Shown in pieces: positions 1 through 64,000 of a DNA stretch of 64,000 nucleotides. This DNA is from Bdellovibrionota bacterium (GTDB lineage Bacteria > Bdellovibrionota_C > UBA2361 > OMII01): positions 8,427 to 72,426 of the forward strand of contig JBIJBE010000003.1 in NCBI GenBank assembly GCA_044345405.1, given 5' to 3'. How positions within the stretch are numbered: the stretch's first letter is position 1; each line of letters starts with the position of its first letter. The notes under the pieces are model-generated. The model was not told the origin of the DNA, did not search any database, and saw only the letters and a program-made list of their open reading frames with translations. Both the position numbers and the translations under genes were made by a program.

Positions 1-446
1 GTTGGAAATGGGGGGGGCTGCGATTTGAGCCTGGGTTCGGTATTCGGACGTTTACGTGCACATGCACGTAAACGTGAACGTACCCGTGCCCCATTTTCGC
101 AGGGAGCTTAAAACGAATGGCGTAGACTTGCTCCGCAGGCGCTTTGAGCGTCTTTGATTCGCTATCAAACGAGAAAGAAGTTTTTTCGGGTGCGTTCACG
201 TTCACGTTTACGAGCACGTTCACGTTGGAAATGGTGGGCAGCGATTGGAGCTTGGGTTCGGTATTCGGACGTGAACGTGCACATGCACGTAAACGTGAAC
301 GTACCCGTGCCCCATTTTCACAGGGAGCTCAAAACGAATGGCGTGGAATTGCTCCGCAGGCGCTTTGAGCGTCTTTGATTCGCTATCAATCGAGAAAGAA
401 GTTTTTTTCGGGTACGTTTACGTTCACGTTTACGAGCACGTTCACG
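1..446. repeat. Two tandem copies of a ~223-bp unit (1-222 and 223-446, ~93% identical). Each holds a 26-bp palindrome CGTTTACGTGCA-ca-TGCACGTAAACG and runs of GTTCACG/CGTGAAC heptamers. The array may continue upstream of the window.
   Basis: The two units align directly in the sequence. The six-frame ORFs across it (FTFTFTSTFT and similar) are low-complexity repeat translations. Confidence 0.85.
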
Positions 447-475
447 TGTGTTCCAGGGGCGTGGACGTCCCACCC

Positions 476-3400
476 CTACGCCTTCACTAACCCCACCGTG
501 ATCTCGCCACCATCTACCTTCACTGAGCGCTCAATAAGCGCCTTCGAAAGTGATGACGTGACCTCAACGCACAGCGTCTCAGACTTCACATACTCCTCAT
601 GCGCCTTCAAAAGACCATCTGCCCCGCGGATAGACAGTTTAATTCGATCCGCGATGTGGAGGTCAGCCTCCTTACGCATATCTTGAATCTCTCGCACCAG
701 GTCACGAGCTTGTCCCTCAAGGGCGAGCTCTGGAGTTACGTTGGTATCGAGCGCGACGACGAAGCCGTTGCCTGATTCAACCGCGAGTCCTGGCTTACCA
801 GCGAATCCGACCTCAACCTCTCCTGGGTTAAGGGTGATATCGCCGATCTTGATCGTGTTCTCGCCGATTACCTCAAACTCGCCGTTGCGTACCTTCTGAA
901 TCACCTCTTGGACCCGGGCGCCGAGGCGTGGTCCGAGCACACGAGCGTTTACCTTCGCGCTCAGGGTCGCGATAGAGGATGCGTCGGCCAAGAACTCAAT
1001 CGTCTTCACGTTAAGCTCTCCGCAGAGAACGGGGATGTACGGCTCAAGTTCAGCAGCGAGGTTCTCCTTCACCGCGACCTTCGCTGACGCGAGTGGGAGT
1101 CGCACCCGAAGCTTCTCGCGAGCCCGAACCGACAGGCCTGCCGACACCATCCCTCGGACGAGGTTTACCTGCTTCGACAGCTTGTCGTTGATCAATGATT
1201 CACGAACCGTTGGCCACTCGGTGAGGTGCACGCTGTCCTTAAAGCCAAGCCGCTCCCACACAAGCTCCGAGATAAATGGGCAGAGTGGGGCAAGCGTTTG
1301 CGATACGGTCTTCAACACATCAAAGAGCGTCGCGTAGAACGCGAGCTTCTCAGGAGAGCGTGGGTCGTCTGACCATACACGCTCGCGGCTCCGACGGATG
1401 TACCAGTTGTTGAGCGTATCGAGGAACGGCGAGAAGAGCCGCATCGCCTCATTTATTCGATAGGTCTCAAGGTAGTCGGTCGCGGAGCGCTTGAGAATCT
1501 CAGCCTCGGAGAGGATGAAGTGATCGAGCTCGCTCAGCTCCTTCCCTTCAAGTCCGATGTCCTGAGGAGAGATGTGGTCAACCTCGGTGTAGGAGGTGAA
1601 GAACGAGAGCGCGTTCCAGATAGGAAGCATGATCGACTTGACCATGCTCTCGACGCCTTCGTCACGGAACGAGAGATCCTCGATACCCACCGCCGAAGAA
1701 GTGAACAAATAAGCACGAAGAGCATCCGCCCCGTGCTTGTCCATAAGCTCAAACGGATCGGTGTAGTTCTTGAGACTCTTCGAGATCTTCTTTCCATCGG
1801 CCGCTAAGAGCGTTCCGTGAACCATGCAGTTCTTGAACGCGGGCTTGTCGAAGATAGCGGTCGAGAGTACGTGGAGGTAGTAGAACCAACATCGGATCTG
1901 TCCCGTGTACTCCACGATGAAGTCCGCTGGGAAATGAGAGAGGAAGTACTCAGCGTTCTCGAACGGATAGTGGAACTGTCCGTACGGCATTGAGCCCGAC
2001 TCGAACCAACAATCGAGAACCTCCGGCACGCGCGTGAGCTTCTTGCCGCAGGAGCACGGTACCTCGACGGCGTCGAGGTGCTCCTTGTGAAGATCGTTGA
2101 GCTTCACGCCAGCGTCCTTCTCAAGTTCGGAAACGATTCCGTACACCTTTTGATTGCCGCAATCGCCGCACTCCCAAACCGGGATAGGGGTCGCCCAGTA
2201 ACGGTTTCGAGAAAGGTTCCAGTCTCGCGCGTTCTCGAGCCAGTTGCCGAAACGCCCATGCTTCACGGTCGCTGGATACCAATTGATCTCCTCGTTCGTT
2301 TGAATGAGGCGGTCGCGGATCTGTTCGACCTTGAGGTACCACGCGTCGAGCGCCCGGTAGATCAATGGAGTGCGGCAACGCCAGCAGTGTGGGTAGTTAT
2401 GCTCGATCGTCTCATCGCGAACGACCTTGCCCTGCTCTTTAAGGAACTTGATGATCGCTGGATTCGCCTCGTGTACGTTCTGTCCGACGAAATCACTAAC
2501 CTCGGCGGTGAAACATCCGTTCGAGTCAACTGGATTCTTAACCTCGATCTGGTATTTGCGGCACGCCCAGTAGTCGTCCTCGCCGAAGGCTGGAGCCATG
2601 TGAACGATCCCGGTTCCATCCTCGGTCGACACGAAATCGGCCGAGATGATACGGAACGCGTTCTTATCGTCCTTAAAGTATGGAAGGAGTGGCTCGTAGG
2701 TAATCGTTTTGTCGACGAGTTCAGCGCCAGTGTGGGTCGCGATAATCGTTGCCTCTTTGCCGAGCTCTCGCTCGTAGCGCTTGAGCGCGTTCTTCGCGAG
2801 GAGTACTCGACCGACGTTCGTGTCGGCGATTACGTACTCGATCTCCTTTCCAACGGCGAGCGCTAGGTTTGATGGAAGGGTCCACGGCGTCGTCGTCCAG
2901 GCGAGCGCTGATACACCCTCCATCCCTTTAAGCGCGAATTTCACGGTGATGGTGCGGTCCTGCTTCGGGCGGGTGGCGTCATCAACACGGATCTCAGAGA
3001 AGGAGAGGGGAGTCTCGCATCGGTAGCAGTACGGCGCTACGCGGTAGTCCTTGTAGATGAGCCCCTTTTTGTGCGCTTCGCCGAAGGCCCAGATCACGGA
3101 TTCCATGAAGGAGCGGTCGAGGGTTTTATAGGCGTTGTCCATATCGACCCAGCGACCGATACGGTTGATGTACTTTTTCCAGGAGTCGTTAAACTCAGAG
3201 ACGATGCGACGACATTCAGCGTTAAACGCCGCGACGCCCACCGTGCGCTCGATCTCGCCTTTGTCTTTAAGTCCGAGGTTCTTCTCCGCGATCGTCTCGA
3301 TCGGCAATCCGTGACAATCCCATCCCCACGTTCGTGGTACATGGTACCCTCGCATCGTTTTGTAGCGTCCGACGACATCCTTCAGGATGGAGACGAAGAT

Positions 3401-3589
3401 AGTGCCGTGGTGGGGGCTTCCGGTTGGGAAAGGCGGGCCGTCATACAGGATGAACTCCGGCTTGGTAGCGTTCTCGGTGACTGAGCGTTGGAAGGTGTTC
3501 TCTCGTTGCCACCGTTCGACGACTCCGTTCTCAAGTGCGGGAAGGTTTGGACGGGACTCAACCTTACGGAAGGTGTTCTCTTGGCTCAT
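476..3589 (-). CDS. ileS: Isoleucyl-tRNA synthetase, type 2 (eukaryote/archaeal-like, 1037 aa)
   Basis: Full-length ORF with the class I aaRS HIGH region (PTGSPHHGT), the WDCHGLP motif typical of type-2 IleRS, and editing and anticodon-binding regions. Confidence 0.95.
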   Translation of the reverse strand: MSQENTFRKVESRPNLPALENGVVERWQRENTFQRSVTENATKPEFILYDGPPFPTGSPHHGTIFVSILKDVVGRYKTMRGYHVPRTWGWDCHGLPIETIAEKNLGLKDKGEIERTVGVAAFNAECRRIVSEFNDSWKKYINRIGRWVDMDNAYKTLDRSFMESVIWAFGEAHKKGLIYKDYRVAPYCYRCETPLSFSEIRVDDATRPKQDRTITVKFALKGMEGVSALAWTTTPWTLPSNLALAVGKEIEYVIADTNVGRVLLAKNALKRYERELGKEATIIATHTGAELVDKTITYEPLLPYFKDDKNAFRIISADFVSTEDGTGIVHMAPAFGEDDYWACRKYQIEVKNPVDSNGCFTAEVSDFVGQNVHEANPAIIKFLKEQGKVVRDETIEHNYPHCWRCRTPLIYRALDAWYLKVEQIRDRLIQTNEEINWYPATVKHGRFGNWLENARDWNLSRNRYWATPIPVWECGDCGNQKVYGIVSELEKDAGVKLNDLHKEHLDAVEVPCSCGKKLTRVPEVLDCWFESGSMPYGQFHYPFENAEYFLSHFPADFIVEYTGQIRCWFYYLHVLSTAIFDKPAFKNCMVHGTLLAADGKKISKSLKNYTDPFELMDKHGADALRAYLFTSSAVGIEDLSFRDEGVESMVKSIMLPIWNALSFFTSYTEVDHISPQDIGLEGKELSELDHFILSEAEILKRSATDYLETYRINEAMRLFSPFLDTLNNWYIRRSRERVWSDDPRSPEKLAFYATLFDVLKTVSQTLAPLCPFISELVWERLGFKDSVHLTEWPTVRESLINDKLSKQVNLVRGMVSAGLSVRAREKLRVRLPLASAKVAVKENLAAELEPYIPVLCGELNVKTIEFLADASSIATLSAKVNARVLGPRLGARVQEVIQKVRNGEFEVIGENTIKIGDITLNPGEVEVGFAGKPGLAVESGNGFVVALDTNVTPELALEGQARDLVREIQDMRKEADLHIADRIKLSIRGADGLLKAHEEYVKSETLCVEVTSSLSKALIERSVKVDGGEITVGLVKA

Positions 3590-3737
3590 GTAGGTCCTGT
3601 GCCGATAGCCGGCTCATAGAGGGTTTTTAGCCCTTCTATAGTGCCGAATTATGGTGGGGGAGTAAACCCGCCGAACTGACCGGAAGGGCAGCTAAGGTGC
3701 TGTCTTCGTTGGCCTGTTCTAGAGGATTCAGAGGTCC

Positions 3738-4205
3738 CTACTTATTGAGTCGCCGCAGCGCGATCTTCACCGAATGGGGCGCTGGATTCACGAGCTGATC
3801 TCCGATGACCACCTGTGGAAGTGCGCTGGAGCCTGATACCCTCTCAGCTTGGACGCGCAACGCCGCCGCGGCTTGGTTGGCGTCGATGTTTTGCTCCTCG
3901 AAGGGGATACCAAGATCCTTGAGGGTGCCGGTCAGGGTTGAGCACGACGGGCAGGTCGACGCCACGAGGATGATCGGTTTGGCGTACGAAAACTGCATCC
4001 CGTTTTGGTCGTAGAACTGCTGCGCCTCTTGAGCGGACCGAAAGAGGGGCACTGAGCTTTTTCGCGGTGAAAAGCTCATCATTCCGATGCCCAGCACTAC
4101 GAGCACCAGGGGCAGGGTGCTGACCGATATCTCCATGATTGTGTCGAAGATGTGCGCGCGTCGCGCGCGTTTGGCCTTGGGTTCCTCGGTGTGCATCGCT
4201 GTCAC
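3738..4205 (-). CDS. Membrane-anchored glutaredoxin/thioredoxin-fold protein (CPSC active site)
   Basis: N-terminal TM helix (LPLVLVVLGIGMM), a STCPSCS redox motif and a Grx-like LPQVVIGDQLV motif. It lies directly upstream of ileS on the same strand. Confidence 0.55.
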   Translation of the reverse strand: MTAMHTEEPKAKRARRAHIFDTIMEISVSTLPLVLVVLGIGMMSFSPRKSSVPLFRSAQEAQQFYDQNGMQFSYAKPIILVASTCPSCSTLTGTLKDLGIPFEEQNIDANQAAAALRVQAERVSGSSALPQVVIGDQLVNPAPHSVKIALRRLNK

Positions 4206-4395
4206 TGTAGCTCCTGAGGGGGTCTCTTTCCCCGCGTATATTTAGACACCGTGGAGGTCGGTATCGTTGCGGGATCGCTTGATGATTTGGTGCTTCTTTA
4301 GGTTTGGAATTGGGGGTTTGGGAGGGTAGTGGCCGGGGTGGCGCGGTAACCACCTGAAATGGCGCAGGCGCTTACTATGGAGCGGCTAGCACACA

Positions 4396-4519
4396 GGGAG
4401 GGCGACCGTCCCCGGTCGCCGAAATGTTTACGTGTCGTACACTACATTCGACCTATGCGAACACGGCGGTCGAGGACCCCACTTCGCTACGCTACGAGGG
4501 ACATGCTGACCGCCCTCCC
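4396..4519. repeat. Copy A of a dispersed REP/MITE-like palindromic element (GGGAGGGCGACCGTCCCCGGTCGCCGAAA ... CTTCGCTACGCTACGAGGGACATGCTGACCGCCCTCCC)
   Basis: Terminal inverted repeats GGGAGGGCGACC / GACCGCCCTCCC. The same family recurs at 17480, 33027, 43003, 49027 and 50298. This copy sits 27 bp downstream of the bioB stop. Confidence 0.8.
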
Positions 4520-4546
4520 ATGCCATGGGTCGGAGGCTGATATTCC

Positions 4547-5545
4547 CTACGCCGCAATCGAAGAGTGACACTCCTTATTCTCACGGAAGCTCATACCGAG
4601 CCGCTTCATGAGCTTGTTGTCGTGGTCCTCTCCTGGATTTGGAGTTGTGAGAAGCTTCTCTCCGGCGAAGATGGAGTTCGCTCCAGCGACGAAGCAGAGC
4701 GCCTGCATCTCATCGGACATCTCGGTCCGTCCCGCTGAGAGACGAACCATCGAGTGCGGCATCATGATACGAGCTGTCGCGACGAGGCGCACGAACTCGA
4801 GGGGATCAACCTTTCCGCCTTCGGCGAGAGGTGTGCCCTCCACGCGAACAAGCATATTGAGTGGTACGCTCTCAGGGTGAACCTCTTGGTTAGCGAGTTG
4901 GACGAGGAGACCGAGGCGGTCATCAGCCTTCTCTCCCATGCCGACGATTCCGCCACAGCATACGGTCATGCCCGCTTTTCGCACGTTGTTGAGGGTCTTA
5001 AGGCGATCCTCGTAGGTACGGGTTGAGATGATCTCGCCGTAGTACTCAGGGGAGGTGTCGAGGTTGTGGTTGTACGCGTAGCATCCGGCCTCACGAAGTC
5101 GTTCTGCTTGTGACTCGGTGAGCATACCAAGGGTACAGCACACCTCCATGTCGAGGCTCTTAACTTCTCGAACAAGATCGAGGATGGCATCGAAATCTTT
5201 GCCGTCCTTTACCTCTCTCCACGCCGCGCCCATGCAGAAACGGGTGGATCCTTGCTCCTTCGCTTGCAGTGCTTTAGAGCGGACAACTTCAGGGGGAAGA
5301 ACGGCGTGACGCTCAACGCCCGTCTTGTAGTGAGCGGATTGTGGGCAGTAGGCGCAATCCTCTGGGCATCCACCGGTCTTTACGGAGAGGAGGGTCGACC
5401 GTTGAACTTCACGGGGATTGAAGGTCGCGCGGTGAGTGGTTTGCGCTTGATGAAGAAGGTCGGGGAACGGTTGTGAGTAAATGGAGGAAGCTTCCTCTCG
5501 TGTCCAGTTGTGACGGATGGCAATTGTTTCGTTGGTCATACGCAT
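4547..5545 (-). CDS. bioB: Biotin synthase (radical SAM)
   Basis: [11 protein letters not shown] radical-SAM cysteine motif, BioB-like length and conservation throughout. Confidence 0.9.
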
Positions 5546-5661
5546 TCCTTTACAAACGTGAAAGGTTACATAGCTGATTTTCGCGGGAGGGGATAGGGCA
5601 GGCAGAACGCGAATTTAAATTATTGAAGCATGTTGGGCCCTTACGATCGGGCTAGGGTGTC

Positions 5662-6327
5662 GTGGGTAGGCGTCACGACCTCTCTAGGCGGAAGAGGGTC
5701 TATCTTTTACACTTCGCCCCTATGTCACACATCGATTGGATTCTCTTTGATCTCGGCGGTGTCCTCTTAGAGGTTAACCAGTCGCGAGTTTTTAGCCGTC
5801 TTGAAACCCTCACGGATATCCCCGCCTCCGTGATAGGGGAGCGTCTTACCTCGGCGCCATTCTTTCGTGAGCAGTTTATCGTTCGTGAGTTCTCACCTCT
5901 CGAGATAGCGGAGCGTGTGAATACGATCTTGGGCGTTCGACTTCCGACAAACGATATCGTAGAGGCGATCAACGCCGAGCTCGGCGCTGAGATCTCCTCG
6001 ACCGCGAGCCTTTTGCCAAATCTTAGGCGGCGAACGAAGATCGGATGTCTCTCCAATACAAACTCGATTCATTGGGACCAGCTCCTTCAAAGCTATCCCT
6101 TCATGCAAAACTTTGATCGGCGTTTCGCTTCGCAGATCCTCGGCTTCGCCAAGCCGGGGAGGGAGATCTATGAGAAAGCCGCTGAATATCTCAACGCGCA
6201 ACCTCGGCAGATCCTCTTCTTCGATGACAAGATGGAGAACGTCGAGACCGCACGACGACTTGGATGGAACGCGCACCAGTACGTGGGGCACGAGCAGCTC
6301 CTCGCTGAACTCGCGCGGTTCACGTGA
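5662..6327 (+). CDS. HAD-superfamily hydrolase (haloacid dehalogenase-like). The likely true start is the ATG at 5722 (MSHIDWILFDLGGVLLE).
   Basis: HAD motif I DxG (FDLGGV) near the N-terminus and a C-terminal FFDD motif. Confidence 0.6.
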   Translation: MGRRHDLSRRKRVYLLHFAPMSHIDWILFDLGGVLLEVNQSRVFSRLETLTDIPASVIGERLTSAPFFREQFIVREFSPLEIAERVNTILGVRLPTNDIVEAINAELGAEISSTASLLPNLRRRTKIGCLSNTNSIHWDQLLQSYPFMQNFDRRFASQILGFAKPGREIYEKAAEYLNAQPRQILFFDDKMENVETARRLGWNAHQYVGHEQLLAELARFT

Positions 6328-6333
6328 TCCCTG

Positions 6334-7395
6334 CTAGTACTGTAACTTGAAACAGGTAAGCCCACCTGGATTGACGCCGCTATTGTACTGACACGCGTTA
6401 ATCACGGACCACGTTGTTCCGTTCCACTTGACGATGGTGTTGTTGGCGCACGACGCGAACTGGAGCGCCTGCACTGTTGTGACACCATCAAATCCATTCA
6501 ACCTACACATCTTCATGGCGGTCTCGGGATCGGCCGCCAGTCGAACGCCGGGACCCATCTGGACGGGAAGGTTCGTAAACTGAGCGATTCCGTAGGTAAT
6601 CTTCGAACCGAAAGGGCAGGATGCTCCCGCGGTCGGAACGAAATTGTTCACGTTGTCAGTAAAAGGACCATCAATGACCCCCTGAGCGCACGACGCGATC
6701 TTCACCTGGTTCGCCGCTGTAACTCCGGACGAGTCTCCGACCATAGCGCGCAGCGTTGGAAATTTACGGGTGCCGGACGGGGGCGCAAGCCAAACGTGAG
6801 CTTCAATTGTTCCCTCTCTTCGGTAGAAGCTCGACCCCTGTAACGATTGATCGGACTTCACATCGCTATCAAAGATAACCGGCGAGTTCTCGAGGAACGG
6901 CGTAGTGTCTGTCGCGGTCGCCTCTCGCACCACGATGCGGTGCTGCCACTTAGCGTCAGAGCCGAGGCGAATGTACCCTCGAGCCGCGAGACGCTTTGTG
7001 CCCTGGGTGAATCGGAGGGCGTCGAAGGCGTAGGTGATGTGGAAATGCGGCATCGATTGAGTCGCGATCACGGCGTCTCCGACCACCTGTTGGATCTGCG
7101 ATGTGGGCACCGCGGGTCCGGCTGGGCCTCTGGCTCCAGCTGCTCCACGCTCGCCTTGCGCACCCCGTTCCCCACGCTCACCTCGATCGCCTTTTGGTCC
7201 CTTCGCTCCCGAGGTCACTTGTCCTGTTGAGGCGACTTTCTTCTCTAACACACTTACCCGTTTTGAGATTGCGTTCAGCTTGCTTCCAAGCTCTTTCGTG
7301 CTCTGCGCCGCCGCTTCATTCATGAACTCCGCCGTGAGTACGCTCGCGGTGGCTAGGATAGAGCATGCGAAAATAGATGTAGCGCGTGAGAACAT
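6334..7395 (-). CDS. Secreted collagen-like repeat protein. It has a signal peptide, a coiled-coil segment, 11 Gly-X-Y triplets (GAKGPKGDRGERGERGAQGERGAAGARGPAGPA) and a Cys-rich C-terminal globular domain.
   Basis: N-terminal hydrophobic signal sequence, an uninterrupted GXY run, and six Cys in the C-terminal approximately 150 aa. Confidence 0.6.
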   Translation of the reverse strand: MFSRATSIFACSILATASVLTAEFMNEAAAQSTKELGSKLNAISKRVSVLEKKVASTGQVTSGAKGPKGDRGERGERGAQGERGAAGARGPAGPAVPTSQIQQVVGDAVIATQSMPHFHITYAFDALRFTQGTKRLAARGYIRLGSDAKWQHRIVVREATATDTTPFLENSPVIFDSDVKSDQSLQGSSFYRREGTIEAHVWLAPPSGTRKFPTLRAMVGDSSGVTAANQVKIASCAQGVIDGPFTDNVNNFVPTAGASCPFGSKITYGIAQFTNLPVQMGPGVRLAADPETAMKMCRLNGFDGVTTVQALQFASCANNTIVKWNGTTWSVINACQYNSGVNPGGLTCFKLQY

Positions 7396-7592
7396 TTGGA
7401 TCGCCTCCCTAGAGATGAATGGGCCTACGTGGCAACAACGCCACTATCCCCCCGAAGGTTGAGCGGATGTTTTGTTCTAACGCATAAGGTTTGGACGCTC
7501 ATTTGTAAGAGCCGGTGTGGGCGCGACGTCGTCCCGTGACACGGGGACTCAGGCACTTAAGGAACTGGTCCGTGTGAGACCGCGCGGGAATA

Positions 7593-8588
7593 CTACGCCT
7601 CGCCTCGCTTGCGTAGCTGAGCGAACGCTTCCGCGAAGTAGGTGATAATGATATCGGCTCCGGCGCGTTTGATGCTGGTCAATGACTCAAGCATGACCCG
7701 CCTCTCATCGAGCCATCCCATCTTCGCGGCCGCTTTCACCATGGCGTATTCACCACTCACGTTGTACGCGGCGGTTGGCATTTGGAAGGTTTCTTTCACT
7801 GCCTTGATGACATCAAGAAAGGCGAGAGCTGGTTTTACCATGACTATATCCGCTCCCTCTTGCACGTCGAGCTCAACCTCTCGGATCGCCTCACGGATGT
7901 TTCCAGGATCCATTTGATAGGTCTTTCGATCCCCATATTCAGGGGCTGACTGTACGGCGTCACGGAACGGTCCGTAGAACGAGGACGCGAATTTAGCCGC
8001 GTAGCTCATCAACGGCACCTCGGAGAAGTTGTTCTCATCGAGACCGTGACGTAAGAAGCCGATTGTGCCGTCTAACATCCCACTTGGGGCGATGATGTCC
8101 GCGCCCGCTTCCGCGTGCACAAGCGCTTGCTTTAAGAGGTTAGGGAGCGTTTCGTCGTTACACAGTTTGCCATCGTGCATGACGCCGCAGTGGCCGTGAT
8201 TGGTGTACTCACAGAAGCAGAGGTCGGTCACGACCATCATGTCCGGAACCGCTCTCTTGATGGATTTAATCGCCTTGGGAATGATCCCCTGGGGATGCCA
8301 CGCCGAGGAGCCTACCTCGTCTTTAAATTCGGGGATCGCGAAGAGAAGAACTGAGCGAATACCGAGCTCATAGAATTGAATCGCCTTTTCAGTGGCGGTG
8401 TCGACACTCAGATTGTATTGCCCTGGCATCGATGAGATCTCGCGCTGAACTTTTTCGCCCGGGACCACAAAGAGAGGGGCGATCATGTCCGAAACCTCGA
8501 GGCGGGTTTCACGGACCATCTCTCGGAGTGCTGGAGTGCTGCGAAGTCGTCTAAGGCGAGTTTGCGGATACATAGCAAGAATCTTCAA
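7593..8588 (-). CDS. hemB: Porphobilinogen synthase (delta-aminolevulinic acid dehydratase)
   Basis: Conserved ALAD motifs (FVVPG, the active-site lysine region VMVKPA, the GADII segment). 331 aa. Confidence 0.9.
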   Translation of the reverse strand: MKILAMYPQTRLRRLRSTPALREMVRETRLEVSDMIAPLFVVPGEKVQREISSMPGQYNLSVDTATEKAIQFYELGIRSVLLFAIPEFKDEVGSSAWHPQGIIPKAIKSIKRAVPDMMVVTDLCFCEYTNHGHCGVMHDGKLCNDETLPNLLKQALVHAEAGADIIAPSGMLDGTIGFLRHGLDENNFSEVPLMSYAAKFASSFYGPFRDAVQSAPEYGDRKTYQMDPGNIREAIREVELDVQEGADIVMVKPALAFLDVIKAVKETFQMPTAAYNVSGEYAMVKAAAKMGWLDERRVMLESLTSIKRAGADIIITYFAEAFAQLRKRGEA

Positions 8589-8855
8589 GGGGTTATAGAA
8601 ACTAGCCTACGAGATGGGGGGCGGGAAGTAAAGGGCCGGGTCCTGTGCGAATCTGTTCGGCTTAGGCGGTGGGGCTCTTTTCTCTTTGCTCCTCCACCAG
8701 TTGTGGCACTCTGCGTCGGTCATTTTAGCCGCCGTTTTTGTTCAAAAAGTAGTTCGTCCCACGCAACTTTTCCCCTCAAGGAGCGATGAGAGGCCTGACA
8801 GTGAAACTCCGACGCGTGAGGTCGGTGATTCATCAGGCAGGGAGATTGAACGCAT

Positions 8856-9615
8856 GTACGAGGAGCAGGTCGAGCCCCCTTTCCATCGAGGGGCTCGTGG
8901 AGAGAGCATGGGAGCCGTTCTCAATCATCATTTCGAGCGTGACGCGCTCATTGAGGAGTACCATGAATTCGTCGAAGGATTGGTGTGTCGCCTCATGAGA
9001 GCGATGGGTCTTCCCCAACGACATCGTGATGACTTCGTTTCCGCCGGGCTCCTTGGGTTAGTCGAGGCCGCCGGTCGTTTCGATCCGGGGCGGGGAAGTG
9101 AGTTTCGCTCCTTCGTGTTTTTACGGATACGAGGCGCCGTTATCGATCATATTCGGGCCTCGTGTGAGCTATCGGGTCACGCGTATCAGGTTCTTAAGGC
9201 CTTGGAGAGCGCGCAGGAGATTCGAGCGCAGGCGTTGGAGGCGCGACGATCGGGAGGTCATCCGCCCAGAACGCAAGCGATGGAGGGGGTAGATGTCCTC
9301 AGTAAGAGCGCGGTCGCGTTGGCGCTCGTCACTCAGTCGGTCGACGCTCCTTTTTTTGGTGGAACCGCTCCCTCGGATCCGGAGCGAGAACTTCATAAGA
9401 AACAAACCTCAGAAAAAATTCGCGCCGCGATAGCAACTTTGCCCGAAAAGGAGCGAATCATCATCGAGCAGTACTACTTCCACGACCTCACGCTGAGCGA
9501 GGTCGCTCAGCAGTACGCGGGACTTTCAAAATCCTGGGTGTCGAGGTTGCATGACAGAGCGTTGGGGATGTTACGGGAAAAGTTGGTTGAGGGAGGGATT
9601 GGGGTTAAAGCCTAA
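8856..9615 (+). CDS. fliA: FliA/WhiG-type sigma-28 RNA polymerase sigma factor. The ORF is open from 8686, but the ATG at 8856 with an upstream GGGAG gives the family-typical ~252 aa.
   Basis: Region 2 (DDFVSAGLLGLVEAAGRFDPGRGSEFRSFVFLRIRGAVIDHIR) closely resembles FliA. The region 4.2 HTH is LSEVAQQYAGLSKSWVSRLHDRALGMLREKL. Confidence 0.8.
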
Positions 9616-9631
9616 CTCTTGTTCGGCCGCC

Positions 9632-17604: not shown

Positions 17605-18270
17605 ATGGCAGGTTTAAAAGTTGGTCAATCAGCGCCACGATTCTCACTTAAAGATAAGGATGGAAAGGCGCACTCGCTTGATGCGTCCAAAGTTGACTAC
17701 ACGGTGCTCTATTTCTATCCAAAGGATGACACACCGGGTTGCACGCTTGAGGCGAAGGAGTTCTCTCAGTTTCTTGAGAAATTCACCTCCCGTAATGTGC
17801 GCGTTGTTGGCGTATCGGGTGGCGACGAAAAGACAAAAGCGAAGTTCTGCGCGAAGTACTCACTTAAGGTTCCCCTTGTTTCGGATACTAATTTCAAGGT
17901 GGCGAAGTCTTATGGCGCGTATGGCACGAAGCAGTTTATGGGGCGAACATTTCAGGGGATCTTCCGGAAGACCTTCCTCCTGGATAAAGCCGGAAAGATC
18001 GCGCGCATCTTCGATACTGTAAAGCCTGAAGGGCACGCCGAGGAGGTTTTGGCGGCTATCGATGAACTTTCGAAGAAGGGGGGCGTGAAGAAAGCTACCG
18101 CTAAGCCGGCCGCGAAGACGAAAAAGGCCCCCGCGAAGAAAGCGATCGCTACAAAGAGCGCGGTAAAGCGAGGTAGTAAGGCCAAGCCGGCTCGCGCGGC
18201 AGCGCCGAAGCGAGCCGCACGTAAAGCGACCGCCGCTCGTAGCGCCAAGAAGGCAACGAAAAAGAAGTAG
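17605..18270 (+). CDS. bcp: Thiol peroxidase / peroxiredoxin (Bcp family) with a C-terminal histone-H1-like Lys/Ala-rich tail. The six-frame ORF extends 5' to 17323, but the ATG at 17605 has an AGGAG RBS.
   Basis: Prx core (YFYPKDDTPGCTLEA contains the peroxidatic Cys; VVGVSGGDEKTKAKF). The last ~75 aa are KKATAKPAAKTKKAPAKKAIATKSAVKRGSKAKPARAAAPKRAARKATAARSAKKATKKK. Confidence 0.8.
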   Translation: MAGLKVGQSAPRFSLKDKDGKAHSLDASKVDYTVLYFYPKDDTPGCTLEAKEFSQFLEKFTSRNVRVVGVSGGDEKTKAKFCAKYSLKVPLVSDTNFKVAKSYGAYGTKQFMGRTFQGIFRKTFLLDKAGKIARIFDTVKPEGHAEEVLAAIDELSKKGGVKKATAKPAAKTKKAPAKKAIATKSAVKRGSKAKPARAAAPKRAARKATAARSAKKATKKK

Positions 18271-18323
18271 TCAGTTTTCGCGTAGTGCTCGAGAGCGGGG
18301 GCATCTCCGCTCTCGGGTCACTC

Positions 18324-19043
18324 CTACGCTACCCACGGAAGGAACGACCAGAAGCTCGGCTCATCAGCTGGGTCGTGCATAATATCACGAGCGATACACC
18401 TTCCAGCCTCATTTACCATCGCCTCGGTGTAGAGCATGTCGGATCGTTGCGAGGTCAGTCCAAACGTTCCGCTCACCTCGAACATGTCGTGTCTGTTCGT
18501 GACAACTCGTGAGGTTCCGTACCAGAGGGTCGTTCCTGAATCGGCATCGATAATTTTGGTGTGAATAGTCCACTCATCGAGGCGAGAGAGTCGCTCGAGA
18601 TATCCTACGAGGACGAGATCGTATCCCGCGGTGCGGGCGAGTGAGAGCGCCCCGAAGTTGCCGGTAAAGAAGTCATCCTTCTTGCCAGGCCAGTCTTGAC
18701 GATTGAATACCTCAATTATCGGAAGGGTATCGTATGCGAGCAGCTCTCGTTGGGTTGTCCATCCGAGTTGATCGCTAATTCCCGGAAGCTCAGAGTTCTG
18801 AGCGGTAAAGTTTGCCTGCGTCACGAAGGGGATAACCGCCATGCGCGCGGTGACACCACCCTTAAACCGCTGATCTATGAAGGCGGGAATGTCTGTCCGA
18901 ACATAGGCACGGGTTGTGCAAGTCTCGCCCGTGTGGCGAAAGAGCATCGCGCAGCTGGATAAAATTACCGGGAGTGTCAAAAGACTGACACGGAGAGCAC
19001 CCCGGATCCAGGTTGAAGTTTTTAAGGATGAAGCTAATTGCAT
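18324..19043 (-). CDS. Lipoprotein of the CsgG/FlgO/LpoB-like superfamily. The start is chosen at the Met that gives the signal peptide MQLASS...LPVILSSC.
   Basis: Lipobox LSSC and a GYDLVLVGYLE motif resembling CsgG/FlgO-family cores. The six-frame ORF runs on to 19280, but that extension overlaps the neighbouring gene. Confidence 0.45.
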   Translation of the reverse strand: MQLASSLKTSTWIRGALRVSLLTLPVILSSCAMLFRHTGETCTTRAYVRTDIPAFIDQRFKGGVTARMAVIPFVTQANFTAQNSELPGISDQLGWTTQRELLAYDTLPIIEVFNRQDWPGKKDDFFTGNFGALSLARTAGYDLVLVGYLERLSRLDEWTIHTKIIDADSGTTLWYGTSRVVTNRHDMFEVSGTFGLTSQRSDMLYTEAMVNEAGRCIARDIMHDPADEPSFWSFLPWVA

Positions 19044-19052
19044 GAGGTTACT

Positions 19053-19937
19053 ATGTTTACTCCAGTAGGTCTGAAAACCGGACATACACTTCTCTCGAGA
19101 GTTCAAAGAGTATGCCAGGTTCTGGGCGTTTGCACCGGTATTTTGCTTCTGGGTGCCGCTGGATGTAGCCCTCGCTACGATGACATGCCGGCGTATTGGC
19201 CGATTCCGAATAAAGATTACGACAACTACGGCCCTGGGCGTTTCAAGACCTCCCTCCTCGCGGCTCAGATTGATCGCCACTACCGAGGCTCGGCACCCGG
19301 TCCGATCGGTGTGACAACCTTCGTGAACGTTGATGATCTGTACTCCTCAAGCACTTTTGGACGCATGGTTGGAGAGCAGCTCATGAGTGAACTCGCGATG
19401 AAGGGATTCGATGTTATTGAGCTCCGTCACACCGATGCGCTGCAGTTCCTTGATCGTGGTGGAGAGTTCGCGCTTTCTCGTGACGCGGGTATGGTTCGAC
19501 CGGAGCGAAATCTCGCTGGTGTGGTTGTCGGCACCTACGTGGCTTCGCCAGAGCGGGTGTACGTCAACGCGCGCCTCATCGATCCCTCTACCTCAGTCGT
19601 GCTCTCAGCCGGTTCCGTTGAGATGAGCAAGACTCCCGAGCTGACGAAGCTTCTTCGTGGAGGAAGTCTCCCAGGATCGCTGGAGCGTATCCCCGTTCGA
19701 CACCTCGGAAATGTAACGCAGCAGATCGATCCAACCGAGACCTCTCGACGACGATGGAGTCAGGAGGAGGGAGGATGGGATATTCCTCAGACAGCTCCTG
19801 TGCCAAGCAGCCCTTCAGCGGCGCTTCCGTCAGCCCCTGTTTCGCCCAAGAGTTCGGCGAGCGCTCCTAAGGTTCTGAGCCAGCCCGAGGTTAGTGTGAA
19901 GGACGATGGAGTGGGTCCGGTCGTGAAGGTTCAATAG
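19053..19937 (+). CDS. FlgO/LPP20-like outer-membrane lipoprotein with a Pro/Ser-rich C-terminal tail
   Basis: Lipobox LLLGAAGC. The FlgO-like core is GVTTFVNVDDL...GFDVIE...LAGVVVGTYVASPERVYVNARLID. Confidence 0.45.
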   Translation: MFTPVGLKTGHTLLSRVQRVCQVLGVCTGILLLGAAGCSPRYDDMPAYWPIPNKDYDNYGPGRFKTSLLAAQIDRHYRGSAPGPIGVTTFVNVDDLYSSSTFGRMVGEQLMSELAMKGFDVIELRHTDALQFLDRGGEFALSRDAGMVRPERNLAGVVVGTYVASPERVYVNARLIDPSTSVVLSAGSVEMSKTPELTKLLRGGSLPGSLERIPVRHLGNVTQQIDPTETSRRRWSQEEGGWDIPQTAPVPSSPSAALPSAPVSPKSSASAPKVLSQPEVSVKDDGVGPVVKVQ

Positions 19938-20203
19938 CGTTGTGAAAGGTTTTTGCTGAGGCCAAACTTTGCCTCGCCTGGTCGCATTCTGCCAAGTTCC
20001 TCGAATGCGCCCCTAGGACCCTCTTCGGACTTATTCTGACAAAAGCCCGGCATGAGCCTGCAAGCTTGGGATTTCGCTGGTAAGTGGGTTCTCACGGTAA
20101 CCGTTAGTGCGACCAAGCAAACTACGATCACGACGCCCACCAGCACGTGGACTCGGTAGTCTGTTCGCTTGACCGCTGATTTGTTCGTAGCCCCTCTATC
20201 CAT
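19931..20203 (-). CDS. Possible small membrane protein (90 aa, one TM helix)
   Basis: An ORF with a hydrophobic stretch VLVGVVIVVCLVALTV in an otherwise ORF-free 430-bp gap. No homology-based support. Confidence 0.2.
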   Translation of the reverse strand: MDRGATNKSAVKRTDYRVHVLVGVVIVVCLVALTVTVRTHLPAKSQACRLMPGFCQNKSEEGPRGAFEELGRMRPGEAKFGLSKNLSQRY

Positions 20204-20368
20204 CGACTCCTCCGACCCTGACCTTCGTTCCTTGCTATCGGCCTCGTGGGGGGGGATCTTTAGATTTTCCTGGTATCTTCCTAGGTTTACTCATTTAGTA
20301 GCTGTAAACCACAGTTTTTTCTGATAGGTTCGTGAGCGACCTGTCGCCAGGCACCGCATGCCCGCTGC

Positions 20369-21112
20369 GTGCGGCAAACACACAGAGAATCTTTTAACTC
20401 TTTAAGGGGTTACGTATTCATGAGCGCTGTTGAGACAACCAGCCATTTTTGGGTAGCCGCGCCTCCTCTCTACTCAAGCACCCTTCTCGTTGCGCCCGGA
20501 GCTGATAGCTCCGGCCAGGGGCGAGCAACGACGCGACTTGAGATCTTTGATACGGATGGAACTCAGGTTAATTCGGTCGAGGTCGAGTTTCCGAGTTCTG
20601 AGGTAGGCTTTGTTGAGCTTGAGCCCTTCACCGCCGCTCTTAAGATGCAAGGAGGGGTCGCTCACGGCCATCTTAAGGTCACCTCATCTGAAGGGACCCG
20701 ACATCTCTTCCGACAGTCGATCGGCTCGAGCGTTGTGCTCTATCAAGATCCCGTGCCTGTCGCGTCACGCGAGAACAGCTTCATTCCTGTTGTTATTGGC
20801 GGTCGACGAGAGCACATGGTGGTACTCGTCAACGGCGGAGCAGAGGAGGGGCAGATCGCGTGTCGCCTTTTTTACGGCAACCGCTCTCCTGAGTGGACCT
20901 TAACCGTTCCCGGTAACGGAAGTCGCGTTCTTTCCCTTGAGAATGAGCTCATAGCGTCTGCTGACCAAAAAGCGTGGGAGAAGGGAGCTCTTCAAGCGTA
21001 CGTTCGATTGTCAGGGAAGCTCCAGTCGCCGATAGCGGGACACATTATCGAACGGACCCTCGGGGAGTCTCCTGAGCAGGACCTGTATCGTTGTTTACTT
21101 TCTTGGGGATAG
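20369..21112 (+). CDS. Hypothetical protein (P1 of a three-gene operon). The start may be the ATG at 20420.
   Basis: A long ORF with GC3-rich codon usage like its neighbours. Its stop and the next start are 8 bp apart. Confidence 0.4.
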   Translation: MRQTHRESFNSLRGYVFMSAVETTSHFWVAAPPLYSSTLLVAPGADSSGQGRATTRLEIFDTDGTQVNSVEVEFPSSEVGFVELEPFTAALKMQGGVAHGHLKVTSSEGTRHLFRQSIGSSVVLYQDPVPVASRENSFIPVVIGGRREHMVVLVNGGAEEGQIACRLFYGNRSPEWTLTVPGNGSRVLSLENELIASADQKAWEKGALQAYVRLSGKLQSPIAGHIIERTLGESPEQDLYRCLLSWG

Positions 21113-21119
21113 AGGCAGT

Positions 21120-21902
21120 ATGGATCGCGCGGCTCCCGCAGCAGTAAAAACCGTGATGTTTTGTCTCTCAACATCATCGATTAAAACCCGTGTACATTTC
21201 TTTCCGACCGCGGGCTCCACGGCCAGTCATCATCCAATAACGTGCGTTCTCTCGCTCTTCGGTAAGGGGATTGAGAAGCGAGCGGTGATGCTCGACGGTG
21301 GAAGGCTCAATCAGCCCGATGGCGTTCGCCTTGAGGAGGCGTTCCCGACCCTTCGAAATGAAGCCTCGGGTATCTTCGGGTTGGAGATCCAACTCTCGTC
21401 TCAGCAGGGGCGAGTGAACCTTCTTTCGTCTCAAGCCGCGATCGAGCTCGTCTCGCCCCAGGCTTCGATCATGTACTATAGCGCGCCATTCGTTCCCGAT
21501 GTGGAAGAGGTTGCGTCGCCAGAGCCGCAAGGAGATCTCTCCCAGCGCCTAGCTGACGCGCGACGGCGCAGTTTTGTTGGTGTTGGCCTACAGGACGCGT
21601 TCGTAACGACCTCGCTCGTTATGGTTAATTCGACGAACGAAACGGTGCGACCAGCCATCTTCCAAGGAGTGGGAGAGGAGGCTCAATCCCTTCCGGTTGG
21701 AAATATCTCGCCTGAATCGGCGATGGAGATTCCCCTTGAAGAATCGCTCTTCAAGAAGACAACGCCGCATGAATGTCTCTGGGGACTCTCTCGGGCTGAG
21801 AAGATCTCGGTTGGGCCGGATTCTCTCACTCCTCATACCGCTTTCTATGTCATGTATCGTGACCCAGTAAGTAAGCGTCCTGTTTCGGTGTGTGCGTTAT
21901 GA
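21120..21902 (+). CDS. Hypothetical protein (P2). Weak internal similarity to P1 (LEI... beta-rich segments).
   Basis: ORF with operon context. No recognisable motifs. Confidence 0.4.
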   Translation: MDRAAPAAVKTVMFCLSTSSIKTRVHFFPTAGSTASHHPITCVLSLFGKGIEKRAVMLDGGRLNQPDGVRLEEAFPTLRNEASGIFGLEIQLSSQQGRVNLLSSQAAIELVSPQASIMYYSAPFVPDVEEVASPEPQGDLSQRLADARRRSFVGVGLQDAFVTTSLVMVNSTNETVRPAIFQGVGEEAQSLPVGNISPESAMEIPLEESLFKKTTPHECLWGLSRAEKISVGPDSLTPHTAFYVMYRDPVSKRPVSVCAL

Positions 21903-22681
21903 AGTTAGCCATTTTTTCTCCGTACGGTTCCTTCCATCGCGAGAGTGGTCTTATGTACCTCGTCGCGAACTACCTCGATAAGCAGGGTGGTGATGTCGCC
22001 CAGCTTCGGTGCGATGGTGCGCTCCCCGCGTGTGGACGGGATAAGAAGCATCAGAGTGGGCGGACTCCGTTCTCTTGCTTGCAGTGCATGAGCGAACAGA
22101 AGGCGCTCGCTCAGTGGGCGAACATTAAGAGTCGAGACCTCTCGTCGTACATCGTCCCTGATGACGTGCTCAAGAGCGCTCAGTGGATCTCCTCAATCGG
22201 AAAAGCTGATCTCTATCGAATTGAGTTTCGAGGCGTTCGGTTATGGGATGTGTGCGAGAAGGAGTTTCAGTCGCGGTGGACCATCGAGTCGCTTGAGAAG
22301 ATATCACCAGCGCAGGAGCGAGACCTCCGAGCGCTCTACGTTTCGTATGTCCACACCGTTGTGAGCAGCGAGCGCTTTATCGCGTCGTGGAAGCCGACCT
22401 TGCATTTCGTTGTTGGCTCGAACGATCCGCTCGCGCAGGCTTACCTTTCGCAGGTTCGACGCTCGGAGGGCGAAGCTGCCCTCTTCTCGTATGACGCTAC
22501 CAATGAATCGATCTCCGTTGAAGCGCTCAAGAACGGCGAAAAATATACGACGACCTTGATTATCCCCGAAGCAACCGAGATGCGCGCGGATCCCCGCACC
22601 TGGGCTCCAGAGCTCACCGCGATCGTGAACGAGATGCTCTCGTTCCTCGGGCATGGGGCGGATCTGGTGCCGACGAAGTAG
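21890..22681 (+). CDS. Hypothetical protein (P3) with an N-terminal Cys cluster (C-x12-CxxC) that may be a zinc ribbon
   Basis: The ORF overlaps the P2 stop by 13 bp. It is followed by a strong terminator hairpin. Confidence 0.4.
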   Translation: MCVMKLAIFSPYGSFHRESGLMYLVANYLDKQGGDVAQLRCDGALPACGRDKKHQSGRTPFSCLQCMSEQKALAQWANIKSRDLSSYIVPDDVLKSAQWISSIGKADLYRIEFRGVRLWDVCEKEFQSRWTIESLEKISPAQERDLRALYVSYVHTVVSSERFIASWKPTLHFVVGSNDPLAQAYLSQVRRSEGEAALFSYDATNESISVEALKNGEKYTTTLIIPEATEMRADPRTWAPELTAIVNEMLSFLGHGADLVPTK

Positions 22682-22730
22682 GTGACTCGTAGCTCTCGGT
22701 GTCGAGGTTGTTCGGTAGCTGGTTGTTCGA

Positions 22731-22822
22731 CCACAGAGGACGCAAAGGACACAAAGGATCGGCCACCGGCACATCGTGTGCCAGTTCTTTGTGTCCTTTG
22801 CGTCTCTGTGGTTTAGAAAAAA
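22731..22822 (+). terminator. Rho-independent terminator: a ~25-bp near-perfect stem (CCACAGAGGACGCAAAGGACACAAAGG ... TCTTTGTGTCCTTTGCGTCTCTGTGG) with a structured loop, followed by TTTAGAAAAAA
   Basis: The inverted repeat can be read directly. It lies between the convergent P3 (+) and histidine kinase (-) genes. Confidence 0.6.
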
Positions 22823-22940
22823 CTCAAGAAGCTGATTAGAAGCGATGGGCGCTAGGCGAACCGTCTTACCGCGATACCTCCCGCTCGCTGGTGCCCCGCT
22901 CGCTATAAAACGAGGCGGAATAGGAGCTACGCAAGTGTTC

Positions 22941-24251
22941 TCACTGCCCCACCGGCTCCGGCGCCTTTCTTAGCTCAATCGTAAACGAGGTCCCCTGATC
23001 CTGCGCGCTCTCAACCTTGATACTCCCGCCCAGCTTTTCCACAAGCTTCTTCACCGAGGCGAGCCCAACACCGGTACCCTCGATCGTCTCCTCACCGGCG
23101 CGATTGAACGGCTTGAAGATCGAGTCGATCTTATCTGAGCTAATACCTCGTCCGTTATCGGACACCACGATCGAGGTTTTTCGCCGCGAGAGCGCTTTTT
23201 CGGATCCGATCGAGATGAGGAGGGGGCGATCGCTTTTCTTGTATTTGATAGCGTTGCCGATCAGGTTGCTGAAGACCTGATAGAGTTGCGTTTTGTTGCC
23301 GAGGACAACGGGAAGCTCTTGAATGGTCGTGATCTTCGCGTCGCTCTGTTGGATCTGCAGTTGATGATCTTCAAGTACCTCTCGAATAACATCGTGAAGA
23401 GGGATCGGCTCAAGGGACCGCTCTGCAGCCGAGATACGCGCGAGTTCCAGTACCCCCGAGACCAGATCTTGCAAACGCCTCGTCGCCTTTCTGATGTAGG
23501 TAAGGGGTTCCGCGAGCTGCGGATTGTTTTTTATAGCGTCCTCCTCCTCAAGGATTCCGAGCATCCCGGAGACGGTGAGGATCGGGGCTTTCAGATCGTG
23601 GGAGAGCATATAGGTAAACTCGTTTAGATCTTTATTGCGCTCCTCAACCTGTAGCTGATTCATAACGTGCGCCGTGACATCGATAGTGATCGAGAGCGCG
23701 ACGTACTCGTTCGAGGTGTTGTCGAGGATGGGCACGGTTCGGGTCTCTAGCCACAGCGTGATGCCTGATTTGTGGTAGAAGCGGTAACGGCACTGAAAAG
23801 GCTCGCCGGTCGCGACGATGTGGAGCGATCGTTGAACGATCTCTCGGTCCTCATCTTGAACGTTCGCGGTGAGGAAGGTGCTCTTGTTACGATAGATCTC
23901 CGAGAGGGGGAATCCGGTGAGGACCTCAGTGAAGGGGCTACACCACAGCACCGTTCCGTCGGCCTCATGAAGCATCACCGCCGCGGCTACGTTTTCGGTG
24001 AGGATCTTGTACCTGGTGCGATGATCCGTGTCGGATTGTCTTAGTTGCGCGACGAGGTGTTCCAGTTCACCCGCTCTCTTTCCGATCACGGGAATCCATC
24101 GGAGAGGGCCAGAGAAACGGACGCGAGGGGTCTCCTCATCCGCTGACGTGACGATACGAGAGAGGTGAGTAAGCGTCGCGATATACAACGCGGCGAGAGC
24201 GCATAGGAGTAACGCTAGTATCGCCGCGACGTAAATCACCCATTGCTCCAT
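22941..24251 (-). CDS. Membrane-anchored PAS-domain sensor histidine kinase (HisKA + HATPase_c)
   Basis: N-terminal TM helix, a PAS segment, the H-box LSHDLKAPIL and the G-box GTGVGLASVKKLVEKLGG. Confidence 0.8.
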   Translation of the reverse strand: MEQWVIYVAAILALLLCALAALYIATLTHLSRIVTSADEETPRVRFSGPLRWIPVIGKRAGELEHLVAQLRQSDTDHRTRYKILTENVAAAVMLHEADGTVLWCSPFTEVLTGFPLSEIYRNKSTFLTANVQDEDREIVQRSLHIVATGEPFQCRYRFYHKSGITLWLETRTVPILDNTSNEYVALSITIDVTAHVMNQLQVEERNKDLNEFTYMLSHDLKAPILTVSGMLGILEEEDAIKNNPQLAEPLTYIRKATRRLQDLVSGVLELARISAAERSLEPIPLHDVIREVLEDHQLQIQQSDAKITTIQELPVVLGNKTQLYQVFSNLIGNAIKYKKSDRPLLISIGSEKALSRRKTSIVVSDNGRGISSDKIDSIFKPFNRAGEETIEGTGVGLASVKKLVEKLGGSIKVESAQDQGTSFTIELRKAPEPVGQ

Positions 24252-25162
24252 GATTCGTAGAGGGAGCGCTCCTGCTCGAACGCGGATGCCGCTCTGTCGA
24301 GAAGTTCCGCTTGTAAGGGCTCCGCGACCTCAAGGTGGTTCCACGCGTCAGGAAGCATCGGCTCGTAAATCCGTCGCGCTTGATTGGCCTCCCGTCCAGC
24401 GCCGAGCGCGAGGGTATGCGCGATGATGTTAGCGGCTTTGACGAGGGCAACGACGGAGTCTTTCGGAATCTCCTGCCAACTCTTGTGATGTTTACTGATC
24501 ACCGCGGTGAGTTCGGGGGTGAAGTGCCATCGCTCCGCGATGAGGTGACCAACTTGGGTGTGATCGAACGGGTACGCGACCGTTTCGCCATCGATCGATT
24601 GGAGTCCCTCTTCATATCCCTTCGTGACAACCTTTTCATAATTAGTTGTGTGTTGTTGCAACATGAAGAGCTTTCCGATGTCGTGCATCAGCCCTCCAAG
24701 GAAAGCCATATCCGCCTGGGCAGGACGGAGCGTGTTGGCGAGTGTGCGTGCGGTGATCGCGACCGCGATATCGTGCGCCCAGAAGAGGGCCCGTAGAGGA
24801 TGACGAGTGGGGAAGAAGTTAGAGAGCGCGGTGGCGTTCATGAGGCACTGCAGCTCGGATATGCCGATAACGGTGACCGCGTCCGTAATAGTTTTACTGT
24901 CGGAGCCCCGGCTGTAGTAGACCGAGTTCGCTATCTTGAGTACGCGAGCAGAGAGGCCCTCGTCGTGCTCCACGACCGCGATGTAATCTTCGGGCTCAGC
25001 GTTTGGTGAGGTCGCCAATTGAAAGGCCTGCTGAGCGACCTTCGGCATAATTGGCAGTGATTTGATCCCGAGGTAGCTGACGATAGATTGCCGCACCCCG
25101 TCCGCAAGGGTAGGGTGTCCCTCGTTCTGCTTTGATTTGCGCCCGAACAATTTTGATAGCAT
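24236..25162 (-). CDS. HDOD-domain signalling protein
   Basis: HDOD signature (LPIMPKVAQQAF...LKIANSVYY...GLMHDIGKL). It overlaps the downstream kinase start by 16 bp, so the two are in one operon. Confidence 0.75.
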   Translation of the reverse strand: MLSKLFGRKSKQNEGHPTLADGVRQSIVSYLGIKSLPIMPKVAQQAFQLATSPNAEPEDYIAVVEHDEGLSARVLKIANSVYYSRGSDSKTITDAVTVIGISELQCLMNATALSNFFPTRHPLRALFWAHDIAVAITARTLANTLRPAQADMAFLGGLMHDIGKLFMLQQHTTNYEKVVTKGYEEGLQSIDGETVAYPFDHTQVGHLIAERWHFTPELTAVISKHHKSWQEIPKDSVVALVKAANIIAHTLALGAGREANQARRIYEPMLPDAWNHLEVAEPLQAELLDRAASAFEQERSLYESWSNG

Positions 25163-25404
25163 AACCCTCTAATAAGATGACGCTTTCCTTGCGGTCGGTG
25201 CCCGTTTCGATCGTACGCCGGGTTTCCCTCCGCGGTGGCTTACTGATACCGTGGGGTATCGGCACTCCCTCCTCCCTGATGAACGATTCGGCGCTGAGGG
25301 GATGGCGATGGAGCGGTAAGGCTAAGTGCCCTGGTTTTTTCAAGAATTTGCGTTAGAACCGGGGCACGGGTAGTATAGACCGATTAAGAAAGGGCCATTC
25401 GATT

Positions 25405-26769
25405 ATGCATACCCTCGCGAACCCTCACAGCTTTCAGGACGCAACCACCGCAAATCAACTCGTGTTAGTTGTTGATGATGAGGCGAGTATCCGCCGTTCC
25501 CTTGAGGGAGTCTTGAAGGACGAGGGTTTCTCGGTCGTTCTCGCAGAGGATGGGGAGTCGGCCATTCGCATTCTCATGAATACACGACCAGCCCTCGTGC
25601 TTCTCGACATCTGGATGCCGGGGATGGATGGTCTCGAGACCTTACGAAAGATCAAAGAGATCCATCAGGATCTTCCCGTTGTGATGATCAGCGGTCACGC
25701 CACGATCTCAACGGCCGTTGCCGCGACACGACTCGGGGCGATGGACTTCCTTGAGAAGCCACTCGATCTCTCTGGGACTATTCAACTCGTTCGTCGCGTT
25801 CTCAACCAAGCTGAAACGCCAGACTCTGACAATGAGCCCCGATGGGAGGCTATAGAGCCGGCATCTGTTGGACCCCTTCGTGAGTCCGTAACGATCAACC
25901 CTGTGGTCTTCACGAAGCAGACCCTGCGTGGTCGAGCGATGCCTCAAAAAACCCTCGCGCACGCCGCGATCTTGTACGGTCAGGGACTTCACTCCGGTCG
26001 TAAGAGCGGACTTATCCTTGAGCCACTTCCGCCGAACTCTGGTATCCACTTTGTTGGCGTTTCAGAGACCACCGTTGTTCCAGCGCACGTCGACTTCGTT
26101 GAGTCCACCGGATTCGCGACCACCGTTCGCCTGGGTCAGACCCAAGCGGGCACGATTGAACACCTTATGTCCGCGCTCTGCGCCTACGGCATCTCGAACG
26201 TTCTCATCAAGTGTAACGGTGAGGTTCCCGTAATGGACGGCTCGGCGCGTGAGTTCTGCCGCCTCTTTGAAGAGGTAGGTTTGAGCGAGCAGGACGGCGA
26301 GTGGTACGAGATCGATATCAAGAAGGTTATCGAGGTAGGGGATGGGAAAGAGTCCATCCGTATCGAGCCAGCTGATGAGTTCAGCGTCGATTACACCCTT
26401 CGCTATCCTGAGCCGGTTGGCGAGCAGCAGTTCTCATTCACCTTAACTGACTCCGCTTCCTACCGAGATCAGATCTCAGCCGCGAGAACCTTTAGTTTCG
26501 TGAAGGATGTAGGACACCTCCAACGTCAAGGGCTCGCGCTCGGTGGTCGTTTCGATAACTTCCTTCTGATCGGTACCGAAGGCGCTATTAACGATGAGTG
26601 GCGCTATCCAAATGAGCCGGTGCGTCACAAGGTCTTGGACGCTATCGGTGACCTCTTCCTTCTTGGACGGCGTTTGCGTGGAAAGGTCACGGCTCGAATG
26701 ACCGGTCACTCTGACAATATCGCGATCCTTAAGAAGGTTCGTGATGAGTTGATGCGAGCGGGGAGCTAG
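25405..26769 (+). CDS. lpxC: Fusion of a response-regulator receiver (REC) domain to UDP-3-O-acyl-N-acetylglucosamine deacetylase (LpxC)
   Basis: N-terminal REC (LVVDDEASIRRS, the phospho-Asp in LLDIWMPGMDG, the MISGHAT segment). The LpxC part shows GQGLHSGRKS, VPVMDGSAREF and the conserved HKVLDAIGDL zinc-site motif. 454 aa, against ~300 for stand-alone LpxC. Confidence 0.8.
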   Translation: MHTLANPHSFQDATTANQLVLVVDDEASIRRSLEGVLKDEGFSVVLAEDGESAIRILMNTRPALVLLDIWMPGMDGLETLRKIKEIHQDLPVVMISGHATISTAVAATRLGAMDFLEKPLDLSGTIQLVRRVLNQAETPDSDNEPRWEAIEPASVGPLRESVTINPVVFTKQTLRGRAMPQKTLAHAAILYGQGLHSGRKSGLILEPLPPNSGIHFVGVSETTVVPAHVDFVESTGFATTVRLGQTQAGTIEHLMSALCAYGISNVLIKCNGEVPVMDGSAREFCRLFEEVGLSEQDGEWYEIDIKKVIEVGDGKESIRIEPADEFSVDYTLRYPEPVGEQQFSFTLTDSASYRDQISAARTFSFVKDVGHLQRQGLALGGRFDNFLLIGTEGAINDEWRYPNEPVRHKVLDAIGDLFLLGRRLRGKVTARMTGHSDNIAILKKVRDELMRAGS

Positions 26770-26849
26770 TCTCGTCTGTCGATAGCAAGAGAAAAGGCCA
26801 CCACTACTCCTCGTAGTGGTGGCCTTCGTCATTTTTCAGGGATGTCGAC

Positions 26850-27191
26850 CTAGCAGAAGTTGCTGGTCTCTTCGTCGGTAAGTCCGTCCTCGTTGGTCGA
26901 GATAGCGGTAAGGATCGCCTTAGCGTCATCTCTAATCATCGCGGAGAGGCTGTTAATCAAGGTTACGTGACGAGTAACCTCATCCCAGTTTTTGGAAGCG
27001 ATCGCCTCACACAGCGCTACCGCGAGTGTGCGTTGCTTCGACAAGATGGTGTCGTATGACTCGAGGCGCCGTACAACTCCCTCAGGAACAGAGTCTCGAG
27101 TCTTGAAGGTCTGTCGAGCCTTCGTGATCGCGCCCTCAAGCTCAGTGAATGAAGCGAAGAGTTTTTCGATAATCTTTGGTTCCATGGTCAT
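26850..27191 (-). CDS. Hypothetical small helical protein (113 aa)
   Basis: An ORF with an appropriate start. No recognisable motif. Confidence 0.35.
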   Translation of the reverse strand: MTMEPKIIEKLFASFTELEGAITKARQTFKTRDSVPEGVVRRLESYDTILSKQRTLAVALCEAIASKNWDEVTRHVTLINSLSAMIRDDAKAILTAISTNEDGLTDEETSNFC

Positions 27192-27698
27192 AGTCTCCCT
27201 GAAAAATGTACTTCTCGAAATCCGTGTTACGTACCGCAGCTCGAATTTCCTTATTGGACTATCTGACGGCGGGGCGCTTCCTCGCTCGTCGTCGGAAGGT
27301 GAACCCGAAGGTCTCTCAACCGAGTATCTGCCCTGTTATTACGAAATCGGGCTACCTTGTCGCATTTCCCAAACGGAACTACCGAGTCCCCTCGAAAGGG
27401 GCGCAAGAGGGCGTTAGAGGCCCGCAGTAAGCCCCTCAAAAGTCTCGCTACTCCGATAGTGATTCCCATCAAGATCGTGTCTAAAGTTCTCATCTGTTCT
27501 GGCCTCCAACCTGGCAGATAAACGGTTTTGATTGGATACCAGTGCAAAGATGTTGCCAGGTTGTAAGGACCTGATTTTACAGCGCCTTTTTAGAGGCCCT
27601 TATCCTCCGCAGTAGGAGATCGGGCGACTCTTCAGTAGAATAGAGGAGTTAGCCCTGTTTCGATCCACGACACCTGTCTAGCTTGAGAACACCTCCCC

Positions 27699-28886
27699 AT
27701 GACCATCCCGCCGAGTGACCAAACCCCCGTTGCTGAGCCAGCTCCGGCTGCGGCGTGGGAGCGGTGCGAGGTGATCGATGATGGGGACCGCTTTTTTACA
27801 GCGCTTGAGGCCGCAATCGATGCGGCAACCGTGAGCGTTGATGTCGAGTTTTACATCTTCTCCACGGACCAGACGGGGCAACGGTTCTTTGAGGTTCTCA
27901 CTCGCGCGGCTCGGAGGGGTGTGGTGGTTCGTCTTCTGATTGATGGTATCGGCTCAACCGGCTTCGCTCGTAGTTACCGGGAGCGCGCGAAGGCAGCTGG
28001 AATTCTCGTTCGAGTGTTTCACGAACCTCCGTGGGAGCGGTGGCGGTGGTGGCAGCGGCGTCGAGGAGGGGTGGAGAGGAGGTCGACCTGGCGCCGAGTA
28101 TTTCGTCGCCTTAATCATCGCAATCATCGAAAGCTCTGTATTATCGATGGCCGGACCGCGTTCGTTGGAAGTTTTAATGTGACGCGGTATCACCTCGCCT
28201 CTGAGATGGGTACGGCGGCGTGGCGAGATACCGGTGTCATCGTTGAGGGATCAGAGATCTCACTACTTCGTAATACCTTCGAGGATATCTGGATCGGAAA
28301 GTTCCAACGCCTGAAGCGCAAGATCCGACGAAAACGATTGAAGACCAGCCCGCTCGTTAGATTAAATGTGACCGGAAAGCAACGGCGGGAGAACTACCTC
28401 GATCTCTTGGTGAGACTTCTTCGCGCGCGACAGCGAATTTGGATAACGAACGCTTACTTCGTTCCGGATGGTTCATTACTTCGGGTGCTCTCAGTGGTGG
28501 CTCGAGAGGGGATAGATGTGCGAATACTCGTGCCCGGTTTCTCTGACGTCGTGTTTATTCCTTGGATAACCTCAGCTTTCCATTTCGGTCTCCTCTCCGC
28601 TGGGGTTAAAATATTCGAATACCGCGGCTCGGTGCTGCACGCGAAGACGATGGTGATCGATGAGTGGGGGCTGATAGGCTCAAGCAACCTCAATCATAGA
28701 AGTCTGTTGCACGACCTTGAGGCGGATATCGTGGTAACGGATAAGGGTTCGCTCAAGAGTTTGAGCGATCAGTTCGTGACGGATCTCGGTCGCTCCGTCG
28801 AAGTGACCCTTGATAATTGGCGTCAACGTCCGTTTATTGAGAGGTTGCTCGGTCGGGTTCTTCTCTGGTTTAGGTATGTTCTGTAA
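27699..28886 (+). CDS. Phospholipase D / cardiolipin-synthase-family protein with two HKD motifs and a Trp/Arg-rich insertion
   Basis: HKD motifs NHRKLCIIDGRTAFVGSFN and HAKTMVIDEWGLIGSSNLNHRS. The unusual insert is PPWERWRWWQRRRGGVERRSTWRRVFRR. Confidence 0.75.
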   Translation: MTIPPSDQTPVAEPAPAAAWERCEVIDDGDRFFTALEAAIDAATVSVDVEFYIFSTDQTGQRFFEVLTRAARRGVVVRLLIDGIGSTGFARSYRERAKAAGILVRVFHEPPWERWRWWQRRRGGVERRSTWRRVFRRLNHRNHRKLCIIDGRTAFVGSFNVTRYHLASEMGTAAWRDTGVIVEGSEISLLRNTFEDIWIGKFQRLKRKIRRKRLKTSPLVRLNVTGKQRRENYLDLLVRLLRARQRIWITNAYFVPDGSLLRVLSVVAREGIDVRILVPGFSDVVFIPWITSAFHFGLLSAGVKIFEYRGSVLHAKTMVIDEWGLIGSSNLNHRSLLHDLEADIVVTDKGSLKSLSDQFVTDLGRSVEVTLDNWRQRPFIERLLGRVLLWFRYVL

Positions 28887-28894
28887 CGACACGC

Positions 28895-29656
28895 ATGGTC
28901 GATACCAGGGTTCTCAAAATTCTCTCCTATAACATTCACAAAGGGCTCGGCCTTGGTAATCGCGCGTTTACGCTCCCACGGATTCGGGAATCCCTTCAAG
29001 CACTCCAGCCCGACATCGTCTTCTTGCAAGAGGTTCTCGGGCAACACGATAAGCACGCCAACCGTTTTCAGGGGTGGCCAACGCTCTCGCAGAGCGATTT
29101 CCTCGCTGAGGCAGGATGGCCCCACGCCGCGTACGGTAAAAACGCGGTCTACTCGCACGGACATCACGGCAACGCTATCTTGAGTAAGTATCCGATCGTT
29201 GAGTACGAGAATATCGATGTCTCAACGAACGCCTTTGAGTCCCGAGGGATCCTTCACGCGGTTATCAAAGTCCCGTGGAGTGAGGTTCCCGTTCACTGTA
29301 TCTGTGTCCACCTCAATATGCTTCGTCGTGGACGTGACGCGCAGCTCAAGCATCTCTGCCGACGGGTGATGCGGAGTGTTAGTGAAGCGGAGCCCCTAAT
29401 CGTCGCGGGCGATTTTAATGATTGGCAAGAGAGCGCCACAAAGCAGCTCTTCGATGATATCGGGGTGCATGAGGTATTTCACACCTTACGTGGAGCGCAC
29501 GCGCCGACCTTTCCGAGTAGGTTTCCCGTGCTACGGCTCGATCGGGTGTATGCCCGCGGGGTGAAGGCGCTTGGTGGCGAGATCCTAAACGGCCCCCCGT
29601 GGACCGATCTCTCAGATCACGCGCCGCTCTTGGCGCAGTTAGAGATAGAGATTTAG
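28895..29656 (+). CDS. Endonuclease/exonuclease/phosphatase (EEP) family protein
   Basis: EEP motifs (ILSYNIHKG, FLQEV, the GDFND box, the C-terminal SDHAP motif). It lies 9 bp after the PLD gene. Confidence 0.7.
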   Translation: MVDTRVLKILSYNIHKGLGLGNRAFTLPRIRESLQALQPDIVFLQEVLGQHDKHANRFQGWPTLSQSDFLAEAGWPHAAYGKNAVYSHGHHGNAILSKYPIVEYENIDVSTNAFESRGILHAVIKVPWSEVPVHCICVHLNMLRRGRDAQLKHLCRRVMRSVSEAEPLIVAGDFNDWQESATKQLFDDIGVHEVFHTLRGAHAPTFPSRFPVLRLDRVYARGVKALGGEILNGPPWTDLSDHAPLLAQLEIEI

Positions 29657-29805
29657 AACCTAATAGCCTCGGTATTTGACTCCTTTCGAACCTCCTCGTA
29701 CCGTACCGGCGGAATATGGGTAGATGGTGACTTCTGGTCGACGACGTGAGCTCAACGTTCACGCCGTCGGCTGGTGTCGATGGTTTTTCACACGGGAGGT
29801 TTTCC

Positions 29806-30273
29806 ATGAGTCGATTCGTGAGTGTCACGATGGTCCTAGGCGCCTTGGGATTCGGCATGACCGCGCCGCAATCCGTAACGCCCCTCAAACAGCAGGACCT
29901 GGAGGAGGGGATAGAGGAGGTGCGACGCGCGATGAGCGATGTCGCGACAACGCTCTCCCGGATTCAGCGCGATGCTATCAATGACGAAGAGGTCTTCTTC
30001 GAGGGGCAACGTCGTCGTTTGCGAGGTATTCTGGCGCTCGTTCGATGTGTCGAAACGGTGAATGACGGTATGCCGCCCTCTCGCGATAAAGCGACGGTGG
30101 CGATATGCCTTCGCGCGGTGTCTGGGGAGATATCGCAGGCCGTGAGCGGTATTCGTTCGCTGGAGAGCGCCAACGACCACGGTCATCGTTTGCTCACCTC
30201 GAAGGCGTTCGCCCCCTTAGACGCTACCCGCGCTCAACCAAAGCTGAGCGTTGGGGAATCTATCGTTCCGTAA
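29806..30273 (+). CDS. Secreted hypothetical protein (signal peptide MSRFVSVTMVLGALGFGMTAPQS)
   Basis: GGAGG RBS before the ATG at 29806, then a hydrophobic signal sequence. The six-frame ORF is open from 29746. Confidence 0.4.
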   Translation: MSRFVSVTMVLGALGFGMTAPQSVTPLKQQDLEEGIEEVRRAMSDVATTLSRIQRDAINDEEVFFEGQRRRLRGILALVRCVETVNDGMPPSRDKATVAICLRAVSGEISQAVSGIRSLESANDHGHRLLTSKAFAPLDATRAQPKLSVGESIVP

Positions 30274-30354
30274 CTGAACTACAACTTCAGATGGACGACG
30301 GCATGTTTACGAAGGTTATCCTCGACACCATGCCGTCGTTCCATCGCGGCACAT

Positions 30355-31164
30355 TTATACGATCGTATAGTTCTTGAACTTGGCCGGCTTCACGCTCAAG
30401 TTGTGTCCCGCTGTGAAGGCGCGCACGAGTTTGAGGGCATCGTCGTTCCAGAATGCGCCGCTCTGCACATCATACGGTCCCACGATCTCAGCGTCTACCT
30501 TTCCTGGTCGACGGTACGAGAGTCGAATGGTCTCCTCCATGTTGTCTTTGTTGAGTCGGCTAATGGTAATCGAGTTGTCTCCATCTCGAGCGACGATCTT
30601 GAAGGCGGGCTGCTCTTTCGAGTGGGCGAAGCGTTCGATCGCCGCAAAGAGGGCTTCGTGTGTCGGAATCTTCCCCACCTTTTCGGTTGGAACGCTCGCG
30701 AGCACGAGTGGTCGAGGGGTGTCCTTTGTTCGCTCAAAGGTCTTTCCCTCGTACTTGCTTCGGATGGCGTTGACCTTCGGTTGAATCACCTTTTCCGTAA
30801 ACCTACGGATCTGTTTCAGGTTATCTGAGAGTTGTTTCTCAAGTTGTTCGCGGGTTGGCGCGAGAGTGTCCTTGGGCCCGAACTTCGCGGAGAGCCACGC
30901 CGCGCATCGAGCGAAAAATCCCTTCGGTTCCTCATAGGAGAGCGCCGCGATCTGTTCCCGCAGCTCGGCGTTGGTGCGTCTCATATCCTCAAGGGACTTG
31001 AGAGGAATCTTAAGCTGTGAGCCGATTCTCTCGATCTTTTTGTACTCCTCTTGCGAAAGAGGCATGACACTCGCGGTGGCGAGGCGACGAGCGCTTGATG
31101 AATCGCCTGGTCCTGGAGCGTCTCGTTTGGATGCTGGTCCTGCTGCTAGTTGTGAAGATGTCAT
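30355..31164 (-). CDS. Hypothetical protein (269 aa) with a low-complexity N-terminus then a coiled-coil/helical region
   Basis: A long ORF with no recognisable domain. Confidence 0.4.
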   Translation of the reverse strand: MTSSQLAAGPASKRDAPGPGDSSSARRLATASVMPLSQEEYKKIERIGSQLKIPLKSLEDMRRTNAELREQIAALSYEEPKGFFARCAAWLSAKFGPKDTLAPTREQLEKQLSDNLKQIRRFTEKVIQPKVNAIRSKYEGKTFERTKDTPRPLVLASVPTEKVGKIPTHEALFAAIERFAHSKEQPAFKIVARDGDNSITISRLNKDNMEETIRLSYRRPGKVDAEIVGPYDVQSGAFWNDDALKLVRAFTAGHNLSVKPAKFKNYTIV

Positions 31165-31395
31165 GGATTCCCCCCGGTTTCCTTAGTCGTAGGTACTATG
31201 AATCGGAACGCTACTCAAATTGTTTCGTCCTGGTGGTGAGGGTGCTGAACTGCTCTATGATATCCGTTTCCGGCCGGTAGGATATGAAAGCGACAGCAGT
31301 GCCCCTGGCGGAGGACACGACTAACTCCGCGGTTTTCCAAGACTCTCGAAACGGGGAGGGAAGGGTGGTTGGGGAGGGGGGTAGTTACCGTTCCT

Positions 31396-31983
31396 TTATT
31401 TTATTGCTTCGCATATAGCGGTCTCAAAGTCATTTAACTCCTCACCAACCGCGCGGTGATGGCTATCGACTCCTCGCAGCTCGGCCCAATCAGAGACTCG
31501 AGGCATACATCGGTAGACCCTGCGAAATCCGGCGAGCGACATCACTATCTGCGGTAATTCCCATGTCCACGCTGATTGATGGCCGTATCCGAGAAGGACC
31601 GCGCGTCCGGCTCCGATCGGGCTTGCGTCACCGAGACCGCGCTCGTGCGCGAGATTGAAATATCCGGTGCTTTGACCGAAGAAAACCTTTTCGACGGATG
31701 GAACGCACACGCGAAGCACTCCGTTGGGGCGGAGGATCCGCCTGCATTCGTCAAAGAACCTGAGTGCATCGGCGGAGCTGATGTGTTCAACGACGTGCTC
31801 CGCGAGTATGCAATCGACAACGTTATCGTCGTACGGTAGGCGGGCGCGGATGTCCACCTCGCTGTCGTGGTTGGTCCATCCTTCGAGTGGATTACCTCCG
31901 GATCCGAATTGAATTTTCAAAAGGGGCCTATTCATTCGCCTCCGGGGGATCGTAGGTGAATGTGAACGAGAGGTCCTTTCCAA
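31396..31983 (-). CDS. Class I SAM-dependent methyltransferase-like protein
   Basis: Methyltransf_11/23-like segment (ILRPNGVLRVCVPS). It overlaps the upstream gene. Confidence 0.45.
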   Translation of the reverse strand: MERTSRSHSPTIPRRRMNRPLLKIQFGSGGNPLEGWTNHDSEVDIRARLPYDDNVVDCILAEHVVEHISSADALRFFDECRRILRPNGVLRVCVPSVEKVFFGQSTGYFNLAHERGLGDASPIGAGRAVLLGYGHQSAWTWELPQIVMSLAGFRRVYRCMPRVSDWAELRGVDSHHRAVGEELNDFETAICEAIK

Positions 31984-32845
31984 GCGAGCGTTTGGCGAAC
32001 ATGCTGAGCTCGAGCGATAGGTGCTTCTCCGCTGCCTCTCGTTGTTCCAACCGTGCGTCGCGATAGGCTACCTGTCCATTCAACGTTAGCTTCGGAGTAA
32101 GGTAGTCCTCAGAGACGTAGACATTTCGGAGGAGGTACATCGCGCACGGATATCCGTTGTGTCTAGCGACTCGGCACGCGAAGCCTATAAAGGCATCCTC
32201 CGCGCCGTATCCACCAAGTGATTCGGGAATGCCCGTGAAGCTCAGAAGCTCCTTGGAGTAGAGGTTCATCCACCCAGTTCCAAATTTGGTTTCTTCGACT
32301 GGGACCGCGAAGATCTCCTGTGGCATTTGTCGTCTCGTCTCATCCGGTGAGTGAGTTAGGTAATATCCGAGAGGTTTGGTGAGGAAGTCAGGATGAACGA
32401 GCATGTCCCACGTCTCGTCCCATAGTCGAGGCACCGGAGGAGCGAGCATGTATCGTCCAGAGAGTTTATACGACATGTCGAGGAGCCCTTTAAGGAGATG
32501 CGGGGGGAATGCGATGTCAGGATCCGCGAAGATAAACTGATCGCAGTCGAGCGCTAGGCATTCACGCTTTTGTTGGGTCGTGCCCGCGAGGGAGTCGTCC
32601 TCCCGGATCTCGTAGTTGGCCGGAAGCCCCTCCATGAGCTGGCGAAATCTCTCCATGAAGTAGGTCGGAGTGAGGGAGCTTTTGCTCCAATCGATCAGGC
32701 GTGGATTAAGGTTCAGTGAGGCGCGAAGGGTTACTCGGTCGAGGGGAGTGAGAAATGACAAACTACGTCGAAAGTCGTCTATCCACCGTTCGAAGAGGCC
32801 GAACTCGGGGGGCATGACGTGAATGCAGATGAGGGTCCGTTTCAT
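31928..32845 (-). CDS. Hypothetical protein, possibly a GT-A-like glycosyltransferase (DCD/DPD motifs)
   Basis: A 305-aa ORF. The only hint of function is ALDCDQFIFADPDIAF. Confidence 0.35.
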   Translation of the reverse strand: MKRTLICIHVMPPEFGLFERWIDDFRRSLSFLTPLDRVTLRASLNLNPRLIDWSKSSLTPTYFMERFRQLMEGLPANYEIREDDSLAGTTQQKRECLALDCDQFIFADPDIAFPPHLLKGLLDMSYKLSGRYMLAPPVPRLWDETWDMLVHPDFLTKPLGYYLTHSPDETRRQMPQEIFAVPVEETKFGTGWMNLYSKELLSFTGIPESLGGYGAEDAFIGFACRVARHNGYPCAMYLLRNVYVSEDYLTPKLTLNGQVAYRDARLEQREAAEKHLSLELSMFAKRSLGKDLSFTFTYDPPEANE

Positions 32846-33026
32846 GGGCTTGTGAAATGATTCGAGTGAGCGCTAGGCGCTTCTTTTGGTTCACCTTTAC
32901 GTCTTCACTATCGGCATAGTGGCGGGGAATATGAATGGCGAGATGGGGACTCCCCGATTTGAGAAGGGATTTGATGGCGTTGGTGATGGGGTAAGTGTTT
33001 GATGTTTGGAGGGGGCCTTGCCATTT

Positions 33027-33084
33027 CCGGCGACCGTGATCCCCCTTCGCCAAGGCTTCGGGGGACAAGCTGGTCGCCCTCCGG
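33027..33084. repeat. Copy C of the palindromic repeat family (CCGGCGACCGTGATCCCCCTTCGCCAAGGCTTCGGGGGACAAGCTGGTCGCCCTCCGG)
   Basis: It shares the GGCGACC/GGTCGCCCTCC ends and the GGGACAAGCTG core with copies D, E and F. It lies about 75 bp downstream of the LON-N gene stop. Confidence 0.7.
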
Positions 33085-33157
33085 TTGTGCGACCCGTGAC
33101 ATCGGAGGGCGCGCATTCCTGCGCGCCACCTGCATGTTTGTTCGGATGTTTATATTG

Positions 33158-33805
33158 CTACAACGCCGCCGGCTTAATAACCCTCAAATGCCCATTCAAC
33201 GCGACCCGTTCCTTAAGCGCCTTATTATGAATCGCCTGCGGAATGGATCTTCGATAAAAGGCGATCAGGAACTCTAGCCTCATCCGCTCGCTTCGCATCT
33301 CAAGGAGCTCCTGTCGTTCGATGTCGGTGAGCCCCGCGTTGTGACCGAGCAAAAATGACACGAGGTCGTGCGCCTCGTACAACGGTACCTCGACCTTCTC
33401 CGTGGTTAGCTCAACAAGCTTCGTATGAAGGGAGGACGCCACGTTCGCGAGCCGTCCATCCGGGAACGCGTCGTCATCGTAGAAACCAACGATCGCCTGC
33501 GGGTAGGCGCGACCGGAAACGAAGCGTTGAACAAAGAAGCGTCGTGTTCCCCGCGCGAGTATGTCGATCGACCCGTCCGAATATCTTTTCAGTACCCGAT
33601 CCACGATTACGCAACATCCGACCTCGGCGTTGTCCTTGTCGGTCGCGAAGAGGATTCCAAATTCCCGTTTGCCACGTTCCCCGCTCTCATCGAGACAGTC
33701 CCGAATCATCGCCTTGTATCGGGGCTCATAGATTCGAAACGGGATCCGTTCACCGGGAAATAGCACGAAGGTCAGCGCGAAGATCGGTAGGGGCTGGGCG
33801 GGCAT
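33158..33805 (-). CDS. Stand-alone LON N-terminal (substrate-binding) domain protein
   Basis: LON N-terminal signature LPIFALTFVLFPGERIPFRIYEPRY. No AAA+ or protease domain. Confidence 0.65.
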   Translation of the reverse strand: MPAQPLPIFALTFVLFPGERIPFRIYEPRYKAMIRDCLDESGERGKREFGILFATDKDNAEVGCCVIVDRVLKRYSDGSIDILARGTRRFFVQRFVSGRAYPQAIVGFYDDDAFPDGRLANVASSLHTKLVELTTEKVEVPLYEAHDLVSFLLGHNAGLTDIERQELLEMRSERMRLEFLIAFYRRSIPQAIHNKALKERVALNGHLRVIKPAAL

Positions 33806-34405
33806 ACCTTAAGTATATCGTGGTGGTTGAGGGGTAACGAAGCGAAATTCTTTGGATAGGGAATTAGGTGGGTTAGGCGCTCCTCGTCCACGCGTGAAAA
33901 GGCTCCTCAAACCGCACGATTTTCAGTTCTACGAGTTCTTCGTTCTCTGGAGATCGGTGCCTCCTCATGATAGGTTGCGGGCATGTTCGGTCTCCGTTTC
34001 CGACACTCGATCTCCTTGATGATGGCCGTGGTGCTGTTGTCATTGGCTGTCGTATCGCGCGCCCCTCAAAGTAAGTGTCGATGTCACGAACGAAAGAGCG
34101 CTTCCCGAACGCAGAAGCAGGACCAGAAGCCGTGTGTCTTTGGACAGATGCGGTCGCTTACCGCGAGCTATGTGCTCCCAGCCTCTGTTGAGGCGCAGGA
34201 GAGCGAACGACTCTCTTTTCTTCCTATCATTCACTCTGCTCGCGACGGCGTTGCCCTACGGGTCGGAATCTATGAGCGCCCGCGGGCTCGGTCGCCCCCC
34301 GTTCTTTCCTAGCTTGCACTCATCCAACGCTCCTGGTTAGCAGAGAACGCTGTCTCGAGCGTGTGAGCGGTTTTTACCGCGCAAACGATTAGTATTGCTT
34401 ATCCT

Positions 34406-35482
34406 ATGAGAAAAATATTTATACGGCACGCACTCGCCGTTACATCAGTAGTGCTTCTCACCTCCCAACCCGCGAACGCCTGTGATGTTTGCGCGCTCTA
34501 TTCGGCGGTTCAAAATGAGAGCCCGGTTGAGAACGCGTTTCGGCTCAGTCTTGCTGAGCAGTTCACCGCGCTAGATCGAATTAAGACGGATGGCCACTAT
34601 ACCGAGAACACGTACAACCAGTTCCTTAAAAGCTCGGTGACGCAGGTTTCGGGTCAATACGACGTGAGCAACTCGACCTCCCTTCAGTTGGTGATGCCAG
34701 TTGTGAGTAGAACGTGGCGTCGAATTGAGGATGAAAAAGTTCAACGTGGAAGCGACGCGGGAATCGGGGATATTACCCTGTTGGCTCACTACGTTCCTGT
34801 GAACTATTCGAACGGCAACCTGCTCGCTCGCCTTCGTATGTTCGGTGGCGTTGAGCTCCCAACCGGAGACGCGCACTACCTCGGCGAGGAGAGCGCCCCA
34901 GGACACCACGGTGACGAAGGGGATTCTCACGGTGGGGAGGAGGAGGATTCTCACGGGGATTCCCAGGAGGATAGGGGACACCACTCCTTCACCCAGAAGC
35001 ACAACGGTACGGTTCACGCTCCGCAATCAGCGAACGCTATTCACGGTCACGATATTACCCTTGGATCCGGCTCGTGGGACTTCCCACTCGGAGCGGGTCT
35101 CTATACCCAGTGGAAGGGCTTCATCTGGCAGACCGATGCTCAATACACCATTCGCACGGAAGGTGCCTTTGACTACACCTTCGCCAACGACTGGGCATGG
35201 GCAACCGCGGTTGGTCACTACCTCTACCTTGAGGATGACGCGCAGGTCGCTCTCCGAGCTCGTCTCTCGGGGCAGTACAAGGGATACGATACCGGAAGTG
35301 GTGGCGTTCGGTACGACGACACCGCGTTTAACGGCACCTTTTTAGGTCCTGAGGTGACAGCGCTCGCAACCAATAAGTGGTTCGGCGTTCTCGGATACGA
35401 CCTTCCGATTGAGGTGCACAACTCAGATACCCAGATTACGCCAAGCTGGCGGATTAGAGCTGCTCTAACCTATCGGTTTTAA
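34406..35482 (+). CDS. Outer-membrane beta-barrel protein with a His/Asp/Glu-rich loop (HHGDEGDSHGGEEEDSHGDSQEDRGHH). It is a putative metal-binding or transport OMP.
   Basis: Signal peptide, alternating amphipathic beta-strands and a C-terminal ...LTYRF aromatic end typical of beta-barrel OMPs. Confidence 0.55.
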   Translation: MRKIFIRHALAVTSVVLLTSQPANACDVCALYSAVQNESPVENAFRLSLAEQFTALDRIKTDGHYTENTYNQFLKSSVTQVSGQYDVSNSTSLQLVMPVVSRTWRRIEDEKVQRGSDAGIGDITLLAHYVPVNYSNGNLLARLRMFGGVELPTGDAHYLGEESAPGHHGDEGDSHGGEEEDSHGDSQEDRGHHSFTQKHNGTVHAPQSANAIHGHDITLGSGSWDFPLGAGLYTQWKGFIWQTDAQYTIRTEGAFDYTFANDWAWATAVGHYLYLEDDAQVALRARLSGQYKGYDTGSGGVRYDDTAFNGTFLGPEVTALATNKWFGVLGYDLPIEVHNSDTQITPSWRIRAALTYRF

Positions 35483-35506
35483 GGACTAATCTTCCTCCCC
35501 CGGCTC

Positions 35507-36955
35507 TTGACGGAGCCGGGGGAAGCCGCAAGTATAGGCCCATATTCGTTTCAGCGGCGTACAGGGAGATTAGGGATGTCAGAGCAGGTGCGAAAGCTGC
35601 CTCAGCAGGAAGCGGTTCAGGGTGAGGCAGCTGTTCACGGCGAGGCCGCGGCGCGAGAGCTCCCGGTGAAGGATATTCGCTCCCTCATGACCGAGATCCG
35701 AGAGCGAATCAAGGCGGACGTCGAGGGAAACCGAGACAAGCATCGCGAGCTCTCTCGCACAGCTCCCCGCTTCGCTAAGGACGGGAACGTGAGGGTTGGA
35801 GACCTTCAACACTCAGAGGAGCTCCGGTTCGTTAATCAGAACTACGCCTACGACTCTCAGCTCACCCCAGCGGTGATCCCAAGCCACCGACGTGGACCTC
35901 TCGGGAAGCTTGTTCCCCTCTTTAAACGGGTCTCCCGCAAGATCGTTCGTAAACTCTTCCTCGCCGATTACCTCAACGCTGAGCGCGCGTTCTCGGAGCA
36001 CCTTGTTCGGCATCTGAATGAGATCGGTCGATATATCGACGCGCGGGACAACGACGTGATGCGAAAGATCGATCGGATCGATGATGAGAAGAGCGCGGCG
36101 ATCCTCGCCTTGCAGCAGGATATGCAGTCCCTCACACGGGATCGTATCGGCGCCCTTGATGAGATGATTCGAGGGTTAGAGGGAATCGTCAACAACTTCC
36201 CTCGCTACACCGATCCGAATCCGCCGCGTGTTCAAGAGAGCTCGCAACCGCTCACAGTTCCCGATCCTTCCTACCTCCTCCTTGAGAATCGGTATCGGGG
36301 AGGGGAGGCTGAGATTGAGCGCCGTCTCTCGATCTATCCTGAGATCTTTAAAACAGCTCCCGCGACGGTGCTTGAGATGGGATCCGGTCGGGGCGAGCTT
36401 CAGCGCCTCTTTAAGAAAGCGGGCGTTCCATCGTACGGCGTTGATCTCGACACCGTGATGGTGAATGTTGCGAACGCCGCTGGGTGCGATACGAAGTTTG
36501 GTGATGGGATTGCGCATCTTCGTTCGCTTCCCGACGCGTCCCTCGGCGGTCTTATCGCGATTCAGGTGGTAGAGCATCTCACCCGCTCGCAGTTGATGGA
36601 GTTATGCGAGCTCGCGAAGCGAAAATTAAAGCCGGGATCGAAGATCGTGTTTGAGACGATCAACCCGCAATCGCTCCTCGCGCTCTCCTCAAACTATTTC
36701 CGCGATCCAACCCACATCTGGCCGATGCATCCCGATACCCTCGGATATACGGCGACCCTTGCAGGTTTAAAGATCGTAGAGACCCGGTACCTCTCGCCGG
36801 TGGCGCCGAATCATCTTCTCAAGGAGATTCCGGTCGATCCGAACCATCCTCCTACCGTGGTCGATACCGTTCACCGCATCAACCAGAACATCGAGCAGTT
36901 GAATCGTTTGATCTACGGCTTTCAGGACTACGCCCTGATCCTTGAGGTAGCGTAA
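35507..36955 (+). CDS. Class I SAM-dependent methyltransferase with a long N-terminal coiled-coil region. The alternative start is the ATG at 35576 (GGGAGATTAGGG RBS).
   Basis: SAM-binding motif I VLEMGSGRGEL plus motif II/III segments. Confidence 0.6.
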   Translation: MTEPGEAASIGPYSFQRRTGRLGMSEQVRKLPQQEAVQGEAAVHGEAAARELPVKDIRSLMTEIRERIKADVEGNRDKHRELSRTAPRFAKDGNVRVGDLQHSEELRFVNQNYAYDSQLTPAVIPSHRRGPLGKLVPLFKRVSRKIVRKLFLADYLNAERAFSEHLVRHLNEIGRYIDARDNDVMRKIDRIDDEKSAAILALQQDMQSLTRDRIGALDEMIRGLEGIVNNFPRYTDPNPPRVQESSQPLTVPDPSYLLLENRYRGGEAEIERRLSIYPEIFKTAPATVLEMGSGRGELQRLFKKAGVPSYGVDLDTVMVNVANAAGCDTKFGDGIAHLRSLPDASLGGLIAIQVVEHLTRSQLMELCELAKRKLKPGSKIVFETINPQSLLALSSNYFRDPTHIWPMHPDTLGYTATLAGLKIVETRYLSPVAPNHLLKEIPVDPNHPPTVVDTVHRINQNIEQLNRLIYGFQDYALILEVA

Positions 36956-36957
36956 CG

Positions 36958-38058
36958 ATGGCGCGCATTCTCGTCCTTGGAGCTAAGGTCCCTTTCACGC
37001 ACGGCGGGCAGGAGATACTGGTCGCAACCCTGATTAAGCATCTCAAGGCGCGAGGGCATGAAGCGGATGTGATCGAGCTTCCCTTCAATCCGCTTCCGAA
37101 GCAGAACCTCCTTACGCAGGCCGCGATGTGGCGCTCGCTCGACCTCGCTGAGTTCGCCGGCGGTAAGGTTGATCTGATTATCGCCACGAAGTTTCCGACC
37201 TACTACGCCCGTCATCCAAAAAAGAGCGTCTGGCTCGTGCACCAGCTCCGTTCGTTCTACGACCTTCACGGAGGGCAATACTCCGATATGGGTGATGATC
37301 CCCGTGATGAGGTCCTGCGTCGGATGATCACTGACGGAGATGCGATTACGTTGGGTGAGTGCTCCTACCGCTCCGCTATCTCAAAGAACGTCGCGGACCG
37401 ATTGCAGTCGTATAACGGATTGTCCTCGACGGTTCTCTATCCGCCCCTTCCGCTTGGGGATCGATACCAAAACCGCGCGGCGAAGCTCTACATCCTCTCG
37501 GTAGGCCGTCTCTGTCGAATTAAGAGACTCGACCTGATGTTAAACGCCATGAAACATGTCTCACCTGAAGTTTCGCTCAAGGTCGTCGGTACCGCCGATG
37601 AACCAGGGGTCATGGAGTACTTCAACAACATCATTAAGGGGCACGATATCGGGCGTCGCGTTGAGTTCCTCGGACGTGTCAGCGATGAAGCGCTTATCGA
37701 CCTCTACGCCGAGGCGATGGGGGTGTTCTACGCGCCGTTTGATGAGGACTACGGGTACGTCACCCTCGAGGCGATGGCGAGCGGTCGTCCCGTTGTGACC
37801 GCGACCGATAGCGGTGGGACGTTGGAGTTTGTGAAGGATCGTGAGAACGGACGTGTTGTATCGCCTGATCCAGCGGCTATCGCTGAAGCGTTCAACGAAA
37901 TAGCCCGCGATAGCGAGACCGCAAAGCGCATGGGCGCGAACGGACGAGCGTTCATTGAGAGCTCCGGCATGTTATCCCAGGGATGGGATACCTTGATTGA
38001 CGCGCTCCTCTCCCCACTCTCGCAGGGGAGCTGCTCACAACCGAACAAGGCCGCGTAA
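36958..38058 (+). CDS. Glycosyltransferase family 1 (GT4-like, GT-B fold)
   Basis: Glycos_transf_1 C-terminal domain (GRLCRIKRLD..., the EAMASGRPVVATDSGG EX7E motif). Confidence 0.75.
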   Translation: MARILVLGAKVPFTHGGQEILVATLIKHLKARGHEADVIELPFNPLPKQNLLTQAAMWRSLDLAEFAGGKVDLIIATKFPTYYARHPKKSVWLVHQLRSFYDLHGGQYSDMGDDPRDEVLRRMITDGDAITLGECSYRSAISKNVADRLQSYNGLSSTVLYPPLPLGDRYQNRAAKLYILSVGRLCRIKRLDLMLNAMKHVSPEVSLKVVGTADEPGVMEYFNNIIKGHDIGRRVEFLGRVSDEALIDLYAEAMGVFYAPFDEDYGYVTLEAMASGRPVVTATDSGGTLEFVKDRENGRVVSPDPAAIAEAFNEIARDSETAKRMGANGRAFIESSGMLSQGWDTLIDALLSPLSQGSCSQPNKAA

Positions 38059-39386
38059 TGGCAGGTTCGAAGCTCCGCATAGCATGGTTCACCCCACTTG
38101 CTCGTTCAAACCAGGAGGTCGTTACTATTTCGCAGTACTGCACAGATCTCCTTCTTCCACTCATGAAGGATGAGTTTGAGATCGAGGTGTTCTCGGGCCT
38201 GCCATCGGGACGTCATCTCGGTGTGCCACGGTATAACACCCTCAACGTGTATCAACGGCATCGTGAAAATCCCTTCAATATCTACTTCTATCAGGTAGAG
38301 GACGGCCCTCTTGGGCGGGTCGTTCGTACCCAGGTCGGAACGATGCCCGGTATCTCGTGGATGCACGATACCTTCCTCTCTGATCCCGGAGCGGAGGGGA
38401 TTCACACGAGCCCCTGGGAGCGCTCAGTTCAACAGATGCTCGACCTCTCCTTGCCGTTTCTTGAACGGGGCGACCTTCCTCTTCAACCACAGCCTCAAGG
38501 CTATCGTGAGACCTCCGTATCGCCGATCGTGTTGTATAATTCAGCGTGGGCTGAGGGCACCCTTCACCGATTCCTCTCGGGTCGCTACGAGTACGCTTCG
38601 AGTGGGCACCGTTCTGACTCACTTCCGGTACCCGTCACGTTGATAGAGGATGCTCGATTTCACGAAGGTGAGAGGCCGCTTGAGATCGTCGCGCTCAGCT
38701 CAACACGTTTGGATGGCCGAGCGCATAAGTTTCTTCCGGCGTTGGCGGACTATTCCCGTACAGCGCGTCTTACCTGGGTCATTGACCCTTCCGAGCGAGT
38801 GGACGCCGAGCGCATGATCGGTGAGTTCGGTGTGCGTGATCGTGTCACCCTTGTTGAAGGGAATTCGCCAGATCGGTGGCGCTCGCTCGTCGCGAAGAGC
38901 GACCTCGCACTGCATCTTTCCTTCAATCCTCATTGTCGTTTGAGTCCCTACCTTGAGCTCTCGATGGCGGCAGCCGTCCCAACGGTGGTGATGCGGGTCG
39001 GAAGAGGGGAGGCGATACCGGAGAATGTCGCGTTCTCGCTTGAACCGGGGCTTCATGAAACCGCGCAGCTTGTTGGCGTTTTCGACGCGGTAGGCTCGGG
39101 AGATAGTCGTCAGCTTGGTCAGGCGGGACAGGCTTTGGTCTCACAAGAGAACGATCCGACTCTCGTCGCCGCGCGACTAGCGACAACTTTTCGCGAGAGC
39201 GCGCCGCTTCTTGCCGATGTTATGCGCGCTTGGGACGGCCTCTATACACGCGCTGAGGATGCGCTTTTGGAGGAGATTCGAGCCCTCGTTGATGCACCCT
39301 CGGGGGGGATGCCCGGAGCCTATGAGATGATTGTAAAGCCCTTCGTCGAGGAGATGCGAGCAGGGGCTAAGGCTTCTCGTTCGTAA
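38058..39386 (+). CDS. Hypothetical protein (442 aa), possibly a divergent GT-B-like glycosyltransferase
   Basis: Start codon overlaps the GT1 stop. Its N-terminus (KLRIAWFTP) resembles GT-B starts. No firm motif. Confidence 0.35.
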   Translation: MAGSKLRIAWFTPLARSNQEVVTISQYCTDLLLPLMKDEFEIEVFSGLPSGRHLGVPRYNTLNVYQRHRENPFNIYFYQVEDGPLGRVVRTQVGTMPGISWMHDTFLSDPGAEGIHTSPWERSVQQMLDLSLPFLERGDLPLQPQPQGYRETSVSPIVLYNSAWAEGTLHRFLSGRYEYASSGHRSDSLPVPVTLIEDARFHEGERPLEIVALSSTRLDGRAHKFLPALADYSRTARLTWVIDPSERVDAERMIGEFGVRDRVTLVEGNSPDRWRSLVAKSDLALHLSFNPHCRLSPYLELSMAAAVPTVVMRVGRGEAIPENVAFSLEPGLHETAQLVGVFDAVGSGDSRQLGQAGQALVSQENDPTLVAARLATTFRESAPLLADVMRAWDGLYTRAEDALLEEIRALVDAPSGGMPGAYEMIVKPFVEEMRAGAKASRS

Positions 39387-39445
39387 GCAGAATCCTTACG
39401 GGGCTTTTGGTTGCAAAACCCCTATCCATCCATTAGATTCCTCGC

Positions 39446-40645
39446 ATGATCAACCCACGAGTAGCTTCCATGCGGACCTACACCGCGGCGCGTAAAACGC
39501 AGCTATTCGCGGCGCTTGGACGCCCGGTTGTCGCTGACCTCACGATCGGTGAGCCGCAACATGAGCCGGATCCGAAGGTCGTTGAGATCCTAAACGCCTA
39601 CGCGGCGGAGTCTGTTAGTCGTTATCCAAAGACTAAGCAGGAGTCGTATCTGACCGAGGCGATCATCGCCGCCAACGTTCATTCGAAAAAGTTATGTGGC
39701 TCCATCGGCGAGGAGCAGGTTTTGGCGGGTCTCGGAAGTGGAGAGCTCCTGTATTCTCTCGCGACCGCGTCGCTCGACCCGGCGAAGCCGTACGTTTTAA
39801 TTCCCAATCCGTCGTATCAAGTTTATGCCTCCGCGACGGAGCTAGCGGGTGGCATTCCGTACTACTTCAATCTTACTAAGGAGAACAGCTTTCAACCTGA
39901 CCTTGCTCGGATCCCTCGTGATATCCTTGAACGAACGAGCCTATGTTACCTCAATAGCCCGAACAATCCGTGCGCGGTTTCGTACTCTGAGGAGAGTCTA
40001 CGAGAGATCGTTCTTCTTGCGCGGCAGTATCGGTTCGCTGTCGCTTCTGATGAGTGCTACAGCGAGATCTATTTCGACCGAAAGCCGGTGAGTATGCTTG
40101 AGGTATGCGCGAAGCTCGATGGTGACAATTCTTTCAAGAATGTGGTTGCGTTTGATACGCTCTCGAAGCGCAGCAGTCTCCCTGGGCTTCGTTCCGGATC
40201 GATGGTTGGCGACGCGGCTATCGTTTCGAACTATCTCAAGATCCGTTTGAGTGAGCGTAAGGTGCTGCCGAACAACGTGCAACGAGCCTCCGCATATGCG
40301 TGGATGAACTACGAGGATGTCGCGAGGAGTAGAGAGCTCTACCGACAAAAGTTCGAGATCGTTCGCGACGCGTTTCAGGCGATCGGACGCCCGATCACCT
40401 TGCCGGATGGAACGTTCTATTGTTGGCTCGATATATCGGAGCTTAACCCGAGCGACGAGACCTTCGCGTTGGAGCTCGCCAAAGAAACCGGAATTCTGAC
40501 CTTTCCCGGTAGCTATTTCTCGGTCGTTAACGAGGGTGTGAACCCAGGGGCGGGGTTCATTCGTATCGCGCTTATCGATACCGTCGAGGCTACAAGGAAA
40601 ACAGTTCAAACTTTAACCCAGTATATTACAAACTATAGGTGTTAA
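39446..40645 (+). CDS. dapC: Class I/II aminotransferase, probably N-succinyl-L,L-diaminopimelate aminotransferase (DapC-like)
   Basis: PLP aminotransferase fold motifs (NSPNNPCAV, FDTLSKRSSLPGLRSG) and its position directly upstream of dapD-dapE. Confidence 0.65.
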   Translation: MINPRVASMRTYTAARKTQLFAALGRPVVADLTIGEPQHEPDPKVVEILNAYAAESVSRYPKTKQESYLTEAIIAANVHSKKLCGSIGEEQVLAGLGSGELLYSLATASLDPAKPYVLIPNPSYQVYASATELAGGIPYYFNLTKENSFQPDLARIPRDILERTSLCYLNSPNNPCAVSYSEESLREIVLLARQYRFAVASDECYSEIYFDRKPVSMLEVCAKLDGDNSFKNVVAFDTLSKRSSLPGLRSGSMVGDAAIVSNYLKIRLSERKVLPNNVQRASAYAWMNYEDVARSRELYRQKFEIVRDAFQAIGRPITLPDGTFYCWLDISELNPSDETFALELAKETGILTFPGSYFSVVNEGVNPGAGFIRIALIDTVEATRKTVQTLTQYITNYRC

Positions 40646-41832
40646 CGATGTCAGCTGACGCGGCGCGTGGCCATTTTGCGGAGAACCTTCAACGACTCAC
40701 GGATCCTTGCCCTGAAGTGGGGGTAGTTAAAGTGTTCCTTGATGGAAAGCTCATTCGCGTTGTGGCGAACATTCCAGGGCAATCGGGATCCCTTCGGGTG
40801 TTTAACCACTTTCAAAAAAATGGAGAGCTCTCTCAGGCAGCGGTAGCTGGATGCCTTGAGGTATTCGCGCCACTCGTGCAAGAGGCGAAGGCTTCGCCCG
40901 GGTCTCATCCGAATATCGACCTTCTTCTTGGCCTTCGTTCGGATCAGGTCCTGACTATCACCACGGTGCGAACCTCCCCTGATCTCTTCGCGAAGCTCGC
41001 GGATGGAACCGCGAGTCAACGTGAGAAGCAGGGGGCCGTTGAGCTTCTCGATAAGGGGATCGTCCGATGCGCGGAAAAGTTGAGCAACTACACCATCGGC
41101 GCAAACGGAGTCGAGCTAACGGGTAACGGCACATGGGTGACACAGAGCTACGGCGTCGCGTGCATGAATGCCGGGTTCTCCGCGTTTCCGATGGTAAAGA
41201 TGGGTGAGCATTTCTACGACAAGGTTCCCCTTAAGACCGAAGGATGGAGCTCCGAGGATTTTGAGAACGCAGGTGTGCGCTTTATTCCTGGGTGCTTCGC
41301 TCGACGTGGTGCGTACATCGGAGCTGGAACGACGATTATGCCTGGCGGCATAGTGAACATCGGCGCGTACGTCGAGGGAAGTGGTGTTATGATCGACGGT
41401 GGCGCTCGTGTCGCGACCGGCGCTCAGGTAGGTAAAGGTGTTAAGCTTGGAGCTGGTTCCGGTATCGAGGGAATCCTTGAGCCCGCGGGACGGCTTCCGT
41501 CTATCATTGAGGACAACGTTCGAATCGGAGCGAACTGCGAGGTATGCGGTATCGTTGAAGAGGGCGCTGTCGTCGCGAGTGGCGTTGTGATGGCTTCCGG
41601 CAAAAAGATATTTGACCTTCGAACCAACGCTGAGGTTGAGCCACGCTACATGGCGATCGGCGAGAAGTTCTATGAGATACCGGTTATTCCGCGAAATAGG
41701 GTAGCGGTGTCCGGTGTCTATTCGAAGACTGAACAGCTTGGGATCGACTGTATCGTTCTCTTGGACAAGGACGCCTCCGATACCTCTCTCGCTCAGATGC
41801 CAAAGAACGCTTCGCTCTATGTGAAGCTCTAA
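40639..41832 (+). CDS. dapD: 2,3,4,5-tetrahydropyridine-2,6-dicarboxylate N-succinyltransferase (long form with N-terminal extension)
   Basis: Hexapeptide-repeat left-handed beta-helix core that aligns closely with DapD (FYDKVPLK...GAYIGAGTTIMPGGIVNIGAYVEGSGVMIDGGARVATGAQVGKGVKLGAGSGIEGILEP...IIEDNVRIGANCEV). Confidence 0.8.
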   Translation: MLTMSADAARGHFAENLQRLTDPCPEVGVVKVFLDGKLIRVVANIPGQSGSLRVFNHFQKNGELSQAAVAGCLEVFAPLVQEAKASPGSHPNIDLLLGLRSDQVLTITTVRTSPDLFAKLADGTASQREKQGAVELLDKGIVRCAEKLSNYTIGANGVELTGNGTWVTQSYGVACMNAGFSAFPMVKMGEHFYDKVPLKTEGWSSEDFENAGVRFIPGCFARRGAYIGAGTTIMPGGIVNIGAYVEGSGVMIDGGARVATGAQVGKGVKLGAGSGIEGILEPAGRLPSIIEDNVRIGANCEVCGIVEEGAVVASGVVMASGKKIFDLRTNAEVEPRYMAIGEKFYEIPVIPRNRVAVSGVYSKTEQLGIDCIVLLDKDASDTSLAQMPKNASLYVKL

Positions 41833-41847
41833 CAGCGAGGATACGTC

Positions 41848-42987
41848 ATGACGATCGGTAGCTCAGTCGAACTTACTCGGATGCTGCTTCAGGAGAATAC
41901 CTGCACCGGCTCGTTCGACTCTCACGTTTCGACACGACTCGCTGGATGGCTAGAGTCGTTGGGATTCGGTGTGGAGTCCGTTGAGGTCGATGGAATCGTT
42001 CATCTCTGTGGCTCGATTGGCCCCAAAGACGCTGCTACGCGACTCGCGTTTGTCGGGCACTACGATACGGTAGGGGCAGGAGAGGGATGGCGTTATCCAC
42101 CATTTGGAGCCGCGGAGGAAAACGGAATTCTCTACGGCAGGGGCGCGAGTGACATGAAGAGTGGGGACGCCGCGATGATATTCGCGGCCGTAAAGCTCGC
42201 TACTGTTGGAGCTCGCTCGACCGTTTTCTTGCCAGGCGATGAGGAGACGGCTTCTCGGGGGATGCCGGCGTTGCTTGAGAAGGTCGGTGGTACGTTTGAC
42301 TACTGCATCTGCGGCGAGCCAACCTCAAAGAAGAAGCTAGGAGACTGCGTTAAGGTAGGGCGCCGTGGCATGTTGGGCGCCGAGGTATCGCTCAAGGGGC
42401 GACGGGGACACACAGCGTACGCGGATATCACGCCCAACGTGGCGCATTCTCTGCCAGCGGTAATAACGGAGCTTACGAAGCCGTGGCACGACGCCTGCTA
42501 CGGTGTCGCGACAACCCTCTCTATTACAACTATCTCCACCGATAGCACCGCGCTGAACGTTATTCCGGGTGTTGTGTCGTTTAAGTTTGATATGCGATTC
42601 GCGCCGAATCGCACAATCGATGAGATGCAGGGTGAGATCATCGCGCGCCTCGACGCCGCTGGGGTCGCCTATGAGATTGAGTGGCAAAAGGCTACTCGCC
42701 CGTATGTGACGGGTGTGGATGCTGATCCTTCCTCTCCTCAAGGTAAACTCATTGCCGTTACCACATCGGTCATTGAGGAGACCTTGGGCGTTCGCCCCAT
42801 ACTCACCTGCGATGGCGGCACCAGCGACGCTCGATTCGTCGCCTGGCACGGTGTTCCAACGATTGAGTTCGGTGTTCCGCATGGCAACATGCATGGAGCC
42901 GACGAGTTTGTAGAGGTAAGGAACATTGAGCTGCTTGAGCGGGTGTTTGTGGAGATTGGGGAGCGGTTGGTGAGGAACGCTGTCTAA
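41848..42987 (+). CDS. dapE: Succinyl-diaminopimelate desuccinylase (M20 metallopeptidase family)
   Basis: M20 motifs HYDTVGAGEGWRYPPF, GRGASDMKSG and GDEE. Confidence 0.75.
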   Translation: MTIGSSVELTRMLLQENTCTGSFDSHVSTRLAGWLESLGFGVESVEVDGIVHLCGSIGPKDAATRLAFVGHYDTVGAGEGWRYPPFGAAEENGILYGRGASDMKSGDAAMIFAAVKLATVGARSTVFLPGDEETASRGMPALLEKVGGTFDYCICGEPTSKKKLGDCVKVGRRGMLGAEVSLKGRRGHTAYADITPNVAHSLPAVITELTKPWHDACYGVATTLSITTISTDSTALNVIPGVVSFKFDMRFAPNRTIDEMQGEIIARLDAAGVAYEIEWQKATRPYVTGVDADPSSPQGKLIAVTTSVIEETLGVRPILTCDGGTSDARFVAWHGVPTIEFGVPHGNMHGADEFVEVRNIELLERVFVEIGERLVRNAV

Positions 42988-43002
42988 TCGAGCCTGGTAC
43001 CA

Positions 43003-43126
43003 GGGAGGGCGACCGGCCTCCCCCTTCGCCAAAGCTTCGGGGACAGGTCGGTCGCCGAAAGCTTGCGATTAGCGGGAAATCTTTGCCTGGCGTATCCATA
43101 CGGCGACCGGGGACGGTCGCCCTCCC
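43003..43126. repeat. Copy D of the GGGAGGGCGACC palindromic repeat family. It is composite, with two ends in inverted orientation around GCCGAAAGC.
   Basis: CAGGGAGGGCGACCGGCCTCCC ... CGGCGACCGGGGACGGTCGCCCTCCCAGG. It begins 16 bp after the dapE stop codon. Confidence 0.8.
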
Positions 43127-43276
43127 AGGTGCGCACCTCAAAAGTCATTAACGGGACGCGCATTACCTCCTCGCCCCGACACTCTCCCCATATCCACGCT
43201 CCTCCAAAAAGTGCTATAAATTCCGCCAGTAACCCGTTGATACGCCGTGCCCTCAGTGGCGCGGTTGGAGGTATGT

Positions 43277-44404
43277 ATGCGCGTTCTTGTTCGTCCCTTG
43301 TTCGTAGGATTTGTCGCTCTTGCGAGTGTTCTCGGAGCGAGCGGTTGTGGCTCAAAAGAGAAAGCCCCCGAAGCTCCGCAATTAGAGATCTCCGTCGTTG
43401 ATATCGGACGCAAAGATGTTGTCCTCTCCTCTGAGTTCGTGGGGCGAACCAATGGAGCTATCGACGCTGAAGTTCGCGCGAGAGTTGAGGGAGTTCTTGA
43501 GGAGATACACTTTCAAGACGGCGGAGAGGTAACGGAGGGGCAACTCCTCTACTCGATCGATGACGCTCCGCTCATCACGACGGTTGCTCAAGCGAGAGGC
43601 TCCCTCGCGGAGGCGCTCACCCGTCAGACTCAAGCCGATGTTGATCTTAAACGAATTCGACCGCTCGCGGAGATAAACGCGGTGAGCAAGCGAGAATTAG
43701 ATGGTGCTATCGGTCGTAAAGGAGTCGCGGATGGCGCGGTAGACGCCGCTAACGCTCAAGTCGCTGCGGCCGAAATTCAGTTGGGGTACGCTAAGATCAA
43801 AGCGCCAACATCGGGTGTTATCGGGATTAGCAAGTTCAAGATCGGAGAGTTGGTCGGCAAAGGCCCCAACACCTCGGTGCTTAACACCGTATCAAAGATC
43901 GATCCGATCCATGTGAAGTTTCCCGTAAGTGAGAGTGAGTACCTCTATTTTTCAAAGCTCGCTGAGCAACAGGGCCCGAATCGGGAGAAGCGAGTTTTGC
44001 AACTCATCCTCGCCGACGGATCCGTTCATCCAGAGCTGGGCGAGCTTGTTTCCCTTGATAGAAATATCGACGCGCAGACAGGCGCAATCACCGCAGAAGC
44101 CTCGTTTCCTAACCCCACGAAACGAATTCGTCCGGGAATGTTCGCCAAGATTAAGACCGTCGCGGAAACCCGCAACGACGTCCTGGTCGTACCAAAGCGA
44201 GCGCTCAAGGAGATTCAAGGGAAGTATCAGGTGTTCGTCGTCGCGGCTGATGGAACGGTTGACGTTCGTAACGTTGAGGTTGGGGCGGACGCGGGAGACT
44301 CTCGCGTTGTTGAATCGGGTCTTAGTGAACATGAACTCGTGGCGGTGGATGGTATCCAACGTCTTCGTAGTGGCATGACCGTAAAGGCTAAGACCGTCAG
44401 TTAA
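43277..44404 (+). CDS. RND efflux periplasmic adaptor (membrane-fusion protein, AcrA/MexA family). The ATG at 43277 has a GGAGG RBS.
   Basis: Lipoprotein signal (LGASGCGSKE), then HlyD/biotin-lipoyl-like and beta-barrel segments. Confidence 0.8.
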   Translation: MRVLVRPLFVGFVALASVLGASGCGSKEKAPEAPQLEISVVDIGRKDVVLSSEFVGRTNGAIDAEVRARVEGVLEEIHFQDGGEVTEGQLLYSIDDAPLITTVAQARGSLAEALTRQTQADVDLKRIRPLAEINAVSKRELDGAIGRKGVADGAVDAANAQVAAAEIQLGYAKIKAPTSGVIGISKFKIGELVGKGPNTSVLNTVSKIDPIHVKFPVSESEYLYFSKLAEQQGPNREKRVLQLILADGSVHPELGELVSLDRNIDAQTGAITAEASFPNPTKRIRPGMFAKIKTVAETRNDVLVVPKRALKEIQGKYQVFVVAADGTVDVRNVEVGADAGDSRVVESGLSEHELVAVDGIQRLRSGMTVKAKTVS

Positions 44405-44434
44405 TCGCCTCGCGCGCGAGCTTCGGAGGAAAAG

Positions 44435-47400
44435 ATGAAAGAGTATTTCTTCGTTCGACGACCCACAGTCGCAATCGTACTATCACTTGTGCTCGTCATC
44501 TTCGGTCTCGTGACCATCATGGGATTGCCGATCTCCCAGTACCCAAACGTGGTACCTCCGGAGATCCAGGTGAACGCCACCTACTCGGGAGCGAACGCGC
44601 TCGCCGTTGAGCAGTCGGTGACGACCCCACTTGAGCAGAAGATTAACGGCGTTGAGAACTCGATCTATATGCGGAGTATCAACGCGAACGATGGTACTAC
44701 CTCGATTCGCGTATCGTTTGAGGTCGGTACGAACCTCGACATGGCGAACGTGCTCGTGCAAAACCGAGTGAGTGAGGCTCAAGCGAGTCTCCCTGAGGAG
44801 GTAAAACGACTCGGCGTAACGGTAAAGAAGTCGCTCTCGTTTCCGCTCCTTCTTGTGACCCTCCGTTCGCCAAAGGGAACGTACGACAACACCTTCCTCA
44901 GTAATTATGCATCCATCAACGTTTTGGACGCCCTCGCTCGAATCGGCGGAGTAGGGCAGGTAAACCAATTCGGTGGAAGCGACTACGCGATGCGTGTGTG
45001 GGTGAAGCCGGATCAACTCGCGCAGCTCTCATTGACGGTCGCTGATGTATACCGAGCCATTCAGCAGCAGAACGTGATCGCGCCAGCGGGCCAGATCGGC
45101 GGTCCACCCGCGCCTCCAGGAACCGATACCACCCTAGTGGTGCGAACATCCGGCCGTCTTGAGAGTCCCGAGCAGTTCGGTGAGATCGTTATCAAGTCCG
45201 ATGACGCGACCGGTTCGCTCATCCGACTCAAGGATGTAGCTCGGATAGAGCTTGGTACGCAGTTGTATAACGCTAAGGGCCGCTTCAACGGTGAGGACGC
45301 GGCGGTGCTCGCGATCTACCAGGTGCCCGGATCAAACGCGCTCCAAGTGGCGGATACGATCCGAAAGACGATGGATGAGCTGAAGACCCGCTTCCCAGAT
45401 GATATCGAGTATATCGTTTCCCTCGATACGACGAAGGCGGTCACAGAGGGTATCGATGAGATCATTAACACGCTGCGTGACGCCATCATCTTGGTGCTTA
45501 TCGTCGTATTTATCTTCCTTCAAAGTTGGCGCGCGACCCTGATCCCTATCTTAGTAGTACCGGTATCGCTCATCGCGACCTTCTCGGTGTTTCCAGCGCT
45601 TGGCTTCTCAGTCAACGTGCTCTCGCTTCTCGGACTCGTGCTTGCTATCGGCATCGTAGTGGACGACGCCATCGTGGTGGTTGAGGCGGTGATGCACCAC
45701 ATCGAGCACGGAGCCTCTCCTCGTGAGGCGACCAACAAGGCGATGGGGGAGGTGGCGGGTCCCGTTATCGCTATTGCCCTTATTTTGTGCGCCGTGTTCG
45801 TGCCGGTCGTCTTTATGGGTGGCATCACCGGACAGTTCTATCAGCAGTTCGCTGTTACGATCGCGGTGTCGGTACTCTTCTCGGCGGTAGGGGCTCTCAC
45901 CCTTACCCCGGCGCTCTGCTCCGTTCTCTTGAAGCCCGCGAGCCCCTCAACGGGACTCCTCGGTCGATTTTTCAAGGGGTTCAATAACGTCTTCGATCGG
46001 TGCACCGGCGCCTATGTGGGAATAGCTGGCTTTATCGCGAGAAAGCTGGTGCGCGGTTTCATCATCTTCGGTGTGGTGATGGCCGGAGTGATCTTCTTCG
46101 GCAAATCCCTTCCTACTGGCTTCGTTCCAGAGGAGGATCAAGGCTACATCCTCGCGAATGTGCAGCTTCCTGATGCCTCGTCACTCGAACGAACTGGCGA
46201 GGCGAGTCGACAGGTCGAGCAGATCCTCATGGAGACCCCTGGGGTCGATAGCGTAACGACCGTCGTCGGCTTCAGTATGATCTCACAATCGTACTCAAGT
46301 AACACAGCCTTCTTCTTCGTCTGGCTTAAGCCGTGGGAGGAGCGTAAGGGGCTCGTGAATTCATCCTTCGGACTTCTCATGCGCCTCAATAAGCGCTTCC
46401 AGGCAGAGTTCACTGATGGTGTTGCCATCGCGTTCGGCCCTCCAGCGATTCCCGGACTCGGTACAGGGTCCGGTTTCAGCATGATGCTTCAAGATCGAAG
46501 TGGTAAGGGACCTGAGTATCTCGATGAGCAGGCGAAGAACTTCGCGCAGGCTGCCATGAAGCGTCCTGAGATAGGGCGTATCTCGACAGCGTTTCGCGCG
46601 TCCGTTCCTCAACTCTTCGCTCAAGTTGATCGTGATAAAGCGCTCGCCGCCGGTGTTCCTATCAGTGATGTGAATTCGACACTTGGTTCCTACCTCGGTG
46701 GAAGCTACGTAAACGACTTCAATCGGTTCGGCCGCCTCTATAAGGTCTACCTCCAAGCTGACGCCACCTACCGTGACAAGAAAGAGGATATCCGCACCTA
46801 CTTCGTTCGAAACAAGAACGGAGACATGGTATCGCTTGGAACGCTCATAAACCTCACCCCAACAAACGGGCCTGAGTACACGAACCGTTTCAATCTCTTC
46901 CGCTCCGCGGAGATGATAGGAGCGTCCGGTCCAGGATATAGCTCGGCGCAGACGATGGCCGCTCTGAAAGAGGTCGCGGCTCAGGTGCTTCCGAAGGATA
47001 TCACCTACGACTGGAACGCGATGTCGTACCAAGAGGAGAAGGCAGCCGGAAAGGGCGCAATCGTCTTCGTGCTCGGCATGGTGTTCGTGTTCCTCATCCT
47101 CGCCGCTCAGTACGAGAGTTGGTCGTTGCCGTTCAGCGTACTTCTTGGGACCCCGTTCGCGGTGTTTGGAGCGCTCCTTGGTGTATGGCTTTGCCGACAA
47201 CTGGACCCATCTTACGTTAACAACATCTTCGCGCAGATCGGCATTCTCACCCTGGTGGGACTCGCGGCGAAGAACGCGATCTTGATCGTTGAGTTCGCCC
47301 GGGCGAAGGTCGCGGGTGGCGCTCCTCTGATTGAGGGAACCTTAGAGGCCGCGAAGCTTCGGTTCCGGCCGATATTAATGACCGCGTTCGCGTTCATCCT

Positions 47401-47617
47401 CGGCGTTGTGCCCCTCGTCATCGCGTCGGGAGCCGGCGCTCAAGGGCGCAAAGTAATGGGAATGGCTGTGTTCAGCGGAATGGCGATGGCGACGGTGCTC
47501 GGGGTTCTCCTCGTGCCGATGCTCTTCGTCCTGATTGAGAAGGTAACAAATAGGAAGGGGCACGGTAGGGCACCCTCGGAATCAACCACCACGAACGCGA
47601 CAGGAACTCATGGGTAA
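44435..47617 (+). CDS. RND multidrug efflux transporter (AcrB/MexB family, 1060 aa)
   Basis: 12-TM RND architecture with conserved segments (SVNVLSLLGLVLAIGIVVDDAIVVVE, the GAGAQGRK region). Confidence 0.95.
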   Translation: MKEYFFVRRPTVAIVLSLVLVIFGLVTIMGLPISQYPNVVPPEIQVNATYSGANALAVEQSVTTPLEQKINGVENSIYMRSINANDGTTSIRVSFEVGTNLDMANVLVQNRVSEAQASLPEEVKRLGVTVKKSLSFPLLLVTLRSPKGTYDNTFLSNYASINVLDALARIGGVGQVNQFGGSDYAMRVWVKPDQLAQLSLTVADVYRAIQQQNVIAPAGQIGGPPAPPGTDTTLVVRTSGRLESPEQFGEIVIKSDDATGSLIRLKDVARIELGTQLYNAKGRFNGEDAAVLAIYQVPGSNALQVADTIRKTMDELKTRFPDDIEYIVSLDTTKAVTEGIDEIINTLRDAIILVLIVVFIFLQSWRATLIPILVVPVSLIATFSVFPALGFSVNVLSLLGLVLAIGIVVDDAIVVVEAVMHHIEHGASPREATNKAMGEVAGPVIAIALILCAVFVPVVFMGGITGQFYQQFAVTIAVSVLFSAVGALTLTPALCSVLLKPASPSTGLLGRFFKGFNNVFDRCTGAYVGIAGFIARKLVRGFIIFGVVMAGVIFFGKSLPTGFVPEEDQGYILANVQLPDASSLERTGEASRQVEQILMETPGVDSVTTVVGFSMISQSYSSNTAFFFVWLKPWEERKGLVNSSFGLLMRLNKRFQAEFTDGVAIAFGPPAIPGLGTGSGFSMMLQDRSGKGPEYLDEQAKNFAQAAMKRPEIGRISTAFRASVPQLFAQVDRDKALAAGVPISDVNSTLGSYLGGSYVNDFNRFGRLYKVYLQADATYRDKKEDIRTYFVRNKNGDMVSLGTLINLTPTNGPEYTNRFNLFRSAEMIGASGPGYSSAQTMAALKEVAAQVLPKDITYDWNAMSYQEEKAAGKGAIVFVLGMVFVFLILAAQYESWSLPFSVLLGTPFAVFGALLGVWLCRQLDPSYVNNIFAQIGILTLVGLAAKNAILIVEFARAKVAGGAPLIEGTLEAAKLRFRPILMTAFAFILGVVPLVIASGAGAQGRKVMGMAVFSGMAMATVLGVLLVPMLFVLIEKVTNRKGHGRAPSESTTTNATGTHG

Positions 47618-49013
47618 GAAAAACGCTCTTCTCTCATTCGCTTTGGTCGGAACCGCGCTTCTGTCGGGGTGTATCTTTAAACCCGACTTTGAACGTCCCG
47701 TGGTCTTAGATGACGCTCCCTTTACAGAGGCGTCCCCAACCCAGGACACCCTCGCGAACCTTCCTTGGTGGGAGGTATTCAAGGACCCCCACCTTCAAGA
47801 TCTTATCCGCCGTTCACTCATCGCTAATCGCGACCTCAAGATAGCCATGGCTCGAATCGATGAGGCGCGAGGGCTGCTCGGCATCGCTCGTCCAGACCAG
47901 TTCCCCCGACTCGATGTCGCTGGGAACGCCACCCGTGTGGATGGAAGTGACTTCGCCCTTATTCCTACCGACGCGACGAACGATTTCGGGCTCTACGCGC
48001 GACTTGGATTTGAAGTTGATGTGTGGGGAAGGTACGCGAGCGCGACTGAGTCGGCGCGGGCGCAACTTCTTTCGACCGAGTACGCGATGCGCGCGGTAAC
48101 CCTCTCGCTCGTGGCTCAGGTAGCGACAGCGTACCTCCAGTTGCAGAACGTCGATCGCCAGATCGATATATCCGAGCGCACCTTAAAGAATCGACACGAT
48201 GCCACGGTGCTTAACGAGCAGCGGTTCAAGGGTGGCTACGTCGGACTGCTCGATGTGAACCAAGCGCAGATCCAAGAGGAGGAGGCCCGCGCCGCGCTGG
48301 TGGCGCTGAAGCGAGCGATGCGACTGATCGAGAACTCGCTGTGCGTACTATTAGGAGAGGTGCCGCACCCTATCAAGCGTGGTTCCTCCATGATTGACCC
48401 GATGTCGGTTACGGCACTGCCGGCCGGTGTTCCCGCCATGTTACTTGAGCGACGACCGGATGTGCAGTCCGCTGAAGAGAGCGCTCGCGCCGCGGTGATG
48501 CGAATCGGTGTCGCTCGAGCGCAGCAGTATCCAGCGTTTAGTATCACCGGCTTCTTGGGATTGAACTCCATTGAGCACAACGATCTCTTCAAAGGGGACT
48601 CCCGCACCTGGAATATCGGCGCTGGATTACTTGGCCCGCTCGTTGACCTCGGTAAGAGTTGGTCGAGGGTCGATGTAGCTGAGGCGCAAGCGCAGCAGGC
48701 GCTTCAGTCGTATGAGCAATCGGTTCTTGTGGCTGTTCGTGATGTTGAGGACGCGCTCGTGAGTGTGCGTACCTTCAAGGATGAGAATAAGGTCCGAACC
48801 GCGCAGGTGAAAGCGGGGCGAAGCGCCTCGTTTCTCTCCCGTCGTCGATATATGGACGGTGTGACATCGTACCTTGAGGTTCTTGATACCGAGCGGTCGT
48901 TGTTTAACGCTGAGCTCGCTCAATCGAATACGCAGGAGCGATATCTCGGGTCTATGGTGCAGCTCTACAAGGCGCTCGGGGGTGGGTGGCAGGCTGAGGC
49001 TGTGGGGAAGTAG
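47610..49013 (+). CDS. Outer-membrane efflux lipoprotein (NodT/OprM family)
   Basis: Lipobox LLSGC and the two OEP repeats. The gene overlaps the RND pump stop. Confidence 0.85.
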   Translation: MGKKNALLSFALVGTALLSGCIFKPDFERPVVLDDAPFTEASPTQDTLANLPWWEVFKDPHLQDLIRRSLIANRDLKIAMARIDEARGLLGIARPDQFPRLDVAGNATRVDGSDFALIPTDATNDFGLYARLGFEVDVWGRYASATESARAQLLSTEYAMRAVTLSLVAQVATAYLQLQNVDRQIDISERTLKNRHDATVLNEQRFKGGYVGLLDVNQAQIQEEEARAALVALKRAMRLIENSLCVLLGEVPHPIKRGSSMIDPMSVTALPAGVPAMLLERRPDVQSAEESARAAVMRIGVARAQQYPAFSITGFLGLNSIEHNDLFKGDSRTWNIGAGLLGPLVDLGKSWSRVDVAEAQAQQALQSYEQSVLVAVRDVEDALVSVRTFKDENKVRTAQVKAGRSASFLSRRRYMDGVTSYLEVLDTERSLFNAELAQSNTQERYLGSMVQLYKALGGGWQAEAVGK

Positions 49014-49026
49014 GGGGCCGGTGCCC

Positions 49027-49085
49027 GGGAGGGCGACCAGGATCCCACTTCGCTACGCTACGAGGGACAAGCTGGTCGCCCTCCC
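49027..49085. repeat. Copy E of the palindromic repeat family (short form: GGGAGGGCGACCAGGATCCCACTTCGCTACGCTACGAGGGACAAGCTGGTCGCCCTCCC)
   Basis: Perfect 13-bp terminal inverted repeats. It lies 14 bp after the OMF stop codon, in terminator position. Confidence 0.85.
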
Positions 49086-49148
49086 CTGGTGCTACCCTGC
49101 GCCCCCTCACACCACCGTCCCGGTGAGCTGACCTATACTCCTCTCCCT

Positions 49149-49709
49149 ATGCCATACCTCACCACCATCCGAACTCTCGCCCTCTCGCTCGTAGCTGCGC
49201 TCATCATCGCAGCACCTAACGCCCACGCCGAGTCCGCCCACGAAATGCAGCGCTCCGCCCGCGAAGCGTTACAAGAGTTATATCGAACGACCCCCGGAGC
49301 CGCGGCGATCGGGGAGAAGGCCGCCGGTATCCTCGTGTTTCCCGAAATTATAAAAGGTGGCTTCGTTGTAGCGGCGCAGTACGGCAATGGGGTGCTCTTT
49401 AAACGGGGAGCGGTCGCTGGATATTACAACACGAGTTCGGCATCGTTTGGGTTTCAGGCTGGGATACAAAAGTTCGGGTACGCCCTCTTCTTCATGACAG
49501 AGGACGATCTACACTATTTGAATTCCTCTCAGGGATGGGAGATAGGAGCTCTGCCGAGCCTTACTATCGTTGACACCGGCATCGCCCGATCGCTTTCAAC
49601 CACAACCCTTCAAAAAGGGATGTACGCCTTCTTCTTTAGTCAGAAGGGATTGATGGGAGGCCTTTCGCTCCAGGGAACCAAGATTACCCGCATCCATCCT
49701 GATACGTAA
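49149..49709 (+). CDS. Ysc84/SYLF (DUF500) lipid-binding domain protein with a signal peptide
   Basis: SYLF/Ysc84 fold motifs (GILVFPEIIKGGFVVAAQYGNGVLF, FGFQAGIQKFGYALFFM). The six-frame ORF is open from 49089. Confidence 0.65.
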   Translation: MPYLTTIRTLALSLVAALIIAAPNAHAESAHEMQRSAREALQELYRTTPGAAAIGEKAAGILVFPEIIKGGFVVAAQYGNGVLFKRGAVAGYYNTSSASFGFQAGIQKFGYALFFMTEDDLHYLNSSQGWEIGALPSLTIVDTGIARSLSTTTLQKGMYAFFFSQKGLMGGLSLQGTKITRIHPDT

Positions 49710-49916
49710 TTGTTTTTCGTAGTGAGCGAAGCTGTCACTTTTAGCTCCGAACAGGCATGTCCGTCGAATACCTTGGTCTTTTGAGGGGCATTAGTCTTTG
49801 AGCCCCTGCTAGTATATCTTGTGTGTTGGTGAAGTAGAGGAAGGTTGTTGGTGGGTTATCCAGTGGGTCGTTGAGCGCGTTCGAGGCACGTTCAACCACC
49901 CATTGGGTGATTCACT

Positions 49917-50171
49917 ATGCAAAAAGAAACGAAACAAACACGGTGGTTCCACCTCCCTAAACCGAGGTGGAAATGGATGGCAGCATGGCTTGGGCTTCAA
50001 CCCTTCGCCGCGGCTCCATTGGTCCTGATGGTGATGAAATTGGGGCCTTTCAAGGAACCATTCATCGCTAACGGACCGGTAGTTATGCCAGCTATGTTGT
50101 TGGCTGTAGCTCCGGTTATCCTCCTCATCCACGGCTCTGGGTTGCTCGATCCAGTGCCGAAGGATAAGTGA
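49917..50171 (+). CDS. Possible small membrane protein (84 aa, two hydrophobic segments), followed by a hairpin at 50183-50224
   Basis: ORF only. Hairpin: GCCCCTGCTGT...ACAGCAGGGGC. Confidence 0.2.
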   Translation: MQKETKQTRWFHLPKPRWKWMAAWLGLQPFAAAPLVLMVMKLGPFKEPFIANGPVVMPAMLLAVAPVILLIHGSGLLDPVPKDK

Positions 50172-50297
50172 GGTGTCATGCGCCCCTGCTGTTGTCTTTC
50201 TTACGAAAGCACAGCAGGGGCCGTCGACACTTTTTAGGTTTTCTCGACGGTTGATTCTACTTCACCAACATTCTCTTTTCATTGTAGCCCGGAATAA

Positions 50298-50449
50298 GGG
50301 GAGGGCGACCGTCCCCGGTCGCCGAAAAAGCCACGTGTGTTTCAAGGTATTCGCCATTCGCAACACGGCTTGTGCCCCATAGCTTTAGCGACGGGGTACG
50401 GTCAGGATCCCCCTCCGCTAAAGCTACGGGGGACAAGCTGACCGCCCTC
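50298..50449. repeat. Copy F of the GGGAGGGCGACC palindromic repeat family (long form, with an internal hairpin CCCCATAGCTTTAGCG/CGCTAAAGCTACGGGG)
   Basis: Its left end is identical to copy A (GGGAGGGCGACCGTCCCCGGTCGCCGAAA). It lies immediately downstream of the DAHP synthase stop. Confidence 0.8.
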
Positions 50450-50472
50450 GCAGATCCCGGGACGCGCAGCGG

Positions 50473-51510
50473 TCACCCCCGCAACACCCCATCCGCCTCA
50501 CGCAACAACGCCTCCGTACTCTCCCACGAGATGCACGCATCGGTGATCGAGACGCCATAGCGAAGGTCTCCCTTCTCAAGGTCCTGGCGTCCTTCATGGA
50601 GGTTGCTCTCGAGCATCCATCCCACGACCGGAGAGTCTCCGGCTTGAATCTGCCCTAAGATATCCTTGAACACCGCTGGTTGGCGGTTGTGATCCTTGTT
50701 TGAGTTGCCGTGACTGCAATCAACTATGATGTTCGGTGTGACGCCGTGCTTCGCCATCAGGCTCGCCGCTGACGCCACGCTCTCTGCATCGTAGTTTGGA
50801 GCCTTACTTCCTCGAAGTACGATATGGCCGTACCTGTTCCCTCGAGTTTGTACCACTGAGCACTGACCGTGCTGGTTAATACCGAGAAAACGGTGAGGAT
50901 GAGCGGCTGACATGATGCCGTTTATCGCGATGAGGACGTTTCCATCCGTTCCGTTCTTGAACCCGACAGGGGAGGAGAGGCCACTCGCCATCTCACGGTG
51001 GGTCTGGCTCTCAACGGTGCGGGCTCCGATCGCGGTCCAGGTGATGAGGTCACCGATGTACTGCGGAACGATCGGATCGAGCGCCTCGGTCGCTATCGGA
51101 AGGCCCACCTCAGCGACGGACATGAGGAGTCGTCGGGCCACGAAGAGCCCCTCTTCAACGTGAAAAGAGTCATCGAGTCGTGGATCGTTAATCAGCCCCT
51201 TCCATCCGGTTGTTGTGCGGGGTTTTTCGAAGTACACGCGCATGACGACGTACATCGTGTCTTTGACCTGATCCGCGAGAACCTTGAGGCGCTTCGCGTA
51301 CTCAAGGGTCGCCTCTGGATCGTACGCCGCGCATGGTCCGACGATGACGAGCTTTCGGTTATCCTTTCGGTCGAGGATCGCCTCGACGATTCGTCGGGAT
51401 TCGGTGATCTGGTCTTCTAGGATCTCTGGTAAGGGTAGGACCGCCTTTACCGCGGCTGGCGTAGGCAAGGTATCGACTGACTCGACGTGAAGATTCTCTG
51501 TGGTAACCAT
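50473..51510 (-). CDS. 3-deoxy-7-phosphoheptulonate (DAHP) synthase, class I-alpha (AroG/F/H-like)
   Basis: Conserved motifs (VVGPCAAYDPEA, KPRTTTGWKG, the GARTVESQTHRE region). 345 aa. Confidence 0.9.
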   Translation of the reverse strand: MVTTENLHVESVDTLPTPAAVKAVLPLPEILEDQITESRRIVEAILDRKDNRKLVIVGPCAAYDPEATLEYAKRLKVLADQVKDTMYVVMRVYFEKPRTTTGWKGLINDPRLDDSFHVEEGLFVARRLLMSVAEVGLPIATEALDPIVPQYIGDLITWTAIGARTVESQTHREMASGLSSPVGFKNGTDGNVLIAINGIMSAAHPHRFLGINQHGQCSVVQTRGNRYGHIVLRGSKAPNYDAESVASAASLMAKHGVTPNIIVDCSHGNSNKDHNRQPAVFKDILGQIQAGDSPVVGWMLESNLHEGRQDLEKGDLRYGVSITDACISWESTEALLREADGVLRG

Positions 51511-51718
51511 ACAACTTGGCCTCTCTGGGGGAGGATGAAGGGAACAATAACGATGTGAAGGAATGAACGATTTTTACCCGCGGAGCGGGAAATAAAAAAA
51601 GAAGCTGACGTAGGATCGCCAAGTGCGGTTCATGCAGCCAGGCTACGGGGGCCGAGCTCGGAAGTCAACAGCAAAGATGTTAGAGGATGCAAAACCCTAA
51701 CACGTCCCTCGCTATCCC

Positions 51719-53161
51719 TTAGTTGATTGAGTTAGTAGCTCCCGACTCGCCGCCATGAACCCTCAGACCGAGCGGTTTCGTTTGGCCGTTTAAAAGTCGT
51801 TGCGCCTCGCTCTCGGTCCACTGCTTCGTTTGAGAGAAGTAGTGCGCCATGATGTTTTCAGGGGTGCTTCTATTCATCAAGATATTGCGCACCGCGAAAA
51901 CCAGGGGAGCGGATGCTTCGCTGGTCGTGTTGTTTTGAATCCGTCGTGCCATCGCGTGAGCAGCGAATACCCCCTCGGCGGTGAGAAGGTGCCCGTTTTC
52001 GTCAGGCTTTGTCAGAATGTCGTAGATATTCTCTCCCATCGCTAGCCGCATGCCAGCTTGAACGTTGCGGCTCGTGAGGCTATTTACGGTGAGATTCAGG
52101 TCATGGTTTCCGACCATCATGAGCTGAGCGCCTTTTCCTCCACCCTCCGATTTGACCAGATTCACGATCTCACGGCTCGCGAAGTGTACGAGGCGATGAA
52201 GCGTATGCGTGTCGAGACTAGCCTTGTGCTCTCCATGGCTAATGTCTACTCGCTTCGTTATGCGGAAGAGCCCATCTGAGCCTACTTGAAGCGCCCCGTT
52301 TTTTCGCAGAATACCGAGAACGATACCACCGGCGAACGCCGCTACGTTCTTCATGGACGCCGCAAGTTCGAGGGCTGTGGGATTATTGTAGATCTCAAGG
52401 TTCTTGTCGCCGCTCATGCCACTGAAAACGAAGAACGCCTTAGCGACCGCGTCGGTGGCGTGAGGACTGCGGTTTTTAGCGCCGCCGAGCGTGAGTCCGA
52501 GGTATGCTCCGTCCTTGACGTCCTTGGCGAAGCCCGGACCGCCGACGAACACGAGGTTGTCCTTGACCTCACTCCACTGTGGGTGTTGTCGGATGTATTC
52601 AAGCGGGGTAAGGGCTCGAGAACCCTCCGGAGGTCCCTCACGGAGCGATTTCTCTGAGGAAAGGGGATCCCAGTCCGGCACGATAAGCCCCTTGGCGAAG
52701 CTTATAACGACGCTCTCTTTGTGCGGCCGGATCTGTGAGAGTACGTTTGGAAACGCGTTGGAGGGAACGGCCAACATAATAATACCGCGACCATCGAGCG
52801 CTTTTGAGAGGTCGTTGGTGACCATGTCACTCGTAGGATGTGACTCTGATTTGCGGGCCCATGGAAGGACGTCGAAGCTTTCGGCAAGGCGGTGATGGAG
52901 GGCTTCTCCGTACACTCCATAGCCTACCATGGCGATCTTTGAGTGGAACTCAGCTCGCTGCCCTGGGCTAAGTTGCCCCTGGAAGTTTGTAACCGGTGTA
53001 TCAATGTCGATTGACCGGAGGGATCCTCTTGGAGAAAAGGTGGTGTTGAGGCCGGGTACCTCCGCTGCTGAGAGGTCTTGGCGTTGGCCTGGTTGTGCTG
53101 TTCGATCGTCAGACACGCGATACTCCTTGAAAATCTCGTGACTCGACCCAAAAGGTATCAA
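51719..53161 (-). CDS. Divergent, extended NAD(P)H-dependent glycerol-3-phosphate dehydrogenase (GpsA)-like protein (480 aa)
   Basis: N-terminal Rossmann segment (KIAMVGYGVYGEALHHRLAE ... IIMLAVPSNAF ... VVISFAKGL) and a C-terminal segment (ELAASMKNVAAFAGGI) resembling GpsA. It carries ~70 extra aa at each end. Confidence 0.45.
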   Translation of the reverse strand: MIPFGSSHEIFKEYRVSDDRTAQPGQRQDLSAAEVPGLNTTFSPRGSLRSIDIDTPVTNFQGQLSPGQRAEFHSKIAMVGYGVYGEALHHRLAESFDVLPWARKSESHPTSDMVTNDLSKALDGRGIIMLAVPSNAFPNVLSQIRPHKESVVISFAKGLIVPDWDPLSSEKSLREGPPEGSRALTPLEYIRQHPQWSEVKDNLVFVGGPGFAKDVKDGAYLGLTLGGAKNRSPHATDAVAKAFFVFSGMSGDKNLEIYNNPTALELAASMKNVAAFAGGIVLGILRKNGALQVGSDGLFRITKRVDISHGEHKASLDTHTLHRLVHFASREIVNLVKSEGGGKGAQLMMVGNHDLNLTVNSLTSRNVQAGMRLAMGENIYDILTKPDENGHLLTAEGVFAAHAMARRIQNNTTSEASAPLVFAVRNILMNRSTPENIMAHYFSQTKQWTESEAQRLLNGQTKPLGLRVHGGESGATNSIN

Positions 53162-53431
53162 CTAAACAGACCTTTTGCATTCGAGATGGTGTTAATATTC
53201 TGTGAGGTCGTTGTGAGGCCAGGTTTGAGAGTAAGATTAACAAAAGATTAACGATCGACCGGTCCGAGGGACTGACTTAGGTGCGGGTATTGGGTAAGAT
53301 CCCCCCAACAATAACCGTAAGTACAATAGATTCATGAGTGGTATATGATTAGCGCAGTGTGTGCAGAAACGAACTCTTCCAATCTAAAACGAACCGTTGA
53401 TTCGGTTTCCCGTTCGACTCTCCTTTCCTCC

Positions 53432-54997
53432 ATGGCGAACGCGGGTGTCTACGACATGGTGGTCGTCGGCGGTGGTATCCACGGAGCCGCAGTCGCCCGA
53501 CTCGCCGCTGGCTACGGATTTAAAACAGCTCTTCTGGAAAAGCATGATTACGCCGCCGCTACCTCAAGCCGAAGCTCCAAGATGGCGCACGGTGGCCTTC
53601 GCTACCTTGAGCTTATGGACTTCGAGCAGGTCTTTGAGGGGATTAAGGCTCGTGAAGAGATGTTTGATCATGTCGGCAACCTCGTGAAGCCGGCCGAGTT
53701 CCTCATCCCAGTTCCGAGAGGGGCGTGGTTCTTCAAGCTCAAATTGGGGATCGGACTCTTCCTCTACGACCTTATGGTTAGTAAGGGTAATCGGCGTCAT
53801 CGATGGATACCTCGCTCGAAGCTTACCTTCCCAGGATTCCACAGCGGTAGAGAGGACCTCATGGGGTGCTTCGTCTACACAGATGGCATCATGAGTGACG
53901 CTCGTCTCGTTATCGACAACGTGATCGGGGCGCGTCGGTACGGAGCCGCTTGTCTCAATTACTGTGAAGTAAAATCCATGACTCGGGACGAGTCGGGTAT
54001 CTCGGAGGTAACGGCGGTCGATACCAAGAGTGGTAAGGAGATTAAGCTGAAAGCTCGCCTGGTGGTGAATTGCACAGGGCCTTGGGCCTCAACGTTAGCG
54101 ACCACCCTCGGTGCGGAATCCCGTCCTCTTAAATTTAGCCGCGGTTCTCACATTATATTCAATAAGCCGTGGACGGGCCCAAGTCTCTTCCTTCCAATGC
54201 CAGGAAAGGCTCGGTACTACTTCGTATGGCCGCATCATGCGGGCACGATGGTAGGGACGACTGAGCGTGAGGTTTCCTCCGTTGAACTTGATCCCCTTCC
54301 TTCCAAGGATGAGATTGAGGAGATCTTTGGTCGTCTTGAGAAGGATATTCCCGACGCGGGGCTCAACCGGGAAAGCGCTTGTTACGCATTCGCTGGTATT
54401 CGAACCCTTCCGATTCGTGGAAAGGACGCTAACTCCACAGTGCTCTCCAGAAAGCATATCTGGACTCATGTTAATGGTGTTCTTACCTTGTTAGGAGGCA
54501 AATACACCACCGCTTCTTGGACCGCGCTTGAGGGTGTAAAGGAGGCCGCGCAGATTTTGGGCAAGCCGATCTCGGCGGACGCTCTCAAGAGTCGCGTCGA
54601 TCTCAAAGAACTCCCCGGCAGCGCGACCGATGTTGAGTGTGAGGAGCTTCAACGTTCGCTCGCGACTCATGGCGTGTCCATCGAATCACAAAACCGACTT
54701 ATGGGGCGGTATGGTAAGCGGCTCGGCGATAACTATCTCGAGGCGGTGGAAGCTTCTCAAGAGAAATTGATCGAGCTTGAAACGATGATCGCGCTCGATA
54801 CCGAGCAGGTCGAGAGCCTTGAGGATCTCATGCGTCGACGACTTGAGCTTGAGTATACCGAGGGGCATGGAGAGAAGTATCTCCCCATCATCGGCGAGGT
54901 ATTTAAGCGCGTCCGACCTGACATTGATTTCGAGAAAGAGAGCGCCGCCTATATCGCTCGAATGAAAGCGGTTCGATCGCTCCTTGGAAAAGCGTAG
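53432..54997 (+). CDS. glpD: FAD-dependent glycerol-3-phosphate dehydrogenase (GlpD/GlpA family). The six-frame ORF is open from 53345, but the ATG at 53432 places the FAD dinucleotide fold at the N-terminus.
   Basis: DMVVVGGGIHGAAVARLAAGYGFKTALLEK FAD-binding fold, a DAO domain and a C-terminal GlpD-type domain. Confidence 0.8.
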   Translation: MANAGVYDMVVVGGGIHGAAVARLAAGYGFKTALLEKHDYAAATSSRSSKMAHGGLRYLELMDFEQVFEGIKAREEMFDHVGNLVKPAEFLIPVPRGAWFFKLKLGIGLFLYDLMVSKGNRRHRWIPRSKLTFPGFHSGREDLMGCFVYTDGIMSDARLVIDNVIGARRYGAACLNYCEVKSMTRDESGISEVTAVDTKSGKEIKLKARLVVNCTGPWASTLATTLGAESRPLKFSRGSHIIFNKPWTGPSLFLPMPGKARYYFVWPHHAGTMVGTTEREVSSVELDPLPSKDEIEEIFGRLEKDIPDAGLNRESACYAFAGIRTLPIRGKDANSTVLSRKHIWTHVNGVLTLLGGKYTTASWTALEGVKEAAQILGKPISADALKSRVDLKELPGSATDVECEELQRSLATHGVSIESQNRLMGRYGKRLGDNYLEAVEASQEKLIELETMIALDTEQVESLEDLMRRRLELEYTEGHGEKYLPIIGEVFKRVRPDIDFEKESAAYIARMKAVRSLLGKA

Positions 54998-55265
54998 CGG
55001 ATTGACTCCTAAAGAACGGTCGTGAGGTTCTCTGCGGGGAGGGGATGAATGATGATTCCTCTCCGTCGCTGAGTAGCCGTTGGCTGCTCCTAAAAGTACC
55101 GCGTAGCCGACACTCTCTCGTGTCGGTTTGGGTTGCAATTGGGACGTAGTAGTCACTACCGATACCGCGTCGCGTAGCCCTATGCTACCGTGCGTTTATT
55201 AAACCCAAAACTAACAGTGCCGGTTTGAGTATGATCGGCTTGCTCTGATACCGTGTGCAAACTTC

Positions 55266-56225
55266 ATGAATTCCGGTCGGGATTCAGATTGTTGTTCGAA
55301 TGAAGTTTGCGAGATTGACATGAAGATTGGGCAGCCAGGCCGGGCACCGGCAACAGATGCTATAGGAGATATGATGACACAAGGGACAGTAGCCCTCTCA
55401 TCTCAAGGATGTAAACCTGAAGTTACGACTGATGTAGCACCCATCTTGGAGAAAAAAGCTTTTCTCTTCGATTTTGACGGGACAGTGTGGATGGGCGGCA
55501 CCATGATTCCCGGAGTCGCTGAGACGATCAAAGAGCTTCGCCAAGCGGGGAAGCAACCTATTTACCTCACCAATAATTCATCCAAATCGCGCGCCGAGTA
55601 TTTTGAGCGTCTTCAGAAGCTCGGACTCTGCGCGGACCCGAACGAGATCGTGATGTCGACGGATACCGTTACGACGTACTTGAAGCAACATGGGTTCGCG
55701 AGCGCGTACATCATGGGCACTCCAGCTATGCGAGAGATGTGCGCTGAGGCGGGAGTTGTTCATGAGGAGAATCCAGCCAAGGTCGCGGTAGCGGTCATTG
55801 GATTCGACCGCACCTCAACGGCGGAAAAACTCACAACAGTGGCTCGTCTCGTCGCGAAGGGAGTCCCGTACATCGTCGCGCATCCGGATCCATTCTGTCC
55901 GAGCGATGAGGGTCCGATCGTCGATTGTGGCGCGTACTACGCGTGCATCAAGACCACAACGGGAGTTGAGGCGAAGGCTGTTCTCGGAAAGCCAAGCGCC
56001 TCAATGATAGCGGAAGTCGAGAAGCGCTTCTCGTTCGATCGCTCTGACATGGTGGTTCTCGGCGATCGTCTTTACACGGATGTCGCGTTGGGTCGAGAGG
56101 CCGGCGTTGACTCTGTGCTTGTGTTATCAGGTGAGAACACCCTTGAGCACGCCGCTGTGAGTAATGAGAAGCCCACCTGGATTCTCAACTCAGTGGCTGA
56201 TCTTCGATTCAAGATAGCGAAGTAA
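55266..56225 (+). CDS. HAD-superfamily subfamily IIA hydrolase (NagD/CUT1-like sugar or nucleotide phosphatase). The true start may be internal.
   Basis: Motif I FLFDFDGTVW, the TNNSSKSRAEYFERL segment typical of HAD-IIA, and a C-terminal GD motif (VVLGDRLYTDV). Confidence 0.65.
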   Translation: MNSGRDSDCCSNEVCEIDMKIGQPGRAPATDAIGDMMTQGTVALSSQGCKPEVTTDVAPILEKKAFLFDFDGTVWMGGTMIPGVAETIKELRQAGKQPIYLTNNSSKSRAEYFERLQKLGLCADPNEIVMSTDTVTTYLKQHGFASAYIMGTPAMREMCAEAGVVHEENPAKVAVAVIGFDRTSTAEKLTTVARLVAKGVPYIVAHPDPFCPSDEGPIVDCGAYYACIKTTTGVEAKAVLGKPSASMIAEVEKRFSFDRSDMVVLGDRLYTDVALGREAGVDSVLVLSGENTLEHAAVSNEKPTWILNSVADLRFKIAK

Positions 56226-56265
56226 ACACAGTACGCTGCCTGATTTAGTAGTAAGGAGAAAAGGC

Positions 56266-58209
56266 ATGGACGCGCATTCAGCAGTTATACGTGAAACTCG
56301 TAAAGAGGTGGATCCTCAATCGCAAGCTTGTGGGGTTCGTCTCCCAGGCCAGGCGAATCGAGAGGCGTACCTCCGCTCCTTAGCGGCTGGAACGGTGCCC
56401 CCAATGGTGGTGATGAGCGGGTTGCCAGGGGCTGGAAAGACCACGGCCCTTCAATTCCTCCAACAGGAGGGTTCGGCCACCTACACACCGGTGACTCGGT
56501 ATATGCCGCGAGATCGTCGTCCGAGTGATACCGCGGGCGATAAGCCGTGGAGCTTCGATAAAAACGCCGCGCCGGGTGAGGACCCAACGGCTCCAGGATC
56601 GGTCATTTTCTCGAACGTAAAGTACAAGGGGTACTACGGATTTCCGGGGCGTGACATCGTGAACGCGATCGACAAGGGAGAGATCCCTGTGATGCTCGTG
56701 ACAAGCTACGTCGAAATGGTTCAGCTCTCAGAGGCGTTGCACAACCTCGTTCCGGCAGCGCCGCTCGTGAGCCTACGTCTTGAGGTTCCTCAAGAGGTTC
56801 TTCCCGGACGTATTCTGCGAAGGGTAGGAGCGGACGCGACAGAGCACCAAGAGCGAATCGAGCGCCTCGACGGCTTAGTGAAGGCCGATCGCCTTCAAAC
56901 TCCGCTCTTGAACAAGGTCCACGATACGCGAGTTATCTGGAACTTGAAGCCAAGCGAGATAGCGGAGCACGGTTATTTTGGCTCTCAAATAAAAGCTCTC
57001 ACACCGGACGCTCTCGCCGCTATGCTTGTAGAGGCTAAAGTTGACGCGGTTGCTCGAGCGCAGCGAGAGGCTCAAGACATCCTCACACCGAGGCCGTTAA
57101 CGTACGATAGCGCGGTCGTTCCAGCTTCTATCACGGATGTATTGGATAGGGTGCTTCTGCCAGCAGCCGCGGCGCGATTAGCTGATGGGGCGTTGGGGCA
57201 GGGTGAGAGTCCGCTTGTCCTTAAGGCGGGTTTGGCCGCAGCCATCTATTTGGGAGACAAGGGACGAGTGGTTTCTCCTGACATCGATTTCGTTCTTCCG
57301 GAAAATCCGAGAGCGAAGATGCAAATGGAGGTCCTGATGGAGTCCTTGTCCGATCAGCCCGTGGAATGGGTTGATGGCAAGAACAAGGCCGTCTACCACT
57401 GCGAGGGAATTAAGGGCGAGGCGAAGGCGAACGATGGTACGAACGTTGAGCTTGACGCGTTGCTCAGCACTCGGGTTCAGCCTGATCCGAAGGGATTCGT
57501 GTTCGCCTGTACGCATGACGCTCACGACCTCTTCTACCGAAGAATGGTTACGACCCCGGCCGGAAACTCGGTGGCGATGATCCCGCCAGAGCAGCTCTGT
57601 GTCGAGAAATTAATCGCTGGTCGAGGGCCGGATATTAATAAGTTTGACCTGTTTGACGCGAGCGGACTCCTCGCCACCTTTCACCTCAATCCGAACCTCG
57701 TGAAAAAGATGATCGAGTCGCAACGTTTTGACGAGGCTCTCGATGAGGACGCCGCGCGCGTAATCTCGACGGCGAAGCGACAGCTATCTGACGAGGCGCT
57801 TACGCAGCTCGGAATCACGGAGCCGGAGGTGCAAGCTGTGGTGAGATCTCTTGGGGAGTTGGTCGACGATGAGTGGGCCGAGTATCCATCCGAAACTCGC
57901 GTTTTGACGAAGTCTGCTCTGAAGCAGTTCGCGTTCTTGAGCGCCGTAGAACGCTCTCTCAAGAAAGTAGAGGCGATCATGAACGACAGGGTTTTCTCCA
58001 TCGCCGGAGAGAAGGTGTCGATCGGTGAGCGCTTTGGAGAGGATAACGTCCGAGCTGGGATCGCCCGGTTGCGAGCGCACGTACGGCTGCACAGTGAGTT
58101 TTACGCCGGGACGCGTGATACCTTCGTGAGACGGGCTCTCGGAAAACAGGAAGACGAGACCCGATTCTTCCAGCATCTCGATAGTCAGCGTCAGCGTCTC
58201 TCTCGCTAG
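56266..58209 (+). CDS. Large (647 aa) protein with an N-terminal guanylate-kinase-like P-loop domain and a central segment resembling a Pol-beta-type nucleotidyltransferase
   Basis: P-loop SGLPGAGKTT, then GK-like segments (TPVTRYMPRDRRPSD...W-F and FSNVKYKGYYGFPG). The central GLAAAIYLGDKGRVVSPDIDFVL fits the NTase pattern G-x9-13-D-x-D. The ~300-aa C-terminal helical region has no match. Confidence 0.45.
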   Translation: MDAHSAVIRETRKEVDPQSQACGVRLPGQANREAYLRSLAAGTVPPMVVMSGLPGAGKTTALQFLQQEGSATYTPVTRYMPRDRRPSDTAGDKPWSFDKNAAPGEDPTAPGSVIFSNVKYKGYYGFPGRDIVNAIDKGEIPVMLVTSYVEMVQLSEALHNLVPAAPLVSLRLEVPQEVLPGRILRRVGADATEHQERIERLDGLVKADRLQTPLLNKVHDTRVIWNLKPSEIAEHGYFGSQIKALTPDALAAMLVEAKVDAVARAQREAQDILTPRPLTYDSAVVPASITDVLDRVLLPAAAARLADGALGQGESPLVLKAGLAAAIYLGDKGRVVSPDIDFVLPENPRAKMQMEVLMESLSDQPVEWVDGKNKAVYHCEGIKGEAKANDGTNVELDALLSTRVQPDPKGFVFACTHDAHDLFYRRMVTTPAGNSVAMIPPEQLCVEKLIAGRGPDINKFDLFDASGLLATFHLNPNLVKKMIESQRFDEALDEDAARVISTAKRQLSDEALTQLGITEPEVQAVVRSLGELVDDEWAEYPSETRVLTKSALKQFAFLSAVERSLKKVEAIMNDRVFSIAGEKVSIGERFGEDNVRAGIARLRAHVRLHSEFYAGTRDTFVRRALGKQEDETRFFQHLDSQRQRLSR

Positions 58210-58308
58210 GCGAGCCTCGCTGAAGCCCATAGAGGCTTTATAGGGAGATATGGGATACTCACGTGAGTCCCGTTCTCCTTGTAAGGTGGCTGGGGCTATC
58301 GGTAAGGT

Positions 58309-59106
58309 TTAGTGAGAGAACGTCGCGGGATCTCCACCTCGTACATCAACAGATACCTTTTCTCCCTCTACAGTTACTATCGTGTAACTCTTACTCGGCG
58401 TGCCGGTATTCGACACGTCCTCTACGCATGATTGAAGGGTGAAGTACGGGATGCCGTTGTGGGTCCACATATTGTTTCGATGGAGGTGGCCGTTGAAAAC
58501 CGCGATTACCTTGCCGCTCGCCTCAAGAACTGCTCGAACCTCGGCGCGATTCTCCACGAACGCTTTGTGCGGAGTTCCCTCAAACCAAAAGCACCCGGTA
58601 AGGTCTTGATCGCTGATGGGATGGTGCATGAACACAAGGGTTTTGCGCTTTGTGCTCGCGAGGTCCGCCGCAAGCCACTCAATCTGATCAGCTTCAATGA
58701 TCATACGAGAATGGTTGAAGTGTCGGGTGTACAGAAACACACAGTGGTAGTCGCCCACATCAAAGGAGTAGTGGAGCTTCTCACGGTGTAACAGCGCGCA
58801 GAGGTCCTCATACGTTAAGTTCTCTCGGTCGTGGTTGCCGACGGTGTGATGAACGGGAGCCTTGAATTTCCCGAAGTAAAAGAGAGCTCTCTTAAAATTT
58901 TCCCGGTCAAATTCTACGCTGGGATACCTGAGATCGTCCTGACTGATGTCTCCGAGTTGCGCGATGAACTCTACGTCGTTTTGGTTATTGAGGGTCTCCA
59001 CGAGTTCGGTGATAACGCGCTCAGATTCGAAACTCATGATACGATTGTTGCCCCGATAGAATGGGGTCGGGCCGATGTGACTATCTGTGATGATCGCGAA
59101 TTTCAT
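58309..59106 (-). CDS. Calcineurin-like metallophosphoesterase
   Basis: MPP motifs (ITDSHIG, the QLGDIS GDxxD/R box, VGNHD, the GHLH segment). Confidence 0.7.
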   Translation of the reverse strand: MKFAIITDSHIGPTPFYRGNNRIMSFESERVITELVETLNNQNDVEFIAQLGDISQDDLRYPSVEFDRENFKRALFYFGKFKAPVHHTVGNHDRENLTYEDLCALLHREKLHYSFDVGDYHCVFLYTRHFNHSRMIIEADQIEWLAADLASTKRKTLVFMHHPISDQDLTGCFWFEGTPHKAFVENRAEVRAVLEASGKVIAVFNGHLHRNNMWTHNGIPYFTLQSCVEDVSNTGTPSKSYTIVTVEGEKVSVDVRGGDPATFSH

Positions 59107-59261
59107 GAATTCTCTCCTAGAGGGGTGTCGCCGGCGAGTCTAATCAATACCGTTGCCTCTCGCAATAAAGGCCGGCCGGCGTCTGAATACACGGACATGG
59201 TCTTCGACGAGCGATGAGAAGAAAGTGCTCTGGGTGCCGGCATATCGGGCACAATTTCCCG

Positions 59262-60338
59262 CTATGACACGAGCCGTTGTGGATAGCTGATTCGTTTAAG
59301 AGTTTCGAATTGTTGAATAATTTTGACCGAGTCGATGGCGGGGCCAAAGGTGTCGTAGAGAGACTGGCAGAAGGTGTCCAACTCTCGACTGTTCTCCGTC
59401 TCAAAGCGTAGTTCGAAGTCCCAGTTTCCGGTACACGAGATCGCCGCCACAACGTTCGGACAGAGGGCTATCATTTTATAGAGAAGCTTTTTTTGATCCG
59501 GACTCATTCCTCGGTCCACGAGGAGAAGACGGTAGGTTTGCACGCCGATCTTGTCGGTTCGAAGTACGTATATTTTGCCCCGAATAATTCGCTGTTCGGT
59601 GAGTTTGTCTATTCGGTATTGAATGGAGCTCGCGCTCATAGCCATGGCGCGAGCTATCCCTTGGAGAGACGTGTCAGGATTGCCGCTCAAAAATTCGAGG
59701 ATTCTCCCATCTGTATCGTCTAAGGCTCGTACGGGAGTTTTCGATGTAAGGTGAATACTCTCTCTCTTGTGAGAGGATGGCGAGAGATAGAGAGGATTAA
59801 AAACACTCCAATCGATCGCAATTCGAACCGTTTTCTCGAAATGGGCGCCGGCCTCCGCCGGTCTCAGGAGTGTAAATAACTCATCGACTTCATGTATCTG
59901 TTGAGCCCACAACCACAGCATATACCGGTAGCCGCCACCCATTCGGTTTAATCCCATGACGCGGGAATGGGTCATAACCGTTTTTTCTAAACGCTTTTGG
60001 CCAGCGGAGCTCTCGGCTCCTCGATTAAAAAAAGTGGTAACGTCGAGGTATCCGAGAGCGAAGTGATCGATATGATAGATGGGAGTGATTATGCCACGAC
60101 GAAGAAGCGAGTCTCTCGCGTGTCGGGTGGCGTGCTGACTCAGACCGGATCTTCGAGCCAGCTCCTTCACAGAGTCGTCCGCGTTCAATACATTCGCGGC
60201 AAGGAAAATCCTTTCTTTGTCCGATAATCTGCTATGACTCTGCATCCGGTAGGATATAGCAGGAAGTGAGGGTGTGAGGCGAGTGGAATCATACTCCGCA
60301 CGGTCTGATGGGAATGTTCCGAAATCATGTAATGTCAC
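59262..60338 (-). CDS. Tandem Lrp/AsnC-like (HTH_AsnC plus RAM-like) two-module protein. It may be a siroheme-decarboxylase (AhbAB/NirDL)-like enzyme or a regulator.
   Basis: Two successive wHTH+RAM-like modules (DKERIFLAANVLNADDSVKELARRSGLS..., DGRILEFLSGNPDTSLQGIARAMAMS...). Confidence 0.45.
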   Translation of the reverse strand: MTLHDFGTFPSDRAEYDSTRLTPSLPAISYRMQSHSRLSDKERIFLAANVLNADDSVKELARRSGLSQHATRHARDSLLRRGIITPIYHIDHFALGYLDVTTFFNRGAESSAGQKRLEKTVMTHSRVMGLNRMGGGYRYMLWLWAQQIHEVDELFTLLRPAEAGAHFEKTVRIAIDWSVFNPLYLSPSSHKRESIHLTSKTPVRALDDTDGRILEFLSGNPDTSLQGIARAMAMSASSIQYRIDKLTEQRIIRGKIYVLRTDKIGVQTYRLLLVDRGMSPDQKKLLYKMIALCPNVVAAISCTGNWDFELRFETENSRELDTFCQSLYDTFGPAIDSVKIIQQFETLKRISYPQRLVS

Positions 60339-60586
60339 CTGTGCGTTACGTGTAGAGCGAGGGGGCGCGCGGTGTCTGAGATAAAGCGGGCGTCCACGGC
60401 GGTCTGGTATCGCGGTATCTCCTTCGAGTGGAAGACGGGCGATAACGGGCGATGCTCTAACTAAATTCTAGTCATTCCTGGCCAACTAAGTGTTTGCGCG
60501 TCTCGTGGGGTGTCGTATTTTCTTGCCCACGCTGTCCTTCGGACGCTGATGAATCGATGTTCACAGGTAGAATACAAGAGGAGTCC

Positions 60587-61789
60587 ATGGATAGAGTAGA
60601 TCGTACGCAGTCGTGTCGGTACGGTGAGATTGTTGATCTGGAGCGTGCTACCCTACCGGGAGCGTTTCGCCCGGCGATAAAGGGGCTCTCCGTTTCTGTC
60701 GAGCAGTTGCCCCACTATGTTGAGGAATCGCTAGCAATTGTAGGCTCGCGCTCAAGGAAAGACATCGAGATATTCCGAAATCTTCTGACAATCAAAGTGC
60801 CTGTGGAGTCCCTTCTTCAAGAGGTCGCCGCTAGCTCTGATGTTTCTATTTCAGAAATACCCGCCGCGTTGTGTCGGATCTGCAACGCGTGGGTTGAGGT
60901 CGCGCCCCAGCATGATGTCGCCGCCCGAATGCCCATCTCTTACGTGGTGGGAAGGCTCGTTGACCTTTGGGTGTCTCATCGTGACGCGAATCTGTCAGAT
61001 GACGAGCGTCGCACCATTCCGTCAAATGAGGCAACACGGGAGGGCTTTGTGAAGAACGACCTTACCGCTAAAGCTCTCTTTGACGCGATAAGTCGGTTAA
61101 GCGCTCCAGCTATGCTTGCCGCTGGCTCCATCGCGCAGCGAAGAGTAGAGCGAATCGGACGGGTAACGATGATAGGTCAGGACCCGTTTAAGGTTTTCTT
61201 CGATACACTTTTTGTCTTTGATCCAGAAAAGGCGAACGTCAACAAGTCGACATCAGAACAGTTTATTCCCTATCTGTGGTCTCGTCTCGAGGCCCGTTGG
61301 TTGGGGTCCGATCGAAAGAGGTGTGAGGATAAGGCTGTTCGATCCGTCAGGGGACGTGAAGGAGAGCTTACCGACATGGCCTCGATGCTGGAGGACAAAG
61401 GGGCACGCGACTTTACGGCATCCGTAGATCGTCGGGATGAGTTCGAGTGGACACGCGCCGCGCTTGAAAACGCGTTGGTAGATGGCGCTTTACGCCGCGG
61501 TGATTATGAAGCTATCCTTCAGTATTTTGGTCTAGGCGGTGCCCAAACAGGGCATGGAGCGCTGAAAAGTTCCGCTCTCTCCATAAAGACGAAGGCTCAA
61601 CGGGGAATCGATCATTTTAAGCGCTACCTCAAGGCCCAAGAGGCCGAGCGTGATGATATCGAATGCCTGTCTTCACAACCGGGTGATTGTGAGACCTTTG
61701 CTCGTTATCCAAAACTCTCTGGAGCTGGTTCTCATCCTAGGCTCATGAGGCGAGCGGAGCAGCGGGCGCAACGTCCAACTGTTTGGTAG
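60587..61789 (+). CDS. Hypothetical protein (about 400 aa from the ATG at 60587 with an AGAGGAG RBS; the six-frame ORF is open from 60494). A 5'-truncated paralogue begins at 63613.
   Basis: A long ORF. Nucleotides ~60961-61350 are ~85-90% identical to 63613-64000. Confidence 0.45.
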   Translation: MDRVDRTQSCRYGEIVDLERATLPGAFRPAIKGLSVSVEQLPHYVEESLAIVGSRSRKDIEIFRNLLTIKVPVESLLQEVAASSDVSISEIPAALCRICNAWVEVAPQHDVAARMPISYVVGRLVDLWVSHRDANLSDDERRTIPSNEATREGFVKNDLTAKALFDAISRLSAPAMLAAGSIAQRRVERIGRVTMIGQDPFKVFFDTLFVFDPEKANVNKSTSEQFIPYLWSRLEARWLGSDRKRCEDKAVRSVRGREGELTDMASMLEDKGARDFTASVDRRDEFEWTRAALENALVDGALRRGDYEAILQYFGLGGAQTGHGALKSSALSIKTKAQRGIDHFKRYLKAQEAERDDIECLSSQPGDCETFARYPKLSGAGSHPRLMRRAEQRAQRPTVW

Positions 61790-61972
61790 TAGTGAGAGTT
61801 AAGCCGGGCAACCCAAGCACCTGGATGTCACGTGAAGTGGAGCAACGGCTTTACCGTACAACACAAAGCCTCACCGTTGTCTTTGAGTTTTCAGTGTCCT
61901 TTGTGGTCCCGTCACTTGTATTCATGGGCCATCTAAGTCCACATGGACACCAGAAGCGGCTTATGCGGACTA

Positions 61973-62230
61973 TCAGTCCCGCTCAAAAAGCATCTGCTGT
62001 CGCTTCGGCTTGATCTGCACCGGCATTCCCGCGGGATAATTTCCAGAGAAGCAAGCGTCGCAATATTTACCATGGGTTGACTCAACGGCGCGGTAGAGCC
62101 CCTCGGTTGAGAGGTAGGCGAGGGAGTCAACACCTATGTACTCCGCGATCTCCTCAATGGTGTGCTTGGAGGCGATAAGCTCGTGCTTATCGGGGGTATC
62201 GATACCGTAGTAGCACGGGTTCTTCGTCAC
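61973..62230 (-). pseudogene. purF: 3' remnant of amidophosphoribosyltransferase (purF), C-terminal ~85 aa only. It is truncated where the REP array begins.
   Basis: PurF C-terminal signature GIDTPDKHELIASKHTIEEIAEYIGVDSLAYLS...CDACFSGNYP (the 4Fe-4S Cys ligands). No upstream PurF sequence exists, since the fragment runs straight into the tandem repeats at 62223. Confidence 0.6.
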
Positions 62231-62387
62231 TGGTGCCAGGCTCTTTTTAAGCGTTTCGTCACTGGTTCGTCACTGGTGCCAGGCTCTTTCTGGTTCGTCA
62301 CTGGTGCCAGGCTCTTTTTAAGCTGCTCGTCACTGGTGCCAGGCTCTTTTTAAGCGTTTTCGTCACTGGTGCCAGGCTCTTTTTAAG
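62223..62387. repeat. Tandem array of five full copies plus one partial copy of a 29-32-bp REP-like unit (TCGTCACTGGTGCCAGGCTCTTTTTAAGC)
   Basis: Directly visible direct repeats. An inverted single copy (GAGCCTGGCACCAGTGAC) lies at 63591-63608 on the far side of the transposase gene. Confidence 0.9.
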
Positions 62388-62420
62388 CAACTCTCTGCCC
62401 CGTTCCCCGATTACACCTGC

Positions 62421-63395
62421 ATGCGTAATCCAAGATTTCTCGTTCCCGGAAAGATACACTTCATCACCTTTCGAACTGAGGAGGGGCTTCCGTTTGTCCC
62501 TCTGCGATTCATGAATATTCTTATTCGGTCCGCCCTCGCCAGAGCCCAAAAGCTCTACCCTGTTAAAATCATCTGCTTTGTTGTTCAGGCTAACCACGTA
62601 CACCTTCTCGTACGGGTGACAAACCCTCAGGATGTTTCGAGCTTTATCGGGTACTTCAAAGCGGAGAGTGCTCACTACCTCAACCGTCTCCTCAACCGAC
62701 GACAACGAACTGTTTGGGCTCCACGTTTCGACAGTCCTGCCGTGTTGGACATAGACAAAGCTCTTGAACTATTCGCCTACTGCTCCCTAAATCCCGTAAA
62801 AGACGGACTAGTTGCGTCAATGCGGGAGTATCCTGGGCTTAGCTCATACCCGTATCTCCTGAGAGGAGAACAGGTAATCCCTGCGAAATCGATCCCAAGA
62901 GATAAAGTTCGCCCATTAGCGGATCCAACTAATCCCCAACGAGAGAACAAGAGCCTGTCTGAATATTTCAGCTCCGATGATTTCCAAGACCTTTCTATTA
63001 CACTCGCCCCGGAAGAGCTTCGACTAGCATTTCCATCAACCAAGGCCTCTACCGCGGAGGAGTTTCATAAAACGCTTCTACAAACCATCTCCAAGTACGA
63101 GCAGATTTATCTCGCTGACCAGGCTGGAGCAGCGCCACTCGGAGTCCCCAAGCTTCTCGCGATCTCCCTCCTTGCTCAACGGAATCCTCCCATCAAAGGT
63201 AGGAAAATGATCTGTCTCTCTTGTTGCAACGACCTTCGCCAGGCGTTCATATCATCATTCAGGCACATAAAAGCGCTGTGCCGGGAAGCCTTCATGAAGT
63301 GGAGCGCCGGACTCATGGTGCCTTATCCGCCCGGGATGTTCGCTCCCCATCCCCCTAGGATCGCGAATTTCATTCCTCAGACTAACTTCTCATAA
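62421..63395 (+). CDS. REP-associated tyrosine transposase (RAYT; IS200/IS605-like Y1 HUH transposase), 324 aa
   Basis: HUH motif NHVHLLV, the catalytic-Tyr region and the RAYT-specific Y-x-x-x-NPVKDGLV motif (FAYCSLNPVKDGLV). The gene is flanked by REP copies in inverted orientation. Confidence 0.7.
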   Translation: MRNPRFLVPGKIHFITFRTEEGLPFVPLRFMNILIRSALARAQKLYPVKIICFVVQANHVHLLVRVTNPQDVSSFIGYFKAESAHYLNRLLNRRQRTVWAPRFDSPAVLDIDKALELFAYCSLNPVKDGLVASMREYPGLSSYPYLLRGEQVIPAKSIPRDKVRPLADPTNPQRENKSLSEYFSSDDFQDLSITLAPEELRLAFPSTKASTAEEFHKTLLQTISKYEQIYLADQAGAAPLGVPKLLAISLLAQRNPPIKGRKMICLSCCNDLRQAFISSFRHIKALCREAFMKWSAGLMVPYPPGMFAPHPPRIANFIPQTNFS

Positions 63396-63612
63396 GACTC
63401 TGACTTCACAGTTAACAGCGCACGCGACCCCGTTGTTCCGCTAACTCATAGTGAACAAGAGATCACGTGGCTCCTTCTGGCCAAGAGCCAAAGTTATAGA
63501 CAAAGAATGCGTGGACCGCAGCTCTAGAGCTGCAGCCTTATGGGGGCAAAAAACAAGCGCCTGACCGCATGGTAAAGCAAGGAAAGCAAGGAGCCTGGCA
63601 CCAGTGACAACG

Positions 63613-64000
63613 ACCTTTGGGTGTCTCATCGTGACGCTAATCTGTCAGACGACGAGCGTCGCACCATTCCGTCAAATGAGGCAACACGGGAGGGCTTTGT
63701 GAAGAACGACCTTACCGCTAAAGCTCTCTTTGACGCGATAAGCCGGTTAAGCGCTCCAGCTATGCTTGCCGCTGGCGCTCTCGCGCAGCGAAAAGTTGAA
63801 CGGCTCGGTCGGGTCGCGATGATGGATCAGGACCCGTTCAAGGTTTTCTTCGATACCCTATTTGTCTTTGATCCTGAAAAAGCGAACATAAACAAATCGA
63901 CCTCGGAGCAGTTCATCCCCTACCTATGGGCTCGACTGGAGGCTCGTTGGTTAGAGTCAGATAAGCGCCGCTGTGAGGCTACGGCTGTTCGCACCGCGAA
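63613..64000 (+). CDS. 5'-truncated paralogue of the 60587-61789 gene (partial, runs off the window). It may be a pseudogene or a gene fragment.
   Basis: The in-frame translation DLWVSHRDANLSDDERRTIPSNEATREGFVKNDLTAKALFDAISRLSAPAMLAAG... is ~85% identical to residues ~125 onward of the first copy. Homology starts immediately after the inverted REP. Confidence 0.5.

Follow-up and report, generated by a model that had tools for sequence, protein, structure and literature searches.

The window, by which we mean the whole 64,000-nucleotide stretch of DNA that was analyzed, carries a complete ORF for a protein that joins a guanylate kinase (GK)-like domain to a nucleotidyltransferase (NTase) domain and that was named GKNT. 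Its gene lies among genes for two phosphoesterases, two glycerol-3-phosphate dehydrogenase-like proteins, and an AsnC-like regulator (Table 1). The four ORFs described in the original prediction were all present, and the peptides quoted from them were found in the translation.

Table 1. Genes of the GKNT locus and domains of GKNT, in window coordinates
Feature	Size or residues	Position	Strand	Evidence or remarks
Long-form GpsA-like NAD-dependent glycerol-3-phosphate dehydrogenase	480 aa	51719..53161	-	Pfam NAD_Gly3P_dh_N, _C
GlpD-like FAD-dependent glycerol-3-phosphate dehydrogenase	550 aa	53345..54997	+	Pfam DAO + DAO_C
HAD-IIA (NagD/PGP-type, capped) phosphatase	319 aa	55266..56225	+	TIGR01460; 40 nt upstream of GKNT gene
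GKNT, kinase-NTase protein	647 aa	56266..58209	+	Complete ORF
GKNT: guanylate-kinase-fold P-loop phosphotransferase domain	~41-245	56386..57000	+	Foldseek, NCBIfam, motifs
GKNT: two long linker helices between kinase and NTase domains	~246-310	57001..57195	+	DSSP on model
GKNT: DUF1814 (MenT/AbiEii)-type NTase core	~311-470	57196..57675	+	Motifs
GKNT: helical C-terminal lobe with family-specific insertions	~471-647	57676..58206	+	Foldseek, conservation
Metallophosphoesterase (MPE_b)	265 aa	58309..59106	-	PF00149; convergent with GKNT gene, 99-nt gap
Tandem Lrp/AsnC-like regulator	358 aa	59262..60338	-	HTH_24 + AsnC_trans_reg; upstream of and co-directional with MPE_b

Architecture and rarity of GKNT

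A word-indexed search with GKNT returned 15 homologues, and an exhaustive search recovered 84 representatives among 1.84 billion proteins, approximately 40 of them full length. Because these ~40 representative sequences have the same architecture, GKNT is not a fusion artifact; it is a genuine, very rare fusion of a GK-like domain with a MenT/AbiEii-type NTase. Phage, plasmid, and viral collections yielded no relatives. The kinase-NTase combination had been proposed to belong to no characterized family; in agreement with this, neither a Pfam or PADLOC model nor a publication was found for it. The AF2 model of GKNT had a pLDDT of 88 and a pTM of 0.89, and DSSP placed the linker helices at residues 247 to 273 and 287 to 308.

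The kinase domain has the fold of Gmk/GUK1, including the NMP-binding and LID parts. Its top 50 Foldseek matches in the PDB were all guanylate kinases (E values down to 1.7e-7), and these matches, together with the motifs, confirmed the predicted N-terminal GK-like P-loop domain. The motifs are the P-loop GLPGAGKTT (residues 52 to 60, with GAGKTT at 54 to 59), PR..R..D...D..W (81 to 95), and Y.GYYGF (120 to 126); the peptides TRYMPRDRRPSD and FSNVKYKGYYGFPG span residues 77 to 88 and 115 to 128. GKNT thereby keeps the P-loop, the TTR.PR..E-like arginine motif (PR82..R85..D88), the Y.G.YYG-like motif, and the LID arginines (R182, R186, and R197) of Gmk/GUK1, and the implied chemistry would be alike, namely, phosphoryl transfer to a phosphomonoester. 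Unlike in Gmk/GUK1, an NTase is fused to the domain, which scores far below the family cutoffs (NCBIfam guanylate kinase, 1.6e-5 and 24.8 bits against a cutoff of 318). The kinase motifs were invariant in A1 and, like the catalytic motifs of the NTase domain, across both types of esterase-GKNT cassette described below; the P-loop was entirely lost in three family members. The tool alignment to guanylate kinase covered residues 45 to 106 only, and the guanine-reading positions were mapped manually: by motif alignment, the invariant Phe115 and Phe126 appear to occupy these positions. Phenylalanines there suggest that the kinase substrate is NMP-like but not GMP. PhnN, a related GK-family enzyme, converts ribose-1,5-bisphosphate to PRPP.

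In the central segment, originally described as a minimal NTase, a Pol-beta-type fold was present and the Asp triad D339/D341/D397 was invariant in the family. The assignment therefore stands but can be made more specific, to the MenT/AbiEii (DUF1814) type. The motif peptide GLAAAIYLGDKGRVVSPDIDFVL lies at residues 322 to 344, and the core motifs are K-[AG]-G-L-A, R334..S337-x-D339-x-D341, E395-L-D397, and E442-K448-L-x-A-G-R453-G...K459-F-D461-L-F-D464. The nearest structures, by two methods, were MenT1, MenT3/TglT, and MenT4, and the window GKNT did not reach the AbiEii Pfam threshold. With the model of residues 272 to 647, Foldseek aligned ~350 columns to MenT3/MenT4 (288 to 292 amino acids). 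The helical C-terminus of ~300 residues had been thought to match nothing. Although no sequence matches of the C-terminal lobe were found in the PDB or Pfam, its ~180 residues aligned as the DUF1814 helical lobe, and in the model the "unmatched" region is largely the second lobe of that fold; its invariant residues include K553, G615, D618, and R623. The antibiotic NTases ANT(2'')-Ia and LnuA, encoded by resistance genes, are far smaller and single-domain and lack the DUF1814 motif IV lobe.

Genomic partners of GKNT

The HAD phosphatase exceeded the TIGR01460 cutoff (139.9 bits against 100.15), as anticipated for a NagD-like HAD-IIA enzyme, and scored 152.8 bits with PGP_euk. Its best PDB match was TM1742 (1vjr; 2e-50), and it also matched the glycerol-3-phosphate phosphatases 7po7 and 4i9f (~1e-23). 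Since its homologues are 298 to 305 amino acids long and alignments start at residues 19 to 27, its true start is probably ATG 55320, giving 301 amino acids. The convergent calcineurin-like phosphoesterase was likewise verified by PF00149 (46.9 bits against 21.5). All of its metal-binding motifs (DSH, GD, GNHD, HH, and GHLH) are legible, and it weakly resembles class-III phosphodiesterases (SpdA, 58 bits against 400; CpdA, 43 bits against 225).

The exact trio of HAD, GKNT, and metallophosphoesterase that was first proposed as a module is not conserved. The HAD gene lies immediately upstream of and co-directional with the GKNT gene in all six type-1 loci (W, L001, L004, L009, L010, and L012) but is confined to the clade with >48% identity, and the MPE_b family is present at three loci (orthologues with 66% identity in L017 and 40% in L015). 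What held is that some phosphoesterase gene immediately adjoins the GKNT gene, in 13/13 main-clade loci. The fold of this partner varies among HAD-IIA, CpdA-like MPE (~90 to 96 bits), SpdA-like MPE, and ApaH/PrpE-like MPE, and one distant member is paired with an MBL-fold esterase resembling RNase Z/cNMP phosphodiesterases. A constant esterase gene with a variable fold suggests that a single function has undergone non-orthologous displacement. All esterase families found beside GKNT are known for nucleotide substrates.

Esterase identity tracked GKNT identity pair by pair (59 versus 60%, 86 versus 83%, and 37 versus 36%), which indicates joint inheritance or transfer of the two genes. In a very close relative, a CpdA-like esterase and a 34%-identical GKNT paralogue stand in place of HAD and GKNT, with the GlpD-like (93%) and GpsA-like (89%) proteins left in place; the esterase and the enzyme therefore travel together. 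Conflict systems, too, typically show such replacement of cassettes between close relatives.

The three-gene proposal also overlooked the constant dehydrogenase genes, which are divergent from each other in the window. The GpsA-like gene, the most constant neighbor of the GKNT gene, was adjacent in 11 of the 13 main-clade loci and the GlpD-like gene in 10. The GpsA-like protein has a ~75-amino-acid N-terminal extension and an internal insert, falls far below the NCBIfam GpsA cutoff (77.8 bits against 257), and has few close homologues (24 clusters, all of 460 to 490 amino acids). The GlpD-like protein scored 225.8 bits with the NCBIfam glycerol-3-phosphate dehydrogenase model, under the cutoff of 360. 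Between lineages sharing the linkage, identity was only 48 to 55% for GlpD-like and 24 to 34% for GpsA-like proteins, gene order and orientation were rearranged with adjacency retained, and deep lineages shared the module genes alone, with completely different flanks. Co-directional genes were separated by short gaps (17, 82, and 26 nt in L010; 37 and 27 nt in the P0015 contig). One locus additionally has glycerate kinase and FGGY (glycerol-kinase-type) kinase genes, and the type-1 locus L009 has the HAD and GKNT genes without nearby GpsA/GlpD genes. The bacteria that carry the main-clade loci are all related, uncultured, and aquatic, and those MAGs that have names are labeled Bdellovibrionota or Pseudomonadota. 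Distant members have other neighbors, some of them conjugation genes (TraG/TraC-like).

The AsnC-like protein, a candidate local regulator, has orthologues beside the GKNT gene in L006 and L017 (68 to 69%) and L009 (40%); this linkage is conserved among close relatives only. Its C-terminal half carries HTH_24 and AsnC_trans_reg (residues 206 to 328), and the N-terminal half shows just a weak HTH (residues 32 to 71). The tandem arrangement ascribed to the protein is therefore probable, the first copy being degenerate.

Possible functions of the module

We tentatively favor, at somewhat less than even probability, the explanation that GKNT is a bifunctional enzyme, that its very small family has not been described before, and that together with a dedicated phosphoesterase it would form a write/erase nucleotide pathway for small molecules, linked to the glycerol-3-phosphate (G3P)/DHAP node. 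The unit here would consist of GKNT and the upstream HAD-IIA phosphatase, with the second esterase convergent downstream, and in the main clade it would sit inside an operon-like cluster with the two dehydrogenases. The kinase domain would phosphorylate a phosphomonoester, NMP-like but not GMP, and the NTase domain would move NMP from an NTP to an acceptor, either the kinase product or a G3P-derived compound. The resulting nucleotide-containing phosphodiester or anhydride, or its precursor, would be hydrolyzed by the neighboring esterase. A small-molecule substrate is suggested by the capped HAD-IIA partner, whose relatives include NagD-type and glycerol-3-phosphate phosphatases. Coupling to the node may occur at the metabolite level, which accommodates the cassette swap past unmoved dehydrogenases more easily than protein-protein coupling does. 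No conserved transferase to use up an activated glycerol-phosphate was found in the cluster. Analogous in logic are enzymes of activated-intermediate pathways, such as HldE with GmhB (ADP-heptose), CobU, NadR, and CoA synthase, which likewise unite kinase and NTase in one polypeptide; an adjacent dedicated HAD phosphatase gene in a metabolic operon is shared with HldE/GmhB-type systems. However, the HldE/CobU/NadR-type folds (ribokinase and HIGH-type NTases) are unrelated to the GK and DUF1814 folds, and the GKNT esterase can also be a phosphodiesterase-type MPE.

The main rival, unlikely but carrying real weight, is a MenT-like, RNA-directed GKNT. Its NTase would add nucleotides to the 3' ends of tRNA or other RNA, the P-loop kinase would act as an in-cis control (e.g., by phosphorylating Ser337), and the esterase, by removing phosphate from the enzyme or trimming the RNA, would bring about a reset, giving a self-contained toxin or growth-control switch. 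MenT1/MenT3 (TglT, Rv1045)/MenT4 of M. tuberculosis and AbiEii of S. agalactiae are DUF1814 NTase toxins, and all characterized structural neighbors of the domain (MenT1/3/4 and AbiEii) target tRNA, not small molecules (PMC7450476, PMC10435456). The Ser/Thr of the active-site motif is auto-phosphorylated in MenT toxins (PMC11375011), and GKNT retains it as S337 in R-x-x-S-x-D-x-D, which fits such regulatory logic. The RNase Z-like esterase of one distant member, the ApaH/PPP/Pnkp-like esterase at another locus, the exchange of the cassette between distant lineages, and the TraG/TraC-like genes near distant members point in the same direction. Unlike MenT/AbiEii, GKNT adds a ~270-amino-acid N-terminal kinase domain and helical-lobe insertions, and no AbiEi/MenA-type antitoxin gene was found beside it; its neighbors are phosphoesterase and glycerol-3-phosphate dehydrogenase genes. 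The locus gave no PADLOC hit, no mobile-element link was observed in the main clade, and the operon-like metabolic linkage is stable across deep divergence. These findings, with the lack of phage, plasmid, and viral relatives, do not support the originally suggested NTase toxin or defense module. Moreover, capped HAD-IIA phosphatases such as the clade's partner normally act on small substrates, and GK-fold kinases are not known to act on protein or RNA.

It is improbable that GKNT is a covalent regulator that nucleotidylylates and/or phosphorylates the GpsA-like protein (e.g., its Ser/Thr-rich N-terminal extension) or the GlpD-like protein, with the esterase erasing the mark. GlnE, AceK, and PpsR, which are encoded beside their targets, provide the logic, and the persistent adjacency of both dehydrogenase genes, the unusual extension and fast evolution of the GpsA-like protein, and an esterase usable as eraser are consistent with it. 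However, a 34%-identical version with another esterase took the place of the cassette while the putative targets remained 89 to 93% identical, the neighbors are missing at some members, and known protein-AMPylating NTases were absent among the top structural hits.

RNA end-healing or repair is very improbable. Here the kinase would act on 5'-OH ends and the HAD/MPE on 3'-phosphate or 2',3'-cyclic phosphate, and the NTase would rebuild the 3' end. In bringing together a P-loop kinase, an interchangeable MPE/HAD phosphoesterase, and a nucleotidyl-transferring domain, the set mirrors T4 Pnk and bacterial Pnkp (PMC2190708); the L008 esterase weakly matches the Pnkp phosphatase domain, and the P0015 contig has a 2H/LigT-like gene at a distance of ~5 kb. 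In contrast to Pnkp/T4 Pnk, the esterase is a separate gene, the kinase is GK-like rather than PNK-like, the NTase does not resemble a ligase, the HAD belongs to the capped IIA type and not to the capless type of PNK, a Hen1, ligase, or RtcB partner is missing, and the glycerol-3-phosphate gene linkage is left unexplained. Least probable is an orphan GKNT with no functional module, its neighbors reflecting inherited gene order in one bacterial lineage: the relatedness of the main-clade hosts and the differing neighbors of distant members fit this, but the wholly different flanks of deep lineages, the adjacency that survives rearrangement, the co-variation of esterase and GKNT, and the independently transferred cassette at the same position argue against it.

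Under the preferred write/erase pathway, the module would be neither a toxin-antitoxin nor a phage-defense system, and the making and degrading of a modified nucleotide or signal is its most plausible putative role. Encoded beside a phosphoesterase gene and, in this lineage, two glycerol-3-phosphate dehydrogenase genes, GKNT thus resembles not so much a toxin or defense gene as a nucleotide-handling enzyme, so far undescribed, with ties to glycerol-phosphate metabolism.

Domain architecture and distribution of the kinase-NTase

All four ORFs named in the original prediction were found where it had placed them, and the peptides that it quoted occur in their translations. Its domain reading was also correct: the central protein (kinase-NTase) joins a guanylate kinase (GK) fold, recovered by Foldseek, to a nucleotidyltransferase (NTase), here of the DUF1814 type, and its neighbors are a HAD-IIA phosphatase (TIGR01460) and a calcineurin-like metallophosphoesterase (MPE; PF00149). 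The fourth ORF, expected to be Lrp/AsnC-like, was identified as such by family models.

Coordinates of the features discussed, in the window unless another locus is named (L001, L006, L009, and L017 are loci with relatives of the kinase-NTase)
Feature	Locus	Positions	Strand	Size
GpsA-like gene	window	51719-53161	-	480 aa
GlpD-like gene	window	53345-54997	+	
HAD-IIA phosphatase gene	window	55266-56225	+	
Kinase-NTase gene	window	56266-58209	+	647 aa
MPE_b (second MPE family) gene	window	58309-59106	-	
Lrp/AsnC-like gene	window	59262-60338		
hyp431 gene	window	60494-61789	+	431 aa
HAD and kinase-NTase segment	window	55005-58300		
Counterpart of that segment	L017	5064-8071		
Counterpart of that segment	L006	8890-11866		
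Right flank of the cassette	window	58309-61789		
Right flank of the cassette	L017	1529-4953		
Two tandem AsnC-like genes	L009	11976-14095		
Ppk1 and Ppx/GppA genes	L001	18001-21791		
Direct repeat, first copy	window	60962-61261		300 nt
PurF C-terminal end	window	61973-62230	-	85 aa
Tandem REP-like repeats	window	62223-62402		five of ~33 nt
RAYT gene	window	62421-63395		
Direct repeat, second copy	window	63612-63911		300 nt

No Pfam family matched the kinase-NTase above threshold. Its AlphaFold model, built with 15 homologues as input, was confident (pLDDT 88, pTM 0.89), and residues ~41 to 245 formed a guanylate kinase fold with P-loop, NMP-binding, and LID parts. The best 50 Foldseek matches of this domain were all guanylate kinases (E values down to 1.7e-7, TM score on target up to 0.76). 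The NCBIfam guanylate kinase model (PRK14737) gave 24.8 bits (1.6e-5) against a cutoff of 318, Pfam Guanylate_kin (PF00625) did not match the window protein, and a PDB profile search with the N-terminal part returned P-loop-level matches and a single Gmk at an E value of 0.0013, and nothing else. The domain has a GK fold yet, judged by family score, is not a guanylate kinase. Its invariant elements are the P-loop GLPGAGKTT (G-x-x-G-x-G-K-[TS]), the series PR82..R85..D88...D92..W95, which parallels TTR.PR..E....Y of Gmk, the motif Y120.GYYGF126, and the LID arginines R182, R186, and R197. The invariant F115 and F126 were placed at the guanine-reading positions by manual motif alignment, the tool alignment to mouse Gmk spanning residues 45 to 106 only. 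We take these to be the positions at which Gmk reads guanine through the Glu and Ser/Thr flanking the Y-G motif. The kinase domain is read as an active phosphotransferase, and because Phe is found at both guanine-reading positions, its substrate is read as a phosphomonoester other than GMP; by these specificity residues, it is probably not a guanylate kinase.

In three distant long members of the family (P0029, P0031, and P0033), the Walker A P-loop and the GK-like motifs are gone whereas every NTase motif persists, indicating that the NTase is the indispensable activity. Judged by these motifs, the kinase domain can turn into a pseudo-enzyme. A gene-fusion or frameshift artefact was rejected as the origin of the architecture because ~40 representatives share it.

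The NTase module showed the two-lobed Pol-beta-type fold of MenT1, MenT3, and MenT4. The DUF1814 catalytic motifs, as defined previously (PMC11375011) and from the AbiEii motifs, were all present: G-[GA], R-x(1,2)-[ST]-x-D-x-D, a third acidic residue, and motif IV, K...R...K/R-D..D. Residues G322, R334, S337, D339, D341, D397, K448, R453, K459, D461, and D464 were invariant in a divergent 16-sequence alignment and at all loci, even at 25 to 30% identity. S337 corresponds in position to the Ser/Thr on which MenT toxins phosphorylate themselves (PMC11375011). Pfam AbiEii (PF08843) left the window protein unmatched; its matches to relatives were weak and sub-threshold, with 3 in a set of 15 and 8 in a set of 39. 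In hhalign, the module aligned with stand-alone AbiEii-like proteins at 99.8%, and 15 of 25 of those proteins match Pfam AbiEii. By fold, motifs, and profile homology, the module belongs to the DUF1814 superfamily. The C-terminal module found nothing among PDB sequences, even at an E value of 10. The module is acidic (pI 4.9; family median, 5.4), and the stand-alone AbiEii-like relatives are equally mixed, so that this property does not discriminate between RNA and a small molecule. The glycerol-phosphate context had also suggested a LicD/FKRP-type polyol-phosphate transferase, which was rejected: its Foldseek E values (0.06 to 0.1) were at the level of generic Pol-beta matches.

A word-indexed search of 5.8 billion proteins returned 15 homologues of the kinase-NTase, and an HMM of the NTase module, run exhaustively against 1.84 billion representatives, returned 84 matches. 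These comprised ~40 proteins of 540 to 720 aa with the architecture of the window protein, ~25 stand-alone NTases of 215 to 260 aa, and a remainder of fragments and one spurious repeat protein. When metagenomes were scanned with the 16-sequence alignment, just 2 loci emerged, one a duplicate, for a net gain of one partial locus. The named genomes carrying the gene are MAGs of freshwater and estuarine origin, with the labels Bdellovibrionota, Pseudomonadota, or simply "bacterium." MAGs with the gene include GCA_041739515.1, GCA_964435675.1, and GCA_964443985.1. In the literature searched, no paper joined DUF1814 with guanylate kinase, described this architecture, or tied these genes to Bdellovibrionota. 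The kinase-NTase is a real, rare, and well-defined feature, and the family, as judged from its sequences, is small and sharply defined, has both active sites intact, and is confined to a few uncultured aquatic bacteria.

Phosphoesterase partners and cassette replacement

Thirteen independent main-clade loci were examined for their gene neighborhoods. A phosphoesterase gene directly adjoined the kinase-NTase gene in all 13, and its family varied. The esterase partner is obligatory in the main clade, variable in fold, and always of a family with known nucleotide substrates.

Phosphoesterase genes beside the kinase-NTase gene (L numbers, loci with relatives of the kinase-NTase; the P0015 contig also carries one)
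Esterase family	Placement	Loci
HAD-IIA	directly upstream, co-directional	window, L001, L004, L009, L010, L012
MPE_a (CpdA-like, ~90-96 bits)	adjoining	L005, L006, L007, L010, L017
MPE_b	adjoining	window, L017, L015
ApaH/PrpE-like MPE	adjoining	L008
MPE, family not typed	adjoining	P0015 contig

The window HAD protein belongs to HAD-IIA (139.9 bits with TIGR01460; cutoff, 100.15), with the DxD nucleophile and C2a cap, and its translation contains FDFDGT. Its best PDB relatives were of the TM1742/NagD type (2e-50), two glycerol-3-phosphate phosphatases followed at ~1e-23, and the specific equivalog models (PGP and NagD) were below cutoff. Because its homologues are 298 to 305 aa long and their alignments start at residues 19 to 27, the gene probably starts at ATG 55320. 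The convergent MPE_b is calcineurin-like (PF00149, 46.9 against 21.5) and has the metal-binding motifs. Its scores against the class III phosphodiesterase equivalogs (SpdA, 58 bits against 400; CpdA, 43 bits against 225) place it outside the CpdA/SpdA type, and it matched no PDB sequence; on these scores, it is assigned to the metallophosphoesterase superfamily only. Among distant members (27 to 30% identity), one adjoins a gene for an MBL-fold protein of the RNase Z/cNMP-phosphodiesterase-like kind and has TraC-like and TIM genes in its vicinity, another stands alone near TraG, and a third adjoins a PGM/PMM gene.

The L017 locus, from an organism very closely related to that of the window, is collinear with the window (OEP 97%, GlpD-like 93%, DAHP synthase 92%, and GpsA-like 89% identical). 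In place of the HAD and kinase-NTase genes, L017 carries a divergently oriented MPE_a gene and a 34%-identical kinase-NTase gene, followed by MPE_b, AsnC-like, and hyp431 genes at 66 to 69% identity. L006 has the same arrangement, and the GlpD-like proteins of the two loci are 89 to 93% identical to that of the window. The kinase-NTases of L017 and L006 are closest (60 to 61% identity) to that of L007, a distant lineage in which the GlpD-like protein is only 49% and the GpsA-like protein only 34% identical. The kinase-NTase tree was incongruent with the GlpD-like and GpsA-like trees. This replacement points to a cassette exchange at a fixed locus. MPE_a and kinase-NTase identities were nearly equal (59 versus 60%, 86 versus 83%, and 37 versus 36%). 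Because they track each other, the esterase and the enzyme form a unit, inherited jointly and at times exchanged as a whole; by the same comparisons, this unit is retained at the glycerol-3-phosphate (G3P) locus.

The right flank of the cassette was less conserved between the window and L017 than the left, which is 89 to 97% identical, and may be either fast evolving or part of a recombined tract. In this flank, hyp431 is divergent from the AsnC-like gene, keeps its position in L017 (69% conserved), and had no match in Pfam, NCBIfam, or PADLOC. Further on, the REP-like repeats (TTCGTCACTGGTGCCAGGCTCTTTTTAAGC) lie directly upstream of the gene for a REP-associated tyrosine transposase (RAYT), whose score with NF047646 is 80.7 bits (cutoff, 80). 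The direct repeat (91% identity) copies part of hyp431 beyond RAYT, and the ORF between its copies encodes no more of PurF than the C-terminal end, with 95% identity to the purF end in L017. Either the sequence around RAYT was rearranged locally or the assembly is chimeric there.

Glycerol-3-phosphate neighborhood

A long-form GpsA-like gene adjoined in 11 of the 13 main-clade loci and a GlpD-like gene in 10 of the 13. Beyond these two and the esterase and kinase-NTase genes, nothing was common to the flanks. The module genes were co-directional in L010 and on the P0015 contig, with gaps of 17 to 82 nt, and the L005/L014 locus also contained a glycerate kinase and an FGGY kinase. These results show an operon-like link of the kinase-NTase to the G3P/DHAP redox pair. 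The three-gene module proposed originally is to be redrawn as an esterase plus kinase-NTase cassette within a GpsA-like/GlpD-like cluster.

The GpsA-like protein of the window carries an internal insert and, at its N terminus, a ~75-aa extension in which Ser, Thr, and Pro abound; canonical GpsA is ~330 aa long. It diverges quickly (24 to 34% identity between lineages), and its close homologues fall into only 24 clusters. It may be not the housekeeping enzyme but a specialised paralogue. The P0110 contig, whose GpsA-like gene is 70% identical, has a gene cluster 2 to 9 kb from its GlpD-like/GpsA-like pair, comprising a second GpsA-like protein (563 aa), a metallophosphoesterase, a CTP_transf_like protein (cytidylyltransferase type), and a 1047-aa Sulfatase-family protein; this cluster may activate or transfer glycerophosphate. 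A 580-aa protein without Pfam matches flanks the GpsA-like gene of this contig. The L009 locus is without GpsA-like and GlpD-like genes; its two tandem AsnC-like genes are paralogues (40% and 28% identity to that of the window) and stand back to back directly downstream of HAD and kinase-NTase. In two lineages (L001 and the P0015 contig), Ppk1 and Ppx/GppA genes lie within 6 to 8 kb of the kinase-NTase gene; the identity of these kinase-NTases is 61% and 30%, respectively, when compared with the window protein and ~31% when compared with each other. Rfam searches of the whole window at the gathering threshold and of positions 53000 to 60700 at E values of ≤1 gave no match, neither a riboswitch nor another RNA hinting at a ligand. 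Promoter and terminator predictions for positions 51500 to 60700 were set aside because their counts were not above those in shuffled sequence.

Candidate functions of the kinase-NTase

Motif conservation and the structural model indicate two intact active sites in one polypeptide. We infer that the esterase and the kinase-NTase may write and erase a small-molecule nucleotide, a reading that is plausible but short of probable. The kinase domain would phosphorylate a phosphomonoester, the NTase domain would transfer NMP to an acceptor, the paired esterase would hydrolyse the NTase product, and coupling to G3P metabolism would occur at the metabolite level. A small-molecule substrate is favored because the window partner is a capped HAD-IIA phosphatase, because the kinase has a closed NMP-kinase fold, and because a xenologous cassette replaced the resident one with the GpsA-like and GlpD-like genes unchanged. 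A fuller version, which we put forward tentatively and regard as rather unlikely, is that the family forms a new bifunctional class, whose GK-type kinase and MenT-type NTase would act in series on a small molecule. Their product, a metabolite or signal linked to a nucleotide (a dinucleoside polyphosphate, for instance, or a nucleotide-glycerol-phosphate conjugate), would feed or control the G3P node of GpsA and GlpD, and the esterase would erase it. The nearest functional analogies, in logic only, are enzymes that join a kinase to an NTase and depend on a separate phosphatase, HldE with GmhB being an example.

The main alternative, which we likewise consider doubtful, is a MenT-like enzyme acting on RNA or tRNA 3' ends, which the kinase would regulate in cis and the esterase would reset. 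The nearest structures of the NTase, the conserved Ser337, the RNase Z-like partner of one member, and the mobility of the cassette support such an enzyme, whereas the metabolic operon context argues against it, as does the lack of an antitoxin, a defence-model match, and a link to mobile elements. In all 13 main-clade loci, no AbiEi-like gene was found as cognate antitoxin (AbiEi/COG5340 or MenA), and the window neighbors are HAD-IIA, metallophosphoesterase, GlpD-like, and AsnC-like genes. Because the antitoxin gene is absent, the kinase-NTase falls outside the operational definition of MenAT/AbiE toxin-antitoxin systems. PADLOC-DB had no match for the HAD, kinase-NTase, MPE, or hyp431 proteins, and the AsnC-like protein gave generic wHTH matches only. 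Relatives were absent from plasmids and phages (tblastn) and from viral contigs (pattern scan). The toxin or defence role suggested at first found no support in these results. To our knowledge, the characterised DUF1814 NTases are all tRNA-modifying toxins held by antitoxins. In contrast, the kinase-NTase carries a fused nucleotide-kinase-like domain, has interchangeable nucleotide esterases as partners where the toxins have an antitoxin, and is located in an operon-like glycerol-3-phosphate dehydrogenase cluster.

Covalent regulation of the GpsA-like and GlpD-like proteins, whose genes adjoin, is improbable. Pnkp-like RNA end healing is quite improbable: the kinase is GK-like and not of the PNK type, the NTase is of the DUF1814 type and not of the ligase type (KxDG), and no methyltransferase (such as Hen1) or ligase neighbor was seen at the loci inspected. 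Chance synteny is very improbable; the GpsA-like/GlpD-like adjacency is kept even at 48 to 55% (GlpD-like) and 24 to 34% (GpsA-like) identity.

Because the family is small and sharply defined and both active sites are intact, the question is directly testable with one recombinant protein. If the substrate is tRNA, the kinase-NTase would represent a new self-regulated, antitoxin-free translation control linked to lipid-precursor metabolism. If the substrate is a small molecule, a nucleotide metabolite or signal new to science would exist where glycolysis and lipid synthesis branch, and the known chemistry of the MenT fold would be widened. Should serial action on a small molecule prove true, the MenT/AbiEii fold, known only from tRNA-targeting toxins, would have been recruited into core metabolism.

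Follow-up and report, generated by a model that had tools for sequence, protein, structure and literature searches.

RAYTs are the best-studied domesticated bacterial transposase, and the recognition and spread of their repeats are still debated. The E. coli TnpAREP (PDB 4ER8) belongs to subclass 2.2 (Quentin et al. 2018, PMC6006769) and to Bertels group 2. Proteins of the REP-flanked subclasses 2.2, 2.4, 2.5, 2.7, and 2.8 have 150-213 aa (PMC6006769), and the residue following the conserved Trp is Glu or Gln throughout the class-2 subclasses of their table. In subclass 2.1, which includes the TIRYTs of TIRtrons and is reported as prevalent in delta-proteobacteria, the C-terminal domains are of HTH type and REP-like flanks are lacking; subclass 2.3 proteins have a median length of 325 aa and an NHYH motif, with 55 aa inserted between beta3 and alphaC, and likewise lack REP flanks; and class 3 TnpAY1 has been described as intermediate between IS and REPtron (PMC6006769). 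Our literature search found no substantive link between Bdellovibrio and RAYTs.

The locus described here lies near the right end of a window of 64,000 nucleotides, which is the whole stretch of DNA that was analyzed (contig JBIJBE010000003.1 of the Bdellovibrionota assembly GCA_044345405.1, positions 8,427 to 72,426). It is probably a REPtron of the RAYT (TnpAREP) type, with an HUH-Y1 gene standing between cognate short repeats. A sequence-only reading of the window had proposed a RAYT with its own repeats, associated with local gene erosion.

Results

The RAYT gene and its catalytic core

The unit comprises the following features:

62421-63395, + strand: intact RAYT/TnpAREP-like gene of 324 aa (ORF and translation)
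62421-62870, + strand: HUH-Y1 core and SS tail, residues 1 to ~150, part of the RAYT gene
62841-63392, + strand: family-specific C-terminal domain, residues ~141-324, part of the RAYT gene
62223-62390, + strand: upstream repeat array (repeat finders), five full units and one truncated unit (62255-62266)
62226-43, 62269-86, 62297-314, 62329-46, and 62362-79, + strand: cores of the upstream repeats
63396-63587, + strand: non-coding spacer from the stop codon to the inverted repeat
63588-63611, - strand: single inverted repeat copy, bounding the unit on the right (core 63591-63608; + strand sequence GAGCCTGGCACCAGTGAC)

The 324-aa ORF with HUH and Y...NP motifs that had been proposed is present at 62421-63395 on the + strand; it contains QANHVHLLV, with NHVH at residues 58-61, and YCSLNPVKDGLV, and the ORF list holds no second gene inside the unit. 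Alignment of 26 homologues revealed that H59, H61, W99, Y120, N124, and P125 are invariant, as are C265 and P303-G305-F307-P309 near the C terminus. The best solved-structure match of the family profile is E. coli TnpAREP (4ER8), and this match assigns the TnpAREP fold to the protein, its core aligning with 4ER8 residues 5-134 without large insertions. In the same profile, H59 and H61 align with the HmH of 4ER8, and Y120 aligns with Y115 of the 4ER8 chain, which is reportedly the catalytic residue (Messing et al. 2012); the catalytic tyrosine of the sequence-only reading was thereby confirmed.

Pfam recognizes Y1_Tnp in the protein, and the NCBIfam model NF047646 (REP_Tyr_transpos) matches residues 3-138 with 80.7 bits, a marginal score that exceeds the cut-off of 80 by 0.7 bits; all 26 homologues match the same model at E <= 1e-3. 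The score against the IS200 equivalog NF033573 was 28.3 bits, far under the cut-off of 55. The tyrosine motif has the form Y-x3-NP (YCSLNP), the Y-x3-Q form of IS200/IS605 being absent, and the tail motif reads YPGLSSY. Together, the profile match to 4ER8, the position of the tyrosine on Y115, and these motifs show that residues 1 to ~150 form a TnpAREP-like core that is complete down to its YPG-SS tail motif. The identification of the protein as a RAYT is thus upheld by its HUH motif, catalytic tyrosine, and TnpAREP fold, and by the flanking repeats of its own.

In the public record, an antisense ORF of 135 aa that overlaps the repeats (window 62298-62705, - strand; L065, 11712-12809) is called as a gene, although it is spurious. 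As a consequence, the public call of the RAYT is shortened to only 217 aa and lacks the HUH motif, and an exact protein look-up with the 324-aa sequence found no record because of that truncation.

A conserved C-terminal domain and a family of long RAYTs

The remark that the protein is about twice the usual RAYT length, with a C-terminal half of no known family, was borne out, since no Pfam family matches residues 141-324, including Bac_DnaA_C, HTH_23, and HTH_28. The C-terminal domain is nevertheless conserved, spans ~185 aa, and occurs in 589 clusters (50% identity), fused to this RAYT core in every match listed. The invariant PPGMFAP tail lies in a low-confidence, probably flexible segment. 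Among the 71 homologues found, nearly all are ~324 aa long, with 30-100% identity over the full length; in the 26 that were aligned, the catalytic residues remain invariant down to 30% identity. All loci in species-representative genomes (31/31) belong to Bdellovibrionota or to MAGs labelled 'delta proteobacterium' or 'Bdellovibrionales', and several genomes carry two to four diverged copies; the long (~325 aa) RAYT subfamily has been found so far only in Bdellovibrionota, a distribution from which the window, too, would be assigned to a Bdellovibrionota genome.

The window RAYT shares Y-x3-NP and the SS tail motif with E. coli TnpAREP but has 324 rather than 165 aa, the difference being due to the extra conserved C-terminal domain, and Trp-Ala in place of Trp-Gln. 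Other members of the long family also have Ala or other residues after the conserved Trp, unlike all tabulated class-2 subclasses. As in subclass 2.1, the protein has NHVH, Y-x2-LNP, and SS motifs (Table 1, PMC6006769) and is long, with a C-terminal extension, and its gene stands between inverted repeats (Di Nocera et al. 2013, PMC3733652; PMC6006769); however, its C-terminal domain contains none of the TIRYT domains Bac_DnaA_C, HTH_23, or HTH_28, and it is accompanied by arrays of short GTAG-type units, whereas the TIRtron has long terminal inverted repeats with GGGGWSAS. Its length is similar to that of subclass 2.3, but it has NHVH, no large core insertion, and repeats. The Y-x4-Q, the protein size of ~178 aa, and the CnGA foot of class 3 TnpAY1 are all absent from the window element. 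Compared to IS200/IS605 (subclass 1.1), the element has no same-strand subterminal hairpins and no tnpB-like second gene, and paralogues are 75-93% identical. Considering these comparisons and the negative literature search, we rate the element as a known kind, a REPtron, here with a long RAYT of an undescribed subfamily, a 15-mer repeat, and IS-like copy behavior.

Repeats at the locus

The 18-mer GTCACTGGTGCCAGGCTC occurs in five direct copies (starts 62226, 62269, 62297, 62329, and 62362) and one inverted copy (63591-63608), so the five to six tandem repeats on the left and the inverted one on the right all lie where they had been reported. Shuffled sequences gave an expectation of 0.06 matches, and 0/100 shuffles reached 7. 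The repeat unit has ~32 nt (TTCGTCACTGGTGCCAGGCTCTTTTTAAGC; Tandem Repeats Finder and a repeat finder). The last upstream copy lies 59 nt before the RAYT ATG, and the inverted copy sits ~200 nt past the stop codon. In the spacer between stop codon and inverted copy, the first ~65 nt (63396-63460) are ~83% conserved with relatives of 81-85% protein identity (BLASTN, window 62366-63460 against L061-L064), and neither an Rfam match nor a terminator-like site was detected there; the Rfam search over 61700-64000 matched nothing. The array is base-identical in five independent metagenome assemblies (L065-L069) and is therefore not an assembly artefact.

In the window lineage the repeat reads G(T)AGCCTGGCACCAG, and the repeat unit of the clade is CTGGTGCCAGGCT(A)C. 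In the window, where the copies read CTC, the head is GAG, GTAG being absent, and the unit does not fold alone (MFE 0 to -1 kcal/mol, no better than shuffles), so it is not a GTAG-headed imperfect palindrome. Compared to the E. coli REPs, which are ~35-nt palindromes, the window repeat is a 15-mer without its own hairpin. Accordingly, the description of the arrangement as 'textbook RAYT-REP' is too strong: it holds for the inverted bracketing of the gene but not for the GAG head, the lack of a fold of its own, and the near-absence of the repeat in the other ~80 kb of this genome that were examined. Two other interpretations of the unit were rejected: a CGTC-tagged REP (the unit starts T-CGTC-A), since CGTC is not conserved in relatives and the repeat departs from the stem/loop rules of CGTC families (PMC3733652), and an intrinsic terminator in each unit, since the array contains no scored terminator-like site.

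Repeats across the family and the genome

An exact inverted 10-mer was common to both flanks in 20 of the 30 homologous loci with enough flanking sequence, compared to 9.7% of shuffled controls. Direct copies on the upstream side of a typical family locus number one to nine and are accompanied downstream by one or two inverted ones; the upstream copy nearest the gene is 51-134 nt away from the ATG, and the nearest downstream copy follows the stop codon by 143-260 nt. Read on the gene strand, the family units have the consensus CTG-[GT][AT][GC]-(GC-rich 5-6)-CTAC; on the opposite strand it is the 15-mer GTAG-N8-CAG, with the GTAG end towards the gene on both sides. Most relatives have repeats with a GTAG head, and the units of a few are small true palindromes (z -1.7 to -2.8). 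Within one genome the repeat variant tracks the paralogue, being GGTGCGGGGCTAC at L024 and L025 and GGAGCGGGGCTAC at L028, which carries a 77%-identical paralogue.

Repeats are dispersed in relatives. The RAYT of L062 is the same protein as P0002 and shares 85% identity with the window RAYT; in this relative, seven extra copies lie within 3.6 kb at a distance from the gene, among them two inverted doublets of ~90 nt that end in GTAG, and the calculated fold of a doublet has -20.5 kcal/mol (z -4.3). In L003, units both full and truncated form a tandem cluster between convergent genes, 3.3 kb away from the RAYT, and L018 and L024 have copies 4-9 kb from the gene. In the ~81 kb examined of the genome under study (the window, L065, and L079) the repeats are sparse, the only extra copy being degenerate:

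42991-43003, + strand: sole repeat-like copy outside the unit, AGCCTGGTACCAG, with 1 mismatch, 3 nt after a stop codon

This single degenerate copy suggests that repeat activity in this genome, and with it the activity of the RAYT, may be low or extinct. For the refuting condition of the sequence-only reading, a lack of the repeat anywhere else in the genome, the result is intermediate: one degenerate copy in ~81 kb here, and wider dispersal in relatives.

An exact 18-mer scan of metagenomes returned 28 single matches, in unrelated contexts consistent with chance except for L045. There, positions 7850-8150 (minus strand) retain only about the first 42 codons of a RAYT gene, with 93% identity to window 62361-62546 and one upstream repeat; this remnant stops at a repeat of another type, CACTGGTACAGGGCAAC, a further copy of which is present upstream. 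In L001 (2091-3350), an IS110-family transposase gene (Pfam PF01548, PF02371) ends at the upstream repeat, which is reduced to the half-unit TGCCAGGCTC, beside a RAYT of 81% identity; this element looks like a repeat-targeting IS. Downstream of the RAYT in L063 (2005-2330) there is a tandem duplication of ~160 nt, each copy ending in the inverted repeat GGTGCCTGGCACCAGGGACAAG, and short CACCAGGGCTAG tandem units follow the inverted repeat in L062 and L064.

The window also contains a second, unrelated dispersed palindromic family with the ends GGGAGGGCGACC...GGTCGCCCTCCC, at six or more sites that each appear to lie between ORFs:

4396-4522, 17480-17503, 33029-33086, 43003-43130, 49026-49090, and 50299-50454: palindromes of the GGGAGGGCGACC family

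The copy at 43003 directly abuts the sole RAYT-repeat-like singlet outside the unit, and some outer flanks of these palindromes resemble the RAYT repeat (…GGTGC…). The palindromes may or may not be linked to the RAYT: just one of them adjoins a convincing repeat, and the other termini are weakly similar. At 12-447, the window has two direct repeats of 175 nt (94% identical) and several long inverted repeats of ACGTGAACGT-like units.

A flanking duplication with an intact purF

The flanks of the unit comprise three further features:

60962-62222, + strand: left copy of a ~1.26-kb direct duplication, made up of gene X (codon 157 onward), the spacer between the genes, and the 3' end of purF
61973-62222, - strand: duplicated purF 3' fragment, last ~83 codons, 94.9% identical to the intact purF 3' end
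63612-64000, + strand: right copy of the duplication, a 5'-truncated gene X paralogue, continuing past the window into an intact purF

Both the purF fragment and the 5'-truncated paralogue reported at the edges of the unit are present. The minus-strand ORF 61973-62230 corresponds to positions 372-432 (the last 61) of the 432-position purF model TIGR01134, and the paralogue starts 3 nt after the inverted repeat copy, with 88.9% DNA identity between 63612-64000 and 60962-61341. Gene X is a 431-aa ORF (60494-61789), of which a 400-aa form is recorded on 11 contigs. L065 shares 10 kb with the window at 100% identity and continues for another 7.8 kb; in it, the truncated paralogue (273 aa) is followed by a minus-strand purF of 464 aa and then by purL. 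This purF is intact (TIGR01134, 506.6 bits against a cut-off of 350, profile positions 6-432 of 432), and window 60962-61653 matches the region past the RAYT unit at 79.7%. The layout is A-B-[unit]-B'-C, with B of ~1.26 kb, and both gene X (A+B) and purF (B'+C) are intact. The inner ends of the duplication are formed by the truncated paralogue and the purF piece; purF was therefore not destroyed, and the proposal that the unit had truncated it is contradicted by the complete gene just past the paralogue. The 'rearrangement or deletion breakpoint' seen in the window is a rearrangement junction, that of the duplication, and no gene was lost to a deletion.

The fragment 61973-62228 differs from the intact 3' end (94.9%) in 9 synonymous and 4 non-synonymous codons, and this 5% divergence of a dead piece indicates that the duplication is not recent. 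Both junctions are at the outermost repeats; at the left one, purF reads GGGTTCGTTGTC where the array reads GGTTCGTCAC, with a microhomology of 5-7 nt, and a microhomology-mediated or Campbell-type event would fit the duplication. None of 26 other family loci has a comparable flank duplication, so it was discarded as a family signature and is regarded as a local accident. The 'empty site', with gene X adjoining purF, was sought in relatives, where gene X homologues occur in other contexts; the ancestral arrangement is therefore inferred rather than observed.

Gene X (400/431 aa) matches no Pfam or NCBIfam family and has 12 homologues, all in variable contexts. It adjoins an AsnC-like regulator of 358 aa, in a region (59262-61789) where G+C goes down to 0.52, and an AsnC-like gene of 29% identity lies just upstream of the RAYT in L062. 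The gene X region (59262-61789 and 63612-64000) may be a variable island.

Discussion

In the REPtron reading, the gene for an HUH-Y1 single-strand-DNA nuclease/ligase is bracketed by five and a half direct repeats and one inverted repeat, with their heads facing the gene. The layout conserved across homologous loci, the repeat variants that track paralogues, the dispersed copies in close relatives, and the signs of unit copying support this reading. The catalytic mechanism and the mobilization of repeats would follow those of E. coli TnpAREP, by analogy with which the RAYT would bind the single-stranded repeat, use Tyr120 and a metal coordinated by His59/His61 to cleave beside it, and reseal the ends, so that repeats and inverted doublets would spread round the genome. 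In the long RAYT family, whole repeat-gene-repeat units have also been copied (L024 and L025; the 99.7%-identical gene of L061 and L062), and the C-terminal domain may help to recognize the short repeat or target the enzyme. Given the GAG head in place of GTAG and the lack of a hairpin of its own, the recognition mode of 4ER8 (hairpin plus GTAG) may not apply. As in the E. coli REPtron, the gene is bracketed by repeats in inverted orientation, with a GTAG head in most family members; it differs in the tandem direct arrays upstream, the several diverged copies per genome in relatives, the evidence of unit copying, and the restriction of the long family to Bdellovibrionota. Similarly to the RAYT/REPIN systems of Pseudomonas (Bertels & Rainey; groups 2, 3), the doublets of close relatives fold into long hairpins (L062, z -4.3) and each gene variant has its own repeat variant, whereas repeat density is very low here (~1 per 80 kb) and the long-family genes are neither single-copy nor syntenic among relatives. 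The single extra copy in ~81 kb, the GAG head and missing hairpin of the unit, the 0.7-bit margin of NF047646, and Trp-Ala count against the REPtron reading.

The locus could instead be an autonomous IS-like element, in which the repeats are the ends, the whole 1.39-kb unit transposes, and no separate dispersed repeats exist here, a possibility that we consider rather doubtful. In line with such an element, the 92.6% identity between L024 and L025, two paralogues of one genome, starts and stops exactly at the upstream and downstream repeats, with no relationship beyond them, and at least three copies plus fragments occur in one genome (L014/L015). A 99.7%-identical gene is found in two upstream contexts (L061/L063 and L062/L064), with homology beginning at the repeat; the truncated remnant in L045, the lack of synteny around the RAYT among relatives, and the near-absence of dispersed copies from ~81 kb of this genome point in the same direction. 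The long RAYT family thus looks more mobile than described by Quentin et al. (2018). However, relatives carry gene-less dispersed repeats and doublets, and paralogues within a genome are 75-93% identical, a divergence of 7-25% that indicates no recent burst. In contrast to IS200/IS605, with its left- and right-end hairpins on the same strand, the unit has inverted, multi-copy ends, and the protein has Y-x3-NP instead of Y-x3-Q, with 28 bits against a cut-off of 55 for the IS200 model. Moreover, IS-like transposition overlaps with the REPtron explanation and does not exclude it.

The repeats might also be protein-binding or insulating sites (iteron- or terminator-like) of a host protein that has been fully domesticated and has ceased to move DNA. 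The tandem direct array that stops 59 nt before the ATG, the T-run after each unit, pointing at the gene from both sides, and the stability of the array across samples would agree with this, as would the near-palindromic core CTGGTGCCAG, which suits a dimeric duplex binder, and a conserved extra domain that could bind duplex DNA. We consider it highly improbable, since neither promoter-like nor terminator-like sites were scored within the array, the repeat units do not fold, the catalytic residues are invariant down to 30% identity, and gene-less dispersed copies and doublets occur in relatives. Local gene erosion, by which the unit would have truncated purF and the paralogue of the 60494 gene through insertion or deletion, is almost certainly wrong: only fragments of purF and the paralogue adjoin the unit inside the window, but L065 refutes it with an intact purF (506.6 bits, its 3' end 94.9% identical to the fragment) and gene X intact on the left, a complete copy of each remaining, and the A-B-[unit]-B'-C pattern is that of a duplication in which no gene was lost.

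The analysis also clears two annotation traps: the apparent purF pseudogene is a duplication remnant beside an intact purF, and the RAYT is publicly called with only 217 aa. It is unlikely that the Bdellovibrionota family represents a distinct undescribed HUH-Y1 subclass whose unit is still mobile, an intermediate between an IS200-type element and a domesticated RAYT. If this were true, the C-terminal domain would supply a function absent from known RAYTs, for instance targeting to the replication fork via its invariant PPGMFAP tail or recognizing a short 15-mer that forms no hairpin, and the 1.26-kb flank duplication would be the footprint of a replication-coupled, template-switch insertion. 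Overall, the long RAYT family differs from described RAYTs in its large conserved domain without a family match, a repeat too short for a TnpAREP-type hairpin, and signs of unit copying, which together make it a useful test case for the evolution of repeat recognition and domestication.

Follow-up and report, generated by a model that had tools for sequence, protein, structure and literature searches.

Amidophosphoribosyltransferase (PurF) of the Fe-S type is represented by the structures of the Bacillus subtilis enzyme (PDB 1ao0 and 1gph) and of Arabidopsis ASE2 (6lbp), and by the NCBIfam model TIGR01134, which has a family cut-off of 350 bits. The cluster ligands of the B. subtilis enzyme are Cys236, Cys382, Cys437 and Cys440, in 1gph/1ao0 numbering. 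It is well known that an inserted element can leave duplicated gene ends at its borders, and many genomic islands integrate at the 3' ends of tRNA or protein genes. Campbell-type single-crossover integration of a circular DNA with an internal piece of the chromosome leaves a complete gene A, a truncated B, the insert, a truncated A and a complete B, with direct repeats that represent the cloned homology. REP-associated tyrosine transposases (RAYTs) belong to a transposase class that is usually regarded as domesticated, their cognate REP/REPIN sequences being dispersed many times through the genome, and the Y1/HUH transposases (IS200/IS605) are not known to make kilobase target duplications. 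Most RAYTs are reported to be single-copy genes and vertically inherited (Bertels, Gallie & Rainey 2017, PMC5581495).

The stretch of DNA analysed here, a 64-kb window from a Bdellovibrionota bacterium, carries on its minus strand an 85-codon open reading frame (ORF), at 61973..62230, that corresponds to the C-terminal end of PurF only. The match of this stub to PurF is far beyond chance, covering positions 372-432 of the 432 in TIGR01134 (E 3.2e-17, 63 bits) and residues 394-465 of 6lbp (E 2.4e-16), and the stub can also be aligned to residues 380-447 of 1ao0. It has the same family origin as the Fe-S type enzymes and keeps three of the four [4Fe-4S] cysteines, its NPC motif aligning with Cys382 of 1ao0 and its CDAC motif with Cys437 and Cys440. 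In contrast to these enzymes, it lacks the equivalent of Cys236 together with some 390 N-terminal residues, including the whole Ntn glutaminase domain and the PRPP-binding site. Homology starts only at around B. subtilis residue 380, and upstream of it lie a REP array and a RAYT gene. The score falls far short of the TIGR01134 cut-off over a partial profile, and the stub is a PurF-derived gene fragment, not a PurF. Within the ORF, homology begins at about codon 2-4 and ends in the DNA at around 62221. The annotated frame extends to 62230 because a GTG inside the first REP copy, which is not purF sequence, is in frame and serves as the 'start'. The REP array begins at 62221-62223, so that the stub abuts it directly. 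The first-pass annotation had described a purF stub of ~85 aa with Fe-S ligands in the motif CDACFSGNYP, running straight into the REP array, and this description was accurate.

Sequence beyond the window was reached through an exact-product look-up of a nearby metallophosphoesterase gene, which returned 23 contigs. One of these, the 226-kb metagenome contig L081 (JGI 3300042455, contig Ga0453178_0000008), equals the window from 48309 to 64000, with 0 mismatches over 15,692 nt, and runs on past base 64000. A second contig from a different sample, L083, is identical to the window over 11,207 nt and likewise continues past its end. Continuity into the sequence described below, the window ending at 64000, therefore rests on identical contigs from other assemblies; the window reaches ~1.9 kb past the far end of L081 and so is not literally the L081 record. 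Extended coordinates are those of the window plus a further 5,106 nt of L081. The locus then reads as follows.

60587..61789, plus strand: orfX, full-length, 400 aa, converging on purF.
60962..62221, no strand assigned: left copy of a ~1.26-kb direct repeat, made up of the 3' two-thirds of orfX, a 184-nt spacer and the purF remnant.
61973..62221, minus strand: purF 3' remnant, ~83 homologous codons and the stop.
62221..62390, plus strand: left-end REP array, five direct copies of TCGTCACTGGTGCCAGGCTC(TTTTTAAGC) spaced 28-43 nt, and one partial copy.
62421..63395, plus strand: RAYT gene, 324 aa, Y1/HUH transposase.
63588..63611, minus strand: right-end REP in inverted orientation, GGAGCCTGGCACCAGTGACAAC, with the 18-mer at 63591-63608.
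63612 to ~64813 (extended), plus strand from 63612..64000: right copy of the direct repeat, beginning with a 5'-truncated orfX fragment (orfX').
64564..65997 (extended; L081 3110-4543), minus strand: intact purF, 512.7 bits on TIGR01134.
66002..68245 (extended), minus strand: purL, 954 bits on NF002290.

From left to right the order is full orfX, purF stub, REP array, RAYT, inverted REP, orfX tail, full purF and purL. The longest ORF for orfX begins at 60494 (431 aa), and no Pfam or NCBIfam match was found for its product; orfX' ends at ~64442 in extended coordinates. The two repeats bracket a 1.39-kb RAYT unit (62221-63611) that consists of the REP array, the RAYT gene and the inverted REP, and in a global alignment both inner repeat borders coincide with the outermost REP bases. 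This stub-REP-RAYT arrangement is unchanged in contigs from several samples and in the NCBI assembly GCA_041445565.1. Of the second repeat copy the window includes only the first 388 bases, which is why the intact purF was invisible to the first-pass annotation.

The intact purF ends, at its stop codon, 564 nt past the window and 2,334 nt away from the stub. With MFSEDKFHDEC as its start the gene encodes 477 aa, as it is called in L083; the 464-aa call in L081 results from a JGI start 13 codons later. The product covers the full TIGR01134 profile (1-432), with a score well above the cut-off, and aligns from end to end with 1ao0 (its positions 11-459 pairing with residues 1-447) and with 6lbp. 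The catalytic Cys sits at the mature N-terminus after a short propeptide (HDEC, then GL), and all four Fe-S cysteines are present, as are the PCIFE, NPC and CDAC motifs. By score, profile coverage, catalytic Cys and cluster cysteines the neighbouring full gene is a regular PurF family member, and purL lies upstream of it in L081. The first-pass annotation had proposed that purF was reduced to the stub and that the organism might be a purine auxotroph, and had named an intact purF elsewhere as what would overturn this. A complete copy lies 2.3 kb from the stub, purL is present next to it, and the proposal falls; its fallback, a duplication remnant if an intact copy exists, is supported.

In a species-representative collection, the closest genomes among the 80 loci listed are MAGs from freshwater that bear the labels Proteobacteria, Pseudomonadota or Bdellovibrionota. 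The C-terminal part of PurF in these MAGs shows 76-96% identity to the stub, 96% being the best match. These relatives carry a 767-aa ORF in the purL position of L081, followed by a 482-aa purF. In L001, L002 and L004, purL and an intact purF are followed by the same downstream genes as in the window, the glycerol-3-phosphate dehydrogenase, DAO and DAHP-synthase genes corresponding to those at 48-55 kb. Given this downstream synteny, the stub, the repeats and the RAYT unit all occupy the native purL-purF locus, and the suggestion in the first-pass annotation that purine biosynthesis might have been relocated does not hold. No stub was found at the loci of L001, L002 and L004, nor orfX, RAYT or REP in the retrieved loci of these relatives. 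Compared with them, the window has ~9.5 kb more between purF and the DAO gene. Besides orfX and the duplicated segment with its RAYT unit, this DNA encodes a HAD hydrolase, a P-loop protein of 647 aa, a metallophosphoesterase and an AsnC-like regulator; L002 shares part of it.

We also observed that the stretch 55266-61789, between the DAO gene and purF, behaves as a variable island, absent from L001 and partly present in L002. It contains the HAD hydrolase, the 647-aa protein, the metallophosphoesterase, the AsnC-like regulator (358 aa, double-wHTH) and orfX. At its N-terminus the 647-aa protein carries a P-loop of the guanylate-kinase/zeta-toxin-like kind, and in L100 the gene at its position, upstream of an orfX homologue, has a faint AbiEii match. 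The orfX homologues of relatives again adjoin 615-aa and metallophosphoesterase genes, and do not adjoin purF. The stretch may represent an island of the defence or toxin type.

The two repeat copies have diverged very unevenly. The stub is 94.9% identical to the last 256 nt of the intact purF, and 60962-61653 is about 80% identical to 63612-64303; from 63612 to the window end the sequence repeats that from 60962 onward, with 91% identity over the first 300 nt. Along the repeat the identity changes as follows.

First ~180 nt: 97% identity between the copies.
Following 100-nt blocks: 84%, 74%, 63-77% and 51% identity.
orfX 3' tail and intergenic spacer (184 versus 121 nt): unalignable between the copies.
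Last 250 nt (purF): 95% identity.

In order, then, the divergence is 2-3%, more than 30%, unalignable and 5%. Over codons 2-85 the stub and the intact purF differ at 13 nucleotides, among them the stub's diagnostic SNPs such as AATGGTGTG...GATAAGC at 62156-62180. Eleven of the 13 fall at third codon positions, where neutral decay of the stub would place ~46%; a rough binomial estimate, based on these 13 differences only, gives P(>=11/13) of ~0.005. The differences change three amino acids (T3K, S24T and Q53H), all of them stub-specific. The sites of T3K and S24T are invariant in the nine relatives compared, while that of Q53H varies between Q and P; T3K falls inside the ambiguous junction at codons 2-3.

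The orfX' frame is kept open over 273-276 codons with all gaps in-frame, and its differences from orfX number 55, 48 and 101 at codon positions 1, 2 and 3. At third positions the two copies differ by 2/40 over the first 40 codons of the repeat, by 21/40 over codons 81-120 and by 11/84 within purF, and the repeat is therefore a mosaic of segments of different ages. The concentration of differences at third positions indicates that diverged functional alleles are involved and not simple decay in place. Judged from these substitution patterns, the copies resemble, over much of the repeat, diverged functional alleles that have been pieced together as a mosaic. No full-length orfX allele close to the truncated copy was found, the best full-length matches being 67-69% identical, and no 'empty site', with orfX facing purF and the RAYT unit absent, was found either. 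The loci L001-L004 do not polarise the native purF 3' end, both copies being about equally distant from them once the junction codons are removed.

The product of the RAYT gene matches the Pfam model Y1_Tnp (PF01797) with an E of 8.7e-10. It belongs to NF047646 by a borderline score of 80.7 bits against a cut-off of 80, over profile positions 2-144 of 146, and remains below the cut-off of the IS200 model NF033573 (28.3 against 55 bits). The HUH motif NHVHLL and the tyrosine motif AYCSLNPVKDGLV (Y...NPV..GLV) can be read in its sequence. The five plus-strand REP copies span 62226-62379, and the 18-mer occurs in the window six times exactly and seven times with up to three mismatches, where 0.06 occurrences are expected; none of 100 shuffles reached seven matches. 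The gene is flanked by REPs in inverted orientation, and the same termini are found at homologues in L091-L095. These element ends are conserved in relatives, the left as ...CTGGTGCCAGGCTC and the right as GAGCCTGGCACCAG..., often with short tandem partial duplications. The internal palindrome of the REP, CTGG-TG-CCAG, has a stem of only 4 bp with a 2-nt loop, and when the REP array and the right end were folded as single strands, no stable hairpin emerged beyond shuffled controls (z -1.2 to +1.6). A scan of metagenome contigs for the 18-nt REP returned 28 single matches, by a rough estimate about the chance number, of which L119 alone is related.

An exact look-up of the 324-aa product returned no match; a homology search returned P0042, a 100%-identical entry of 324 aa. 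Homologues of ~324 aa with 30-100% identity, which JGI names RayT, are common in related metagenomes. One of these, P0043, is 85% identical, and the exact same protein occurs in at least three different flanks (L092/L094, L093 and L095); other homologues adjoin unrelated genes.

The unit is similar to E. coli TnpA-REP and to the Pseudomonas RAYTs in its Y1/HUH signature, its inverted flanking REPs and its short palindrome. It differs from these in that the protein, at 324 aa, is about twice the length of the 146-position model and carries a conserved C-terminal extension. The left end is a five-fold tandem, and in 69 kb of this genome no dispersed copy of the REP was found beyond chance-level one-mismatch matches. 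The varied flanks of P0043 are insertion-sequence-like, unlike the single-copy, vertically inherited RAYTs described previously (PMC5581495).

Several other repeat structures were observed. In L119 (7846-8045) a RAYT gene is cut after 46 codons in another context, L093 holds two 96-nt REP doublets of the REPIN type (44-139 and 918-1013), and in L094 the right end of the RAYT unit carries a ~160-nt tandem duplication. Antisense to the RAYT start and the REP array (62298-62705, minus strand), JGI calls an ORF of 135 aa as a gene, almost certainly an artefact of the repeats. A second family of intergenic palindromes, dispersed and unrelated to the first, forms GGGAGGGCGACC ... GGTCGCCCTCCC hairpins, some of them doublets, at the following positions.

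4396-4522: second palindrome family.
33029-33095: second palindrome family.
42996-43126: second palindrome family.
49020-49097: second palindrome family.
50299-50452: second palindrome family.

These, and not the RAYT-flanking repeat, look like the abundant REP-type elements of this genome.

We consider it very probable that the stub is a non-functional purF 3' remnant of the ~1.26-kb segment duplicated around the RAYT unit, with no bearing on purine metabolism. The duplicated segment comprises the convergent 3' parts of orfX and purF, one copy on either side of the 1.39-kb unit, and owing to the duplication a complete copy of each gene remains. The most economical path would be a circular or tandem intermediate, carrying the RAYT unit and the 1.26-kb segment, that entered the chromosome by a single crossover; the observed layout would then follow automatically. 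Alternatively, duplication in place with the RAYT unit at the junction could give the same layout. The pattern of low divergence, then high or unalignable sequence, then 5% divergence in purF requires at least one later exchange with a diverged relative. Homologous recombination of this kind may have overwritten part of one copy and produced the mosaic, for example through an import extending from ~170 nt inside the truncated orfX copy through purF. The formation path, like the donor lineage and the order of events, is inferred.

The layout fits Campbell-type integration exactly, with the repeats in the place of the cloned homology. Unlike in that system, there are no plasmid or phage functions here, the 'vector' would be the RAYT unit alone, the circle is a hypothesis, and by now the repeats have diverged and form a mosaic. 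We do not assume a direct enzymatic origin of the duplication, because Y1 transposases are not known for long target duplications. A microhomology at the junction, between GTTGTC in purF and the REP terminus GTTGTCAC or TTCGTCAC, was considered as evidence; it is suggestive and too short to count.

Other explanations would give the stub a different meaning. That purF was destroyed at its native locus by the REP/RAYT element, leaving a purine auxotroph, seems to us scarcely credible. Within the 64-kb window the stub is indeed all that is visible; tblastn with a full PurF query detected no other purF fragment there, and no other pur gene was found among the 55 window ORFs scanned against Pfam. 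However, intact purF and purL lie just past the window on identical contigs, reproducibly in at least two independent samples (L081 and L083). It could also be argued that the stub is the displaced original 3' end of purF, of the attR type, left by a site-specific integrative island that brought a replacement 3' end. The arrangement here, an intact gene whose 3' end is directly repeated downstream with most of the differences synonymous, is what such islands classically leave, and the region downstream of purF is variable among relatives. Yet no integrase or recombinase lies between or beside the repeats, where the only enzyme gene is that of the Y1 RAYT. The repeat is 1.26 kb long and includes part of orfX, which is not a short att core, and the interval between the copies is only 1.39 kb, exactly the RAYT unit. 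The repeat borders appear to be set by the REP termini and not by a conserved att core. With neither an integrase within the element nor a short att core, the marks of an integrative island, we regard this origin as very unlikely.

The layout is formally also that of a tandem duplication in which the new junction carries an insert. The stub could have arisen purely in place, by replication slippage or unequal sister exchange, with the junction later colonised by the RAYT unit and both truncated copies left to neutral decay. The stub-specific amino-acid changes, two of them at otherwise invariant sites, would fit such relaxed constraint. Against this, two independent events would be needed at exactly the same nucleotide. 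Neutral decay leaves unexplained the share of third positions among the differences (11/13 in purF and 101/204 in orfX), as well as a truncated orfX copy that is still open over 273 codons although ~20% of its nucleotides have diverged. Nor does it account for the roughly tenfold variation in divergence at third positions along the repeat, and we find this sequence of events highly improbable. The duplication around the RAYT unit, modified by later exchange, remains the preferred reading.

The rest of the window encodes ordinary housekeeping and envelope functions, including IleRS, BioB, HemB, LpxC, RND efflux and DAHP synthase. At the window start (1-447), downstream of the isoleucyl-tRNA synthetase gene, we observed a tandem duplication with a period of ~224 nt and 93% identity. 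A sigma-70-family gene followed by YscJ/FliF-like, FliN-C-like, FHIPEP (FlhA/SctV-like, 637 aa) and TPR genes at 8686-14300 is a compact type III/flagellar export-like cluster. The gene at 25405-26769 (plus strand) encodes a 454-aa protein in which an LpxC deacetylase domain, itself complete, follows an N-terminal response-regulator receiver domain as a fusion; for an enzyme of the committed step in lipid A synthesis this architecture is unusual.

There is no sign here of the loss or relocation of purine biosynthesis. Nothing at this locus supports the host-associated lifestyle with which, in the first-pass annotation, auxotrophy would fit, purL and purF being intact. A more general caution is that a fragment of a gene can mimic gene loss where a window or a short-read contig ends, and in fragmented MAGs automated annotation or metabolic reconstruction could score purF as partial or lost. 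We observed that in GCA_041445565.1 the exact stub stands alone on a 1,333-bp contig whose breaks fall within the REP array and the duplicated part of orfX.

The duplication remnant is itself ordinary, and the sole curiosity is how a RAYT unit came to lie between kilobase repeats. The varied flanks of this RAYT in freshwater Bdellovibrionota-like bacteria, together with the mosaic 1.26-kb bracket, hint at residual mobility. It is conceivable, although we think it unlikely, that the 324-aa RAYT lineage, unlike domesticated single-copy RAYTs, is still autonomously mobile, at times excising with adjacent chromosomal DNA by way of a surrogate end, such as the GTTGTC of purF with its resemblance to the element's terminus, and re-entering by homologous recombination. 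If so, a mobile RAYT would create kilobase duplications and shuttle diverged alleles of neighbouring genes between strains, and the five-fold tandem at the left end would be the trace of repeated cycles in which the transposase nicked and rejoined the DNA.
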